Shown: piece after piece, positions 1-57,133 of the stretch
Position numbering within the stretch: position 1 is the first letter of the stretch
Layout of the letters: each line of letters starts with the position of its first letter
Notes under the pieces: generated by a model
What the model was told of the DNA's origin: nothing
The model's input: only the letters and a program-made list of their open reading frames with translations
The model's database searches: none
Assembly: GCA_034189315.1 (NCBI GenBank)
Contig: JAXHVC010000003.1
Coordinates: forward strand, 1 to 57,133
Direction of reading: 5' to 3'
DNA: 57,133 nucleotides
Source of the DNA: Chloroflexota bacterium
Lineage (GTDB): Bacteria; Chloroflexota; Dehalococcoidia; UBA2247; JAXHVC01
Translations under genes and position numbers: made by a program

Positions 1-44
1 GGGTCTTGGGCTGCTAATACCCTGCTCGCACCGAGATCTACACA

Positions 45-314
45 ATGGTTGGCGCAGTACCCACTGTTACAGCAAGCGCTGCCAGCGAAGAAACAACTAC
101 ACAGGAAGGTTCTTACGTGTACGTTGGAACAGGCACAGGGCTCTATGGACAAATCATAACCCCTGGTGTATACGAGGAATTCAATGCACCGTCCCAGGGT
201 ATTCCACTAGCCATATTGATTCCTGTAACCATCGGCCTGATTATTATTGGAGGTGGAGCTGCTATATTTGTGTTTATACATCGAAACCGCTCCACATCCA
301 GAATTAGTAGCTAG
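45..314 (+). CDS. small C-terminally anchored protein, or severed tail of a surface-protein paralog lying upstream of the window
   Basis: ATG at 45, with an in-frame TAA at 15-17, so this frame cannot extend upstream. It ends in a hydrophobic helix (IPLAILIPVTIGLIIIGGGAAIFVF) plus a basic tail HRNR. The segment YVYVGTGTGLYGQ resembles VMYLGTGVGVYAQ near the C-terminus of the 1052..6340 protein. A strong terminator follows. Confidence 0.35.
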   Translation: MVGAVPTVTASAASEETTTQEGSYVYVGTGTGLYGQIITPGVYEEFNAPSQGIPLAILIPVTIGLIIIGGGAAIFVFIHRNRSTSRISS

Positions 315-338
315 ACTTATCTAGGCACCAAGAGAAGC

Positions 339-368
339 AAAACCGGCGCCACGTGGCGCCGGTTTTTT
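339..368 (+). terminator. rho-independent terminator
   Basis: Perfect GC-rich hairpin aaaaccggcgcc-acgt-ggcgccggtttt followed by a T run, 25 nt after the stop at 314. Confidence 0.75.
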
Positions 369-1051
369 CGTTGAGCCATCCACTCATATTATGCCATTAA
401 TCCTAGACGGCTGTTATTAAGCAGAAACCACTTTTATGTCAATTTAAACATTCGAATTAGTATCAGAGCTCACTTTATGCGTTCTTGTATTGAGCAGCAC
501 TAATAAACTCGATTCCATACCTAAATCTAAAGCCTCTCTCTCTTCCTGCAACATAAAGAAATCAGTTACGAAACTAGGAATTTCGGTTCCAATCTGAAAC
601 GTAATCCAGGTTCAAGATCCGTCTTAACACGGAATACCAATACTGTAATGACCAGATTCACGCTCCCAATATAACGAATAACATATTGACTTTGTCGACA
701 AAGGGGTAGTAAACTAGCAAATTCTAGATGATAATTTAAGTAAATTGAAGATAATGGTATTCATTATGCAAAACAGTCGTCATGACTCTGTTGTTTTATG
801 ATCTGGGCAGATGGCCGTATTTTGATAATCCCTTCATAGATGTTCTTAGTGACAGCAAATGAGTGAACTCTCACCCATTGCAATGGATCGTATAGGTAAA
901 CAATTGCCCATAAGAGCAGTGGGACGCAGTTGTATGGCAATCCAATGTCATACCAACATCTGTTTGAAGCACCTTGCATATGCAAGCTCCCATCCCCCTT
1001 AATCACTCCTCATCCAATCCATTTCTAAGTATCTTCCAAGGAGGAAAGGGT

Positions 1052-4000
1052 ATGCGAAACAGACTGCTCATTTCAATATCCCTCGTGCTGGTGGGAGTGC
1101 TAATCATTACCGGTAGCATATACTTCATAGAACCAGAAGAGGACGTTGCAGTAGTACCAGCAGCAGTGGATATGGGGAGTGTATCCCTCGAAGGTGTGGA
1201 AACAGAGGATTCAACGCTGGGATACCCTCAGGCCCAAGGGCTATACGGAGGTCTCGTCTACTGGACAGAGGTTATCCCTAACCCCGATGATCCCACTAAT
1301 AAGTCGAGGGTTTTCGTCTCGACACAAAGTGCAAACTCCATCTTCTATGCCGATATTGATCACTCAGGGGATACTCCATCTGTTGGTGATTTTCAAGTCC
1401 TCCCCGATCTCGATGCCGACGCTGGATTTGGACAGATTCCAATGTTCACCGCCGATAGTAACTCCGGATGGATCTACTTCTCATGGTATCCTGAAGGTGG
1501 CAGCCCAATGGAAATGAGTGAAGAAGATAACCGCGTACCCGGTCTTTACAAGTGCAATGTGGAAGAAGGGACATTAACATCCTTGGAAGAAGAGCAGGAA
1601 GATCAACATCATGGACCGGGAAGGCACATCACCTCCTCCTTGTTCGCCTATAACGGATATATGTTCTTTGTGGAAAGGGACGAACAGTGGCCAGAAGATG
1701 GATCAGAAATGAACTGGGAAGATGTCCCTGTCACCAATTACTTGACCCATGGCACACTGGATGCAACAACCGGTGATTTCACAGAGGTTGGCAAGGTTAA
1801 GATCAATTCAGATAGGGAATTCTGGCCTTCCTGGGAAAATGGCATAGTTCTTGGAGCCGACTACCTCTATGTACTTAATAGAGGTGGGCATCATGGCGGA
1901 TACGAACAAGAAGGCACTATACTCAAGTCCTCTACCACATATAATGCCCTAACCAGTACCACCACCTTTACCGATATCCCACTACCTCCAAATGACTACG
2001 AGGAAGGCTGGACCGACGCCTGGTGGGATTGCATGGGAGTGGGGCCAGATGGACGAATTATCCTCTTGGGCTGGGCTCAACTCCAAAACTATGGCGAACC
2101 ATGCGTTGCTTATACGGATAATGAAGGGCAAACATGGTACACACATGCAAGGAATATGGAGGAAGAATGGTGGGGCAATCCTGGACCCAACATGACTTTT
2201 TCCGGGACATCTGATGACTATATTACCTTCTGTGGGACCATGGCTAGCGAGGACAAAGGAACAACATGGGGACCATTACCACGCGGTGCCAATGACATAC
2301 CCCTATGGGGAGGCAATCCAGTGGAGACGGATCCTAATAATTCCCAGGTATTCTATCTTCCTACTCACGAGGGAATCGCAGTCAGTAGCGATGGCGGATA
2401 CACATTCAATAGACAAGGTGGGAACCTAACTATTGAGGACGCAGCGAATCCCTGGGATGTGTGGTTCGAGGATATGTCCGCAGCTGCAATCAACTCAACA
2501 ACGACCAGGGTAGTGGTTAACCAGAGATACTGGAAGGAGCAGGACAACTGGGATTGGATGAACCAAGGGCAAGCCTTCTACTATATGGATGTGGACCACT
2601 CGGGTGACTCTCCAAGCTACGGAACATTCACCCTCATAGAAGGATTAACTGACTTCGCCAGTTCTGAGAACTCTCAAGTAAACAACTTCATTCTAGATGG
2701 CTCATCGGGATACCTATTCTTTGAGGGCGAAAGACAATCATATGAAGGCGATTGGTGGGAACATGGCCTATTCAAATGCACCGTAGATTCAGAGACAGCC
2801 AGCGATGTTACTGAGGTCACACAGACATCTGTTGCAGACCATACCTTTAATCATGGGGGTACTTGGCAGGATGGTTACTATGACGGTGAAGAACCAACGT
2901 GGATTGCGGGGCACTGGGAAGGAGAGCCAGTCTGGGTCGATGGTTATGAAGATGAGAATGGCAACTGGGTCGAGGGTTACTGGAGTGGCGCCGAATGGGT
3001 AGAAGGGCAATGGTCTGGAGAGTGGCCACAATGGGTTGAGGGTCACTGGGACGGTGGTGTGACCGTAAACGAGGGAGATGAGTATGATGAGATTATACAT
3101 GCTCGGGCTCCGTTGATATATCAAGCCAATATGTTCTACATCGAATCCATGACAGACTGGGAAAGTGCAACATGGGTGGATGAGGAATGGGTAGACGGTA
3201 TCTATATACCAGGCTATTGGGCAGATGCCACCACCACTGCTTATATGCGTCAAGGGACAATAGACTCCAGTGGCGACTTCACCCCAAGCACAGCAGGCAG
3301 CGCGACAATAGCTAATCAGGAATTACAGCCCCGTTGCATAGTCCACAATCCCTATAACAACCTCATCTATATCCTGGACGAGGGGATGCATTGGATGGAG
3401 ACACCCACGGAACCAGGAATATACAGGTCTTCTAACACTTGGGACGCAATAACGGACGAGACCACCTTCACAAAGCTAGATCTTCCCGAGCCGGCTTCGG
3501 AAACAGACCGATATGAATGGCGTGTACTTCAATGTGCACCAGATGGCAGGCTTTTTATATCGGGAGAGAGTCAGGGACAAAACTGGGAACAGGTCATTGG
3601 GTACTCGGCAGATGAGGGAGAGAACTGGACTATATCCTCCATCGATTGGGACGTGGGCAATCCGGGTCGTAATTTCGGATTTCTGGGAGATGCTACAAGC
3701 TACGATGTGGTATGCGGCAATGTCTACAGTTCTGATAAGGGTCTCAACTGGAAGAGCCTCCCTCGCACAGACCTGGCAAAAGTTGTTCCCAATGCCGCAT
3801 GTGTTAAGATCGACCCTAATAACTCTTCTATGCTCTATATCCCAACCACCAAAGGTATTGGTTATAGCACTGACGCCGGTACGACCTTCACAGAAATGAA
3901 CGAAGGACTTACCGCAGTCCAGATCAGGGACTTGGTTCTTGATTCGGCCACTGGTTACGGATGGGCTGTTGCTAAATCTGGCATACGCTCAGTTCAAGAC

Positions 4001-6340
4001 TATGACACGGATGCTGTTTGGTCTAAACCAATAGATCCAGCGGGGGACGATTGGTCCTGGTATGACACCGTGGACATGGACCTTTCCGATCCCAATGGTC
4101 AAACCGCTTACGCAAGCTCTAGGCATAACGATAAGATCTTTAAAACCTCCGATGGCGGTCTTAATTGGAAATGCTTCCGTCGCCCAGAACCTGTATATGA
4201 ACCACCAGATCCTGAGGAAGGCGGAGGATGGCATGCTTGGCCACGTTGGGAAGGGCAAATTTCGGCTCTAAAGGTAGACCAAACTGGTTCTAGCCGATTG
4301 TTTATAGGTTACGATGCTCGGTGGTTCCCTCACGAACCTGGTGCCACAACATTTAATCTTCCATATGGCCAATTATGGGTGGTAAGCAGTGATGGTGATA
4401 CGTGGACACAAATCTTGTTGCGCAATAGCCAGGAAATTAACGATAGCTACATCGAGCTGCCCGACAATAACGGTGAGGTACGTGATAGATTAATAAAGGG
4501 CGATGTTAACATTGACGACATCGTTATCGTTGAAGAGGATGGGGCCACAGTTCTATATGTGGCAGCACATTACCAGAATGAGAGTGTTCCTCCCATCCCA
4601 GAGGGAGAAGACCGCTGGAACAGCAATGGGCAATACTCTCATGAAACGGGCCTACCCTTCATTTACAGGGTGTACCGAGTGGAAGAAACTGATACAGGCT
4701 GGACTGTCACAGAAGACTTGGTCAATAACAGCATACATATCGTCGACTTGGTGGCTGATTCCAATGGTATCCTCTATGGCATCGGCAAAACATTCGATGA
4801 ATCCATCTATAATACCTTCATCGAGGAATACCAGAACGACTTTAAGGAACGCATGAAGGAGTGGGCCAAGAAGGATCAAGAGCGCTACTTCTACGAAGAT
4901 GCATCCTACGAGTTCTATCATAATATATACAATAAGATACATGGTGAATTCCATGACGATTACGATCCCACGTACGATGCTTGGGCTGAAGAACCAGGTG
5001 CAGAACCGGCACAAGAAGGAGGTCCACCCCCAGGTGAAGGAGGACCTCCTCCTGATGATGACGAAAAGGAAGCATTCTTCAGACAAGCCCTAGAAGACTT
5101 TTATGATGAGTACTTCGCAGACTGGGAATGGGATTCCGAGGCTTATGACGAGTACTTTGAATCGTCTTTCAAGGACTACTTCGCCGAGACACTGAAACCG
5201 GAATTCGATTCGCACTTCGATGAGGATTTTGATACCCACTTTAACATGGATTGGGAACACATGATGCCTCAGCAGGGCTTGAGGATTGTATTTAAGAAAG
5301 CTATCGGTGGTGCTTGGACTGCCCTGACTATGAAGGGACTAAATAGGTCACAATCTTTCCATCACCATTATAGTGAGGCAACCGAGGTTATATCAGTAGG
5401 ACAAGACCCCTTCGATGCAGATGCAGAAGTTCCATATGTTGGATTCAATAAGTACCTCTACTACCTCCCTAGTAACGTTGATGGGGATACTGAAAGCGAA
5501 TCTGGTGATGATGTAGAAGAAGAATGGGTACTTGGCTACAAATACCCAGCAGGAACCATCATCAACGTCATTGCAGAAGTGATGGATAGCACAGCCAGCG
5601 GTGCCGGTATTGTGCTACCAGTCACAGAAGAAGAAGAGGCGGTGATGTATCTTGGTACTGGAGTGGGTGTATATGCTCAGCCCATGTCGGCAGCAAGCAC
5701 AGAAATAGATATACCAGAGGGTAGCACCAACGACTACGAAGTTCCCGAGCAAACACGATACATAGGGGGAGATGTTGGTGAAGCATCTGTTAGCATCATT
5801 GTAGATATCATCGATGCACCAGCCGATGCAAAGATAGAGATTAGCATACTGAGAGACTCCGAGGCCTCTAGAATAAGTGTAGGTGAATCCGATCTGTATG
5901 ATATTTTTGACGAGACAGCCACCGCTGATGATCTTACGATAAAGGATATCGGATACGTTGTGGAGATCGTCAAGACAAATCTTACCGATGCGAACATTGG
6001 AGACGCTACCATTATCTTCAAGGTTGGCAAAGCATGGGTAGATGAATATGGAACAAGCGCTATCAAGATCATTAGAGTAAGCGATGACGGTTCTGTGCAA
6101 GAGGTAGTGCCAACTGAATTCACAGATTATGAAGGTGATCAAGCAGTCTTTGAGGGCACTTGTGAAAACGGGCTCTCCCACTTCGGCTTGGCGGCAGTAG
6201 AGGTTGGCGAAACAGCCTCGATTGTTGAAGGCTCCCTACTGTGGATCATAGTAGGTGCTGTGGCATTATTCATCATCGGAACCGCTATCGCCTTCTTGGT
6301 GATGAAGCGAAGCAAAGACAATGTAGCCTTTGAGCCATAA
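1052..6340 (+). CDS. giant (1763 aa) cell-surface protein with Asp-box/BNR beta-propeller-like repeats, an internal duplication, a PGF-pre-PGF-like domain and a C-terminal TM anchor
   Basis: AAGGAGG at 1038-1044 precedes ATG 1052; the track start at 974 has no SD. There is an N-terminal signal-anchor (LLISISLVLVGVLIITGSIYF). Repeated SxDxGxTW-type motifs are present: TDNEGQTW, SEDKGTTW, SSDGGYTF, SADEGENW, SSDKGLNW, STDAGTTF, TSDGGLNW, SSDGDTW. Two homologous modules of about 480 aa can be aligned. The terminal helix LLWIIVGAVALFIIGTAIAFLVM is followed by KRSK. Confidence 0.9.
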   Translation: MRNRLLISISLVLVGVLIITGSIYFIEPEEDVAVVPAAVDMGSVSLEGVETEDSTLGYPQAQGLYGGLVYWTEVIPNPDDPTNKSRVFVSTQSANSIFYADIDHSGDTPSVGDFQVLPDLDADAGFGQIPMFTADSNSGWIYFSWYPEGGSPMEMSEEDNRVPGLYKCNVEEGTLTSLEEEQEDQHHGPGRHITSSLFAYNGYMFFVERDEQWPEDGSEMNWEDVPVTNYLTHGTLDATTGDFTEVGKVKINSDREFWPSWENGIVLGADYLYVLNRGGHHGGYEQEGTILKSSTTYNALTSTTTFTDIPLPPNDYEEGWTDAWWDCMGVGPDGRIILLGWAQLQNYGEPCVAYTDNEGQTWYTHARNMEEEWWGNPGPNMTFSGTSDDYITFCGTMASEDKGTTWGPLPRGANDIPLWGGNPVETDPNNSQVFYLPTHEGIAVSSDGGYTFNRQGGNLTIEDAANPWDVWFEDMSAAAINSTTTRVVVNQRYWKEQDNWDWMNQGQAFYYMDVDHSGDSPSYGTFTLIEGLTDFASSENSQVNNFILDGSSGYLFFEGERQSYEGDWWEHGLFKCTVDSETASDVTEVTQTSVADHTFNHGGTWQDGYYDGEEPTWIAGHWEGEPVWVDGYEDENGNWVEGYWSGAEWVEGQWSGEWPQWVEGHWDGGVTVNEGDEYDEIIHARAPLIYQANMFYIESMTDWESATWVDEEWVDGIYIPGYWADATTTAYMRQGTIDSSGDFTPSTAGSATIANQELQPRCIVHNPYNNLIYILDEGMHWMETPTEPGIYRSSNTWDAITDETTFTKLDLPEPASETDRYEWRVLQCAPDGRLFISGESQGQNWEQVIGYSADEGENWTISSIDWDVGNPGRNFGFLGDATSYDVVCGNVYSSDKGLNWKSLPRTDLAKVVPNAACVKIDPNNSSMLYIPTTKGIGYSTDAGTTFTEMNEGLTAVQIRDLVLDSATGYGWAVAKSGIRSVQDYDTDAVWSKPIDPAGDDWSWYDTVDMDLSDPNGQTAYASSRHNDKIFKTSDGGLNWKCFRRPEPVYEPPDPEEGGGWHAWPRWEGQISALKVDQTGSSRLFIGYDARWFPHEPGATTFNLPYGQLWVVSSDGDTWTQILLRNSQEINDSYIELPDNNGEVRDRLIKGDVNIDDIVIVEEDGATVLYVAAHYQNESVPPIPEGEDRWNSNGQYSHETGLPFIYRVYRVEETDTGWTVTEDLVNNSIHIVDLVADSNGILYGIGKTFDESIYNTFIEEYQNDFKERMKEWAKKDQERYFYEDASYEFYHNIYNKIHGEFHDDYDPTYDAWAEEPGAEPAQEGGPPPGEGGPPPDDDEKEAFFRQALEDFYDEYFADWEWDSEAYDEYFESSFKDYFAETLKPEFDSHFDEDFDTHFNMDWEHMMPQQGLRIVFKKAIGGAWTALTMKGLNRSQSFHHHYSEATEVISVGQDPFDADAEVPYVGFNKYLYYLPSNVDGDTESESGDDVEEEWVLGYKYPAGTIINVIAEVMDSTASGAGIVLPVTEEEEAVMYLGTGVGVYAQPMSAASTEIDIPEGSTNDYEVPEQTRYIGGDVGEASVSIIVDIIDAPADAKIEISILRDSEASRISVGESDLYDIFDETATADDLTIKDIGYVVEIVKTNLTDANIGDATIIFKVGKAWVDEYGTSAIKIIRVSDDGSVQEVVPTEFTDYEGDQAVFEGTCENGLSHFGLAAVEVGETASIVEGSLLWIIVGAVALFIIGTAIAFLVMKRSKDNVAFEP

Positions 6341-6362
6341 TCGCCACATAGTTATCGCAAAT

Positions 6363-6400
6363 GAGGGCCACCGCGTATATGTGGTGGCCCTCGTTGTTTT
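6363..6400 (+). terminator. rho-independent terminator
   Basis: Hairpin gagggccacc...ggtggccctc followed by gttgtttt, 23 nt after the stop at 6340. Confidence 0.7.
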
Positions 6401-6789
6401 AATGATCCTCTTCTTCAATCAAGATGATTGATAATATGTCGTTCGATACCAGCAATTCGCTGGCATGTACTAGACCATTTGGTCCCCCACATCGAACTAA
6501 AGCCTTATACTTGCTGGTCGTAATGCCAAGTACATTTCGATATAACCAACGTATAGAAGAGCACCGCCTTAGTAAGATCTCCCTACCCAGAAAGCAAGAT
6601 CTGTCCTAATCTCTACAGAATTATGACGAAGAGCATTGCCAAAACCACCCACTGTGTTAGACAATATTCTAATCAGGGAGCAATAGCGACTATAATACAA
6701 ACAGACTATAAGTCTGATCCGCAAGGAGATGACCACGCCACATATCAACTGTCTCGATAAAGTCGATATGTTACGAAGTACCTAGGACA

Positions 6790-7269
6790 ATGAATCAGAA
6801 TAAAAAGTTTGCGCAGATTCGTTATACAGATGCAAAAATCAGAGTGAAAACATCGTTCGATCATGGATTTCTACGAGAGATCAAAGCAAAGACAGCTACT
6901 AGGAAGTGGGACGAAAGAACTAAGGAATGGGCAATTGACTTATCCGAAAGGCAAACGGTGATAGGCATAGTCAAGAGGTTCTTTGGCACAGATGTCATTC
7001 AGGAAAAGAATAAACCACCTGAAGAGCGCAGGAAGAAACAGCGGCCTAGAACCAACGGTATTGCTGGTAGCGCCCAGACAGCACTCGACCCTGATTATAC
7101 TGTCCTGCACCTATTGCCGTCAGCCCCACCTAAGCTTGTCGATACAGCCTACCGTACACTAGCACAGTTGTATCACCCTGACGTTAACACATCTCCAGAT
7201 GCCAATGCCAAGATGAAGAACTTGAATCGAGCCTACGATTCCATAAAGAAGAGATTGCCAAACTCTTAA
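6790..7269 (+). CDS. J-domain (DnaJ-like) protein with an unassigned N-terminal domain
   Basis: The C-terminal 60 aa read DYTVLHLLPSAPPKLVDTAYRTLAQLYHPDVN...NLNRAYDSIKK, a J-domain helix II-HPD-helix III pattern. A basic linker (RRKKQRPR) precedes it. The N-terminal ~70 aa were not recognised. Confidence 0.7.
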   Translation: MNQNKKFAQIRYTDAKIRVKTSFDHGFLREIKAKTATRKWDERTKEWAIDLSERQTVIGIVKRFFGTDVIQEKNKPPEERRKKQRPRTNGIAGSAQTALDPDYTVLHLLPSAPPKLVDTAYRTLAQLYHPDVNTSPDANAKMKNLNRAYDSIKKRLPNS

Positions 7270-7290
7270 GGCAACAGCAATATAGTATCC

Positions 7291-7923
7291 CTAGCGGTTA
7301 TCAACCTTTTCACCAATCCTCTGATCAGCATCTTCCAGTGATACATATCCATACTGTTTAACCATATTGGCTAGGATTAGCTCCGAAGCATTTCGGTTAC
7401 TGGATTTAAGTTCAAGAAGGTGATCCCTATATAACCTAAGTGTCTTCTGAGAATATGTTGCTAGTTCACCTCTGAGATAGGTTTCAACTGATGCAACGAA
7501 AGGTCTCTCATCGCTCCGGCGAAGAGGTCTTCCTCGACTGATGATGTGGGGGTACTTCTGAGCAACCTCATATTCCCAACCAAGCATCATATCCACTATA
7601 CTCTCAATCAACGAAGGTACTGCTGGATCAAGCTTTGGGAGCATATGCCGGATCTTCCTATATTCTGATGGTGATGTCGATTCCATCATATGAGCATACT
7701 TCTCAGTTAACAGGTTCCGCCCCACCTTGATCGCTTCGCGCAAATCATCTAAATAGCTCTCCAATATCTCGTCAGACCAGCTCATGAATTGACTCGACCT
7801 CATGATCCGAAAGGTTTTGGGATCCTCTTGACAAAGTGCCTTCCCTCCCACATTAGGTACACTCTGAAACATTGTTAGCTCGCCTTCTACGATCTCACCT
7901 ACCAATTCCTCTTTGCTACTCAT
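7291..7923 (-). CDS. DUF4125-like protein of unknown function
   Basis: GGGAGGG SD lies 8 nt before the ATG at 7923 (MSSKEELV); the track start at 7980 lacks an SD. The motif string MFQSVPNVGGKALCQEDPKTF...SYLDDL...GRNLLTEKYAHMM...ETYLRGELATYS matches my recollection of the DUF4125 family. Confidence 0.65.
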   Translation of the reverse strand: MSSKEELVGEIVEGELTMFQSVPNVGGKALCQEDPKTFRIMRSSQFMSWSDEILESYLDDLREAIKVGRNLLTEKYAHMMESTSPSEYRKIRHMLPKLDPAVPSLIESIVDMMLGWEYEVAQKYPHIISRGRPLRRSDERPFVASVETYLRGELATYSQKTLRLYRDHLLELKSSNRNASELILANMVKQYGYVSLEDADQRIGEKVDNR

Positions 7924-8327
7924 CTCTCTATCCCTCCCAACCTGGATATTGTATATCCCTAATTCAAAATAATAGTTCACCCATAAGCTTCAAGTGATAA
8001 AAGAATCATTCATACCCTTTGCAAGAAATAACACACCATTGCTAAACAGGGGGGATGGATTGAAGTCATTTGGAGAACATTGTCTCTAAAGATCACATCC
8101 TCTGATTTATGGTACCATCGGAAACATGGCTGTGACAAAGAAATGGTGGAATTTACTCTTGATCCTATATACTTTATTACTAATAACACACGTACCCAAC
8201 AATATAGCTTATCAGATTTATCCTATATAATTGTTCCATTGGACTCACTAGTTGGCGAACTGATACCATATCAAAATATCTAACTTTTAGTGTTATTAAG
8301 AACCGTTTGATGCTGAGAGGTGTAATA

Positions 8328-9242
8328 GTGTATCGCAGAATGCTCGTTCCACTGGACGGATCAAAACTCGCTGAGGTTGTCTTTGTTTATGCAAAAGAAC
8401 TAGCTGGCAGGTTAGATTTAGATGTGATTCTACTAAGTGTGTATTCTCCAAATGAGAAAGGCAGCACAATGCATCGAGCATACATCGATCTTGCAGCCGA
8501 AACCATACAGCGTGAAGCCATAAATATACAAGAAAATAGTGGGGGACGTCATGGAAGCAGAACCCTGACAGCGACCGGAGAACTAGCAGAAGGTTACCCC
8601 GCAGAAGAGATCCTACGTTATGCTGATGAGAACGATATAGACCTCATTCTAATGGCGAGCCATGGTCACTCGGGGATTAGGAGATGGGCAATGGGAAGCG
8701 TGGCGGAAAAGGTTTTGCAGTCATCCAAAGCACCTGTATTGCTCATTCGATCTTGTGTTCCTGAAGATATTGTTTACGATAGATGGTCGAGGACAACCCT
8801 GCTGGTCCCTTTGGATGGATCACATATGTCTGAATCAGTATTGCCTCATATCGAAGCACTAGCGAAACAGCATGGTCGTCAGCAAGTAGATATCACGCTT
8901 CTGCATGTCGCAGAGGATCCTTCTATGGTATCTCAATTGGACCGTTTTTTAATCCACAAAGATTATACGGATAACGCAGACGAGCACTATCCCTATACAG
9001 ATGAAGAATACCTAGCCCGAGTCGCTAGACAGCTTAAAGACAAACAGCTTTCAGTTAGCTCAGTGGTATTGGAAGGTCGGCCTGCTGATGAGATAGTTGA
9101 CTATGCTAATCAAAACCACTTTAATCTTATTGTTATGGCAACACACGGTCGTTCCGGACTTAGTAGATGGGCTTATGGAAGTGTCGCTAACAAGGTTCTT
9201 CTTGGAGTTTGCACTCCACTCTTCCTGATACGACCACAATAA
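8328..9242 (+). CDS. tandem universal stress protein (two UspA domains)
   Basis: There are two copies of the Usp pattern: RMLVPLDGS...MASHGHSGIRRWAMGSVAEKVL and TLLVPLDGS...MATHGRSGLSRWAYGSVANKVL. GAGAGGTG SD lies 5 nt before GTG 8328. ATG 8310 and TTG 8307 are alternative starts. Confidence 0.85.
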   Translation: MYRRMLVPLDGSKLAEVVFVYAKELAGRLDLDVILLSVYSPNEKGSTMHRAYIDLAAETIQREAINIQENSGGRHGSRTLTATGELAEGYPAEEILRYADENDIDLILMASHGHSGIRRWAMGSVAEKVLQSSKAPVLLIRSCVPEDIVYDRWSRTTLLVPLDGSHMSESVLPHIEALAKQHGRQQVDITLLHVAEDPSMVSQLDRFLIHKDYTDNADEHYPYTDEEYLARVARQLKDKQLSVSSVVLEGRPADEIVDYANQNHFNLIVMATHGRSGLSRWAYGSVANKVLLGVCTPLFLIRPQ

Positions 9243-9281
9243 CCATCTTGCTCTCACAACCACTTATGAAAGGGGTGATGA

Positions 9282-12008
9282 ATGCTCACAAGCTTAGAGA
9301 GCACCAGCTTGGAGAGATTTGAGTCAAGGGTTATTTTGAAAGATGGCTCGACACTGGACCTACGTGCCATACGCCACGACGACGAACAGAAAATGGTGGC
9401 TTTTCTCTACCGTCTCACACATTCCTCCTCTTATTTCAGATTTCACCATGCGCTCGCTCAAGTATCCAAGGAAGATGCAAAACGCCTTTGTTCAGTTGAT
9501 TACCAGGATTCCTTTGCTATTGTTGGGACAAGTGGACAGCCGCCACAAGAAAGAATCATCGCTGTAGCCCATTATCACCGTCTTCCTAAGAGGGATACAG
9601 CAGAGGTTACATTTCTTGTAGAAGATAAACACCAAGGTAAAGGCATCGGGAGTCACCTACTACAGCAGCTGACAATACAGGCAAGAAAGAGAGGCATCCG
9701 CTTTTTTGAGGGAGAAGTACTTGCCGAAAATCAGCGTATGATGAAAACATTACAGGGTAGTGGTCTCACAATTGCCACCGATCCTGAATATGGTATCTCA
9801 CGCCAAAGGGTTGACATTGCCCCTACAGCAGCGGCCGAAGAGAAGTCTGAAGAACGAGATAGGATAGCCACAGTAGCATCCCTCCAGGCATTCCTAAATC
9901 CACGCTCAATCGCAGTTGTTGGCGCCTCCAGAAGACAAGGATCTATAGGTAACAAGCTCTTTCGCAATATACTGCTTCAAGGATTTACCGGTACACTCTA
10001 CCCAGTCAATCCAAATGCCTCAGCAGTGTCATCAGTAAGAACCTATTCATCCATCTTCGACATCCCTGGGGAAATCGACTTAGCAGTGATTGTGGTTCCG
10101 GCAGAAGGCGTCCTCCAAACAGTCGAAGCATGTGGTAGGCATGGCGTACGTGGAGTGATAGTGATTTCTGCAGGTTTCGGTGAGACTGGAGCCCAAGGAG
10201 AAAGGACGCAGGAACAACTATTATACACGGCACGCAACTATGGGATGCGGCTTTTAGGTCCCAACTGCATGGGTGTAATCAACACCAATCCCGAGATAAA
10301 CATGAACGCAACATTCTCCTCTATTACTCCCCCAGCAGGGAATATCGCCTTGTGCAGCCAGAGTGGAGCACTTGGGCTAGCTATTCTGGAGTATACTCAG
10401 AACCTCAATATCGGGCTCTCCAACTTTATTAGTATAGGAAATAGAGCAGACATCTCCAGTAACGACTTGCTACAATATTGGGAGGTAGATCCAGCAACCA
10501 AAGTTATTCTCCTATACCTAGAATCATTTGGTAATCCGAGGGAGTTTGCACGCATCGCTCCAAGAGTTACCAGGATCAAACCTGTGGTCGCCGTGAAAAG
10601 CGGTAGAACCCCAGCAGGATCCAAGGCAGCTGCTTCGCATACAGGCGCTCTAGCCACCACAGATGTAGCACCAGACGCACTCTTTAGGCAGGCAGGCATA
10701 GTCAGAGTTAACACCCTCGAGGAACTGTTCGATGTTGCTAATCTCTTATCTCATCAACCAGTACCATCAGGGAATAGGGTGGCCATTCTGACCAATGGGG
10801 GAGGGCCAGGAATCATGACAGCTGATGCCTGTGCTACCAGAGGGCTAGAAGTTGCAACTCTCTCAGCAGAGACAATTGATAACCTCAGAAACCTACTTCC
10901 TCGCGGAGCTGGTCTTGCCAATCCCATAGATATGACAGCAGAGGCCAATCCCGAACACTATGAACAAGCTCTTAAACTATTGGCTAGAGATGATAATATC
11001 GACAGTACAATTGTGATTTTCATACCACCTATTCTCACAACATCACAAGCAGTAGCCAATTCCATCCGTAAAGTAGCACCACATTTCCGTGAGCGAGGAA
11101 AGGTTCTTCTTGCCTCATTGATGGGCTCCTATGGTATCACAGTTGGAAACACACAAGAAGGATATGTTCCCAGCTACTCTTTCCCAGAAGCCTCGGCAGG
11201 AGCACTTGCCAAAGCTTGTGAGTACGGTAATTGGATAAGAAAGCCAAAAGGCATAGTACCTTTGCTACAAAACACAAATAAGCTCAAGGCCTCTCAGATC
11301 GTCAAGTCGGCGCTTTCCAACAGTCCCCAGGGACAATACTGGCTAGATGCACTATCTGTTATCAAACTACTTGAATGCTACGGCATCCAAGTAGTTGAGT
11401 CAAAGACAGCCTCAACTGCTAAGGAAGCTGCATTAGTTGCAGACCAACTTGAATACCCTGTATGCGTCAAACTACTCTCAGATACAATCACGCATAAGAC
11501 AGAAGTTGGAGGTGTTATTCTCAACCTTCGCACACCGAGACAAGTAGAGAAAGCTTTTTCTCAAACTAGACAACGCTTAGCGGCCATGTCCAAAGAGGAT
11601 GAAATGCAAGGTGTGCTCATCCAAAAAATGATACCCGATGGGGTGGAGGTGATTGTTGGTGTGACTCAGGATCCTCTGTTCGGTCCATTAACTATGTTCG
11701 GTATGGGAGGTACATATGCAGAGCTATTCAAGGACGTTTCTTTTCGCATTCACCCTCTTACAGATGTGGATGTTCGTGAAATGATCCAATCTGTAAAGAC
11801 CTACCAGTTGCTGGAAGGATGGAGGGGATCTAAACGCGCGGACATTGAATCTATTGAGGACCTTCTACTCAGGGTTTCACAAATGGTAGAAGACATCCCT
11901 CAGATAACAGAGCTTGATCTTAATCCTGTGAAGGTACTTGAAGATAATAACGGTTATCAGGTAGTCGATGCAAGGATACTACTTACACGGGTACAACAAA
12001 ACACCTAA
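9282..12008 (+). CDS. GNAT acetyltransferase fused to an ADP-forming acyl-CoA synthetase (CoA-binding + ligase-CoA + ATP-grasp); Pat-like with GNAT at the N-terminus
   Basis: N-terminal GNAT motif A-like segment (VEDKHQGKGIGSHLLQQL). CoA-binding Rossmann segment (PRSIAVVGASRRQGSIGNKLF). Conserved phosphohistidine loop (AASHTGALA). C-terminal ATP-grasp region. 908 aa in total. Confidence 0.9.
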   Translation: MLTSLESTSLERFESRVILKDGSTLDLRAIRHDDEQKMVAFLYRLTHSSSYFRFHHALAQVSKEDAKRLCSVDYQDSFAIVGTSGQPPQERIIAVAHYHRLPKRDTAEVTFLVEDKHQGKGIGSHLLQQLTIQARKRGIRFFEGEVLAENQRMMKTLQGSGLTIATDPEYGISRQRVDIAPTAAAEEKSEERDRIATVASLQAFLNPRSIAVVGASRRQGSIGNKLFRNILLQGFTGTLYPVNPNASAVSSVRTYSSIFDIPGEIDLAVIVVPAEGVLQTVEACGRHGVRGVIVISAGFGETGAQGERTQEQLLYTARNYGMRLLGPNCMGVINTNPEINMNATFSSITPPAGNIALCSQSGALGLAILEYTQNLNIGLSNFISIGNRADISSNDLLQYWEVDPATKVILLYLESFGNPREFARIAPRVTRIKPVVAVKSGRTPAGSKAAASHTGALATTDVAPDALFRQAGIVRVNTLEELFDVANLLSHQPVPSGNRVAILTNGGGPGIMTADACATRGLEVATLSAETIDNLRNLLPRGAGLANPIDMTAEANPEHYEQALKLLARDDNIDSTIVIFIPPILTTSQAVANSIRKVAPHFRERGKVLLASLMGSYGITVGNTQEGYVPSYSFPEASAGALAKACEYGNWIRKPKGIVPLLQNTNKLKASQIVKSALSNSPQGQYWLDALSVIKLLECYGIQVVESKTASTAKEAALVADQLEYPVCVKLLSDTITHKTEVGGVILNLRTPRQVEKAFSQTRQRLAAMSKEDEMQGVLIQKMIPDGVEVIVGVTQDPLFGPLTMFGMGGTYAELFKDVSFRIHPLTDVDVREMIQSVKTYQLLEGWRGSKRADIESIEDLLLRVSQMVEDIPQITELDLNPVKVLEDNNGYQVVDARILLTRVQQNT

Positions 12009-12535
12009 TCGTAATAAACGAATGCATTTGATTTGATGACAGCATTGTGATTTAGCATTGTGCTGGCAAAGATTAGTTAAATGTCTTTCTTATACATTCA
12101 AATGTTATAGAAGGCCCAATAGCAAGAAAACCTTCAATTCATGAAGGCTTTCGATAGAAACATACTCATTTGTATTACAGCATACAAATTGTTGTCAGTT
12201 GATATATTGGCTATTGCCAGATTCTTTTATATAGCGAATACCTTAACAATAACATATGCAATCAAACCTAAATATACCACCGAGAAACCATAAGCAAAAA
12301 CCGCTTTTACCATCGTTCACCCCCTTATACTAGGTGATAGGAGTATCGTTTACTTTTTGTTTACTCCTCTATCCATCTCATTTACTGTATATCCTTAAAG
12401 TGTATCACTTGGTAAATAAGATGAAATAAACCACCGAATATATGAGGAAGTTTTTGTGAAAACAGGTAAATCCTGCCCATGCTATACTAGATGGCTTCTC
12501 TTAGACAACCCGACTGCGATCATCGATACATAAAT

Positions 12536-14338
12536 CTATGTCTTAGACCTATGGACCCTCTTTACCACTCCATAATACATAATTCCACCCAAAAGTACAC
12601 CGCCTACACCCCATGCTATGATAGTGCCCCAAGGAAAACCTTCATCTGCAGGAAGGTCTTCCACAGATTGTGAAATAGGTTCCGATTCTGTTACAAAAGA
12701 CCACAAGGGACCTTCGGACGAGGCACTATGGCCATCGGTAGAAACGATCTTCCAATAGTACTTAGTATCATAATTCAATACACCCGGAGAACATGTTCTA
12801 GCCGCCTGCTGAGCCAAAAACAGTTGGGGTGATTCTTGCTCTCCAAAATAGACGTCATACGTAACAGCATCCCCGACATCGGGATCTCCACCAGTCCAGG
12901 TCAATAAACCCTCCAATGGTATATTAGTTGCGTCCGCCAATGGTGTTGGATTGCAAGGCACACATGGAGGTTCGTTCGAATCATAAAGAACTACTACACC
13001 TAAATCTTTAAGTTTGGGAACTATGGTATTCAGACTGGTTGACTCAATTGGATTGTCTCTAACATCAACTCCATCTCTTTCACCTATTCCCCTTGATTGC
13101 TCTAAAGCACTCAAATCCCTTATGTTATTTCCACGTAGACCTAAGCACACGAGCTCACCTGCACGCCCATCAAGGTATATATCCTCAGCTTCTCCTAGTT
13201 TCTCTAGTTCCTCAAGTCCGGATATATCCTCAATCACATTTCGATCAAAGTAAACTGTCTTTAACTCTGTCAATGATGACACACCATCGATATCCGCTAT
13301 GCGGTTATAAGCCAGGTCTAGGTGCTCTAAGTTAACAAGGCCCTTAATTGGCGATATGCTTTTAATGGAGTTCCAACTCAAATCCAGGTAGGTAAGTTCA
13401 AGAAGACCATTTAAGGAGCCAATATCCGTTATATCATTCGATCCAAGGTGAAGGGATACCAATGAGGACAATCCTGATATTGGGGCTACATCACTTATCT
13501 GATTGAACGTTAAATCTAATGACTCCAATTCATCAACCTTAGATATTGGGGATATGTCGCTTAGCTCATTCCATCCGAGATCAAGATTAATTAGTTCGGT
13601 CATACCGGATATATCTGATATATCTGTAAGAATGTTTCCAGACAAGTCGAGTTCTTTGAGGTTCTTCAATCCCGATATTGGAGAGATATCTTCTATCTTA
13701 TTCGACTCAAGATAAAGCTTATTCAGCGAGATAAGTCCAGATATCGAAGAGAGCTGGTCAATCTTGTTCCAACTTAGATGTAATTCTCTGAGAGCGCTCA
13801 TTGAAGAAAGTGACGGAATTCTACCTATACCACAACCCTCAAGATATAGTTCCGAAAGCTCAGACAGTTGGACAATTGCAGTAACATCTTCTATCTCATT
13901 CCAACTAAGATCAAGCCTTGTTAGGTTTTCCAACACCTCAAGACCAGAGATATCGCTTACCTTGTTACCCCTAAGATCCAGCTTCCTTAGTTCCAATAGC
14001 TCTGAAATTGAGGAAATATCATCAATTTCATTCCAACTAAGGTCAAGTTCTCTTATATTCGTACAGTATTGAAGACCCGTAATGTCATTTATATTGTTTT
14101 TAGATAGGTCAAGTACCGTAATTGTCTCGAGATCTGATGAAGAAATCTCTCCTTCGTCCTTCTCAATAGCCTTTCTTATTTCTATATCCAGATTGGGATC
14201 AGGAAAGATTATATCGGCCTCCCCCGATACAACCTTCCCCCCTACACACGAAACCGAAAACAACACCATTATCAAGATTATACCTACAGCTTTTACAGTG
14301 TGCTGATCCAATAATCTTATATTGCACATTACACCCAT
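12536..14338 (-). CDS. leucine-rich-repeat (internalin-like) surface protein with an FN3-like domain and a C-terminal TM anchor
   Basis: About 15 consecutive 22-aa LRR units (LxxLxLxxNxIxDISxLSxL; 66-nt periodicity between roughly 13100 and 14150). N-terminal signal or lipoprotein-like peptide (LFSVSCVGG). FN3-like segment (TWTGGDPDVGDAVTYDVYFG...YYWKIVSTDG). Terminal helix plus basic tail KRVHRSK. Confidence 0.9.
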   Translation of the reverse strand: MGVMCNIRLLDQHTVKAVGIILIMVLFSVSCVGGKVVSGEADIIFPDPNLDIEIRKAIEKDEGEISSSDLETITVLDLSKNNINDITGLQYCTNIRELDLSWNEIDDISSISELLELRKLDLRGNKVSDISGLEVLENLTRLDLSWNEIEDVTAIVQLSELSELYLEGCGIGRIPSLSSMSALRELHLSWNKIDQLSSISGLISLNKLYLESNKIEDISPISGLKNLKELDLSGNILTDISDISGMTELINLDLGWNELSDISPISKVDELESLDLTFNQISDVAPISGLSSLVSLHLGSNDITDIGSLNGLLELTYLDLSWNSIKSISPIKGLVNLEHLDLAYNRIADIDGVSSLTELKTVYFDRNVIEDISGLEELEKLGEAEDIYLDGRAGELVCLGLRGNNIRDLSALEQSRGIGERDGVDVRDNPIESTSLNTIVPKLKDLGVVVLYDSNEPPCVPCNPTPLADATNIPLEGLLTWTGGDPDVGDAVTYDVYFGEQESPQLFLAQQAARTCSPGVLNYDTKYYWKIVSTDGHSASSEGPLWSFVTESEPISQSVEDLPADEGFPWGTIIAWGVGGVLLGGIMYYGVVKRVHRSKT

Positions 14339-14475
14339 CGAAACCTAATCCACCCCCATCAATTCTGTGACACTCTGTTCTTGTCACTCCTTGTCTCAAT
14401 AAAACACATACTCTTCTGTTGTGTAGTCTCTAATACAAAAACAAAAGATGTGATTCTAGACTACCTACGCATATC

Positions 14476-15324
14476 TTAGACTAACTGTTTTCTTTTCACC
14501 TGTCTAATCAGACCATGTCCCACCATTGCCAATGGAATCAATAGAGACACAACCATCCCACAGATACCAGCCCAGGACTTAGCCAGACGCTCACCCATCA
14601 TCTGATCTTCCTCTGCTGGTTCAAATAGATGAGGTATAGTTTCTCCAACAAAGTTGCTTGCGGTAATAAGTTCATCTTCACTATTTCCCTCAGGTGAAGC
14701 ATCTAGAGATACTTCAACGAGCGTAACACTATCCTCAAACATACGACCCTTAACATAGAAATAGACTACCACTTCACGCTGTACAGGAACATCGTCTGTC
14801 TCGAAACTGGCCAACATACTTTTAGCCACTATAGGATTTGACAGAGCACCATCTATATCAACTACTTGCTGACTTGCCCAATCTGTATCCTGTACCTGAA
14901 TCTCTACAGTCCCCTCCTCCTCCACTTTCCATCCCGCAGCTCTATAGCATACAGGGGGAGGATGAAAGCTTGACCGATCGTCACTTTGTAATACGACAAA
15001 GTTAATTGGCTGATAATACTTTATATTCAAGTATGTTCGAAGGAGAAGACAATCTCCACCCAGTCTCTCCGCTGCCTGTGCTGCATCATAGTCCAATCCA
15101 AGCCAATCCCCAAACCTCATGGGGAATTCAACTATATGTTCAGGATTTCCAATATCCATCTTGGTACGTACTGGTGTTTCATAATCAGTCATCTGATTTA
15201 GGTCCGCACCTATGAATGTAGCTTTCTGAGCAAATATCATATCCGGTGGTGAAAGTAGCACAACAAGTACTATGGCAAAGAGAATAAGACCAATTAATAG
15301 CGAATACCTTGATATGTAATTCAT
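14476..15324 (-). CDS. EpsI-family-like (exosortase-associated, DUF3485-type) membrane protein
   Basis: N-terminal TM helix. The segment SSFHPPPVCYRAAGWKVE matches the H-x-P-x-x-C-x-x-x-GW signature I associate with EpsI/DUF3485. An additional C-terminal TM helix is followed by RQVKRK. ATG 15324 is preferred over GTG 15336; neither has a clear SD. Confidence 0.55.
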   Translation of the reverse strand: MNYISRYSLLIGLILFAIVLVVLLSPPDMIFAQKATFIGADLNQMTDYETPVRTKMDIGNPEHIVEFPMRFGDWLGLDYDAAQAAERLGGDCLLLRTYLNIKYYQPINFVVLQSDDRSSFHPPPVCYRAAGWKVEEEGTVEIQVQDTDWASQQVVDIDGALSNPIVAKSMLASFETDDVPVQREVVVYFYVKGRMFEDSVTLVEVSLDASPEGNSEDELITASNFVGETIPHLFEPAEEDQMMGERLAKSWAGICGMVVSLLIPLAMVGHGLIRQVKRKQLV

Positions 15325-15744
15325 AATGATAACCACGTTCCAAATCTAGTATTTCAATAAATAATCAATTCCCCATAAACATTGATACATGTCTAATCCT
15401 GTCCGTTAGCTTGATGTCACAGGGAACTCATGTAATTGACATTAACTTTGCGACTACTTGTCAATTTACTTTTCCCCTAAACGTCAACCATATAAAAGTA
15501 AGTGCCTATAATGTGAAACGGCGGAAGTAATTCTCCCGCCGTAACATATAATCACATATAAACCTCAGGCACTTAGATTACCCCATTCATCTAAGCTATA
15601 TATCCCTAATCAAAAGGCTTCTTTAGTACGCATACGCTACGATCCAGACGATTACCGATTTTCTTCGGGAACTATCCGCGATAATTGATAACAGTGCACA
15701 CTAGAAAAAACCAGTAGCAAAGCTAACGAGCTTGAACAGGCTAG

Positions 15745-16344
15745 CTATGCTTTTCTCCAAGAATATCTCCTTATCCCAAAATAGGTACCAACTCCAACTA
15801 ATCCCAATCCCAATAGAAGCACTGTTGGTAATTCTGGCATTACCTTAAAACCTGGTTCACTTATATCAATAGCATCTAGGACATCGTCATCTTCATCGAA
15901 TATCCCATTCCCTTGAACACTGCTACTTGTGGGATGCTTATCCAGCACTATTTCATAGTAATTGCCTACGTATCCTGTCCCATTAGGAACAGTCCATACA
16001 AGTACTGGAGCATTCTTAATTGTTCCACTTCCGTCCGTCTCTACAACAACACCTGTAAAACCTACCCCACCCAATTTGTCCAGTAATTGCCAAGGACAAG
16101 CCACCACACCCTCTTTATACTCCACTATCCACACATCATATTTGGCATTATTACTCAGCCCATCAGCCTGTATATAAACCTCATTCGGCCCACCAAAATC
16201 CATCGGTTTGAATTCATCAAGCGTATCACCCTGGTCATCACACGACATGTTTCCATTCGCCGACACCGTTCCTACACAGGCAATTAACAAAACAAGAACC
16301 GATACTACTACCCCTACAACCATTAAGAATCTAACTCTAGCCAT
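15745..16344 (-). CDS. small secreted beta-rich protein with a PEP-CTERM-like C-terminal sorting tail
   Basis: AAGGGGGTG SD precedes ATG 16344 (MARVRFLMVVGVVVSVLVLLIACVGTVSA signal peptide). The C-terminus PELPTVLLLGLGLVGVGTYFGIRRYSWRKA has a Pro/Glu motif, a Gly/Leu-rich helix and an Arg-rich end, as in PEP-CTERM-class signals. Confidence 0.65.
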   Translation of the reverse strand: MARVRFLMVVGVVVSVLVLLIACVGTVSANGNMSCDDQGDTLDEFKPMDFGGPNEVYIQADGLSNNAKYDVWIVEYKEGVVACPWQLLDKLGGVGFTGVVVETDGSGTIKNAPVLVWTVPNGTGYVGNYYEIVLDKHPTSSSVQGNGIFDEDDDVLDAIDISEPGFKVMPELPTVLLLGLGLVGVGTYFGIRRYSWRKA

Positions 16345-16936
16345 AGGTCCACCCCCTTGTTTTAAAGGAAACCTCACGCCCCCTCCCCCCCAGAAGTACA
16401 CCACACCTATTTCTCTATACAAGAATAATTGAGATCACTATAACCATAAACCAAACAAATAACTGTTTCCCAACAGCTCTTACATGTATATATTATCATT
16501 TTTAAAAGAAAAATCTAGATATATACTACTTATAACATCTTGTTTCGTTAATAAATCTAACTTTATCATCGTCTCCGATAATGTCAATCATCATTTTCTC
16601 CACTATAGTTCTAAAAATCACAACAAGCTACTATTAACCATATTACCTATAGGAACTAACAATGATACATATCTAATAATTCTGTATATCTTCCAAATCC
16701 ACATGATGTTGACCCGACTCGTCAGCCCAAATTATAATTCGATATGGTCAACTATTACTCTCTGACGGTGTTTTGTTGGTAGTTGTAACCATAATACCTA
16801 CGTAGTAACTCTTTCTCTCTTATAATGATAATGACACTCAAGGAATTTCCCATCATTCATCATTGATGATACATATTTCATCACACTATACTCATACTAA
16901 ATCCAACACATATATACAATACTAAGGAGAAACAGA

Positions 16937-18007
16937 ATGATTAGAACCAAGCTTTGCGATCTGCTAGGAATAAGACACCCTTTGATACAGGCAGGAATGG
17001 GACCATATAGTACCAACAACCTAGCTATTGCTGCCGCAAATGCCGGTATATTAGGCATCATCAGCACTAGTGGAGCTCAAATGGGTATATTATCCCAGAT
17101 TGCACCTTATGTAGGAGAGGGTACTCCATACGAAATTACCCGACGTATGATCAAGCGAGTGGAAGAAAACACCAGGGAATCCCAGGGCATATTTGGTATG
17201 AATGTTATGGTATCTGCGGAGATAAAAGAGATGGCAGAACCGGTGGTAAAAGCAGCCCTCGATGCCAGAAATGAAGAACCAGAGATCCATTCAAGGATGA
17301 GAGTTATTATCACTACAGCGGGAGATCCTATGCCATGGGCTGATATCATAAAACCATCTGGAGTGAAGTGGTTTCATGCTGTTCCTTCGGTACGTCATGC
17401 CAAGAGATGTGAAAAGGCTGGAGTGGATGCGATCATTGCACAGGGACAAGAGGCAGGGGCCCATGTTGCTTGGGAACCAGTACATACCATAGTTCTTCTC
17501 CCTGCAGTAACCAGAGCAGTAAGTGTGCCAGTTATTGGCACTGGGGGATTTTGTGATGGTTCCACATTGGTTGCAGCCCTGGCACTCGGTGCATGTGGTG
17601 TTCAGATGGGCACCAGATTCATAGCTACACAAGAATGTGAATTCGAGCCTCTATTAAAAGATACCATGCTCAAGAAAGATGAAAGGGAAACCATTATAGC
17701 TCGTGGTTTCGTAGGCCCATTCAGGTACCTTAAGAACAAAGCATCTATTGAGTTGGCAGATTTAACAATCAAGCGAGCACCAGGGCTATTTCTTGGCCAA
17801 CCGGACCTCACACTCGATTCCGAACTCGCTTCTAAGGAAATCCAGAGCTTTGGTGGGTTGATTGAGGGAGGTGATGAAGAGAATACCCTCCTACCAGGAG
17901 GTGAGGTAACAGGAAGAATCAACAATATTCCTATGGTAAGCGAGCTTGTAGAACAAATCATGCAAGAAGCAGAAGAGACGCTTAGGTCCCTTGCTCAATA
18001 TGAATAG
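16937..18007 (+). CDS. NAD(P)H-dependent FMN oxidoreductase of the nitronate monooxygenase / FabK-like family
   Basis: AAGGAG SD 7 nt upstream of the start. Family-typical segments LGIRHPLIQAGMG, DAIIAQGQEAGAH, PVIGTGGFCDGSTLVAALALGACGVQMGTRF. Confidence 0.85.
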   Translation: MIRTKLCDLLGIRHPLIQAGMGPYSTNNLAIAAANAGILGIISTSGAQMGILSQIAPYVGEGTPYEITRRMIKRVEENTRESQGIFGMNVMVSAEIKEMAEPVVKAALDARNEEPEIHSRMRVIITTAGDPMPWADIIKPSGVKWFHAVPSVRHAKRCEKAGVDAIIAQGQEAGAHVAWEPVHTIVLLPAVTRAVSVPVIGTGGFCDGSTLVAALALGACGVQMGTRFIATQECEFEPLLKDTMLKKDERETIIARGFVGPFRYLKNKASIELADLTIKRAPGLFLGQPDLTLDSELASKEIQSFGGLIEGGDEENTLLPGGEVTGRINNIPMVSELVEQIMQEAEETLRSLAQYE

Positions 18008-18378
18008 AATAGCCCATATTCTTAGGAAGGCGTCAACAGACAAACTCAAGTATGCTCTGATGTTTTTAGCCGAGAGCATTTATCACTATAACTCATGTCC
18101 ATTCAAGTCGCCACCAATAGGATTTATTACTGTGAGAACTATATCAACTAGCATCCATAAGTATAATCCTGCTATCGAACATTCCTATCTACACATGCTA
18201 GAGTCCTCAATACTGCACCATAACCACACTTCACTGTACTTATACTAAATACCTAGGATTATCCAAGCGACACAGTCACCACTTAACCTCAGGGAACTAA
18301 GTGCATAAACGGCATCAATGCAGCAAGACAGAGGAGAGACAGATATCTGATTTTACTTTGAATTAAATCGAGGATATT

Positions 18379-18455
18379 TGGTAGCGCATACCGGATTCGA
18401 ACCGGTGATCTCCTCCTTGAGAGGGAGGTGTCCTAAACCCCTAGACGAATGCGCC
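18379..18455 (-). tRNA. tRNA-Glu (anticodon CUC), CCA encoded
   Basis: The reverse complement GGCGCAT-TC-GTCTAGGGGTTTAGGAC-A-CCTCC-CTCTCAA-GGAGG-AGATC-ACCGG-TTCGAAT-CCGGT-ATGCGCT-A-CCA folds as a cloverleaf. The anticodon loop is CT-CTC-AA and the T-loop is TTCGAAT. Confidence 0.9.
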
Positions 18456-18626
18456 ACAATCGTTAACCAGTATCTGAGTGTATGTATTATACTTAGATTA
18501 CCACTCGATGGCAACGGCTATGAACCTGGACCGGAGAGGGCTTGTCATTAAGGCAAGCCTGTTCTACTATTTAGCTCTTGTGTAGACCAAACAGATCACA
18601 CTACACTCGTGTAGATGGAGGGAAAC

Positions 18627-20330
18627 ATGCGTATGACGAACCACTTCGGCAAAACGCTGCGACAGATTCCAGCAGATGCTGATACTCTGAGCCATCAACT
18701 ACTGCTCAGGTCTGGAATGATGCATCAGGTGGCAACCGGTGTATATGCATACCTACCTTTGGGTTGGCAAACACTGAAAAAGATAGAACATATTATCCGG
18801 GATGAATTGGACCATGCAGGAGGTCAGGAATTATTAATGCCTGCCCTGCAGCCATATGAATTATGGGAGAAGACAGAAAGGGACATGGCCTTTGGCAAGA
18901 CGTTATTCACTCTAGTCGATCGTAAAGAGCGGACACTATGTCTTGGACCGACCCATGAAGAAGTTATTACAACACTAATCAAGTATAACGTACAGAGCTA
19001 CAGAGATCTCCCCCTGCTTCCATACCAGATTCAGACAAAGTTTCGTGACGAGCCTCGCCCGAGGGGAGGGCTACTCCGTGCCAGAGAATTTACCATGATG
19101 GATCTTTATAGCTTCGATATAGACGAAGAAGCTGCAGATACTAGCTATCGTAAAATGATTCAAGCCTATAACAACATCTACAAAAGATGTGGACTTCCCA
19201 CCCTAATGGTTGAGGCCGATAGCGGCGCAATCGGCGGAAAAGACTCCCATGAATTCATGGTGATCACCCCAAGTGGAGAGGACGAGGTTATCAGTTGCTC
19301 ACATTGCGACTACGCCGCAAATATGGAAAAGGCACAGAGTATTAAGCCAAAACAACCTACTGGCGATCCTCTGCCAATCGAAGAAGTCCATACTCCCGGG
19401 AAAAAGACTATCGAAGAAGTTGCTAGCCTTTTACAGGTACCACATAGCCAAACATTAAAGGCGGTTTTTTATTCTGCAGATGGACAAATAGTCTTCGTGG
19501 CCATTAGAGGAGACCTTGAGGTGAACGAGATCAAACTGAAGAACGCTCTTAAATGCTTTGATCTACACCTGGCTGATGAAGAAGAAGTAGCCGCAGCAGG
19601 ATTAGTGGCCGGTTCCGCTTCTCCGCTTGGTCTCACTGAAATCAAAACCATTGGCGATGATTCCATCACAATGGGCTCCAACTTCGTCGCCGGTGCCAAC
19701 AAGGCCGACTACCATCTCAAGAACGTTAATTATCCCCGTGACTTCCAGATTGATGAACTTCTGGATATCGCCACAGCTCAACCAGGTCACGAATGCCCAC
19801 GCTGTGGAAAGCACCTCACCTCCACTCGTGGAGTGGAAGTAGGGCATATCTTCAAATTAGGAACGGTATTTAGTAAGAAACTGGGAGCGCTATTTCTTGA
19901 CAAAGATGGTGAACACCGGCCAATTATCATGGGATGCTATGGCATTGGTGTAGGGAGATTGCTCGCTGCAGCTGTGGAACAAAATCACGACGACAAAGGC
20001 ATCATCTGGCCCATGCCCATAACTCCACATCATGTTTACTTATGCACATTGGGAGCGGACAATGAAGATGTTACACAGGTTGCAGACAAACTATATAAGA
20101 AACTTCAAAGTGCTAGTCTTTCTGTGCTATTCGACGACCGTTCCGAATCCCCTGGAGTGAAACTGAATGATGCAGACCTACTAGGCATACCACTAAGAGT
20201 GGTCATAAGTACACGAACACTAAAACAACAAAGCGTGGAAATCAAACTACGTAAGGAGAAAGATGGTCAATTAATACCCATCGACAATGCGGCAAAGACC
20301 ATTAAAGAACTTGTCAAGGATTGGAGTTGA
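18627..20330 (+). CDS. proS: proline--tRNA ligase, bacterial type with an insertion/editing domain
   Basis: Class II motifs (FRDEPRPRGGLLRAREFTMMD; GCYGIGVGRLLAA). The N-terminus MRMTNHFGKTLRQ is typical of the family. The length is consistent with an INS domain. GGAGG lies 5 nt before ATG 18627; ATG 18615 is the alternative start. Confidence 0.95.
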   Translation: MRMTNHFGKTLRQIPADADTLSHQLLLRSGMMHQVATGVYAYLPLGWQTLKKIEHIIRDELDHAGGQELLMPALQPYELWEKTERDMAFGKTLFTLVDRKERTLCLGPTHEEVITTLIKYNVQSYRDLPLLPYQIQTKFRDEPRPRGGLLRAREFTMMDLYSFDIDEEAADTSYRKMIQAYNNIYKRCGLPTLMVEADSGAIGGKDSHEFMVITPSGEDEVISCSHCDYAANMEKAQSIKPKQPTGDPLPIEEVHTPGKKTIEEVASLLQVPHSQTLKAVFYSADGQIVFVAIRGDLEVNEIKLKNALKCFDLHLADEEEVAAAGLVAGSASPLGLTEIKTIGDDSITMGSNFVAGANKADYHLKNVNYPRDFQIDELLDIATAQPGHECPRCGKHLTSTRGVEVGHIFKLGTVFSKKLGALFLDKDGEHRPIIMGCYGIGVGRLLAAAVEQNHDDKGIIWPMPITPHHVYLCTLGADNEDVTQVADKLYKKLQSASLSVLFDDRSESPGVKLNDADLLGIPLRVVISTRTLKQQSVEIKLRKEKDGQLIPIDNAAKTIKELVKDWS

Positions 20331-20362
20331 TATTAGGGAGAGCAGTAATGGCAAGCACAGCT

Positions 20363-21724
20363 CTAAAGCTTATGTCTCCATTCTGTACCACTTGGATTAT
20401 CCTCCAATACGATTGAGAGTTCACTAAGTGATGTGCGAATCTTATCAGCTAGCTCCCATTGCTTTTTCTTCCTCAATTCGCTGCGGATGGAAACAAGCAA
20501 GTCGATAAATGGCGCTGCTGAAACGTCTGCACTGCTATCCTCAAGAGACAAGCCTAGAATCCCCGCGAGTTCACAAAGCCTTCGTTGCGAACCCTCAACA
20601 GAGAATCCATCAGCACTGAAACGATTGATATCTCTGGCAAGATCGAACAGAGTAGCGATTGCCTGGGACGTATTAAGATCATCATCCATGGCAGCAGTAA
20701 ACCTTTGGACATAGGCTTCTTTATCGATGTCCGCATCTCCACGCTCCCCCCCTTTGGCCCGGAGGGCTTGGCGTAGCCTTTCCACACCCTTTTCTGCCGC
20801 ATCAACACCCTCATCCGTATAAGTTAATGGGCTTCGATAATGAGAGCTTAGCACGAACAATCGGAGTGCATCTGCGCTATGTTGTTCCAGGACTTCCTTC
20901 ACTGTCACCAGATTCCCCAGCGACTTGCTCATCTTTTCTTCACCCAATTGAACTAATCCATTGTGCAACCAGAACCTAACAAATGGAGTAATCCCAGTGA
21001 ATGACTCAGATTGAGCTATCTCGTTTTCATGGTGTGGAAATATGAGATCCTGGCCACCGCCATGAATATCCAATGTTTCCCCAAGGTATTTAAGTGCCAT
21101 TGCAGTACACTCAATATGCCAACCTGGCCTCCCTTCACCCCAAGGGCTTTCCCATCTTGGCTCACCCGGCTTGGCAGCCTTCCATAGCACAAAATCCAGA
21201 GCATGTTCTTTCTCGTCACCCACTTCGACACGCGCACCAGCCATGAGTGAATCTAGACTCTGATGACTAAGCTTGCCATAATTGTCATCCTTACGCACCC
21301 GGAAATAGACGCCATCATCAGTCTGATAGGCATATCCCTTTTCTATTAATCCCCCGATCACTTCTATCATCTTGGGTATTTCCTCTGTAGCCTTGGGATA
21401 GATATCTCCTCTCTGAATATTCAGTGCATCCATATCCCTGAAATACCTAGCAATATACTCATCAGCTAACTCCTGTTGAGTAAGTCCGAGCTTATTCGCA
21501 CGCTCAATAATCTTGTCGTCGATATCGGTGAAGTTCTGAACATACTTGACACTATACCCTAAGAACCTCAGATACCTCCGAAGGGTATCAAAAATTATGT
21601 AGCTCATAGCATGTCCAATATGACACTCACTATAAGGTGTCACACCACAAACATACATAGATACAGTGTCTCCAGAAGAGACGAACTCTCTCTTTCGCCC
21701 TGAAAGACTGTTATATAGCTTCAC
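20363..21724 (-). CDS. cysS: cysteine--tRNA ligase
   Basis: HIGH motif (CHIGHAMSY), KMSKS motif (KMSKSLGN) and the zinc-site context [11 protein letters not shown] start. Convergent with proS. Confidence 0.95.
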
Positions 21725-22051
21725 CGTATTATATAGTTCCTTTCCCTTACACTAAGAGAGTACCTGACTAGCCTTTTGGCTACATCCTCATACCTCACAC
21801 TAGATAGAATATCATCACCACATTGCAGTGTCCACGGTCAATACTCATTATTGGCTACACTTCCTATTTCGAACCGATAACAACAAAGAACTTGACTATC
21901 CGACAAGGTCCTCATACAAGAGCTGTCACCAAATTGGCCAATTCACCGTTCGAGTGACTGACACCACTCATTCAACTACTATGGGTGGCAGCCTATCGCC
22001 TTCAATGATAAAATAGTACGATCGTTTAATGGAGTACTAAACGAGAGTTAA

Positions 22052-23959
22052 TTGAACAACTTAACAGGTAATACCCCAACTTCAGTCATGGAGCTTTTAC
22101 GGCGCCCTACTTTTCAAGCTCTTGCACTATCCCTAATATATGTCTTCGTATTTTCAGCGTTTTGCCTTCTTAGGCATTGGTCATACAACAGCTGGACTCT
22201 TGACTTAGGTATATTCACACAGTCACTGTACACAACTCTACAGGGCAATATTCTTTATATGAGTCCATCTGGGATGTCACAACTTGGCTATCACTTCCAA
22301 CCAATCCTTTTTCTACTTGTCCCTGTATTCTGGATAGCACCATATGCAGAAACTCTACTAATCGTCCAAACCCTAGCTCTAGGCTTCTCCGGTTATCTCA
22401 TCTACCGATTAGCAGTGATTCAAGGCTTATCCCATAAAGCTGCACTAATTGTGGAAGGTATTTTCTTTCTGTGCCCATTGCTCCATGGAGTAAACCTTTT
22501 CGACTTTCATCCTGTGGCACTGGCTATACCCACACTCCTAATAATGATCATTGGACTTGTACAACGCAGATGGGTGATTTTCACTATTGGATTAGTACTA
22601 AGTCTGATGACAAAAGAGGATGTGTTAATGGCCCTGGCAGTATTCGGAGTAGTTATGCTAGCGGCCGAGTACTATAAAACCAGGATCGTGGATAAAGCAT
22701 ATTTGGCTATATTTGCTTCTAGTATCGCTACCTACGCTTTTGCCGCGATACTAACCAGTGTTATCTCTGGTGGTGACTCTCCTATGCTTGCATATGGAAA
22801 CCTTCGTTACGAGTATATGGATGGAAATCCAATACAAATAATACAGGGAGCTATTAGCGCTGCGCTGCGTTGGGATTCGATATTTTTGTTCCTGTGCTAT
22901 TTCTGGCCATTAGCCTTTCTACCCTTGCTATCCCCCCTATGGATAGCTCCTGTATTATTCATCCTTGGTAAAGACATGGCAGCGACAGAAGGAGCTCAAA
23001 AGACACTGCATCAATACCCTGCAGCTGCAATACCTTTCCTCTTCGCATCTTTTATCCTGGTACTACGACAGGATTCATTCAAAGAGGCTTTTGCCACCAT
23101 TCCACAAAGATTCACGAAACTACTACCCATAGTTGCAATCCTCATGCTATTGGGTTTCAATTTCCTGGTCAATTTACACCCCAGTAGTGCGTTTAGAGAT
23201 GTAAGCCGTCTGAGTCATCACGATCGGGCAATCAACGCCATTATCGAGCTTATCCCCGACGAATCCAGTGTAACAGCACCATATCATATCTTCTCTCACT
23301 TGAGCATGCGAACAGATACCTATTCACCCTACGAACCGGTCAAACCCAATGTTTTCCATGGTGAATTTGGATTGCTCCATGTAACCACCGATTACGTGAT
23401 AATCGACTTGCATCGTATGCGCGACTATAAAGCCGGGTACGAAGAAGATCATATTAATTGGGAGGATTACATAGCTGGGACATATGGATTATTGGCGCAT
23501 ATAGATGGAATCAGCCTGTTGCAACGTAATTACAATGGACCACCGATACTGACAGAAATCAACGATACCGAAGGATTCCAGGCCACTATATTTGATGATA
23601 CTGAATTCAATAATACCGCAGTACAGTCTCAGTATTTCTCCTCTAATCTGCACGATTTACATATATCTGGAGTTATTCCTGGAATCGTTTCAAGTGAGAC
23701 ATGGTCCATGCAGCTCAAGTGTACGGTCGATGTTCGCGAGGACACCCTACGTACTATTCATCTGTCTAGCGACGGCGGAGCCAGCCTGTGGATCAACGAA
23801 GAACTAATCATCGAACCAGGTGTCATATCTCGCGATGTTGAAGTGTTTTTACAGCAAGGATCTCATGAAATCCTACTAGGTTATCGTCCAGAAAATGGCG
23901 GATCCTTTGACCTCAATCTCGGGGATTTGATGGTTCATCGTCCTCATGATGACGGTTGA
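22052..23959 (+). CDS. DUF2079-family polytopic membrane protein (GT-C-like) with a C-terminal PA14-like domain
   Basis: The N-terminal ~380 aa are multi-TM, with SWTLDLGIFTQSLY...GYHFQPILFLLVP typical of DUF2079. The C-terminal ~130 aa (FQATIFDD...HLSSDGGASLWINEELII) resemble PA14. TTG start at 22052; ATG at 22088 is an alternative. Confidence 0.75.
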   Translation: MNNLTGNTPTSVMELLRRPTFQALALSLIYVFVFSAFCLLRHWSYNSWTLDLGIFTQSLYTTLQGNILYMSPSGMSQLGYHFQPILFLLVPVFWIAPYAETLLIVQTLALGFSGYLIYRLAVIQGLSHKAALIVEGIFFLCPLLHGVNLFDFHPVALAIPTLLIMIIGLVQRRWVIFTIGLVLSLMTKEDVLMALAVFGVVMLAAEYYKTRIVDKAYLAIFASSIATYAFAAILTSVISGGDSPMLAYGNLRYEYMDGNPIQIIQGAISAALRWDSIFLFLCYFWPLAFLPLLSPLWIAPVLFILGKDMAATEGAQKTLHQYPAAAIPFLFASFILVLRQDSFKEAFATIPQRFTKLLPIVAILMLLGFNFLVNLHPSSAFRDVSRLSHHDRAINAIIELIPDESSVTAPYHIFSHLSMRTDTYSPYEPVKPNVFHGEFGLLHVTTDYVIIDLHRMRDYKAGYEEDHINWEDYIAGTYGLLAHIDGISLLQRNYNGPPILTEINDTEGFQATIFDDTEFNNTAVQSQYFSSNLHDLHISGVIPGIVSSETWSMQLKCTVDVREDTLRTIHLSSDGGASLWINEELIIEPGVISRDVEVFLQQGSHEILLGYRPENGGSFDLNLGDLMVHRPHDDG

Positions 23960-25266
23960 TAGAATCAAACCGTAAAGGTAACCAATTGCATAGCAAAACC
24001 ATTTCAGTGGAAAGTCTAGGATGCAAACTCAACCAGGCAGAACAAGAAGAGCTCTCCAGACAATTTGTTCGTGCAGGTTGGAGATCAGCTGTATCCCCAT
24101 CCCAAGCAGATGTCTATGTTCTTAATACCTGCACAGTCACTCATGTTGCCGATCGTAAGGTTCGTCAAAAGATCCGATGGGTACGACGTAATAACCCAAA
24201 AGCACAGATAATCGCCATAGGGTGCTATGCACATCAGGCTCCAGAAAGATTGCTAGCAGCAGGAGCAGACCTGGTACTAGATAATAATAATAAGGTCAAT
24301 CTACCTGAAATGCTAGATGTTGAGAATGCAGTGCCATCACCGATGTCAGCCCCAATTAATCCTATTATACCCAAAGGGAGAACTCGTTCACTCGTAGAAA
24401 TCCAAAGTGGGTGTGATCATAACTGCAGTTTTTGTATTGTACCATCCACAAGAGGGCATTCACGGAGTGTGCCATTTGACCATGTTATCACCTCAGTAAG
24501 AGAGCGAGTAAACGAAGGCTACAAGGAAGTTGTACTCACTGGCACAGAAATAGGTGCCTACAGTAGCGAAGGTCAAGGAATCTTGGACTTAATAAAGGCT
24601 ATTCTAGGCAAGACCAATGTCCAACGATTGCGACTCTCTTCCCTTCAGCCACATGAATTAACACCAGAACTACTCGATCTATGGACCACAAATCGACTAT
24701 GCAACCATCTCCACATATCATTGCAAAGCGGTAGTGATTCGGTCCTTCGTAGAATGAAGCGTAGTTATGACACAGCCACATTCCACAATACTGTTCTTAC
24801 GGCCCGAAAAGCGATATCAGACTTAGCTATTACCACCGATGTCATCATTGGTTTCCCAGGCGAAATCGATGCAGAATTCGAAGAGAGCTTTCGCTTCTGT
24901 CAAGATATAGAATTCAGTAGTATACATGCTTTTCCATTCTCAGCCCGACCAGGCACATCAGCGGAAACCATGCGTCCTCAGGTAAAAGAGGATATCAAAA
25001 GGGATAGGATCAGAAGAATGCTGCACCTTTCCGAGTGCATGAGTCATCGCTTTAGAGAACGGTTCCTAGGACAAGTGTTACATGTGCTTTGGGAAAAGGA
25101 ATCAAGTAGTGGCACTTGGAATGGGCTCACAACCAATGGTCTCCGGGTTTTTCTAGTGGACCACTGTAAAAACGGAGGTCATTCGCTCTCTAACCGTATT
25201 CTTCCGGTAAGAATAGTCGGCACCAGTGCCAAAGGACTTTGTGGACACTTGATTAACAACATATAA
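23956..25266 (+). CDS. mtaB: radical-SAM methylthiotransferase, MtaB-like (MiaB/RimO family)
   Basis: UPF0004 N-domain (SVESLGCKLNQAE...YVLNTCTVT), radical SAM cluster motif CDHNCSFC, and a C-terminal TRAM-like region. The TTG start overlaps the upstream stop by 4 nt. Confidence 0.85.
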   Translation: MIESNRKGNQLHSKTISVESLGCKLNQAEQEELSRQFVRAGWRSAVSPSQADVYVLNTCTVTHVADRKVRQKIRWVRRNNPKAQIIAIGCYAHQAPERLLAAGADLVLDNNNKVNLPEMLDVENAVPSPMSAPINPIIPKGRTRSLVEIQSGCDHNCSFCIVPSTRGHSRSVPFDHVITSVRERVNEGYKEVVLTGTEIGAYSSEGQGILDLIKAILGKTNVQRLRLSSLQPHELTPELLDLWTTNRLCNHLHISLQSGSDSVLRRMKRSYDTATFHNTVLTARKAISDLAITTDVIIGFPGEIDAEFEESFRFCQDIEFSSIHAFPFSARPGTSAETMRPQVKEDIKRDRIRRMLHLSECMSHRFRERFLGQVLHVLWEKESSSGTWNGLTTNGLRVFLVDHCKNGGHSLSNRILPVRIVGTSAKGLCGHLINNI

Positions 25267-25541
25267 TATGGCTCATCTGATTGACAAATTGAGATGCTAT
25301 ATAAACGGAGAGCTATAAAAACAGAATATCAAGGGAATTGGCCAAACCCAATATAATAGTGTTATCATAACAACGGCTCTGTGTCACCTACGCTAAGATA
25401 CCCTTAACCCATATTAATCCAATAGGTATCAATAACGGTAAAAATCAACTACAGCTCGTAGTAGCATCTCAGAAATATCCGAACACTGGTGTAATCCAGG
25501 TTTGAACGCAGTACACTGTTCAAAACCAAAAGGCCAAATCG

Positions 25542-25850
25542 ATGGACGATATACTAAATGAAGCATCTTCTGTGGTAGAATGCAGTCAATGTCCTTGGTA
25601 TAGAAACTGCGTAATGCCTATGCGGATTCAACCCGATGAATTCAAGAGAGAACTCCAAAAAAACATGCCCACAGCCGAAGGCACGGGGCAACAAGACCAG
25701 GAGTTCTATAAAATGTTGGTTAGTGCTGCTGAAGCTTCTCAGAATATGTACCTAGAAGCCTGTCCGGTGTTTATCCAACGGCTAAAGGCAAGCCCAAGGC
25801 TTGCGGAGAAGCTAAGGAAGACGATGCAATCCTGGGGATTCGAGGACTAG
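25542..25850 (+). CDS. hypothetical Cys-containing protein (102 aa)
   Basis: Clean ORF with coding-like composition and four Cys (CSQCPWYRNC...EACP). No family was recognised and the SD is weak. It ends 10 nt before tRNA-Ala. Confidence 0.45.
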   Translation: MDDILNEASSVVECSQCPWYRNCVMPMRIQPDEFKRELQKNMPTAEGTGQQDQEFYKMLVSAAEASQNMYLEACPVFIQRLKASPRLAEKLRKTMQSWGFED

Positions 25851-25860
25851 AAATAAAAAT

Positions 25861-25936
<76 letters not shown>

Positions 25937-26366
25937 TAGCGTACAATAGTGGAAATCAGGATGTCTTCTTGAGTTACCCCTTTAGTAAGCGTTGGAATAG
26001 TATTCATTGGCACCGCTCGATCACCCACGACTTTCACTTCCTTGACAAAGCCTCTAAGGAAAGCCCTTATCTCCCTAAATTCACTATCATTGAGGATCTT
26101 CTGCTAATCTACTACATAGTGAGACACCATTCCCTCAACAGCTATCGATACCTTCACGACGATTTCAAATGTGACCGATGTTGCCGAACTCTGGACAAGG
26201 GGTTTGGGCTTGTGAACTTCCCTGCTTTTCATTAAGGAGTGCCTTGGGGATGTGTTGGTGTGTATTAGAACGAGATGTGCTATCCTACCGTTGAGTTAGC
26301 AAGGGTATGTGAGTAATTAATGGATCTCCCCCACTGAACAAGGATAGCATGAACAGGAGAGAAAAA

Positions 26367-26747
26367 ATGGAAAGATTATCCACTGATAAGGCTCCAGCAG
26401 CAATAGGACCCTACTCCCAAGCCATGAAAGTTTGCGACTTCTTGTTTCTGTCAGGGCAGCTAGGGCTCGATCCAGTCACCATGAAGCTTGCCGGCGAGGA
26501 CATAGAAACACAAACGAGACAGGTCTTCAGTAACATGACGGAGATTCTAAGAGCCGCCGGTATCGATTTGAGCAATGTCGTAAAGGTCACCGTTTTCTTG
26601 TACAGTATGGAGCACTTCAAGGCCGTGAATGCACTTTACGCTGAAGCCTTTGGGGAACACAAACCGGCACGATCGGCGGTACAGGTTGCACGTCTACCCA
26701 TGGATGCACTGATTGAGATAGAAGCTATTGCTATCTGCAAGGAATAG
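26367..26747 (+). CDS. ridA: RidA/YjgF/TdcF-family reactive intermediate deaminase
   Basis: APAAIGPYSQA...LFLSGQLGLDP...KVTVFL...PARSAVQVARLP...IEIEAIA. AGGAGA SD lies 6 nt before ATG 26367. Confidence 0.9.
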   Translation: MERLSTDKAPAAIGPYSQAMKVCDFLFLSGQLGLDPVTMKLAGEDIETQTRQVFSNMTEILRAAGIDLSNVVKVTVFLYSMEHFKAVNALYAEAFGEHKPARSAVQVARLPMDALIEIEAIAICKE

Positions 26748-26806
26748 CAGTTAAGTCTGGCACCAACTACCTTTGAACTGAACTCAATACATGTTCGATA
26801 GTAGAC

Positions 26807-26828
26807 GGGGTCAGGTCATGAATTTTTA
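26807..26828. repeat. degenerate inverted copy of the RAYT-tail repeat
   Basis: ggggtcaggtcatgaattttta matches the reverse complement of gtcaagattcaagacctgac (26904-26923) at about 16 of 20 positions. It could pair with the 26901-26933 copy. Confidence 0.4.
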
Positions 26829-26900
26829 GTATCGATGACAGGATAACGTAACAATATGGTAGTATGGCTGTTTTATGATAGTGACCAAACGGCATAACTG

Positions 26901-26933
26901 AATGTCAAGATTCAAGACCTGACACTATTCGCG
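26901..26933 (+). repeat. RAYT-tail repeat copy A (REP-like), abutting the ABC-2 permease stop
   Basis: aatgtcaagattcaagacctgacactattcgcg versus aatgtcaagatttaagacctgaccccattcgtg at 29278-29310 (about 5 mismatches). Weaker similarity extends upstream to about 26878. Confidence 0.6.
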
Positions 26934-27668
26934 TTAGCCCTTGTTTCGGTAGATATTCATGGCTAGTGGGGCAAAGATGATAAGCAGCACCGCGCTAGGG
27001 ATTAAGACCCAGCCAATTTCAGCAGTAGGAAAGGTTCCGGACGTGAGATCCCTTGCCGCCGTTACCAGGTGAGTAACAGGATTCACCTCCACCACTGACT
27101 CCAACCATCCGGGCATAGTCTGAGGTGCAACAAAGACGTTACTCACAAAGGTAATCGGCATCAGTAGCATCATACTCACGGCCATTAGGGACTCCGGTGT
27201 CCTCATGACAAGACCAAGAACAATCCACACCCATGAGAGACAGGATGCAAATACGATCAGAAGGGCCACCGCAAGTACCACACCAATCACACCACCCTCT
27301 GGCCGATAGCCCAGTATTACCCCAAGAGTTACGACAACCGTGGAGGCAGTTGTATATCTCACCACATCGGCCAGCAAAGCACCAACGATGACGCTCGGTC
27401 GCCATATGGGCAAGGATCGGAACCGATCAAAAACACCCTTCTTGATATCGTTGTTGAGGCCTACTCCGGTATAGACGGTTGTAAAAATCACCATCATGAC
27501 CAGAATACCAGGTAGCACGAACTGCAGGTATTCTCCCGTGGAACCCGCCAGAGCCCCACCAAAGAGATAGGTAAACATGAGCAAAAATATAATTGGGGAT
27601 AAGGTGACATCGAACATTTGTTCTGGAACATGCCTGATCTTCATTAATGCCCGCCACCAGAAGGTCAT
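26934..27668 (-). CDS. ABC-2 type exporter permease (DrrB-like)
   Basis: Six predicted TM helices. The N-terminal WWRALMKIRHVPEQ and the overall pattern are typical of ABC-2 permeases. It lies immediately downstream of the cognate ATPase. Confidence 0.85.
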   Translation of the reverse strand: MTFWWRALMKIRHVPEQMFDVTLSPIIFLLMFTYLFGGALAGSTGEYLQFVLPGILVMMVIFTTVYTGVGLNNDIKKGVFDRFRSLPIWRPSVIVGALLADVVRYTTASTVVVTLGVILGYRPEGGVIGVVLAVALLIVFASCLSWVWIVLGLVMRTPESLMAVSMMLLMPITFVSNVFVAPQTMPGWLESVVEVNPVTHLVTAARDLTSGTFPTAEIGWVLIPSAVLLIIFAPLAMNIYRNKG

Positions 27669-27760
27669 TACTGAAGAGAAGGCAGAAACTCGCTGCGCAC
27701 GAGCATGATCGGATAGGATTGAGCGACGTATTTCGGAGGAGGAAGCTGTCGAAGATGCCG

Positions 27761-28735
27761 TTATTTTTTATCCTCCTCTGAGAGAGTCTCCGCTGCATGA
27801 CCAGTCAAGGTAAGGAAGACCTCATCCAAACTCGGTTGACCGAAGGAGAAACTGTCAACAATAACACCCACCTGGGCAATCCCTTGCAAAACCTTTGTCG
27901 CATCTTCAGGGGAAGAAAGCCGAGCAGTGAGTTCTGCAGGGTCAGAGTCCAAATGCACGGGAATATCAAGTCGTTGTGAAAGGAATTCTTCAGCTTCTTG
28001 GCGCTTTTTCGAGTCCTCGAAACGCAAATGTAGCGCACCACGGCCTACCTTAGACTTTAGTTCGCCACCCGTACCTTCTGCAATAATCCTACCATTATCG
28101 ATGACAGCCATGCGCTCCGCCAGGGCATCTGCTTCGTCCAAATACTGCGTCGTAAGAAATACGGTGATGTTATCGGCAACCAACTCACGGATGATGTCCC
28201 AAATCTGGTTCCGGTTACGAGGGTCTAGCCCGGTGGTGGGCTCATCCAGAAACAGCAACTCCGGTGTTGTCACCAGACTGGCAGCGATATCAGCACGGCG
28301 GCGCATACCACCCGAATAGGTCTTTATGAGTCGCTTGGCAGCCTCCTCCAGCTCAAAGAATCCGAGGAGGTCATTGGCCCTCTTACTAGCCTGCGACCAG
28401 GAATAACCACGTAGACGTGCCAATAATACTAGGTTCTCATATCCGGTGAGGTCTTCGTCTAGGGAGGCGAATTGTCCGGTCAAACTAACGCGTTGGCGCA
28501 CTTCATTGGCCTGCTTCGCCACATCATACCCAAAAACCTTGGCCTTCCCCTCATCAGGTCTCAGCAAGGTCGCAAGCATACGGATAGTAGTGGTCTTTCC
28601 CGCACCATTCGGTCCCAGAAATCCATACACACGGCCAGACTTCACATGCAAGTCAACACCCTCTACGGCACGGGTCTTTCCAAAGGATTTGACAAGTCCC
28701 CAGGCCTCAACGGCAGGTGCGGAGTTGCTTTTCAA
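27761..28735 (-). CDS. ABC exporter ATP-binding protein (DrrA-like, daunorubicin-resistance type)
   Basis: Walker [11 protein letters not shown]-loop, signature YSGGMRRR and Walker B LLFLDEPT. The track ORF runs to 28915, but its first ~60 codons are antisense to the RAYT pseudogene and are non-homologous. TTG 28735 with GGAG 6 nt upstream gives a family-typical [19 protein letters not shown] start. Confidence 0.85.
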
Positions 28736-28870
28736 TTGATGCTCCAGAGTTGCAGTGCACTGCTCATGGATAATCCTAGATAATATTGTATCAAACGCTG
28801 CAGCCTTTGACACGGATGGGGGCAGGTCTTGAATCTTGACATCGCTAACAAGATGAAATATCAATACAGT

Positions 28871-29299
28871 ATGGCATGGCCATTGAGGATCGAGTTTGAT
28901 GGTGCTATATATCACATCACCTCACGAAGTAACGAGCTGAAACCCATATACAAGGATGATGAACATCGCACCATGTTCCTGGACATAGTCAAAGAAGTAG
29001 AAGCTAATGTATCCCAGAGGAAGATTGATTCATCAATACGTTAACTGAGCACATCGAGGAGCAAAGGAACACAGATGAGATTCCGAGGAGACAAGAGTTT
29101 TATTGGCAGATAAAGACTGCAAGAGATTCTTTCGGAAGAGATTGTGAAAGACAGGAGTTCCAGGGATGAGATGACACGAGCAGCAGTAGAGGGGTATGGA
29201 TACACTCAGAAGCAGGTGGCTGATTATCTTGGTATGGACTATTCAACAATAAGCAGGTTGATGAACCGGCACAACCAAATGTCAAGATTTAAGACCTGA
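28871..29299 (+). pseudogene. decayed REP-associated tyrosine transposase (RAYT / IS200-like Y1) gene lacking the HUH core
   Basis: The N-terminal 45 aa [43 protein letters not shown] match the RAYT N-terminus. After a stop, another frame carries the C-terminal HTH-like tail RLQEILSEE...EGYGYTQKQVADYLGMDYSTISRLMNRHNQMSRFKT*. The HUH/Tyr catalytic middle is absent. Confidence 0.6.
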
Positions 29300-29367
29300 C
29301 CCCATTCGTGTTTGATTTTTCTCCAAGAAGAAGGTTATACTAGCTCACGAATCGAAGATACGATCCA

Positions 29368-29556
29368 GGAGTGCCCAAGCGTGAGCAAGGGCTTAAACAA
29401 GGAGCAAGCCCGGCGAAAATCCGGCGCAGTCCCGCCTGCTGTAAAAGTCAGAACTCCGGCTCTAAAGGATCAAGGCCTCCGCGGAGATAGGGGGGCTCAG
29501 GACATTAACTGGGCACTTTATGAACCTCTTGCTCCCAGAAGCTAGAGGTTTTTTTA
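29368..29556 (+). promoter_or_regulatory. cobalamin riboswitch-like leader 1 with its own intrinsic terminator
   Basis: Conserved core ggcgaaaatccggcgcagtcccgcctgctgtaa followed by a B12-box-like agtcagaactccggc. P1 candidate agtgccc(29369-)/gggcact(-29517). Terminator aacctcttgct...agctagaggtt plus a T7 run at 29523-29556. Confidence 0.8.
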
Positions 29557-29607
29557 TGCACTAAGATAGTTATCGTTCTAATGACCACAACTGAATAGTC
29601 GATAAAG

Positions 29608-29800
29608 GGGGTGCCCGAGCGTAAGCGAGGGCTCAAACGAGTGGCAAGTCCGGCGAAAATCCGGCGCAGTCCCGCCTGCTGTAAAAGTCAGAACCCCGGC
29701 CCCCAAAATATCGAACGCTTCCCGCGGAGAAAGGGGGTGCGCTTCATGATTAGAGCACCATAATGTCCCCTTGTTCTCAGGAGCGAGGGGATTTTTCTTT
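29608..29800 (+). promoter_or_regulatory. cobalamin riboswitch-like leader 2 with its own intrinsic terminator
   Basis: Near-identical core (gtccggcgaaaatccggcgcagtcccgcctgctgtaaaagtcagaaccccggc). P1 candidate ggtgccc/gagcacc. Hairpin tcccct...agggga plus atttttcttt at 29766-29800. AGGAGG and GTG 29888 lie downstream. Confidence 0.8.
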
Positions 29801-29887
29801 CCCCTAGCATTGCATCATCTTACCCAGTCATTCGAAAATCATCGATTTTCCGAAAGGGTGAGTTGTTGCCAAAATCAAGGAGGAAAA

Positions 29888-31879
29888 GTGAAGAGGAATA
29901 AGCAATTTATATGTTGTGCTCTAAGCTTGCTCATCACAATCACAGCATTGCCGCTTATGAGCCCAACGACTATGACGGCCTTCAGCCCCTACCCAATCCA
30001 AGCCACCGATACCCAGGTGGCTGATGCTCTTAACTACCTCAGAGGCGAGCAAACAACCAGCGGAGATATCGGTGGATTCGCCGCTTCGGCCTGGGTTATT
30101 ATGGCCATCGCCGCTGCTGGCGAGGATCCAAACGATTGGTCGACAAATCCAGGCACCGATCCCTCGATTGTCGATTATCTTAGAGATAACGTCGCAAGTG
30201 CCACCACACTCAATGACTATGCGAGGACAGCCCTAGCTATTGTATCTGCACAGGAAGATCCATCTGGCTTCGGACCTAGTGGGAGCGAGATAGACTTCCT
30301 CTCTCTAATTCAGAGCGAACACGATGGCACACAATTTGGAGAATCCGACCTGCTAAATGATGACTTCTGGCCACTCATGGCACTCATTGCATCTGGTATT
30401 GGCCAGGATGAGGCCATTGTCACCAGCACTGTGAGCTTCATCAAAACAAACCAGAACATCGATGGCGGCTGGAGCTGGGGTGTTGGCGGCGATAGTGACG
30501 TTGATGACACCGCTGCCGCCATCATGGCTTTAATAGCAGCCGGAGAAGACCAGACTTCAACAGAGATCACCGATGGTTTGGCCTATATCAAATCCATGCA
30601 GATGGATAATGGAGGCTTTGACTCTTGGGGATCTACTAACGCCGATACAGATTCCTGGGCCACAATGAGTATTGTCATGGCGGGCCAGGATCCCACACAT
30701 ACCACCTGGCAGAGTGGAACAGGCAATGATGCTCTTGATGACCTTGTAACCTTCCAGCAAGGCGATGGTTCTTTCCACTGGCAAAATGGTACGCCAGGAA
30801 TGAGTGTACCAAAGACCACAGCCACCGCAATTCAAGCCCTCCTAGGCAAACCATGGCCCACAGGTGGATACACCATTAACATCCGAGTGGAGGGGCAAAC
30901 TACAACGGTGTTCAGTGGAGATGTGACCGTATGGCAATCCAGAATCGTTGCTGATAATAGCTCAGTCCTTCACACACTGCTGCAACCCACCGCCATAGGC
31001 GCCCTCGATAAAGCATCTCAGATAGGAGGCTTCCCCTATGAGACTACGGATGCTTATGGTAGCCTCTTTGTTACATCCATAGCAGGTGAGGCCAATGCGG
31101 GAACAGATGGATGGCAGTATTGGATCGACTACGCCACTCCCGCGGTTGGCGCTGCCGATTTCTTGTTTTCGGAAACCACTCCTCCCAATCCACCCCATCA
31201 GGAAGAGATCTGGGGATATGGAGGATTTCCGCTATATCCACTATTGATCGAGAGTAGTAGTTACACGGTAGATGTCGATGAGAGCTTCACAATCACAGTA
31301 ACAGATGAGAGTGGCCCTGTGGCCGACGCCACCGTCTCTATTGATGGTGTTGCTCAAGCAGATCTCACCAATGCCTCTGGACAGGTTACACTCGCTCTGA
31401 GTACTGATGGCACAGTCGAGATTCATGCAGACAAAGATGGATCAGTCCGTAGCGAGAGAATTAACGTTACCGCAGAGGAAGGCGGAGGGCCACCACCCGA
31501 GCCCGAAGAGGATGGAGCAATTAGCCTTAGTTCTACTATTGCACCAGCAATTGCCATCTCTGTGTCACCAGATGCAATGGTTTTTGAATCAGAACTCTAC
31601 GATAACCTGGGTCCTGGAGATATCAGCGCACCCGAGACGTTGACTGTCGACAACTTGGGCACCTTGAGCCTCGATATCACCGTTGGAGTCACGCCCAGCT
31701 CAGACAACCTGTTCCGCGAAGGGGTACACGTTGAGGCTGTTCTTTGGAGCGAATACATCCGTGAAAACCTTACCAGAAGTGAGACCATGAACGCCGACGC
31801 AACCCTGGTGGTCCCAGAGACCTACTCTGAGATCGGTGAAAAGACCGGTGTCATGATTATATGGGCTGAAGCAACCTAG
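29888..31879 (+). CDS. secreted alpha/alpha-toroid (prenyltransferase/terpene-cyclase-like repeat) + DUF4430-like + Ig-like multidomain protein; transcobalamin-like architecture
   Basis: AGGAGG lies 4 nt before GTG 29888; the track start at 29771 sits inside terminator 2. Signal peptide KRNKQFICCALSLLITITALPLMSPTTMTA. Repeated toroid motifs (DGGWSWGVGGDSDVDDTAAAIMALIAAG; NGGFDSWGSTNADTDSWATMSIVMAG; DGSFHWQNG). DUF4430-like block (INIRVEG...ALDKA...YGSLFVTSIAGEANAGTDGWQYWIDY). A Big/Ig-like module, a GGGPPPEPEE linker and a final beta-rich domain follow. Confidence 0.85.
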   Translation: MKRNKQFICCALSLLITITALPLMSPTTMTAFSPYPIQATDTQVADALNYLRGEQTTSGDIGGFAASAWVIMAIAAAGEDPNDWSTNPGTDPSIVDYLRDNVASATTLNDYARTALAIVSAQEDPSGFGPSGSEIDFLSLIQSEHDGTQFGESDLLNDDFWPLMALIASGIGQDEAIVTSTVSFIKTNQNIDGGWSWGVGGDSDVDDTAAAIMALIAAGEDQTSTEITDGLAYIKSMQMDNGGFDSWGSTNADTDSWATMSIVMAGQDPTHTTWQSGTGNDALDDLVTFQQGDGSFHWQNGTPGMSVPKTTATAIQALLGKPWPTGGYTINIRVEGQTTTVFSGDVTVWQSRIVADNSSVLHTLLQPTAIGALDKASQIGGFPYETTDAYGSLFVTSIAGEANAGTDGWQYWIDYATPAVGAADFLFSETTPPNPPHQEEIWGYGGFPLYPLLIESSSYTVDVDESFTITVTDESGPVADATVSIDGVAQADLTNASGQVTLALSTDGTVEIHADKDGSVRSERINVTAEEGGGPPPEPEEDGAISLSSTIAPAIAISVSPDAMVFESELYDNLGPGDISAPETLTVDNLGTLSLDITVGVTPSSDNLFREGVHVEAVLWSEYIRENLTRSETMNADATLVVPETYSEIGEKTGVMIIWAEAT

Positions 31880-31894
31880 GTCTGAAAGTTAAGC

Positions 31895-31926
31895 AGCAAG
31901 TGGGGAGGGAGACCTCCCCACTTGCT
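31895..31926 (+). other. intercistronic perfect stem-loop (14 bp, GAGA loop)
   Basis: agcaagtggggagg-gaga-cctccccacttgct, 16 nt after the stop at 31879. No T run follows, and the next start is at 31957. Confidence 0.5.
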
Positions 31927-31956
31927 AAGATAAACCACCATTATGGAGTATGAATA

Positions 31957-32511
31957 ATGCGATTTGCGATCAGCGCCCTAGTGATCATGGTGTTCTTATT
32001 CTTCTATCCCCCCCCTCCAATAGCAGCTGCAGCTGGAGTGGGTGTCAGTCCCGGCGAATTGGATTTTGAGGTTATTTCGGAGGTCCCTGTCATGGATGCC
32101 CTCACAATAGCAAATACTCATGACAACAAGTCCTCATACCATGTCTATGCCGAAGGAGAATACGGGGATTGGTTTGAGATCACCCCAGAGGAGTTCTCGC
32201 TGTCCCCAAACGAGACCAGTGAGGTGATTGTTAAGGTGTTGCCATTGGCAACCACACAGGGCAATCACACAGCAAAAATCTGTATTGTATCCTTCGATCC
32301 CTCCTCAGATCTCGCAGTCGGTGCCGGCGTCAAAGTTCGAGCTAATATAACAGTCCCGCAAGCCCTCCCCGGATCGTCAGACGCATCGAGTTTTCCATGG
32401 CTACACTTTGTACTGGCCATGACTCTCATTATCCTCATGATCCTTGTTTTCACGTTTGTAATGCTCAGAAGGAAAGGTCAGAATGCCGATGGGCAGATTG
32501 TCGAGAATTAG
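31957..32511 (+). CDS. small surface protein: signal peptide, one Ig-like/beta-sandwich domain, C-terminal TM anchor
   Basis: Signal peptide MRFAISALVIMVFLFFYPPPPIAAAAG. Segment VGVSPGELDFEV...SLSPNETSEVIVKV. Terminal FPWLHFVLAMTLIILMILVFTFVM plus LRRKGQ. Confidence 0.7.
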   Translation: MRFAISALVIMVFLFFYPPPPIAAAAGVGVSPGELDFEVISEVPVMDALTIANTHDNKSSYHVYAEGEYGDWFEITPEEFSLSPNETSEVIVKVLPLATTQGNHTAKICIVSFDPSSDLAVGAGVKVRANITVPQALPGSSDASSFPWLHFVLAMTLIILMILVFTFVMLRRKGQNADGQIVEN

Positions 32512-33502
32512 ACCACCACTGTTGTTTCTAGTTATCATCGTCTCTCTCCTATCAATGGCAGTACCTAGCTGCTCAGACGAAAAATCAGAGCCAGATGGTG
32601 AGCTATCTCAATCCGCTGCGAATACTACCTCTAGTCAATCTGCCAGGATTGTGGTAACCAAAGACTTTGGTGCGACAGTGTTGGAGGATGAAACCCTTGA
32701 CCCGATGGGAGACATCACAGCTCTAGAAGCATTAAAACAAGTGGCCAAAGTCGAGACTAGTTACGGTGGCGGATTTGTTAATGCAATCGATGGCCTTTGT
32801 TCAGAATACACAAGCGGTCATAAGAACAAGGCAGATTGGTTCTGGTATATAAATGGTATGCAATCAAAGACGGGAGCAGGGGAATACAAACTGCGTCCGG
32901 GTGATGTGGAGCACTGGGACTTTCGCGATTGGAGCTTTCACTACTCCGTTCCTGCCATCGTCGGCCACTTCCCAGAGCCTTTCCTTCATGGCTATGGCGG
33001 GAAGGTTAGCTCAACAGTAGTAGTCTACCAGGACGGATTTGCAGATGAGGCCAAAGACCTTGTCATCAGACTTGGTGAACTGGGGATTGCCGAGGTCATA
33101 TCTAAGGAGGTGGCGATCCTAACCGGATATGAGAAGGAGCGTTCAAATCTTATCATTATTGGCACTGAGAGCTGCAATCTGATCTCCGAGCTTAACTCGG
33201 GCAGACTCTACAACCGGGCAGGATTCTTTGCCCAATTGAAGGATAATAAGATAACCGCTTATGATGCCAAGGGTGATGTCAGCGCCACATACGGAGCCGG
33301 GTGCGGCTTGATCCAGGCCACGCAGAATCCATGGAATAGTAAAGGCATCGGTGCATGCGATAACGTTGTATGGACGGTTGCAGGAACCGACGCTACTGGG
33401 GTAGAAACAGCTGTCGATGTCCTACTTGAAACGCCCGAGGAATTTGGATTTGCTTGTGGTCTTATTGTATCCGAGGAGGAAGTCCTAAGGGTGCCCCAAT
33501 GA
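32483..33502 (+). CDS. DUF4430-domain lipoprotein (transcobalamin beta-domain-like)
   Basis: Signal peptide ending LLSMAVPSC (lipobox-like). DUF4430 signature ALEALKQVAKVETSYGGGFVNAIDGL...DWFWYINGMQSKTGAGEYKLRPGDVEHWDF. A C-terminal ~180-aa domain was not recognised. Confidence 0.8.
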   Translation: MPMGRLSRIRPPLLFLVIIVSLLSMAVPSCSDEKSEPDGELSQSAANTTSSQSARIVVTKDFGATVLEDETLDPMGDITALEALKQVAKVETSYGGGFVNAIDGLCSEYTSGHKNKADWFWYINGMQSKTGAGEYKLRPGDVEHWDFRDWSFHYSVPAIVGHFPEPFLHGYGGKVSSTVVVYQDGFADEAKDLVIRLGELGIAEVISKEVAILTGYEKERSNLIIIGTESCNLISELNSGRLYNRAGFFAQLKDNKITAYDAKGDVSATYGAGCGLIQATQNPWNSKGIGACDNVVWTVAGTDATGVETAVDVLLETPEEFGFACGLIVSEEEVLRVPQ

Positions 33503-34428
33503 TAGAGTTCACCTATAGCGACAAGGGATCAATAATCCACAAACTGAGTCCCTATTGCAAGGCAGTATGGTTTGTCGGCATGGTCCTGCTTGCCTTGCTC
33601 TTCGATCATCCCTTGCATCTCTTATTGCTTCTGGTATGCACAATCATTGTTATCTTTGCAGCAAACGTATGGCGAGAGTGGAGTAGGATAGTGGGTATGA
33701 TGATACTTTTGTTTCTGCCTGCTCTGATCTTTATCAATGCTGTTGTGGCCAACGAAGGCACGCATGTCCTATGGAACACATCCCTTCATATTCCCACGCT
33801 GGGGGTGATGGTAGTGACTTTGGAGGGAATTGTCTATTCTCTGCTCATGTCCCTGCGTCTACTAATCATCGTATCAGCTTTCACTATAATCACCTATGCT
33901 CTACACCCTGATGATTTAATGCTCTTGCTACTAAAACTGAGATTGCCCTATAAATCTGTGCTCGTCACCTCGGTGAGCACGAGGTTTGTGCCCACCTTGC
34001 TGGCCGATGCTAAGACCATTGCCGAGGTACAGCGCTCCCGAGGTCTGGAGCTTGATAAGGGGAATATGGTTCTCCGTGTACGGCGCTATGTCTCTATCTT
34101 CATTCCTCTATTGGCCAACTCGGTGGATAGGACGATCCAGGTCGCCGAGGCGATGGAATCTAGAGCTTTTGGCACAGGATCTGGCAGAACCTTTTATAAG
34201 CAAATTGCGTTCGGCCAAAGCGACCTCCCTGCCTTGATGATTCTCTTAGTCGCATTCGCTTTGGGCATAGCTATGGCCCTTCTCGGACAGGGAACCTATA
34301 ATCCCTATACTGATCTTGAGAACCTGGGCCTCCCCTCTGCTGAAGGAGGCCTCCTTGCCCTTCTGGGGCTGCTCCTTATGCTTCTCCTGCCCCTAGCGCA
34401 TCTTCAGGCAAGGAGGGATCTTGATTAG
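33499..34428 (+). CDS. ecfT: ECF transporter transmembrane (T) component, CbiQ family
   Basis: ATGA start/stop overlap with the upstream gene (33499-33502). Polytopic. IHKLSP near the N-terminus and the coupling-helix region VTSVSTRFVPTL...AEVQRSRG / ANSVDRTIQVAEAMESRAF are typical of CbiQ/EcfT. Confidence 0.85.
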   Translation: MIEFTYSDKGSIIHKLSPYCKAVWFVGMVLLALLFDHPLHLLLLLVCTIIVIFAANVWREWSRIVGMMILLFLPALIFINAVVANEGTHVLWNTSLHIPTLGVMVVTLEGIVYSLLMSLRLLIIVSAFTIITYALHPDDLMLLLLKLRLPYKSVLVTSVSTRFVPTLLADAKTIAEVQRSRGLELDKGNMVLRVRRYVSIFIPLLANSVDRTIQVAEAMESRAFGTGSGRTFYKQIAFGQSDLPALMILLVAFALGIAMALLGQGTYNPYTDLENLGLPSAEGGLLALLGLLLMLLLPLAHLQARRDLD

Positions 34429-36238
34429 CTTTCAAGACTTTACCTTCACCTATAGCGATGCACCAAGGCCTTCCCTGAGCAACATCAGCCTGGACATCAA
34501 AGACAGTGAGTTTGTACTTATAACAGGACCCTCCGGCAGTGGAAAATCCAGTTTACTACGCTGTATTAACGGGCTCATCCCCCACTTCCATGGAGGCACC
34601 ATCTCAGGCAGGGTTATGGTGCAGGGATTGGAGGCAGGAAGACACTCTACAAAGGAGCTGGCTACCATAGCAAGTATGGTCTTCCAGGATCCAGAGAACC
34701 AGCTTGTCACAGCCGATGTGGAGCGAGAGATATCGTTTGGCCTGGAGAACCTTGGCTTCCCGAGGCAGATTATTGCCAAGAGGCTGGAGGAGTCGCTGGA
34801 TACTCTGAACATCGCTCATCTTCGCTATCGACGGGTTCATGATCTCTCTGGTGGAGAGAAACAGAAGGTGGCCCTGGCCTCTGTGCTAGCCCTTCATCCC
34901 GAGATCCTGCTTATGGATGAGCCTACATCCGAGCTGGACCCCAAGGGAGCTGAAGAGGTTCTCTCAATAGTGAGCCGGCTCAACGATGAGCTAGGAATTA
35001 CCATCCTCCTTGTTGAACATCGGTTGGAACGGGTCATCCACCTCGTCGATAGGATGATAGTTATGGATGAAGGGGCTATTATCATCGATGGTGCACCCCG
35101 ACAAATCTTTGTTTATAAGGGAATCGAGGAGACTGGCATCGGGCTACCTCCACTGGCCAGACTATTTCAAGGTCTCCAGAGTAGAGGAATACCCATCAGA
35201 GATACCCCCCTAACCGTCAAGGAGGGACGAATAACTCTGAGCCAATGGTTTTCTAATGGCCATCGTCACATTGATTTGAACGAAGCTTCAAGAAACAAAG
35301 CTTACTCTACCTCCCTGGAATCCCCCCCAGATAAAACCCACGGTCGACTCTTTTCAAAGCGGAACTTTTTTACACCCTTTAGTAAAGGGGGTAAGAGGAA
35401 TCTTAATTCTAGGTTAGAGTCTGAAATCCCTATGGTTGGAATAGAGAAGCTATGGTTCACGTATGGTGATGGGCCCGCTGTTTTGAAGGACGTGAGCCTA
35501 ACCTTCTCCTCTGGGGAATTCGTAGCCATTATGGGCAGAAATGCCTCAGGAAAAACAACTTTGGTAAAACATATCAACGGACTCCTCAGACCCAGGAAGG
35601 GAAGCGTGACATCTCTGGGCATCGACACCAAGAAAACCACTGTCGCTGAACTGGCAAAAAGGATTGGCTTTGTCTTTCAGAATCCCAATGACCATCTCTT
35701 CGCCGAAACGGTAGAGGAAGAGTGTGCGTTTACACTTAGTAATCTTGGTTATCAGCATGGCGAGGTCAAGGACAGGATCGATGAGGTCTTGGAACAGTTC
35801 GGTCTGGCACACCGTCGATATGATTATCCCCGTTCTCTGAGTGGTGGAGAGAAGCAGCGTGTAGCCTTGGCCTCGGTTCTTGTAGCCAAACCGGAGATTC
35901 TAATACTCGATGAACCAACACGTGGGATGGAAGAGAGACTCAAAAGAGAACTGATGACCTTCCTTGGTGAATACTGTAAGAGGGGTAACACAGTTCTTCT
36001 GGTGACTCATGATGTGGAGATGGCAGCTGAATATACAGAGAGAGTAATCCTGATGAGTGAGGGGCAAGTTGTGGTGGAAGGTAGCAGCCGAGAGGTGCTC
36101 TCCCAAGCACTACTCTTCTCCCCACAAATCAATCGCTTGACCCAGGCCTTTGTCAAACACGGTGTACCCACAGATATCCTTACGGTCGATGAGGCGCTAG
36201 CGTATATCACCGGCGATGGGAGTCAATTGCATTCATGA
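34421..36238 (+). CDS. fused tandem ECF ATPase (EcfA-EcfA' in one polypeptide)
   Basis: Two full ABC cassettes: GPSGSGKSS...LSGGEKQKVALA...LLMDEPTSELD and GRNASGKTT...LSGGEKQRVALA...LILDEPTRGME. TTG start overlaps the EcfT stop by 8 nt. Confidence 0.9.
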   Translation: MISFQDFTFTYSDAPRPSLSNISLDIKDSEFVLITGPSGSGKSSLLRCINGLIPHFHGGTISGRVMVQGLEAGRHSTKELATIASMVFQDPENQLVTADVEREISFGLENLGFPRQIIAKRLEESLDTLNIAHLRYRRVHDLSGGEKQKVALASVLALHPEILLMDEPTSELDPKGAEEVLSIVSRLNDELGITILLVEHRLERVIHLVDRMIVMDEGAIIIDGAPRQIFVYKGIEETGIGLPPLARLFQGLQSRGIPIRDTPLTVKEGRITLSQWFSNGHRHIDLNEASRNKAYSTSLESPPDKTHGRLFSKRNFFTPFSKGGKRNLNSRLESEIPMVGIEKLWFTYGDGPAVLKDVSLTFSSGEFVAIMGRNASGKTTLVKHINGLLRPRKGSVTSLGIDTKKTTVAELAKRIGFVFQNPNDHLFAETVEEECAFTLSNLGYQHGEVKDRIDEVLEQFGLAHRRYDYPRSLSGGEKQRVALASVLVAKPEILILDEPTRGMEERLKRELMTFLGEYCKRGNTVLLVTHDVEMAAEYTERVILMSEGQVVVEGSSREVLSQALLFSPQINRLTQAFVKHGVPTDILTVDEALAYITGDGSQLHS

Positions 36239-37026
36239 CCCTCCTACATGCACATTACAAGGCATTTCTGTGCCTGCTGCTTATTATGATAGTCTTCGGT
36301 ATTGTTCTTACAATACCAATAGTGGCTCCCTCCTCCCCACTGAATGTAAGTGCCTCCGGCAAATGGAGTATCGTCGCAATGCTCGTTGCTGCGCTGTCGG
36401 TACTGGCCTATTATTTTGAGTTCGACAGCTTCGCCCAGAGCGCTAAGGAGATAGCTTTGGTATCTATGATGGGCACGCTCTCTGCCATTCTGAGAGTACC
36501 CTTTGCTCCCATCCCCAGTGTACAACCCTCAACCTTTCTTATTATCTGTACTGGGTATGTATTCGGTCCTCTTGCAGGATTCATGATCGGTGCTACCACC
36601 CCAATAATCTCCAACTTCTTTTTGGGTCAAGGTCCCTACACACTCTTCCAAATATTCGCCTGGGGTTTTATTGGTTTGGGGGCAGGCTATCTCGGGAGAC
36701 TTGAACTTGGTGGCCGATGGCTGCTGGTTGTATTGCTACTCTATGGCATCCTCTCAGCATATCTGTTTGGTGCAATTATGAATCTCTGGGACTGGGTGAC
36801 ATATGCCTACCCACTCACATGGAGCACCTATGTTGCAAGGATCACGTTAAGCTTGTGGTTCGACACCTTCCACGCTATAGGCAATGTCCTCTTTTTAATG
36901 TTTTTTGGAACGAAGACCATAGTGATTTTGCAGAGGTTCAGGAAGCGTTTTAGTGTATTCTATGTCCCGTCCGGTGCAATAGAAAAGGTCGTCACGGACT
37001 CGCAGGATATTACAAACCATAGATAA
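36235..37026 (+). CDS. ECF S-component-like integral membrane protein (substrate-capture subunit, specificity unassigned)
   Basis: ATGA overlap with the ATPase stop. About 6-7 TM helices. The segment LSAILRVPFAPIPSVQPSTFLIICTGYVFGPLAGFMIGA resembles S-component cores. Its position as the last gene of the ECF module supports the call. Confidence 0.65.
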   Translation: MTLLHAHYKAFLCLLLIMIVFGIVLTIPIVAPSSPLNVSASGKWSIVAMLVAALSVLAYYFEFDSFAQSAKEIALVSMMGTLSAILRVPFAPIPSVQPSTFLIICTGYVFGPLAGFMIGATTPIISNFFLGQGPYTLFQIFAWGFIGLGAGYLGRLELGGRWLLVVLLLYGILSAYLFGAIMNLWDWVTYAYPLTWSTYVARITLSLWFDTFHAIGNVLFLMFFGTKTIVILQRFRKRFSVFYVPSGAIEKVVTDSQDITNHR

Positions 37027-37193
37027 TCGAGTCCCTAAGCAAGATATTCAGAATCATCCTATCATGCGCGCATCTGCGCACAAAATTGGACACATACGAT
37101 ACTAAAATCCACAAAGGGGTTTTCGAAGTTTTCAGCTAGCTATAGTAATCATCTAAAGATATGCCATCGCTCGCCAGACCACTCGAAATAACC

Positions 37194-37227
37194 TAAAAAA
37201 AGCGCCCTCTTTTTAATGAGAGGGCGC
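37194..37227 (-). terminator. rho-independent terminator of the lipoprotein gene
   Basis: Read on the minus strand: gcgccctct-cattaaaa-agagggcgc followed by a T8 run, 19 nt after the stop at 37246. Confidence 0.7.
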
Positions 37228-37245
37228 CTACTGAGCAAATTAGAA

Positions 37246-38154
37246 TTATGGGTAGCTGGAAACATCCTCTATGATCATATCTGAAGGAACCTCAAAAAGA
37301 CTATCGCTGATACTCCCGCCAACTTCGATGTTAATAAACTCCATTACAGACAAAAGTTCTCCCTCATGCCTTGTCTCAATCTTTATAGTCAAGCCATTCT
37401 TCTTCCATATCCAGGTTCTGACAGTATTTGTGGTATTGCCAGCATCTAAAGGGTGCTCATAAATCGAACAAGCCTTACCATCAACAACCTCACTACCAAC
37501 AAACCTGGGACTATATTGTGTTATATCTTCATCTTCAGTAGCATCGAGTACATATTTGATGGCTGTATCATCACCTTCCTGCCAATTATAACTCACACCA
37601 TGTTCACCTTCATCCATATGGTGAACAGCGATAGTATTGTAGGTAATATCTTCATGCGTATACGACCCTTCTATCCGAGACTTGCTACCTTTATTCCAAT
37701 ATCGAGAAGTTGTTGTTTGTTCACCAGATTCCAAATAATTAGTACCCACAATTTCCATTTGGAATACGTCTATAAGTCCCGCCTTAGTAAGCAAGTCACT
37801 GAGTTCATCATCGTCACCGCTATCGTCGTTCTGTCCATCAGCGTTGTTGTTACTGTCATCATCACTTTGGTCGCCAGAGTCATCGTCGCTATTATTGCTG
37901 TTTTCCCCATCAGAATCATTGTTACTGCTATCATCGTTTTGGTCGCCAGAGTCATCGTCGCTATTATTGCTGTTTTCCCCACCAGAACCATTGTTGCTAC
38001 TATCATCATTTTGTCCACTAGAATCGTTTTCGTTGTATTGCTCACTCTGTTCACTCGGCTCAGCCTCGTCATCTCCACATCCAACAACTAGGAAGGAGCC
38101 TAGTAGGACACATCCTATAAGGGCTAAGCTCAAAATTATCCGAAACTTATTCAT
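37246..38154 (-). CDS. lipoprotein with an acidic Asp/Ser/Asn/Gly repeat linker and a LolA-like/DUF4412-like C-terminal domain
   Basis: ATG 38154 gives MNKFRIILSLALIGCVLLGSFLVVGCGDD (lipobox LVVGC). The track start at 38265 adds a non-signal extension. The linker carries repeated NDDSSNNGSGGENSNNSDDDSGDQ units. Confidence 0.8.
   Translation of the reverse strand: MNKFRIILSLALIGCVLLGSFLVVGCGDDEAEPSEQSEQYNENDSSGQNDDSSNNGSGGENSNNSDDDSGDQNDDSSNNDSDGENSNNSDDDSGDQSDDDSNNNADGQNDDSGDDDELSDLLTKAGLIDVFQMEIVGTNYLESGEQTTTSRYWNKGSKSRIEGSYTHEDITYNTIAVHHMDEGEHGVSYNWQEGDDTAIKYVLDATEDEDITQYSPRFVGSEVVDGKACSIYEHPLDAGNTTNTVRTWIWKKNGLTIKIETRHEGELLSVMEFINIEVGGSISDSLFEVPSDMIIEDVSSYP
37845..38030. repeat. 72-bp in-frame tandem repeat (2 full copies plus partial flanks) inside the lipoprotein gene
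   Basis: ggtcgccagagtcatcgtcgctattattgctgttttcccca starts at 37869 and again at 37941 (offset 72 nt), with only a few substitutions between the copies. Confidence 0.8.
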
Positions 38155-38398
38155 ACTGTTAACATATCCTCCTTTTGATGCCACAAAGAGGGCTTTTGTA
38201 TTGTGGCAAGTTGTACCATGCGGAACACAGCAATATACATGATACAGGGGATGATTGTGCATCACAAGAGTTTCCGCATAGTGAGGATACTCCTGGAAGA
38301 TTCATATCCATCGAGGGATTCTTGCGGTTAAGAGGAGCAATTATCAAAGCTAATGTTAACTGTCAGTTGCTATTTTACCCCACATAATAGCATGCAAA

Positions 38399-38444
38399 CA
38401 GGGGCCTGCCGTTAGACAGATTTCTCACACGCAGATTGCCCCTG
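38399..38444 (-). terminator. possible terminator hairpin after the PilB-like ATPase gene
   Basis: caggggc...gcccctg outer stem with an inner ctgc/gcag pairing. The minus-strand 3' flank is tttgcat, which is only a weak T tract. Confidence 0.3.
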
Positions 38445-38470
38445 ATTTGTCTCTATGTTCAGCATCCCAG

Positions 38471-40180
38471 CTATAGAACCGTATAAACAGTACGTAACAC
38501 CTCTGATGGTGTGGTTATGCCCTGCTTAACCTTGATCATCCCATCATGTCTCATCGTCATCATACCCTCTTCAAGGCTCTTGTCCCTGATGGCCGTAGAA
38601 TCTCCACCTTCCACAACAAGTCTCTTTATTTCCTCTGTCATGATAAAGAGTTCAAAAAGCCCAGTTCTACCCAAATATCCTGTATCAGAACAGAAATTAC
38701 ACCCATATCCACAATTGAACTTATCTAGTTCCTCACCCATCTCCTCGCTATAGACGATTCTTTCTTCTGCTTTGGGTTCACATGGCCTGTGGCAATGAGG
38801 GCATACACAACGCACCATCCTTTGCGATATAACACCAATTAGAGCAGATGCCAATAGAAACCGATCCACACCAAGATTAGTCATGCGGAAGAGCGTAGAC
38901 ACAACATCATTGGCATGCACCGATGCAAGAACCAAATGTCCTGTTAGAGATGCTTGTATTGCTATCTGTGCTGTATCTTCGTCCCTGATCTCCCCTACTA
39001 GGACTATATCTGGATCAACCCGCAGAACACCCTTGAGACAACTGGCAAAGGTTATTCCCGCTTTGGGATTGATCTCGCTAGCACCTATCTTGGCAAATCG
39101 ATACTCCACAGGGTCCTCAATGGTCATGATGTGCTTCTCATCCCTATCCATTTGATTAAGTGAAGCATATAGCGTGGTGGTTTTTCCAGATCCGGTTGGC
39201 CCGGCGACAAGGATCATCCCATAGGGCGCAGCCATCATACGCTGATACTTTTCAAGTGTTTCGGGAAGGAAGCCCAAATCAGATAGTTGGAACAGGGGCA
39301 ATGTCTTATCCAGAATCCGAAGTACTACCAGTTCCCCATCCAGCGTATTATACGTAGCGACTCGTATATCTAACGACCGTTCGGCAACGGTGAAATCCAT
39401 CTGGCCATCTTGAGCATGCCTGCGCTCTGTGATATCCATGCCCGCCATCACCTTTATTCTTGAAACCAGCTGCTGGTGCGTTTCGATTGGAAGGGACATG
39501 GCGTCATGCAATACACCATCTATCCTAAAGCGAATACGGATTCCATCTTTTTGTGGTTGGAAATGGATATCAGATGCACGACGTCTTATCCCTTCACCTA
39601 CAACCAGATCGATAAGACGAACAATTGGGCTCTCTCTTACCACCTTTTGTTCTTTTGCTACTTGATACTTCAGCTCTTCACGGAACGTAGTTGTTATGAC
39701 ACGTTTTAGTTCTTCCTCGATCATATCAGTAGAAGTGTAGTTCAGATCGAGTGTTCGCTGGACCTGCTCAGGAATTGCCATAGCGGGCATGATCTTCATA
39801 TTGGTATGGTTGGAAACAAGTTCTATCCCCTCCGTATCATCAGGATCTGCCATTACAAGGACAAGAGCATCTCCAACCACATCCAAAGGTACCATCTTGC
39901 GTTCTCGTGCCATCTTCTCCGGAACCAGTTTTAGTGTATCCTCCGGTATCTTATGCGTTGTCAGATCAATCAATGGGACATTCAGCTGAATACTAGTAGC
40001 CATAGCAAGGTCTTCGGAAGAGATATAACCACTATCAATCACCACCTGTCGAAAGGGTGTACCAGTCTTTTTGTGGAGCTGAATCGCAGAATCCACCTGG
40101 TCACGATCCATCAGGCGGTTTTGTACAAGTATATCTGCTAATTCCTTTATCTTCGGTGGCACACCTGAAACTTTAGCCAC
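38471..40180 (-). CDS. PilB/GspE-family type II/IV secretion (type IV pilus assembly-type) ATPase with an N-terminal T2SSE_N/MshEN-like domain
   Basis: AGGAGG lies 6 nt before GTG 40180. Walker A GPTGSGKTT, Asp box, Walker B LVGEIRD, His box. Tetracysteine zinc motif CPHC...CNFC. N-terminal LADILVQNRLMDRDQVDSAIQLH / FRQVVIDSGYISSEDLAMATSIQ repeats. Confidence 0.9.
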   Translation of the reverse strand: MAKVSGVPPKIKELADILVQNRLMDRDQVDSAIQLHKKTGTPFRQVVIDSGYISSEDLAMATSIQLNVPLIDLTTHKIPEDTLKLVPEKMARERKMVPLDVVGDALVLVMADPDDTEGIELVSNHTNMKIMPAMAIPEQVQRTLDLNYTSTDMIEEELKRVITTTFREELKYQVAKEQKVVRESPIVRLIDLVVGEGIRRRASDIHFQPQKDGIRIRFRIDGVLHDAMSLPIETHQQLVSRIKVMAGMDITERRHAQDGQMDFTVAERSLDIRVATYNTLDGELVVLRILDKTLPLFQLSDLGFLPETLEKYQRMMAAPYGMILVAGPTGSGKTTTLYASLNQMDRDEKHIMTIEDPVEYRFAKIGASEINPKAGITFASCLKGVLRVDPDIVLVGEIRDEDTAQIAIQASLTGHLVLASVHANDVVSTLFRMTNLGVDRFLLASALIGVISQRMVRCVCPHCHRPCEPKAEERIVYSEEMGEELDKFNCGYGCNFCSDTGYLGRTGLFELFIMTEEIKRLVVEGGDSTAIRDKSLEEGMMTMRHDGMIKVKQGITTPSEVLRTVYTVL

Positions 40181-40228
40181 TTACCGCCTCCTATGACCTC
40201 AATCATGCAAGAACAATACTTAGTATCA

Positions 40229-40609
40229 TTATGCATCATCATTCTTAGCTAGCAATTTCTGGACAGCATCCGCCAGATCGGCAGGACTGGCGGGTTTTGT
40301 CAGATACTCATCAGCCCCGACTTTCAGCCCCGACTCTCTATCGCTTTCTCGTGCCTTGGCTGAGAGCATCAGGATTGGAAGCCTTGCTGTTGATTCTGCA
40401 GCCCTGAGGCGTCGGCAGATCTGGAAACCATCCATTCCTGGTAACATTATGTCTAGAATCACCAGATCAGGTTTCTCTTCTTCAACCTTACTCAGGCCTT
40501 CCAGTCCATTGGAAGCAGTGACCACTTGATAGCCCTTCTGCTCCAACACAAATTGAGCAAACCTCGTTGCACTGGGATCATCATCTGCTATCAGTATTTT
40601 TTCCGACAT
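40229..40609 (-). CDS. single-domain CheY-like response regulator
   Basis: AGGAGG lies 7 nt before ATG 40609 (MSEKILIADDD). The canonical residues DDD, LVILDIMLPGMDG, MLSA and YLTKP are all present. Confidence 0.85.
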   Translation of the reverse strand: MSEKILIADDDPSATRFAQFVLEQKGYQVVTASNGLEGLSKVEEEKPDLVILDIMLPGMDGFQICRRLRAAESTARLPILMLSAKARESDRESGLKVGADEYLTKPASPADLADAVQKLLAKNDDA

Positions 40610-40613
40610 GTAT

Positions 40614-42551
40614 TTACCTCCTAGTATGCCCCGTGGTCTCCTGGCACACCGCTGCGTCGGCCAATGGAACTGTGAAACTAAATATACTTCCCCTTCCAAG
40701 CTCGCTCTCTACCCAAATGTCCCCACCATGTCCTTCGACAATCTGTCTGCTTATATGAAGGCCCAATCCAGTCCCGCCCGCAGAACGGGTCGCAGAGCTA
40801 TCTACCTGATAGAACTTTTGGAAGAGCTTGTTAATGGATTCTTCAGGAATTCCAACCCCATTATCTATCACTTGTGTTAGTAGTTTATTACCACTCTCCT
40901 TTACTCGAACCACGATATTGCTTTGCTGCGGGCTGAATTTGATTGCATTGGCTACAAGATTTGTGATCACCTGGCGTAACGCCTGCTCATCTCCCTGCAC
41001 AATCGTAGAAAGAGCATGTACTTCTGTACTAAAGCTTATCCCTTTATCAGCCGCAACAGTACCAAGCTTCACAACTACATTGCCCACAACCTCTTCCATA
41101 GAAACAGGTTCCTTCTTGAGAACCTTTCTCCCAGATTCAAGGGCAAAGGTATCAAGGAGATCATCAACTAGTTCATTAAGATGACGGCTTTGATCCTCCA
41201 CAATGCCCAAGAATTCCCGCTGTGTCTCAGAATCTGTAACACTCCCATCCTTTAAAAGTCCAACAAAACCTCTGATGGAGTGTAAAGGGCTTCTTAGCTC
41301 ATGAGAAACGTTGGCAACAAAATCATCCTTGAGTTGTTGTAGCTCCTTCTCTCGTGTTATGTCATGAACCACTCTCACCTCGCCTAAGTGATTGCCAAGG
41401 CTATCACTAACACGTGAAGCATAGACCTTCAATACTCTTCGCTGTGTCCCACCAAGTAGCACCTCAATCTCATCCGAGTCCCGAGCAAGTGCTAGCGTTG
41501 CTAGTATCGTAAGACGAGGATCTGTGTCGGTCCCCATCACGGCTACATGCATCACATCCTCTGTCCTCAATCCAAGCATCGTCTCCAAGGCGGGATTAAT
41601 ATTCACTACTCTACATTCATCGTCGAGCATGAACAGTCCATCGGACATACTAGCGATAATCGCATCCAGACGCTCCCTCTCAGCAGCCAAAGCCTCCTCC
41701 GCCAGTTTTCGATCGGTGATATCTGTTATGAATCCCTCAACAGACCGACTTCCTCCACGTGATGATATAACCCCTGCCCCTTTTTCCCAAACCCATCGGA
41801 CCTCACCGCTAGCTGAACGAATTCTATATATAGTCTGAAATGGGATTTTATTTTCTAAAGATTCTCTAATCTCAGCTAACACACGTTTTCTATCGTCTTC
41901 ATGAACCAGTTGAAAAAAGGGGCCACCCTTCTTATTCACTAATTCAATAGAAGTAAAACCCGTTAGTTCTGTGCATCCATCGCTAGCAAAGGTTAATGTT
42001 CTGTACTCATCATCTTGGCACCTATATGCCATACCCGGCAGGTTACTCATCAACACAGAAAGAGACCGTTGGCTCTCCTCTAGTTTAGCTTCTGTTTCAG
42101 CCAGCCTCCTTTCGGTACGCAATTGGTCAGCAACCCTACCTACAACCTGGGGAAGAACATCTAGGAAATTAGCATCTTTGACCAGATAGTCCCGAGCACC
42201 AAGTTTCATCATCTGGACCGCAGTTCTTTCATCACCCCTGCCGGTCATTACGATAAAGGGGACACGAGTTTTTGAATCCGCAAGTTTCTCAATCACCTGC
42301 TCTCCTGTCATATCTGGCAATTGGAAGTCAAGCAGCAACAACACTTCCGGATCGACTCTAACCTTCTCAAGTGCTTCTGCACCCATCCCCACAGTTGAGA
42401 TTCCAAACCCCGCGCGTTGCAGACGTCTGCTAATCAATTGTGACAATCCCTGGTCATCCTCAACAATCAGAATAGACTGGACTGCCTTATTATGATCCTC
42501 TATAACTTCCGATTCTTGCACCCTCGATATGCTTTGCCCCTTTTTCTTCAA
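40614..42551 (-). CDS. hybrid sensor histidine kinase: N-terminal receiver + PAS (MAYRC-type) + second PAS + HisKA + HATPase_c
   Basis: GGAGG lies 5 nt before TTG 42551. The track start at 42632 would overlap the upstream gene by 65 nt. REC (ILIVEDDQG...LLLDFQLPDMTG...VMTGRGD...DYLVKD). PAS (LPGMAYRCQDDEY). H-box VSHELRSPLHSIRGF. N/G boxes (NLVANAIKF; DNGVGIP; GTGLGLHI). Confidence 0.85.
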   Translation of the reverse strand: MKKKGQSISRVQESEVIEDHNKAVQSILIVEDDQGLSQLISRRLQRAGFGISTVGMGAEALEKVRVDPEVLLLLDFQLPDMTGEQVIEKLADSKTRVPFIVMTGRGDERTAVQMMKLGARDYLVKDANFLDVLPQVVGRVADQLRTERRLAETEAKLEESQRSLSVLMSNLPGMAYRCQDDEYRTLTFASDGCTELTGFTSIELVNKKGGPFFQLVHEDDRKRVLAEIRESLENKIPFQTIYRIRSASGEVRWVWEKGAGVISSRGGSRSVEGFITDITDRKLAEEALAAERERLDAIIASMSDGLFMLDDECRVVNINPALETMLGLRTEDVMHVAVMGTDTDPRLTILATLALARDSDEIEVLLGGTQRRVLKVYASRVSDSLGNHLGEVRVVHDITREKELQQLKDDFVANVSHELRSPLHSIRGFVGLLKDGSVTDSETQREFLGIVEDQSRHLNELVDDLLDTFALESGRKVLKKEPVSMEEVVGNVVVKLGTVAADKGISFSTEVHALSTIVQGDEQALRQVITNLVANAIKFSPQQSNIVVRVKESGNKLLTQVIDNGVGIPEESINKLFQKFYQVDSSATRSAGGTGLGLHISRQIVEGHGGDIWVESELGRGSIFSFTVPLADAAVCQETTGHTRR

Positions 42552-42567
42552 GACGGCCTCCGTAAAC

Positions 42568-44205
42568 TCAACTACGGACTGTTCGAAGTCTAATCGCAGT
42601 TCGCGCAATACGTTGATCCGGGTTATCGACACTTAAGGGTAAGGATATAAAAAACTTGCTGCCCACACCTGGTTCCGATTCGAGCCATACACTACCACCA
42701 TGCATACTAATAACCTTTTTCACTACGGTTAATCCCATACCCTGTCCATCACCAGCATTTGGATCAATTCGATAGAATATTTGAAAGACTTTTGACTGTT
42801 GTTCGTATGGGATTCCAACACCATTGTCTTCGACACAATATACCACCTGATCCTTTTCCCTCTGGCCAGTTATTCGGATAATCGGGTCCCGGTCACGATC
42901 AGAGAACCTCAACGCATTATCCAGAAGACAAGAAAAAACCTGCTTGATTTGGTTTGGATCCCCATAGCACAAAGGAAGGTCATCCATAGTCACACTTGCA
43001 TGAATCCTGCTAATACCATGATCATAACTGATCTTTACGTCTGATAGTAGCTGATTCATATCCAACTCCCGGTAGTTTGGAGAAGAGCGTTCCAGACGTG
43101 AAACACGTAACAGTCCGGCAAGCATGGAATCCATGCTTGCCATTCCTCTCTGAATATAGGTGACGGAATTGGGTATATCCGATTCGAGTAGCTCAAATAC
43201 CTGGTCCTGACACTCCAGCGGTATATCTATATCCCTCAAAATAGATGATAGCTCTTGAATAGAGTTGCGCAATTCACTACCAAAACCCTGGACATTCACT
43301 AATGGAGTCCTCAAATCATGAGAGGAGACATAGATGAGCTCCCTCAACTCTATGTTCTTCTCTACAAGCGCTGCTGTGAGTCTCTGTCGTTCCTTCTCTG
43401 CCCTCTTCTGATGAGTTACATCTCTAACTATGGCAAGCTCAGCCGTACCGCCCTTGTATTGAATAGGATTGGTATTGACTTCGACCCAGATAAGCTCTTC
43501 TGGTGTCTTCCAAAAAGGCACCTCGAGAGTATGAGATTCCAAACTAGTCTTAGCCGCATTCTCTATACCAATGATGGTCATCTGTTTTTGATCCTCCGGC
43601 ACTCCAGCAAGTGTCTCGGTAAGTCCCTTAGACAATAAGCCCAGTATGTTTTCATTTAGGACCTCGGACTCTGAAAAGCCAAAGGTTTGATAAAAACGAT
43701 GATTAGCAAACATGATCTTTCCATCCCTTGAAAGGACAATACCCTCTATGCTCATTTCGATGAGTGTAGAGTACATCTCCTCAGCTTCGAGCAGCTCCAT
43801 ATGTGTACGTTTGCGCTCCATTGCATATCTAATAGTGCGCGATAGCAATTCGTGATTCAATTGCCCCTTGATCAAGTAATCCTCTGCACCCTCCTGTATT
43901 GCTTGAAGTGCCATATTTTCATCGTCTAAACCTGTCAGCACAACAATAGGCACTCGGTTATTCTCTCTCACTAGACCTGCTATAGTGTGAAGACCTCTAG
44001 CATCTGGGAGAGAGAGATCTACTAGCAGAATATCAAACACACCTTCATGCAGTTTCTCAATTGCCAGGGAAAGTCTGTCAGCCAGCTCAAACTTAAAGGC
44101 GTATGGATTATTCTTTGTCAGCATCTTTCTAACAATAGCGGCATCTCCAGGATCGTCTTCGACCAAGAGAACGCTAATCCGGTTATCTACCGGTTCTAGA
44201 GTCAT
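42568..44205 (-). CDS. sensor histidine kinase with N-terminal receiver + PAS + HisKA (SHDLRTPL type) + HATPase_c
   Basis: REC (VLLVEDDPGD...LLVDLSLPD...VVLTGLDD...DYLIKG). PAS (YSTLIEMSIEGIVL...). H-box YVSSHDLRTPLVNVQGF. ATPase boxes (LLDNALRF; DNGVGIP; GQGMGLTV). Confidence 0.85.
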   Translation of the reverse strand: MTLEPVDNRISVLLVEDDPGDAAIVRKMLTKNNPYAFKFELADRLSLAIEKLHEGVFDILLVDLSLPDARGLHTIAGLVRENNRVPIVVLTGLDDENMALQAIQEGAEDYLIKGQLNHELLSRTIRYAMERKRTHMELLEAEEMYSTLIEMSIEGIVLSRDGKIMFANHRFYQTFGFSESEVLNENILGLLSKGLTETLAGVPEDQKQMTIIGIENAAKTSLESHTLEVPFWKTPEELIWVEVNTNPIQYKGGTAELAIVRDVTHQKRAEKERQRLTAALVEKNIELRELIYVSSHDLRTPLVNVQGFGSELRNSIQELSSILRDIDIPLECQDQVFELLESDIPNSVTYIQRGMASMDSMLAGLLRVSRLERSSPNYRELDMNQLLSDVKISYDHGISRIHASVTMDDLPLCYGDPNQIKQVFSCLLDNALRFSDRDRDPIIRITGQREKDQVVYCVEDNGVGIPYEQQSKVFQIFYRIDPNAGDGQGMGLTVVKKVISMHGGSVWLESEPGVGSKFFISLPLSVDNPDQRIARTAIRLRTVRS

Positions 44206-44319
44206 ATTCTCATCCTTATAATGACGTTCATTAACTTAATATAACATTGTCATCAGAGACATAGTGGATGAGATTAATTCCGCTTGTCTGATGGAGAAGC
44301 ACATATCAAAACCCCTCTA

Positions 44320-45927
44320 TCAAGCACTCTTATGCCATTCCTTGTCACCACTTGGGAGTAAAACATTGAAACGGCTTCCCACCCCGGGTTCCGATTCCAC
44401 CCATACCTTACCATCATGCCGACTCAGTATCTTCTTCACTATGGTCAGTCCTAAACCCTCTCCACTTGTAGTCTGTGGATCCAAGCGTTGAAAGGTTTCA
44501 AATACCTTCTCTCTATCCTCCTCGGGTATGCCAATACCATTATCCTCAACACAATAGGTGACATAGTCACCAACGCTCTTATTAGAGATCTTAACAACCC
44601 CAGGTCTCTCCGGATCAAGGTACTTTAACGCATTACCAATAAGATTGGAGAATACCTGGTTAATCTGTACAGAATCCCCTTTACAGGGAACCAAGCTCTC
44701 CACGTGTAAGCTCACATTCTTCTCCCTAATGGCATATTCGAAGCTGTCCTCAATATCCGAAACCAACCGATTCATGTCCACACCCTCAACGTTAAGCGCA
44801 ACGGTTCCTGCACGCGATAGCTTCAACAACCCATCAACCAAGGTCCCCATTTTTTCCACGCTGCCATGGATATACTGAAGGGCATCCGGCATATCCGATC
44901 TAACAATAGGGATTACTTTTTTTCGTACCTCAGGTGGTATATCTTTGTTATCCAGGTCAGAGTAGAGTTCACTCACAGAATGGTCTAGTTCTTTGGTGAA
45001 TCCTTGAATATTGACCAATGGGGACCTGAGCTCATGTGACGTGGCATAGATGATTTGTTCTAGCTCCTTGTTTTTCTCAGTAAGCTCATCGTTAAGTCTT
45101 TCTCGTTCTTGCTCAACATGTTTCCGCTCGGTAACATCCATGATGAAGCCCTCAACACCTTCAATCTGGCAATTATCCGAATAGATCCCTGCCCCCTTCT
45201 CCAAAACCCACTTCTCCGCACCATTCGCAGAGAATATTCGATATGTCAATTGAAATGGGCACTTCTGCTCAACCGCCATTTGAATATTGCCTAGTACCAT
45301 TTCACGATCTTCCTTGTGCACGAGCTGGATAAAGGCAATTCTACTGTTACGCTGTAGGTCAGAGGGCTGATATCCAGTAAGACCTATACATCCACTACTA
45401 ACAAATATCATAGTTCTACGATCATCATCCAAACAGCGATAGGCCATGCCCGGGAGATTTCCCATTAAAGTGGTAAGCGATCTCTGAGATTCCCTGAGTT
45501 CAGACTCGGCCTTATTCAACCTCCTCTCGGTCTCCAGCTGATCGAACACACGAGTCACTACTCCAGGAAGAAGGTCAAGCAATCCTGTGTCCTTTGCCAG
45601 GTAGTCACGGGCACCCAGCTTCATCATTTCCACCGCAATCCTCTCATCCCCATGCCCTGTCATCACTACAAAGGGAATATCCATTCCCCTGGCTCTTACA
45701 GAGTCAATCACCTGTTTCCCTGTCATGTCTGGTAAGCGGTAATCCAGCAACAGCAATCCTTGGGCAGTGCCACTGGCCATCTCAATAGCCTCTGCTCCCA
45801 TCCCGGCGTATTTAACCTGAAGCCCTATACTTTCCAGACTCTTCCTGATAAGGTGAGCTAATCCCTGATCATCTTCAACAATAAGTACTCGCCTACCAGT
45901 CTTGGCATGCTGCTTCTTACTGGGCAT
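44320..45927 (-). CDS. hybrid sensor histidine kinase: receiver + MAYRC-type PAS + HisKA + HATPase_c
   Basis: GGTGGAG lies 6 nt before ATG 45927; GTG 45939 is the alternative start. REC (VLIVEDDQG...LLLDYRLPDMTG...VMTGHGD...DYLAKD). PAS LPGMAYRCLDDD. H-box ATSHELRSPLVNIQGF. ATPase boxes are present. The gene overlaps the upstream gene's end by 11 nt. Confidence 0.85.
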   Translation of the reverse strand: MPSKKQHAKTGRRVLIVEDDQGLAHLIRKSLESIGLQVKYAGMGAEAIEMASGTAQGLLLLDYRLPDMTGKQVIDSVRARGMDIPFVVMTGHGDERIAVEMMKLGARDYLAKDTGLLDLLPGVVTRVFDQLETERRLNKAESELRESQRSLTTLMGNLPGMAYRCLDDDRRTMIFVSSGCIGLTGYQPSDLQRNSRIAFIQLVHKEDREMVLGNIQMAVEQKCPFQLTYRIFSANGAEKWVLEKGAGIYSDNCQIEGVEGFIMDVTERKHVEQERERLNDELTEKNKELEQIIYATSHELRSPLVNIQGFTKELDHSVSELYSDLDNKDIPPEVRKKVIPIVRSDMPDALQYIHGSVEKMGTLVDGLLKLSRAGTVALNVEGVDMNRLVSDIEDSFEYAIREKNVSLHVESLVPCKGDSVQINQVFSNLIGNALKYLDPERPGVVKISNKSVGDYVTYCVEDNGIGIPEEDREKVFETFQRLDPQTTSGEGLGLTIVKKILSRHDGKVWVESEPGVGSRFNVLLPSGDKEWHKSA

Positions 45928-46456
45928 TGCTCTCTCCACCTATTGCTGGCACTTGAATAACGGCAAGGAAGAGACCTAATTCACGAATTGTGGCTACGAA
46001 CTTATCATAGTCTATTGGTTTAGTGATATAGTGGCTACACCCTAATGTATGGCACTTGTCTATCTCTCGAGGATCATCCGTGGTGGTCAGCATTATCACT
46101 GGCATCTTTTTTAAAACTCTATCCCCTTTTATCCTTTCGAGAACCTGCACACCATCCACTCGAGGCATACGTATATCCAGCAATAGCAAGTAAGGCGTGC
46201 CGATCACTCGGTGTGGGCCATCACCTTTTTCAAACAAGAAGTCCAATGCCTCCTGACCATCCTTGAAGTGAATTATCTGATTGGTTATGCCTGCCCTCTT
46301 GAGATTCTTCTGAATTAGGGAGGCATGGCCCATATCATCTTCGGCGATTAAAATGACTACCTGTTCGTTCATCGTACTGCTCTTCGGCACCTCCTGTCCT
46401 TGGCCCTTTTCTACAATCATACTTTGCTCCACCTGCACCCTGTTATTGTTATTCAT
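45917..46456 (-). CDS. single-domain response regulator (Rcp1/CheY-like) with an N-terminal extension
   Basis: VILIAEDDMGHA...LLLLDIRMPRVDG...MLTTTDD...HYITKP. ATGA start/stop overlap with the upstream gene at 46453-46456. Confidence 0.85.
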   Translation of the reverse strand: MNNNNRVQVEQSMIVEKGQGQEVPKSSTMNEQVVILIAEDDMGHASLIQKNLKRAGITNQIIHFKDGQEALDFLFEKGDGPHRVIGTPYLLLLDIRMPRVDGVQVLERIKGDRVLKKMPVIMLTTTDDPREIDKCHTLGCSHYITKPIDYDKFVATIRELGLFLAVIQVPAIGGESNAQ

Positions 46457-46941
46457 CGCAAAGAAGCCTTTCTAGCACTATCGCAATCCTTCTCGACTTC
46501 TGCATATTCTGGCCCCATACCAGCCCGTTCGAGTATGCGACACATTACCTGCGGCAAGAGGTCCCTGAATTGACTGTTTTTGACCAAACAGGCAGAAGCT
46601 CCCAATCCAATCATCTCCTCTGCCAAATGCGCGTCATCATGCCCCGTCATGACTAAGAATGGCACCTTGATCTGTCTCTCATTGAGGATTTCAACCACCT
46701 GCTTCCCTGTCATATCCGGTAACTGGTAGTCCAGCAAAAGTACAATATCAGGATTGGTGCTAATAAAATCTATTGCCCCTGCCCCACTTGCCACGCAGAC
46801 GACTTTTAATCCAAGCCTCTCGAGTCCCTTGGTGATCAGATGACATGTCACCTCGGCGTCTTCTGCAACTAATACCGTTCGGCAAACACTCTCACAACCA
46901 TCACTCACTGTTAATATCCTCTCTGGATTACCGGCATCCAA
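46453..46941 (-). CDS. stand-alone receiver-domain protein, paralogous to the receivers of the 44320 and 40614 kinases
   Basis: VLVAEDAEV...VLLLDYQLPDMTGKQVVEIL...FLVMTGHDD...LVKNSQFRDLLPQVMCRILE aligns closely with the N-terminal REC domains of the two MAYRC-PAS kinases. The start is uncertain: TTG 46941 has no SD, and GTG 46908 has GAGAGGA upstream. Confidence 0.75.
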   Translation of the reverse strand: MDAGNPERILTVSDGCESVCRTVLVAEDAEVTCHLITKGLERLGLKVVCVASGAGAIDFISTNPDIVLLLDYQLPDMTGKQVVEILNERQIKVPFLVMTGHDDAHLAEEMIGLGASACLVKNSQFRDLLPQVMCRILERAGMGPEYAEVEKDCDSARKASLR

Positions 46942-46953
46942 AGCATCCGTTTT

Positions 46954-48705
46954 CTAATTCCTCGGTAACGCTACAAAGAATTTACTCCCCACTCCTGGCT
47001 CAGACTCCAACCATATCCTACCTTCATGCCGACTGAGGATCCTTTTCACCACAGCAAGCCCCAATCCCTCTCCAGTGCCTCCACCCGGATTCACCTGATG
47101 AAATATCTCAAAAACCCTATCCTGCTCCTCCTTGGGAATACCAAGCCCATTATCTTCTACACAGTAGATTGAGTAATTCCTATCCACTTTTCCAGTTACA
47201 GTCACCCTAGGAGACCTGCCTTGGTCACGATACTTCAATGCGTTATCTACTAGATTTGAAAAGACCTGGTTGATTTGCACTGCATCCCCCTTACAGGATG
47301 GCAGTTCATCCACTTTAGTAGCCATACCTACATCTCTGATACGAAATTCGAAGTTCTTTTCAATCTCGGAAATCATGTATTTCATATCAAGTTCCTCAAA
47401 ATTAAGCGCAGCCCTCCCTGCTCTGGAGAGCCTAAGTAGCCCAGCTAGCAACGTATCCATCTTTGTAACACTAGCATTGATATACTCTAGAGCCCCGGCA
47501 ATGTCCTCCTCCAGCAGAGGAACAACCTTCTGATATAGCTCAGAATCATCTTCCAGAATGGAGCTAAGCTCCTGGATTGAATAGCCCAATTCCTTGGCAA
47601 AACCTTGTACATTTATTAGAGGGGAGCGCAAATCATGAGAGGTCACAAAGATGATCTGCTCCAACTCCGTATTCTTCTCCACAATCTCCGCCCGTAGCCT
47701 TTCCCTTTCCTCATCTGCCTGCTTGCGTTGAGTGACATTCCTAGCCAGTATCAATTCAGCATTCTTACCACTGTATTTAATAGGGGTTGTACGAGCATCA
47801 ATCCAAATATGATCACCAACACCATTCTTTATAGGTATCTCATATGAATTCGAACCGATTTCACCCTTCGCAGAATCAGCAAGCCTCCTCTGGATCATTT
47901 TTAGTTCTTCCGCCGATATCAAACTGAACATCCCAGATAGCCTACCATTGAGCAATTTAATCAAGGATTGTCCAATTAGCTCTGACCTTTCCAGACCAAA
48001 GACTTCAAGAACACCTTGATTAGCAAAGGTGATATACCCGTCGCATAACACAATAATCGAATCAGGGCTTAGTTCCACCAGCGTTGAGTATTTTTCCTCG
48101 CTCTCTCTCAATGCCTGCTCGGACCTCTTTACCTCCTCCAGGGCTTGATCAAGCTCTATGTGAGCCTGTGTGAGAATCTGACTGTGCTCCTCCAAAGCCG
48201 AAATTAGTTGCTGCTGATCATCATCTATCTTCTGGCGTTGAATCGGATCCTCATAGCGTGAGGGAGTCCTGGACTTTTTCCTCTCAATCGAATTGCATAT
48301 CGATCTGGCAACACCTCTATCAACATCCAGATCCCTCAGGATGTAGTCCTCAGCCCCTTCCTTAAGCGCTTGAATCCCTATTTCACCATCATCGGAATCA
48401 GCTAGTACCACAATGGGAACCATCGCGTTTGCTCCTGATATCGCAGTGACAGCACCTACACCTTGGCTATCAGGAAGTGATAGGTCCAAAAGTACAGCAT
48501 CGTAGCTTTGCGTCTTCAGGTTCTTCACTGCCGCAGAAAGGCTCTTAGCACCTTTGACCTCAAAAGAAGCCTCCGTGCTCCCAGCCAATACCTTACGTAC
48601 ATTCCGCGACTCGTTTGGATCATCATCTACCAGCAAGACCTTAAACTGATTGCCATTTCCTGGTCGATTAACGTTAGATCTTATACCATGACTTCGCATA
48701 GCCAT
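46954..48705 (-). CDS. sensor histidine kinase: receiver + coiled coil + PAS + HisKA (SHDLRSPL type) + HATPase_c
   Basis: REC (VLLVDDDPNE...VLLDLSLPD...DYILRD). A long helical linker. PAS (YSTLVELSPDSIIVL). H-box FVTSHDLRSPLINVQGF. ATPase boxes (LVDNALKY; DNGLGIP; GEGLGLAV). First gene of the co-directional block. Confidence 0.85.
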   Translation of the reverse strand: MAMRSHGIRSNVNRPGNGNQFKVLLVDDDPNESRNVRKVLAGSTEASFEVKGAKSLSAAVKNLKTQSYDAVLLDLSLPDSQGVGAVTAISGANAMVPIVVLADSDDGEIGIQALKEGAEDYILRDLDVDRGVARSICNSIERKKSRTPSRYEDPIQRQKIDDDQQQLISALEEHSQILTQAHIELDQALEEVKRSEQALRESEEKYSTLVELSPDSIIVLCDGYITFANQGVLEVFGLERSELIGQSLIKLLNGRLSGMFSLISAEELKMIQRRLADSAKGEIGSNSYEIPIKNGVGDHIWIDARTTPIKYSGKNAELILARNVTQRKQADEERERLRAEIVEKNTELEQIIFVTSHDLRSPLINVQGFAKELGYSIQELSSILEDDSELYQKVVPLLEEDIAGALEYINASVTKMDTLLAGLLRLSRAGRAALNFEELDMKYMISEIEKNFEFRIRDVGMATKVDELPSCKGDAVQINQVFSNLVDNALKYRDQGRSPRVTVTGKVDRNYSIYCVEDNGLGIPKEEQDRVFEIFHQVNPGGGTGEGLGLAVVKRILSRHEGRIWLESEPGVGSKFFVALPRN

Positions 48706-49309
48706 ACTCCATCTCGTTGCAATTCTTTAATCGTTCGCCCAAGTACCATCTCTTCCTGACAACGTTGATACTCGATATAACAAATCACGAAAAACAATTA
48801 AACATAACCCATACTTCGGACACTATTAACGTCAAGATGGTATTCATTCATTATTATATCTCTAAATTATGCTTATTATATTGTCTTAACTCATGTTATC
48901 ATATTTATTCGTTATTTTTATTCGTCTAATATCTCCTTATATTATATTTACTTGTTCTAAGTCAAGCTTCTTTACCTAAACCAAGAGAACACGATTATAC
49001 ATATACCTATATCAGTTATTTTTCTTTTTCCTATCACTAGGTTATTTTATCATCTATTTCATCTTATTGTTTACAATATCTACCTGCCTTGTTAATTTTA
49101 TTCAGCTCCAGCATGATTTTAAGAAGAGAGTAATCATTCATCAGAATGGCCTTCACACGAAAACACACCATATTGACATAGTGAATGCTAAGGCTTCTGT
49201 AGAGAGGCAATTTGATTCGCTATCACCCAACTTGGTCATGACTAGAACTTGTCAAACCTGTTCAAAACCTATATAAGAAAACTATCGTTCTGAGAGGGAG
49301 GCCTTGATT

Positions 49310-49660
49310 ATGAAAGTGACGAGCTTAGATAAAGTTGAAAAACTTGTAGTAGATATGGAGGGGGCAAAGAACGTCTCCAAACAGATTCCCGTTGGGCAAA
49401 GCGATGGTTCTCCGAATTTCTCTTTTCGTGTGTTCACTATTCGGCCGGATGGTCATACCCCTTATCACGAGCATACATTCGAGCACATCAATTATGTAAT
49501 AGAAGGCAATGGTGTGGTGGTTACGGGGACTGGCGAAGAACGTACCATAACAAAAGGAGACTTCGCCCTGGTTCTTCCCAATGAGAAGCACCAGTACAAA
49601 AACACATCACAAGACGAGCCGCTAATTGTTATTTGCGCCGTTCCAAAGGATTACGAGTAA
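49310..49660 (+). CDS. cupin-domain protein
   Basis: GGGAGG lies 8 nt before ATG 49310. Cupin motifs PDGHTPYHEHTFEHINYVIEGNG and GDFALVLPNEKHQYKN. Confidence 0.75.
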   Translation: MKVTSLDKVEKLVVDMEGAKNVSKQIPVGQSDGSPNFSFRVFTIRPDGHTPYHEHTFEHINYVIEGNGVVVTGTGEERTITKGDFALVLPNEKHQYKNTSQDEPLIVICAVPKDYE

Positions 49661-49746
49661 TCAGCCACTGAAACATGGACATATTCCACCATATAAGCAG
49701 GATTAGATGAGCATGAAGGCATTTAATCTGGAGGGATCACCTGTAT

Positions 49747-49776
49747 TCAATCCCCCTTTGCGAAAAGGGGGATTGA
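49747..49776. repeat. GC-rich palindromic hairpin (REP-like) between convergent genes; possible bidirectional terminator
   Basis: tcaatccccctt-tgcgaa-aagggggattga, a 12-bp perfect stem located between the cupin stop (49660) and the enoyl-CoA hydratase stop (49857). Confidence 0.4.
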
Positions 49777-49856
49777 AGGGGGACTTCTTCGGATTTAATA
49801 GATAGTGTTGAGACATCCTCCCGAGCCTCCTCTACGTTTCAGCAATCACCTCGTAT

Positions 49857-50645
49857 TTACTTGCCTTTGAACTCTGGCTTGCGCTTTGCCATAAACGCCA
49901 TGAAACCCTCTGATCGATCTTCACTCTTATCAGCTGCATCAACCAAGGCCATAGCTTCTGCTTCATCCTCTGGGCTCATCCGCTGATACTTCAACAGCTT
50001 GTTGAATATCTTCTTAGTAGCACTGACCGCCAGAGGAGCATTTCCGGCGATCTCCTCTGCTAGTTCATACGTCTTTGTGGGTAATTCCTCTAGCGGTACC
50101 ACATAATCAACAAGCCCAATCCTCTCTGCCCTCTGAGCATCGATAAACCTGCCAGTATAGAAGAGTTCTTTTGCTCGTGGTAATCCCACTACATTCATTA
50201 GACGCTGAATGCCAGGTGGATGATAAACCCCACCTAGTTTAACCGGGTTAATGCCCATCTTTGCAGTATCGGCTGCCACACGTAAATCACAAGTGACAGC
50301 CATATCACAACCAGCCCCCATAGCAGCACCATTGACCATGGCAATAACAGGAAAGGGGTAATTAATAATGCCATCCACAGCATAGTCAATAGGATTTCCC
50401 TTTTGCGCCATCTCCTCTGCAGAGACTATTCCACCACCTCCCAAATCCATCCCAGATGAAAAGGCTTTTTCCCCTGCCCCTGTTAAAACAACCACTCGCA
50501 CGTCTTTATCATCCCCTAATGTCCTGAACGTGTCCCCCAGACGGTAGAGTATCTCCAGAGTAAGCGCATTTCGCCTATCCGGACGATTGATAGTAAGAGT
50601 ACAAATATGATCCTTCTTTTCTATAAGTAGCACTTCCTCAGACAT
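49857..50645 (-). CDS. enoyl-CoA hydratase/isomerase (crotonase) family protein
   Basis: AGGAGG precedes ATG 50645 (MSEEVLLIEKKDHICTLTINRPDRRNAL). Oxyanion-hole segments FSSGMDLG and AMVNGAAMGAGCDMA are present. Confidence 0.9.
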   Translation of the reverse strand: MSEEVLLIEKKDHICTLTINRPDRRNALTLEILYRLGDTFRTLGDDKDVRVVVLTGAGEKAFSSGMDLGGGGIVSAEEMAQKGNPIDYAVDGIINYPFPVIAMVNGAAMGAGCDMAVTCDLRVAADTAKMGINPVKLGGVYHPPGIQRLMNVVGLPRAKELFYTGRFIDAQRAERIGLVDYVVPLEELPTKTYELAEEIAGNAPLAVSATKKIFNKLLKYQRMSPEDEAEAMALVDAADKSEDRSEGFMAFMAKRKPEFKGK

Positions 50646-50990
50646 GAGACCTCCTTTTCGCATTTCAAATGATCCTGCCGAAGCAACACCCGCTGCCTGC
50701 TTCAACTTATGGTTGACATCCAGTCATAGTGTAGGAATAGAAACAACAGTAGCTATGATGACATATTAGATAGAATGACACAATAAATTAAACACTGCCA
50801 ACTAGAATCAACTTCATCCACAATCATTACCACATTTTTACCCATACGTTACCACTCCATTTACCTCATGTACCCACACTATTACATCCAAGCGATAGGA
50901 TAGTGATGAACAACGCTGTTTTCATGGAATGGAGAAGCGCTCAATTATGTCCAATCTAAATGACACTCGTCAGAAAAGGGCCAGGCTGTA

Positions 50991-51644
50991 ATGTTCTGTC
51001 CTAGATGTGGAAATCCTAGCGACAGCACAGCCAGATTCTGTCAAGTATGTGGAACGTCTCTCCCACTTATTGAGGCCGAGGCAACTGCCTATCAAACACA
51101 TACACAGGATCCATTCCTCACATCAAATGTATCCAGTCATGTGCAATATGCAGGTTTCTGGAGACGATTAGTTGCATGGGTTATTGATTACTTCGTGTCC
51201 TACGTAATAATGATCATCATCGCCTTTTCTGCCGGAATGATGATGGGATTATCAGGGTATTCTGATGATAGCTTGTTCGAGTTTATAGGATTTATCGTTG
51301 CGATAATCACCCCTTGGCTATATTGGTCCATCATGGAAAGCTCGTCAAAACGGGCAACATTTGGCAAAATGGCTATGGGTATTATTGTGACCGATTACCA
51401 GGGAAATAAGATTTCCTTCGGTCGAGCAACGGCAAGATATTGGGCAAAGATTCTATCAGCTTTGATATTCTGCATCGGCTTCTTTATGGCAGGCTTCACA
51501 GCAAAGAAACAAGGCCTGCACGATATAGTAACTGAATGCCTGGTTGTTGAGAATAGTCCACATCAGTCCCCTTCCCAGCAACCATACCACACACCACAGG
51601 CGATTCAGTCCTCCAACTCCCAAGACAATAGTGTTTTCAGATAG
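50991..51644 (+). CDS. RDD-family membrane protein with an N-terminal zinc ribbon
   Basis: CPRCGN...CQVCG zinc ribbon. RDD-domain pattern FWRRLVAWVIDY...ATFGKMAMGIIVTD...QGLHDIV with 3 TM helices. Confidence 0.8.
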   Translation: MFCPRCGNPSDSTARFCQVCGTSLPLIEAEATAYQTHTQDPFLTSNVSSHVQYAGFWRRLVAWVIDYFVSYVIMIIIAFSAGMMMGLSGYSDDSLFEFIGFIVAIITPWLYWSIMESSSKRATFGKMAMGIIVTDYQGNKISFGRATARYWAKILSALIFCIGFFMAGFTAKKQGLHDIVTECLVVENSPHQSPSQQPYHTPQAIQSSNSQDNSVFR

Positions 51645-51813
51645 ATTGGAATAGGCGTAATCCTCTACCACATAATTGATGTGATTCATAGCTTACTATT
51701 TAGATCTGCGCTTCCCAGAGCATTTCACTATATCATCTCGAGCACAGGGCCTATCAGGGACACGAATTACTATACAAAGAAACCCCAGTAGCAAGTCATA
51801 CTCACAAAAATAG

Positions 51814-51993
51814 GCTTTTGTCTATGTAATTCTAGTGTACAGACTGTCTCGCAATCTGACATTCGATTCGATTGAGCAATTCAAAGACGAGCTCATGCAG
51901 TACCTGCTCTATTACAACCATCACCGACCACATCAAGCCCTAGGAGGAATAACACCTGCTCAATTTAATGAATCCTGTCCTCGAATTACGTAA
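51814..51993 (+). mobile_element. C-terminal fragment of a DDE (rve/integrase-core, IS3/IS481-like) transposase; remnant only
   Basis: The frame is open from 51814 to the TAA at 51991-51993. It ends ...FDSIEQFKDELMQYLLYYNHHRPHQALGGITPAQFNES, the classic YN-x-x-RPH-x-x-LGG-x-TP tail. No catalytic domain or start codon lies upstream. Confidence 0.6.
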
Positions 51994-52001
51994 CATCTAC
52001 A

Positions 52002-52076
52002 ATTGCGAGGAGCGAAAGCGACGTGGCAATCTCTTCTTTACATTGAGATTGCTTCACCTTCGGTTCGCAATGACAT
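52002..52076. repeat. imperfect palindromic REP-like element
   Basis: Left arm attgcgaggagcgaaagcgacgtggcaatctc (52002-52032) and right arm gagattgcttcaccttcggttcgcaatgacat (52045-52076). The terminal attgcga/tcgcaat and gcaatctc/gagattgc segments are complementary. The right arm recurs at 55871-55902. Confidence 0.55.
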
Positions 52077-52205
52077 ATTAAATTATGTCAATATTTCACA
52101 ATTGGGACGAAGTCCATTTACTAGAAATCAAGGCCCCATATTCCACGCGCAGAATTCAACCATCCACAGGAATCCTGTCTACATGGTTATCTGTGCAAGA
52201 ATACA

Positions 52206-53135
52206 TCAGTCATCGAGTAATCCCACCTCAATTAGCCAATCGCGCGCCACATCTGATGGCTCTTCTTTGTCTGAATCGACACGATTGTTCAGAGCCTGCA
52301 TCGTCCCAGTATCAAGGAGAGGCGCTACTTGGTTCAAGATGGTCTCGACTTCTGAATGCTCATCCAGGAAGGATTTCTTCAGCGTGGGTGCCACATTATA
52401 CACTGGGAAGAAGTCTTTATCGTCCTCCAAGTTGACCAATTCATATGCAGAGATAAGTCCCGTGGTAGCAAAACCCACTGCAACGTCAACATCCCCATCT
52501 TTAAGTGCCTTATACGTTAGACGATCTAGCATCTGAGTCACATCATCGAACTCAAAACCATAAGCCATCTCAACTCCGGGCAAACCATCGTCTCGCCCCT
52601 GAAACTCCGCACCACTGGCGAACTTCAGACTATTACCAGCATTGATATAAGAAGCCAGATCAGAGATGCTATATATACCTAAATCCTGGGCATGATCACT
52701 TCTCATCATCAGAGTATAAGTATTGTCAAACTGTGAACGGTCCAGCCAAATAATACCATTCTGTTCAAGGTCTTCCTGTCTCACAACATCGTAGCACAGT
52801 TGCGAATCGGTAATTGCATCTTCATGTCCCAAATGTGTGATCAAACCAGTGCCGGTGTATTCCATATAAACATCTATGTCACCGGATTGTAAAGCAGTAC
52901 GGGCTATAGCAGTCCCCCCCAAGCTGGTCTTGTCATCCACTGCCCACCCCTCATCCTCCAAAAGCAAAATCATCATCTGCCCCAGAATTAATTGTTCGGG
53001 AAATTCCTTAGAGCCAACTGTAATCGATCCAGCCTCGGCTCCTTCCGTTTCGGAATCACCATCCCCACAACCAGGGAAAGCAACTAGTCCCATAACTAGA
53101 ACTACCAACAGAATCCAAGAGGCGGTCTTCATCAT
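52206..53135 (-). CDS. glycine betaine/choline/carnitine-type (OpuBC/OpuCC family) substrate-binding lipoprotein
   Basis: AAGGAG SD. Signal peptide with lipobox (LVAFPGCGDG). Family pattern ITVGSKEFPEQLILGQM...GGTAIARTAL..GDIDVYMEYTGT. Last gene of the opu-type operon. Confidence 0.85.
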   Translation of the reverse strand: MMKTASWILLVVLVMGLVAFPGCGDGDSETEGAEAGSITVGSKEFPEQLILGQMMILLLEDEGWAVDDKTSLGGTAIARTALQSGDIDVYMEYTGTGLITHLGHEDAITDSQLCYDVVRQEDLEQNGIIWLDRSQFDNTYTLMMRSDHAQDLGIYSISDLASYINAGNSLKFASGAEFQGRDDGLPGVEMAYGFEFDDVTQMLDRLTYKALKDGDVDVAVGFATTGLISAYELVNLEDDKDFFPVYNVAPTLKKSFLDEHSEVETILNQVAPLLDTGTMQALNNRVDSDKEEPSDVARDWLIEVGLLDD

Positions 53136-53285
53136 CCCTATCTCCTTTCTGATTGTCCTCCTTATTCATCCCATATTCACCATCATGCTCCGTCTACCTC
53201 AAATCATTCCTCTATTCGATACAACCACCAGACTCAAATTACTAGATCAATCCCGTAATACAACCCAGGTGTATAAAGACGAGAA

Positions 53286-53957
53286 TCACACTCGGTTTTG
53301 TTCAGACAAGCCCTTGGGAACAATATGTCTTTCCACTCTGCTTAGACCAATCTCAATACCTATGGCTAATAAGGCCGCCAAGATGGCACCTGTATACAAA
53401 TATGTGGGATTCATCAGGGAAAGGCCCATATCGATTAGATCACCCAAACCACCAGCACCAATAAAGGTAGCAAGGGTGGCCACACCAACAGCAATCACCA
53501 TAGAGGTACGTATACCTGCCAGGATTACATGGCCAGCCAAGGGGAGCTCTAGACGAGTTAGTATTTGCCAACCGCTCATACCCATCCCACGAGCAGCCTC
53601 GATCGCCGCAGGATCGACTTCCCGTATTCCAACATACGTGTTGCGAGTAATTGGTAATAGGATATAGATAAGGATAGCAAAGAACGCCGGTCTGAAACCA
53701 ATGCCAAGAAGGGGCATCATGAGGCTAAGAATAGCCAAGCTAGGCACCACCTGACCCACATTACAAGGAACCATCACCGGCTGTCTCAAACATTGGAAGC
53801 TGGGTCTGGTGATAAGGATACCCAGACTAACGCCTCCAAAGGTTGCCACCCCGGTTGCCAATATAACCAAGGTTAGATGTTGCCACACCATGTGTATTAA
53901 CTCTTCCTGGTTAGACCACACATAATTCCAGAGGTCGATCCAATCCACACCACTCAT
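53286..53957 (-). CDS. osmoprotectant ABC transporter permease (OpuCB/CD-like)
   Basis: Polytopic, with the EAA-type loop AAIEAARGMGMSGWQILTRLELPLA. Paralog of the 55127..55768 gene. Confidence 0.85.
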   Translation of the reverse strand: MSGVDWIDLWNYVWSNQEELIHMVWQHLTLVILATGVATFGGVSLGILITRPSFQCLRQPVMVPCNVGQVVPSLAILSLMMPLLGIGFRPAFFAILIYILLPITRNTYVGIREVDPAAIEAARGMGMSGWQILTRLELPLAGHVILAGIRTSMVIAVGVATLATFIGAGGLGDLIDMGLSLMNPTYLYTGAILAALLAIGIEIGLSRVERHIVPKGLSEQNRV

Positions 53958-53964
53958 AAGTAGG

Positions 53965-55083
53965 CTATAGGTGCTCCTTACTATCCTTTAGTATCTGTTG
54001 ACAAGTGAAAAACGTAATCTCACCTTTGAGTTGTTTCTGATCGTCAATCACCACAAGACGACTCAATCCAGTATTTAACATCTTGGATAATGCATCTCTA
54101 ACCCTCATAGAACCATTAACAGCTATCTCCTCTGTATCCCTTATTCTTATGACATCGGCAATTCGCAAGTCTTCCGACCTATCAACCGAAAGGTCTAACC
54201 AACCCCGAGGTAGTCCGTTCTCATCTACAACAGCAACACTCGTTTGCGAGGCTCCTTCTACAACCCTACCAAGGTCGCCTATAGTATCTTTAAGGCCAAC
54301 CGTCAAGACACCTGTCTCCATAATTTCATCCACGCTGATAAGCGCAAGCCTCTTTATGGCACTATCCGCTCCAATGAAATCCCTGACAAAATCGTTGATG
54401 GGATGAGCAAGCAGCTCCTGGGGAGTATCGCATTGAACTAGCTCCCCTTCCTTCAGCAAGGCAATACGATCTCCCATCTTGAGAGCTTCATCCATATCGT
54501 GTGTGACAAAGGCTATAGTCTTCTTCAGTTTCTGCTGAATCTTGAGAAACTCATCCTGCAAACGTGTCCTAGTGATGGGATCAATGGCGCCAAACGGTTC
54601 ATCCATAAGGAGAATCGGAGGGTCCGCCCCCAGGGCCCGGGCTACCCCCACCCTTTGCCGCTGACCTCCACTTAGCTGATTTGGGTATTTGTCTCTGAAC
54701 TCAGCGGGATCTAAACCTACGAGAACGAGCAACTCTTCTACCCGTTGACGAATCCTACTCTTGGGATACTTCTTGAGTGAAGGAACAATCCCTATATTGC
54801 CCTCCACGGTAAGATGCGGGAAGAGTCCGATCTCCTGGATAGCATAGCCGATATTTCGCCTGAGTTCTTGCGGATTCATTTGGCTAATATCTTGGCCATC
54901 GATTAGTATGCGCCCGCGCGTGGGTTCAATGAGCCTGTTGATCATCTTGAGCAAGGTGGTCTTACCGCATCCTGAAGGCCCAATCAAAATACACACCTCA
55001 CCATCAGGAATGGTGAAGCTTACCGCCTTTACCGCTTGCACATTACCATGGTATACCTTGGTCACGTTTTCCATCACAATCAC
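53965..55083 (-). CDS. osmoprotectant ABC transporter ATP-binding protein with a C-terminal CBS pair (OpuCA/OpuBA-like)
   Basis: Walker A GPSGCGKTT, signature LSGGQRQRVGVARAL, Walker B ILLMDEPFGAID. The C-terminal ~130 aa form a tandem CBS-like region. GTG start. Confidence 0.9.
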   Translation of the reverse strand: MIVMENVTKVYHGNVQAVKAVSFTIPDGEVCILIGPSGCGKTTLLKMINRLIEPTRGRILIDGQDISQMNPQELRRNIGYAIQEIGLFPHLTVEGNIGIVPSLKKYPKSRIRQRVEELLVLVGLDPAEFRDKYPNQLSGGQRQRVGVARALGADPPILLMDEPFGAIDPITRTRLQDEFLKIQQKLKKTIAFVTHDMDEALKMGDRIALLKEGELVQCDTPQELLAHPINDFVRDFIGADSAIKRLALISVDEIMETGVLTVGLKDTIGDLGRVVEGASQTSVAVVDENGLPRGWLDLSVDRSEDLRIADVIRIRDTEEIAVNGSMRVRDALSKMLNTGLSRLVVIDDQKQLKGEITFFTCQQILKDSKEHL

Positions 55084-55126
55084 TGTTCGATTGATCTCCC
55101 ACTAGGAACATTCAAAAAGTCCCCCT

Positions 55127-55768
55127 TTATCTCCGTTCTCGAATACCCTTAGGAACCAGGGCTCGTTCCATACCACTCATAAGTAAGTCACAGGAAATAG
55201 CTAGGATACTAACGGTCAAAGCCCCTGCGATAATCTTTTCGTCATGCAGTTGATACATACCCCACAGTATGTACTCGCCCAAGCCTCCAGCGCCTATATA
55301 GGCAGCGATCGCCGCAATACCAATCATCAGGATCACCGCAGTTCTCACGCCTGCAATGATGACCGGCAAGGCTAGAGGCAGCTGGACCCTCATCATTATT
55401 TGTAGGTCTGTCATCCCCATACCCTGTCCAGCCTCGATAGTCGACTCATCAACGTTTTTAACAGCAACATAGGTATTCTGCACTATTGGTAGCAGGGCAT
55501 ACAAGGTCAATGCCATCCATGCAGGCTCCAATCCAATACCCAGGAAAGGGATCATCAGGGCAAACATGGCTAGGCTAGGTATGGTCATAATCACACCAAG
55601 TATGGATAGTACCACAGCAGCGATACGATCATGCCGACTGATGAAAAGGCCAATTGTGATACCAATAACAAGGGAAGCTAGAAGGGAGACACCAACTATA
55701 TGCAGGTGCTCCCACACAAGGTTCAGTAGCGTATCGGCATTACTAGTTATGAAGTCTATCCAACTCAA
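55127..55768 (-). CDS. osmoprotectant ABC transporter permease (OpuCB/CD-like)
   Basis: Polytopic, with the EAA-type loop STIEAGQGMGMTDLQIMMRVQLPLA. TTG start. First gene of the operon. Confidence 0.85.
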   Translation of the reverse strand: MSWIDFITSNADTLLNLVWEHLHIVGVSLLASLVIGITIGLFISRHDRIAAVVLSILGVIMTIPSLAMFALMIPFLGIGLEPAWMALTLYALLPIVQNTYVAVKNVDESTIEAGQGMGMTDLQIMMRVQLPLALPVIIAGVRTAVILMIGIAAIAAYIGAGGLGEYILWGMYQLHDEKIIAGALTVSILAISCDLLMSGMERALVPKGIRERR

Positions 55769-55870
55769 CAGACACCCTTAGTTATCTACACAGGGTAATA
55801 ATACAAGTCATCAGTCTGGATAACCATGTCACCACTAGAAGGACGGCACGGAGATCTCCTAGTTGATAAC

Positions 55871-55902
55871 GAGATTGCTTAACCTACGGTTCGCAATTAC
55901 AT
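55871..55902 (+). repeat. second copy of the REP-like right arm
   Basis: gagattgcttaacctacggttcgcaattacat versus gagattgcttcaccttcggttcgcaatgacat at 52045-52076 (4 mismatches, same orientation). Confidence 0.55.
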
Positions 55903-56439
55903 GATAGAGTAACTTGGCGGTTTATATTGTGAACCAGACTGGATGCGAATGATTGCACAGATCATAGCATGGTAGGACCTGATGAAATCAACCCTTGAAT
56001 ATTCATTCGGGATTGGCCCAATCACCTCACTGGTTTATGATGCCAGGACATCGCAAATCTCGAGGGGTGATAAATTACGATCACTTTCTAGAAGGTACAA
56101 CTACGACATTGAGTGAATCCCATCCTGGACCAGTACAAGGTGGGAGTTCACCCAATGACAGAAAGTGGATGAACTGTCATATCGCTGGTTTTATTCCAAC
56201 CCCCGTAGTACGATATATCAGAAGCCGTTATGCAAAATACCTATCAACTCAGAAGAAGGGCTTTGGACAAACAAAACACCCCACCAGAGACATTCTATCC
56301 GTAGTTATTCAGATGCATTTTTAATGAATTCAGCATCAACTCTGGAACAACTGGTGCCCCAAAAACAGGACCTGCCATCACGATCACCTCCTATTGGGAT
56401 ACAAGATAAGATCGTCTATTAAGTATGTCATTTATATTA

Positions 56440-57009
56440 TCAGCATCCCAGCTTATGTAGCTCCTCATCAATCAACGGCATAGCCTTGGCCATCGCCATT
56501 TCCCTTAAGTCTCCTCTCTCCCGCACCGGATCTACGCTGGTGATGAAATCCCTAGCCCACGCAATAGGATTGGTAGCAGACGCATTCACCAGTTTTAACC
56601 GTCCATCCCCAATCGCACGTGTAGTGATTTGCATACTGGCCGTCCCAACAAATATCTCCTTCATAATATCCAATTGACCACCTATACCAGGTAGCACATT
56701 ATGGTCCTCATCCGCTGGTAATCTGAGCAACATCACCTTGGGGGCTGGCACGATTTCTACCACCCACATACTTAGTCCTTCGGTATAGAACGCGAGCTTC
56801 TTCCCGATCAACGATGAGAGCTCCCTCTCAACAGAATGCTTCACTCGTGAGCTCGATACGATTTCCATAAATATGCCCTCAAGCATTGTGGCCATGAAGT
56901 TTACAAATACAGGTTCTGATACCTTCTTTTCTCTAACCTTTTCAAAACCATTCCTCACTCGATCAGCGATATCAGGAGGAAGAGTAGGAAATATCGGGAC
57001 AATGTCCAT
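56440..57009 (-). CDS. hypothetical protein (possible SCP2-like fold; weak)
   Basis: GGAGGTG SD lies 4 nt before ATG 57009 (MDIVPIFPTL). Coding-like composition. The segment GGQLDIMKEIFVGTASMQITTRAIGDGRLKLV vaguely resembles the SCP2 C-terminal pattern. There is no firm family assignment. Confidence 0.55.
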   Translation of the reverse strand: MDIVPIFPTLPPDIADRVRNGFEKVREKKVSEPVFVNFMATMLEGIFMEIVSSSRVKHSVERELSSLIGKKLAFYTEGLSMWVVEIVPAPKVMLLRLPADEDHNVLPGIGGQLDIMKEIFVGTASMQITTRAIGDGRLKLVNASATNPIAWARDFITSVDPVRERGDLREMAMAKAMPLIDEELHKLGC

Positions 57010-57133
57010 TAGACACCTCCGAATTCTTGTCTGCATTCATAGCAGACATTAACTACAGAGAATTCACGCCTATGCAGAAGAGAGATAGAGGGTTAGAAAT
57101 CGAGTAAACACTGCTAGGGCTTTCTTGTCCGAG

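What the first reader, a model, noticed from the sequence alone, without database searches (positions are those of the whole stretch)
38471..48705. Eight-gene co-directional block: four receiver-containing PAS histidine kinases, three stand-alone receivers and a terminal orphan PilB/GspE-type ATPase
Seen: all eight ORFs are on the minus strand. The junctions, in order, are 12 nt, a 4-nt overlap, an 11-nt overlap, 114 nt, 16 nt, 4 nt and 48 nt. Every kinase starts with its own receiver domain. No DNA-binding or other enzymatic output domain occurs anywhere in the block. The only non-signalling gene is a 569-aa secretion/pilus-type ATPase with a T2SSE_N-like N-domain, and no pilin, PilC/GspF platform, PilM-Q or prepilin peptidase lies within the window. 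Established: PilB/GspE ATPases normally work with a polytopic platform protein and are usually encoded with it. Multi-kinase networks converging on receivers are typical of branched phosphorelays. Inference: this looks like a phosphorelay whose physiological output is direct control of a hexameric secretion/pilus ATPase by a receiver protein rather than transcription. Alternatively the ATPase has been co-opted for another role.
Basis: partly seen in the sequence, partly recalled or inferred. Interest (0 to 1): 0.65.

Follow-up and report, generated by a model that had tools for sequence, protein, structure and literature searches.

The report
Two-component cascade wired to PilB ATPase
Four soluble sensor kinases and three small receiver proteins sit in front of a type IV pilus assembly motor gene, and relatives keep the last kinase, last receiver and motor together (sometimes fused), so the receiver probably switches the motor directly, a principle already shown experimentally in other bacteria.

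Summary
Eight co-directional minus-strand genes (38471-48705) encode four REC-PAS-HisKA-HATPase kinases, three output-less receivers and a 569-aa PilB-type ATPase. No pilin, PilC, PilM/N/O, PilT or PilD gene lies anywhere in the 57 kb window.

Comparative genomics changes the emphasis. The conserved unit is the last three genes, HK4 - RRc - ATPase. All 7 relatives picked only by ATPase similarity (50-91% identity) have an RRc orthologue directly upstream of the ATPase. None of 102 distant PilB/GspE loci do. In relatives at about 47-51% ATPase identity, the same kinase-receiver-PilB module sits inside complete pilus loci (pilin, PilC, minor pilins, PilO, PilM/N, PilT). REC-PilB fusion proteins occur in several separate clusters.

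The orphan ATPase is under strong purifying selection (dN/dS 0.06), keeps all catalytic and zinc-binding motifs, and shows no accelerated divergence.

Best reading: a lineage-specific (probably Chloroflexota) phosphorylation cascade whose terminal receiver acts directly on the pilus extension motor. Here it has become detached from the other pilus genes. The mechanism has precedents (EmvR, DrdR, PixG), so this is a new variant of a known kind. Co-transcription, phosphotransfer, binding and the presence of pilC elsewhere in the genome remain untested.

The parts
48706..49303 (-). About 600-nt AT-rich intergenic region upstream of HK1; probable promoter region of the block (inferred).
   Evidence: Sequence. 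Best sigma-70-like match is 48902-48875 (10 of 12), but promoter-like hits over the region are at the chance level. No Rfam element.
46954..48705 (-). HK1: REC-PAS-HisKA-HATPase soluble hybrid kinase, 583 aa. Type-A kinase core. H-box His codon at 47635-47637. The receiver is atypical (T87 to A, K109 to R).
   Evidence: Pfam; receiver alignment; paralogy (core 51-55% to HK2 and HK3; 48% to the L077_4140 kinase).
46453..46941 (-). RRa: stand-alone receiver, 162 aa or fewer (start ambiguous). A paralogue of the HK2/HK4 receiver domains (44-47% identity).
   Evidence: Pfam; BLASTP; phospho-Asp present; start alternatives.
45917..46456 (-). RRb: stand-alone receiver, 179 aa or fewer (start ambiguous). 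Orthologue of the receiver that lies between the two kinases in relatives' cassettes.
   Evidence: 67% to L077_7263, 36-38% to L005_3493 and L076_5464; Pfam; canonical receiver residues.
44320..45927 (-). HK2: REC-PAS_3-HisKA-HATPase, 535 aa. A chimera: the REC-PAS part is like HK4 (52-58%) and the kinase core is like HK1/HK3 (46-55%). H-box His codon at 45034-45036.
   Evidence: Pfam; domain-level BLASTP; start context.
44206..44319 (-). 114-nt AT-rich gap between HK2 and HK3; a possible internal promoter. No terminator.
   Evidence: Sequence; fold not different from shuffles (z = -0.52).
42568..44205 (-). HK3: REC-PAS-HisKA-HATPase, 545 aa. Paralogue of HK1 (40% full length). H-box His codon at 43318-43320.
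   Evidence: Pfam; BLASTP.
40614..42551 (-). HK4: REC-PAS_3-PAS-HisKA-HATPase, 645 aa. PhoR/WalK-like (type-B) kinase core. The conserved kinase partner of RRc. H-box His codon at 41301-41303.
   Evidence: 49.5% full length to L005_3935, 46% to L003_1024, 84% to the L001 fragment. The kinase core is 46-54% identical to the kinase upstream of RRc in L073, L074 and L075. NCBIfam best hits PnpS, WalK, PhoR.
40229..40609 (-). RRc: 126-aa output-less receiver of PhoB/OmpR type. Phospho-acceptor D53 codon at 40451-40453. The conserved neighbour of the ATPase and the proposed direct effector.
   Evidence: 93, 76, 66, 65, 63, 62 and 60% identity to the receiver directly upstream of PilB in L001, L003, L005, L073, L078, L076 and L074. 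60-65% to the REC of REC-ParA proteins in L004 and L075. 57.5% to the REC fused to PilB in L007. Canonical DD/D/S/K residues. dN/dS 0.073.
40181..40228 (-). 48-nt spacer between RRc and the ATPase with an AGGAGG ribosome-binding site. No hairpin.
   Evidence: Same length and same RBS in L001; fold z = -0.64.
38471..40180 (-). PilB-type (PilT-class) assembly ATPase, 569 aa. GSPII/MshEN N-domain. Walker A 39179-39202, Asp box 39101-39124, Walker B 38981-39016, His box 38909-38947, tetracysteine 38792-38803 and 38690-38701.
   Evidence: Pfam. PDB best matches are Thermus PilF 6f8l and Geobacter PilB 5tsg/6olj over the full length. NCBIfam PilB 525 bits, GspE 491 bits, both below the equivalog cut-offs. 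Motif coordinates. dN/dS 0.062.
39986..40144 (-). Residues 13-65 of the ATPase: two degenerate copies of the 24-residue MshEN c-di-GMP-binding motif (10 of 22 key positions kept).
   Evidence: Motif scoring, against the consensus given in PMC11731258. NCBIfam c-di-GMP motif model scores 32.6 bits, cut-off 38.

Best explanation
The block is a lineage-specific signalling module, probably from Chloroflexota, that controls the type IV pilus extension motor.

Shown:
- The terminal trio HK4 - RRc - PilB-type ATPase is an ancestral, syntenic unit. In relatives it lies at the head of complete monoderm-type pilus loci (pilin, kinase, RRc, PilB, PilC, minor pilins, PilO, PilM/N, sometimes PilT).
- RRc has no output domain and carries a canonical phospho-acceptor site.
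- RRc-type or other receivers are found fused to PilB, or to a ParA/MinD ATPase next to PilB, in several lineages.
- All four kinases are soluble and carry their own N-terminal receiver.
- HK1, RRa, HK2 and HK3 arose by duplication and domain shuffling of the conserved cassette 'type-A kinase - RRb - REC-PAS kinase (HK4 type) - RRc'.

Inferred:
- Intracellular cues sensed by the PAS domains drive the type-A kinases (HK1, HK3, the HK2 core).
- These phosphorylate the receivers of HK2 and HK4, with RRa and RRb acting as branches or phosphate sinks.
- This sets HK4 activity. HK4 phosphorylates RRc at D53.
- RRc~P binds the PilB hexamer, probably at its N-terminal GSPII/MshEN region. The c-di-GMP motif there is degenerate, and in one fusion family a receiver replaces that region. 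Binding raises or lowers ATPase activity or recruitment, and so pilus extension.
- In this genome pilB has merely been separated from pilC, pilin and pilMNO genes, which are expected elsewhere.
For: 1. Synteny. All 7 relatives chosen only by ATPase similarity (L001, L003, L004, L005, L073, L074, L075; 50-91% identity) carry an RRc orthologue immediately upstream of the ATPase, 5 stand-alone and 2 as REC-ParA. Two of three loci chosen by RRc similarity have PilB immediately downstream. Background: 0 of 102 distant PilB/GspE loci have a receiver directly upstream, and 1 of 102 has a kinase core.
2. RRc is at least as conserved as the ATPase itself: 76% versus 62% in L003, 66% versus 56% in L005.
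3. Rosetta-stone fusions. P0015 has a REC 57.5% identical to RRc fused to PilB. P0282, P0283 and P0310 have a REC in place of the first ~66 residues of PilB, inside a PilC-pilin locus (L079). Further REC-PilB representatives are P0331, P0332, P0354, P0333 and P0339.
4. Full pilus loci contain the same module: L073, L075, L076, L078.
5. The ATPase is intact and constrained. All motifs are present. dN/dS is 0.062 against the 91% relative. Mean identity of its core to 109 outgroup PilBs is 43.6%, within the 42.3-45.0% range of full-locus PilBs.
6. All seven receivers keep the phospho-Asp and all four kinases keep the H-box.
7. Experimental precedents for output-less regulators acting on PilB: EmvR binds PilB and represses its ATPase (PMC11973254); DrdR binds PilB and PilT and enhances their activity (PMC13507683); only phosphorylated PixG binds PilB1 (PMC11181946).
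Against: - No experiment or transcript data exist for this organism. Phosphotransfer, RRc-ATPase binding and co-transcription are all inferred.
- No PilC, pilin or PilM gene is in the 57 kb window, and the rest of the genome could not be searched. A working pilus in this organism is therefore unproven.
- The same orphan state occurs in L001, L003 and L074 (two orphan modules in one MAG), which could mean a pilus-independent role.
- L077 carries the kinase-RRb-kinase-RRc cassette with no ATPase beside it, so RRc-type receivers need not always act on an adjacent PilB.
- P0015 is a single-contig fusion and could be a frameshift or stop-loss artefact.
- The order of phosphotransfer among the four kinases is speculation drawn from paralogy alone.
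Confidence: 0.6

Rival explanations
1. Only the last three genes (HK4-RRc-ATPase) form the functional unit. HK1-RRa-RRb-HK2, and possibly HK3, are a separately transcribed paralogous signalling cassette with other targets. It lies next to the trio only because it arose by tandem duplication.
For: The conserved core in L001, L003, L073, L074 and L078 is just kinase-RRc-PilB. HK1, HK2 and HK3 share a kinase core different from HK4's, and HK2 is a domain chimera. A 114-nt AT-rich gap lies between HK2 and HK3. L077 shows that the cassette can exist without the ATPase.
Against: L005, L076 and L077 keep a two-kinase, two-receiver cassette (kinase-RRb-REC kinase-RRc), so an upstream tier is ancestral. 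HK4 has its own canonical receiver that needs a phosphodonor. No terminator-like structure lies in any internal gap.
Confidence: 0.3
2. The orphan ATPase has been co-opted. The genome has no cognate pilus machinery, and the receiver-controlled hexameric ATPase powers or signals something else (for example regulation of polysaccharide production, as reported for Myxococcus PilB).
For: No platform or pilin genes in 57 kb. The orphan state is shared by L001, L003 and L074, with two such modules in MAG GCA_030604825.1. The c-di-GMP motif is most degenerate in orphan copies: 10-14 of 22 key positions, against 17-18 of 22 in full-locus PilBs. The protein scores below the NCBIfam PilB and GspE equivalog cut-offs. 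Precedent: PilB as a signalling protein for EPS (PMC5544727, title and abstract).
Against: The catalytic core, zinc site and N-domain are all intact. There is no rate acceleration relative to full-locus PilBs and purifying selection is strong. Scattered pil genes are common in bacteria (my own knowledge, e.g. Thermus pilF, Pseudomonas pilMNOPQ versus pilBCD). Relatives at 56-57% identity still have PilT next to PilB.
Confidence: 0.15
3. RRc does not touch the ATPase. It is a phosphate sink or connector for HK4, or it acts on another pilus component (PilC, PilM, PilT) or on an unlinked target. The adjacency reflects only co-expression with pilus genes.
For: Single-domain receivers often act as sinks (PixH in PMC11181946). 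In L004 and L075 the RRc-type REC is fused to a ParA/MinD-type ATPase rather than to PilB, which suggests a localisation role like TadZ/CpaE.
Against: Several independent REC-PilB fusions exist. When every other pilus gene has been lost from the neighbourhood, RRc stays with PilB (window, L001, L003, L074).
Confidence: 0.15

Closest known systems
EmvR-PilB (Xanthomonas oryzae pv. oryzicola) and DrdR-PilB/PilT (X. campestris)
   Same: Output-less response regulators that physically bind the PilB motor and repress (EmvR) or enhance (DrdR) its ATPase activity. EmvR is fed by a classical histidine kinase (PMC11973254, PMC13507683).
   Different: Those regulators are orphan genes, not adjacent to pilB, in diderm Proteobacteria. 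Here the receiver is the syntenic neighbour of pilB, has a dedicated PhoR/WalK-like REC-PAS kinase, and sits under a multi-kinase tier. Sequence relatedness to EmvR or DrdR was not tested.
Tax1 (PixL-PixG/PixH) of Synechocystis and Pil-Chp (ChpA-PilG/PilH) of Pseudomonas
   Same: Phosphorylated CheY-like or PatA-type regulators control pilus motor activity or polarity. Only PixG~P binds PilB1, and a second receiver antagonises it (PMC11181946; PMC11656802).
   Different: Those are chemotaxis-type systems with CheA, CheW and an MCP. The window has none of these, only HisKA-type kinases with PAS domains. RRc is PhoB/OmpR-like, not PatA-type.
TadZ/CpaE of Tad (type IVc) pili
   Same: A receiver-like domain joined to a ParA/MinD ATPase and encoded next to the pilus ATPase. 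Relatives L004 and L075 have exactly this architecture, with an RRc-orthologous REC (60-65% identity), directly upstream of PilB.
   Different: The window's RRc has no ParA/MinD part. The partner ATPase is PilB-type (MshEN plus T2SSE with zinc site), not TadA/CpaF. The receiver here has a canonical phospho-acceptor site, whereas the TadZ receiver is described as atypical (my own knowledge, not checked here).
c-di-GMP control of MshE and PilF through the GSPII/MshEN N-domain
   Same: Same domain at the N-terminus of the ATPase (Pfam MshEN 57.7 bits). A regulatory input is received at the N-terminal four-helix region (PMC11731258).
   Different: Only 10 of 22 key motif positions are kept, and both glycines at motif position 3 are lost. 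The NCBIfam motif model scores below its cut-off. In the P0282 family a receiver domain physically replaces this region. This suggests phosphorylation in place of c-di-GMP (inference).

Membership tests
PilB/GspE-type (PilT-class) secretion ATPase | Walker A, Asp box, Walker B and His box of the T2SSE domain | tested here: met
   GPTGSGKT, TIEDPVEY, DPDIVLVGEIRD and LTGHLVLASVHAN align with Thermus PilF. Coordinates. Pfam T2SSE 401 bits.
PilB/GspE-type (PilT-class) secretion ATPase | Tetracysteine zinc-binding motif in the C-terminal domain | tested here: met
   CPHC (460-463) and CNFC (494-497), aligned to CEHC and CERC of PilF.
PilB/GspE-type (PilT-class) secretion ATPase | N-terminal GSPII/MshEN domain | tested here: met
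   Pfam PF05157, 57.7 bits, residues 66-149. Full-length alignment to PilB structures 5tsg, 6olj and 3jc8.
Type IVa pilus assembly ATPase PilB (NCBIfam TIGR02538 equivalog) | Score at or above the curated equivalog cut-off | tested here: not met
   525.1 bits against a cut-off of 675.65. GspE TIGR02533 scores 490.8 against 630.25. PilB is the best-scoring model, but membership of the curated equivalog is not established.
Type IV pilus / T2SS gene cluster | Platform protein (PilC/GspF) and pilins encoded with the ATPase | tested here: not met
   None in 57 kb. Relatives at 47-51% identity do have them. The rest of the genome is not available.
MshEN-type c-di-GMP receptor | Two copies of (R/K/L)LGxx(L/V/I)(L/V/I)xxG(L/V/I)(L/V/I)xxxxLxxxLxxQ separated by 5 residues | tested here: inconclusive
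   4 of 11 plus 6 of 11 key positions. Position-3 Gly is replaced by Ala and by Arg, and the last Gln of motif I by His. NF053729 scores 32.6 bits against a cut-off of 38. Binding itself is not testable here.
Two-component histidine kinases (HisKA type), hybrid with N-terminal receiver | H-box histidine, HATPase_c catalytic domain, receiver with phospho-acceptor Asp | tested here: met
   Pfam HisKA and HATPase_c in all four (HisKA is below its Pfam cut-off in HK1 and HK3 and only matched with an insertion in HK1-HK3). SH(D/E)LR(S/T)PL H-boxes. An Asp aligned to CheY D57 in all receivers.
Output-less response regulators that act on PilB (EmvR/DrdR/PixG-like function) | Receiver-only protein with functional phospho-acceptor site | tested here: met
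   RRc is 126 aa, Response_reg only (108.9 bits), with D9-D11, D53, S83 and K104.
Output-less response regulators that act on PilB (EmvR/DrdR/PixG-like function) | Physical, phosphorylation-dependent interaction with PilB that alters its activity | not testable with these tools
   Only indirect support: conserved adjacency and REC-PilB fusions.
Chemosensory pilus control systems (Pil-Chp, Tax, Frz) | CheA-type kinase, CheW and MCP | tested here: not met
   No CheA, CheW or MCP domains in the block or the window.
TadZ/CpaE | Receiver-like domain fused to a ParA/MinD ATPase | tested here: not met
   RRc ends 20 residues after the receiver. The fusion exists only in relatives L004 and L075.

The most novel reading that the evidence does not exclude
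In this Chloroflexota lineage the PilB N-terminal c-di-GMP sensor has been functionally replaced by a dedicated phosphorylation cascade. The receiver is encoded next to the motor, or fused in place of the c-di-GMP motif. In the window's sub-lineage the receiver-controlled hexameric ATPase may work without a linked pilus platform, that is, as a signal-gated motor recruited to a different or still unrecognised machinery.
Probability: 0.15. Interest if true: 0.7.

Novelty: new variant of a known kind. Interest (0 to 1): 0.45.

Why it matters
Control of type IV pilus motors is understood mainly in Proteobacteria, Myxococcus and cyanobacteria. The 2024 review of PilB cofactors lists no receiver encoded beside pilB, and I found no paper on pilB regulation in Chloroflexota or Dehalococcoidia.

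A syntenic kinase-receiver-PilB module, with natural REC-PilB fusions, gives a clean and genetically compact system for studying how a phosphorylated receiver gates a PilB hexamer. It also suggests an evolutionary swap between c-di-GMP and phosphorylation as the input to the same N-terminal region.

For annotation, it shows two things. These small 'PhoB/OmpR family' proteins in Chloroflexota are not transcription factors. An 'orphan GspE' next to them is most likely the pilus extension motor.

Tried and rejected
- The search for related loci with the ATPase in genome contigs and in metagenome contigs returned only 29-48% identical PilB/GspE from other phyla. The peptide patterns were too generic. 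Neither the source genome nor a close relative was recovered, so a genome-wide search for pilC and pilins was impossible. I reused these loci only as a background set.
- The listing of cluster members gave no organism names. Taxonomy therefore rests only on names attached to homologues: Chloroflexota bacterium (P0102), Chloroflexi bacterium RBG_13_51_18 (P0185) and Dehalococcoidia bacterium (P0286).
- The look-up of sequencing runs found only DNA metagenomes, so operon structure could not be tested.
- Folding of the 114-nt and 48-nt gaps and of the region after the ATPase gave no structure better than shuffles. A GC-rich hairpin, CAGGGGC...GCCCCUG followed by UUUG, lies 30-75 nt after the ATPase stop, but it is not a convincing terminator. 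The only strong terminator (37229-37200) follows the next gene.
- Promoter-like hits are at the chance level (23 found, 23.4 expected).
- No riboswitch or other Rfam element lies upstream of the block.
- I considered that a C-terminal tail after the receiver (HIxxYLxFG in L003, L074 and L004) might be a universal PilB-docking peptide or a remnant of a ParA P-loop. Across 120 RRc homologues the tails differ by sub-clade, and the window's RRc has none. Rejected as a general feature.
- PilC detection downstream of the background PilBs (13 of 86) is probably limited by the sensitivity of the Chloroflexota PilC queries. I did not use it.

Full report
**Observation**

The eight minus-strand ORFs exist as described. 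Pfam gives Response_reg-PAS-HisKA-HATPase_c for the following four:
- 46954-48705 (HK1)
- 44320-45939 (HK2)
- 42568-44205 (HK3)
- 40614-42632 (HK4)

Pfam gives Response_reg alone for 46453-46941 (RRa), 45917-46456 (RRb) and 40229-40699 (RRc). It gives MshEN plus T2SSE (401 bits) for 38471-40180.

- ATG 45927, with GGTGGAGAG upstream
- TTG 42551, with GGAGG 5 nt upstream
- ATG 40609

The starts of RRa and RRb are ambiguous, so two junctions may be a few tens of nt larger.

No output domain occurs in the block. No pilus or T2SS component other than the ATPase occurs anywhere in the window. This was checked three ways:
- Pfam on every ORF of 100 aa or more
- a six-frame prepilin-motif search
- tblastn with PilC, PilT, PilMN, PilO and pilins taken from relatives

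The assembly is supported by independent Logan contigs of the source run. One contig of 8463 bp covers 37952-46414 with a single mismatch, and depth is even. The source is a marine metagenome, and related fragments occur in three marine-sediment runs.

**The ATPase**

It aligns over its full length with the solved PilB/PilF structures: Thermus PilF 6f8l, Geobacter PilB 5tsg/6olj, Myxococcus PilB 3jc8. It aligns with GspE only over the C-terminal two thirds. Walker A, Asp box, Walker B, His box and both CxxC pairs are present.

The best NCBIfam model is PilB (525 bits), then GspE (491 bits). Both are below the equivalog cut-offs. It is therefore a PilB-like member of the family, not a certified equivalog.

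**What is conserved**

I searched the protein database with the ATPase and looked up the contigs of its relatives. The receiver directly upstream (RRc) is an orthologue in every case.

| Locus | RRc identity | ATPase identity | Form of the receiver |
|---|---|---|---|
| L001 | 93% | 91% | stand-alone |
| L003 | 76% | 62% | stand-alone |
| L005 | 66% | 56% | stand-alone |
| L073 | 65% | 51% | stand-alone |
| L074 | 60% | 52% | stand-alone |
| L004 | 60% | 57% | REC-ParA/MinD protein |
| L075 | 65% | 50% | REC-ParA/MinD protein |
| L007 | 57.5% | 51% | fused to the N-terminus of the ATPase |

The kinase upstream of RRc is orthologous to HK4: 49.5% full length in L005, 46% in L003, and 46-54% over the kinase core in L073, L074 and L075.

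Seven of seven loci chosen only by ATPase similarity show the receiver. By contrast, 0 of 102 distant PilB/GspE loci (Acidobacteriota, Proteobacteria, CPR and others) have a receiver directly upstream.

Searching with RRc returned a large family of 126-159-aa receiver-only proteins at 59-66% identity, one of them named Chloroflexi bacterium RBG_13_51_18. Of three long contigs chosen from that list:
- L076 and L078 have RRc followed by PilB, PilC, pilins and PilM(N), and by PilT in L076.
- L077 has the signalling cassette without an ATPase.

**Relation to pilus loci**

L073, L075, L076, L078 and L079 are complete monoderm-type pilus loci: pilin, kinase(s), RRc or a fused REC, PilB, PilC, minor pilins, PilO and PilM/N, with no secretin.

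L004 and L005 keep only PilT after PilB. The window, L001, L003 and L074 keep nothing. L003 and L074 come from the same MAG, GCA_030604825.1.

Synteny between the window and L001 ends exactly at the ATPase stop.

**State of the orphan ATPase**

- dN/dS between the window and L001 (my own Nei-Gojobori script) is 0.062 for the ATPase, 0.073 for RRc and 0.12 for the HK4 C-terminus.
- The 48-nt spacer and its AGGAGG site are conserved.
- The mean identity of the catalytic core to 109 outgroup PilB/GspE proteins is 43.6%, inside the 42.3-45.0% range of the full-locus PilBs. There is no sign of relaxed or redirected evolution of the motor.

The N-terminal c-di-GMP motif does differ. I used the consensus discussed in PMC11731258. 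The paper's text prints LxxxxLxxQ, which would make 25 residues although it calls the motif 24 residues long. I used the 24-residue form LxxxLxxQ, which I recalled from the original MshEN description. With this form:
- the window keeps 10 of 22 key positions;
- other orphan or fused forms keep 10-14 of 22;
- full-locus PilBs keep 17-18 of 22.

The NCBIfam motif model scores 32.6 bits against a cut-off of 38.

**Fusions**

Besides P0015 (a single contig), the family P0282/P0283/P0310 (626 aa) has a receiver joined directly to the PilB position equivalent to residue ~67 of the window protein. The receiver therefore replaces the c-di-GMP motif region. Its gene is followed by PilC and pilins.

An exhaustive HMMER search of 1.84 billion representatives, followed by Pfam, found further REC-PilB architectures in separate 50% clusters: P0331, P0332 (weak REC hit), P0354, P0333 and P0339.

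The P0282 receiver is only 38% identical to RRc. Receiver-to-PilB coupling has therefore probably arisen more than once.

**Architecture of the signalling part**

All seven receivers keep the phospho-acceptor Asp. All four kinases keep the H-box and have no evident membrane segments. They are soluble, PAS-containing sensors.

Domain-level comparison:
- Kinase cores of HK1, HK2 and HK3 are 46-55% identical (type A). They are 39-57% identical to the first kinase of L077 (comparisons of whole window proteins, aligned over the kinase/C-terminal region).
- The HK4 core is a different, PhoR/WalK-like type (NCBIfam).
- Receivers fall into two groups: HK1 with HK3 (41%), and HK2 with HK4 (58%) plus RRa (44-47%).
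- PAS domains: HK1 with HK3 (34%), and HK2 with HK4-PAS1 (52%).
- RRb is 67% identical to the receiver between the two kinases of L077, and 36-38% to those of L005 and L076.

The ancestral cassette is therefore type-A kinase, RRb, REC-PAS kinase of HK4 type, RRc, PilB. The window carries an expanded version in which HK2 is a chimera and RRa is a free copy of the HK2/HK4 receiver.

**Mechanism**

Shown: synteny, orthology, fusions, intact sites.

Inferred:
- The PAS domains set the activity of the type-A kinases.
- These phosphorylate the N-terminal receivers of HK2 and HK4, with RRa and RRb as branches or sinks.
- HK4 phosphorylates RRc.
- RRc~P binds PilB and changes its ATPase activity or its recruitment.

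Published precedents make the last step plausible:
- EmvR binds PilB and represses its ATPase (PMC11973254).
- DrdR binds PilB and PilT and enhances their activity (PMC13507683).
- Only phosphorylated PixG binds PilB1 (PMC11181946).

The PilB cofactor review lists no receiver encoded beside pilB (PMC11656802). I found no literature on this module in Chloroflexota.

**Transcription**

No terminator-like structure lies inside the block or convincingly after the ATPase. Fold energies of the gaps do not differ from shuffles. The only strong terminator (37229-37200) follows the next co-directional gene, a lipoprotein separated from the ATPase by 316 nt and not conserved in L001. Promoter-like matches are at the chance level. 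No RNA data exist. Co-transcription of the tightly spaced genes is likely but untested. The 114-nt gap could hold an internal promoter.

**Verdict**

The idea of receiver-to-ATPase control is well supported by comparative evidence, but the principle is not new. The orphan state is best explained by gene scattering, although a pilus-independent role cannot be excluded without the genome.

This is a new, lineage-specific variant of a known kind of pilus-motor control. It is moderately interesting, mainly because of the compact synteny, the natural fusions and the apparent exchange of c-di-GMP sensing for phosphorylation.

Noticed in passing
window 39986-40144 (ATPase residues 13-65); L073, L075, L076, L078 for comparison: The two MshEN c-di-GMP-binding motifs are much more degenerate in the orphan or fused ATPases (10-14 of 22 key positions) than in PilBs inside complete pilus loci (17-18 of 22). 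This suggests loss of c-di-GMP sensing where the receiver module is the only neighbour.
   Followed up: partly
L079 848-2728 (P0282); also P0283, P0310, P0331, P0354, P0333, P0339: Natural REC-PilB fusion proteins. In the 626-aa family the receiver replaces the first ~66 residues of PilB (the c-di-GMP motif region), and the gene is followed by PilC and pilins.
   Followed up: partly
L004 3050-4237 and L075 1142-2290: In two relatives the RRc-orthologous receiver (60-65% identity) is fused to a ParA/MinD-type ATPase directly upstream of PilB. This is a TadZ/CpaE-like architecture beside a PilB-type rather than a TadA-type motor.
   Followed up: partly
L003 and L074 (both from GCA_030604825.1): One MAG carries two separate orphan kinase-RRc-PilB modules. 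One of them has a long PilB (879 aa) with a ~290-aa C-terminal extension that has no Pfam hit. The same extension is present in the 830-990-aa PilBs P0008-P0017.
   Followed up: no
L077 4140-10387: The kinase - RRb - REC-kinase - RRc cassette occurs without any ATPase beside it. It is followed by a DUF3303 protein and a convergent 1673-aa PKD-repeat protein.
   Followed up: no
window 37246-38154 (-), terminator 37200-37229: A co-directional gene 316 nt after the ATPase encodes a lipoprotein: signal peptide with a VVGC lipobox, two ~20-aa Asp/Ser/Asn-rich repeats, and a C-terminal domain with no family hit. It is followed by the only strong intrinsic terminator of the region. It is not conserved next to the ATPase in L001.
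   Followed up: partly
window 29592-29718 (+) and 29771-37026 (+): A cobalamin riboswitch (32.7 bits, just above the gathering score) precedes a cluster made of a prenyltransferase/terpene-cyclase-like alpha-toroid protein, an unknown protein, DUF4430, CbiQ, a double ABC ATPase and an ECF S-component. This is probably a corrinoid uptake system.
   Followed up: no
window 974-6340 (+): A 1788-aa ORF with no Pfam domain and only a weak local NCBIfam hit (F510_1955 glycosylhydrolase, 51.9 bits, below cut-off).
   Followed up: no
window 12536-14338 (-): A 600-aa leucine-rich-repeat protein (LRR_4 and LRR_8), in a stretch of lower G+C (about 0.40) and strong negative GC skew compared with the rest of the window.
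   Followed up: no
P0335, P0347 and similar (~1000 aa); P0336 (1047 aa): Among distant relatives there are tandem double-T2SSE proteins, and one protein that combines T2SSF (platform) and T2SSE (ATPase) domains in a single chain.
   Followed up: no
window 25861-25933 (+), 18382-18455 (-): Two tRNA genes. The mechanical ORF 25876-26235 overlaps the first tRNA and is probably spurious.
   Followed up: no
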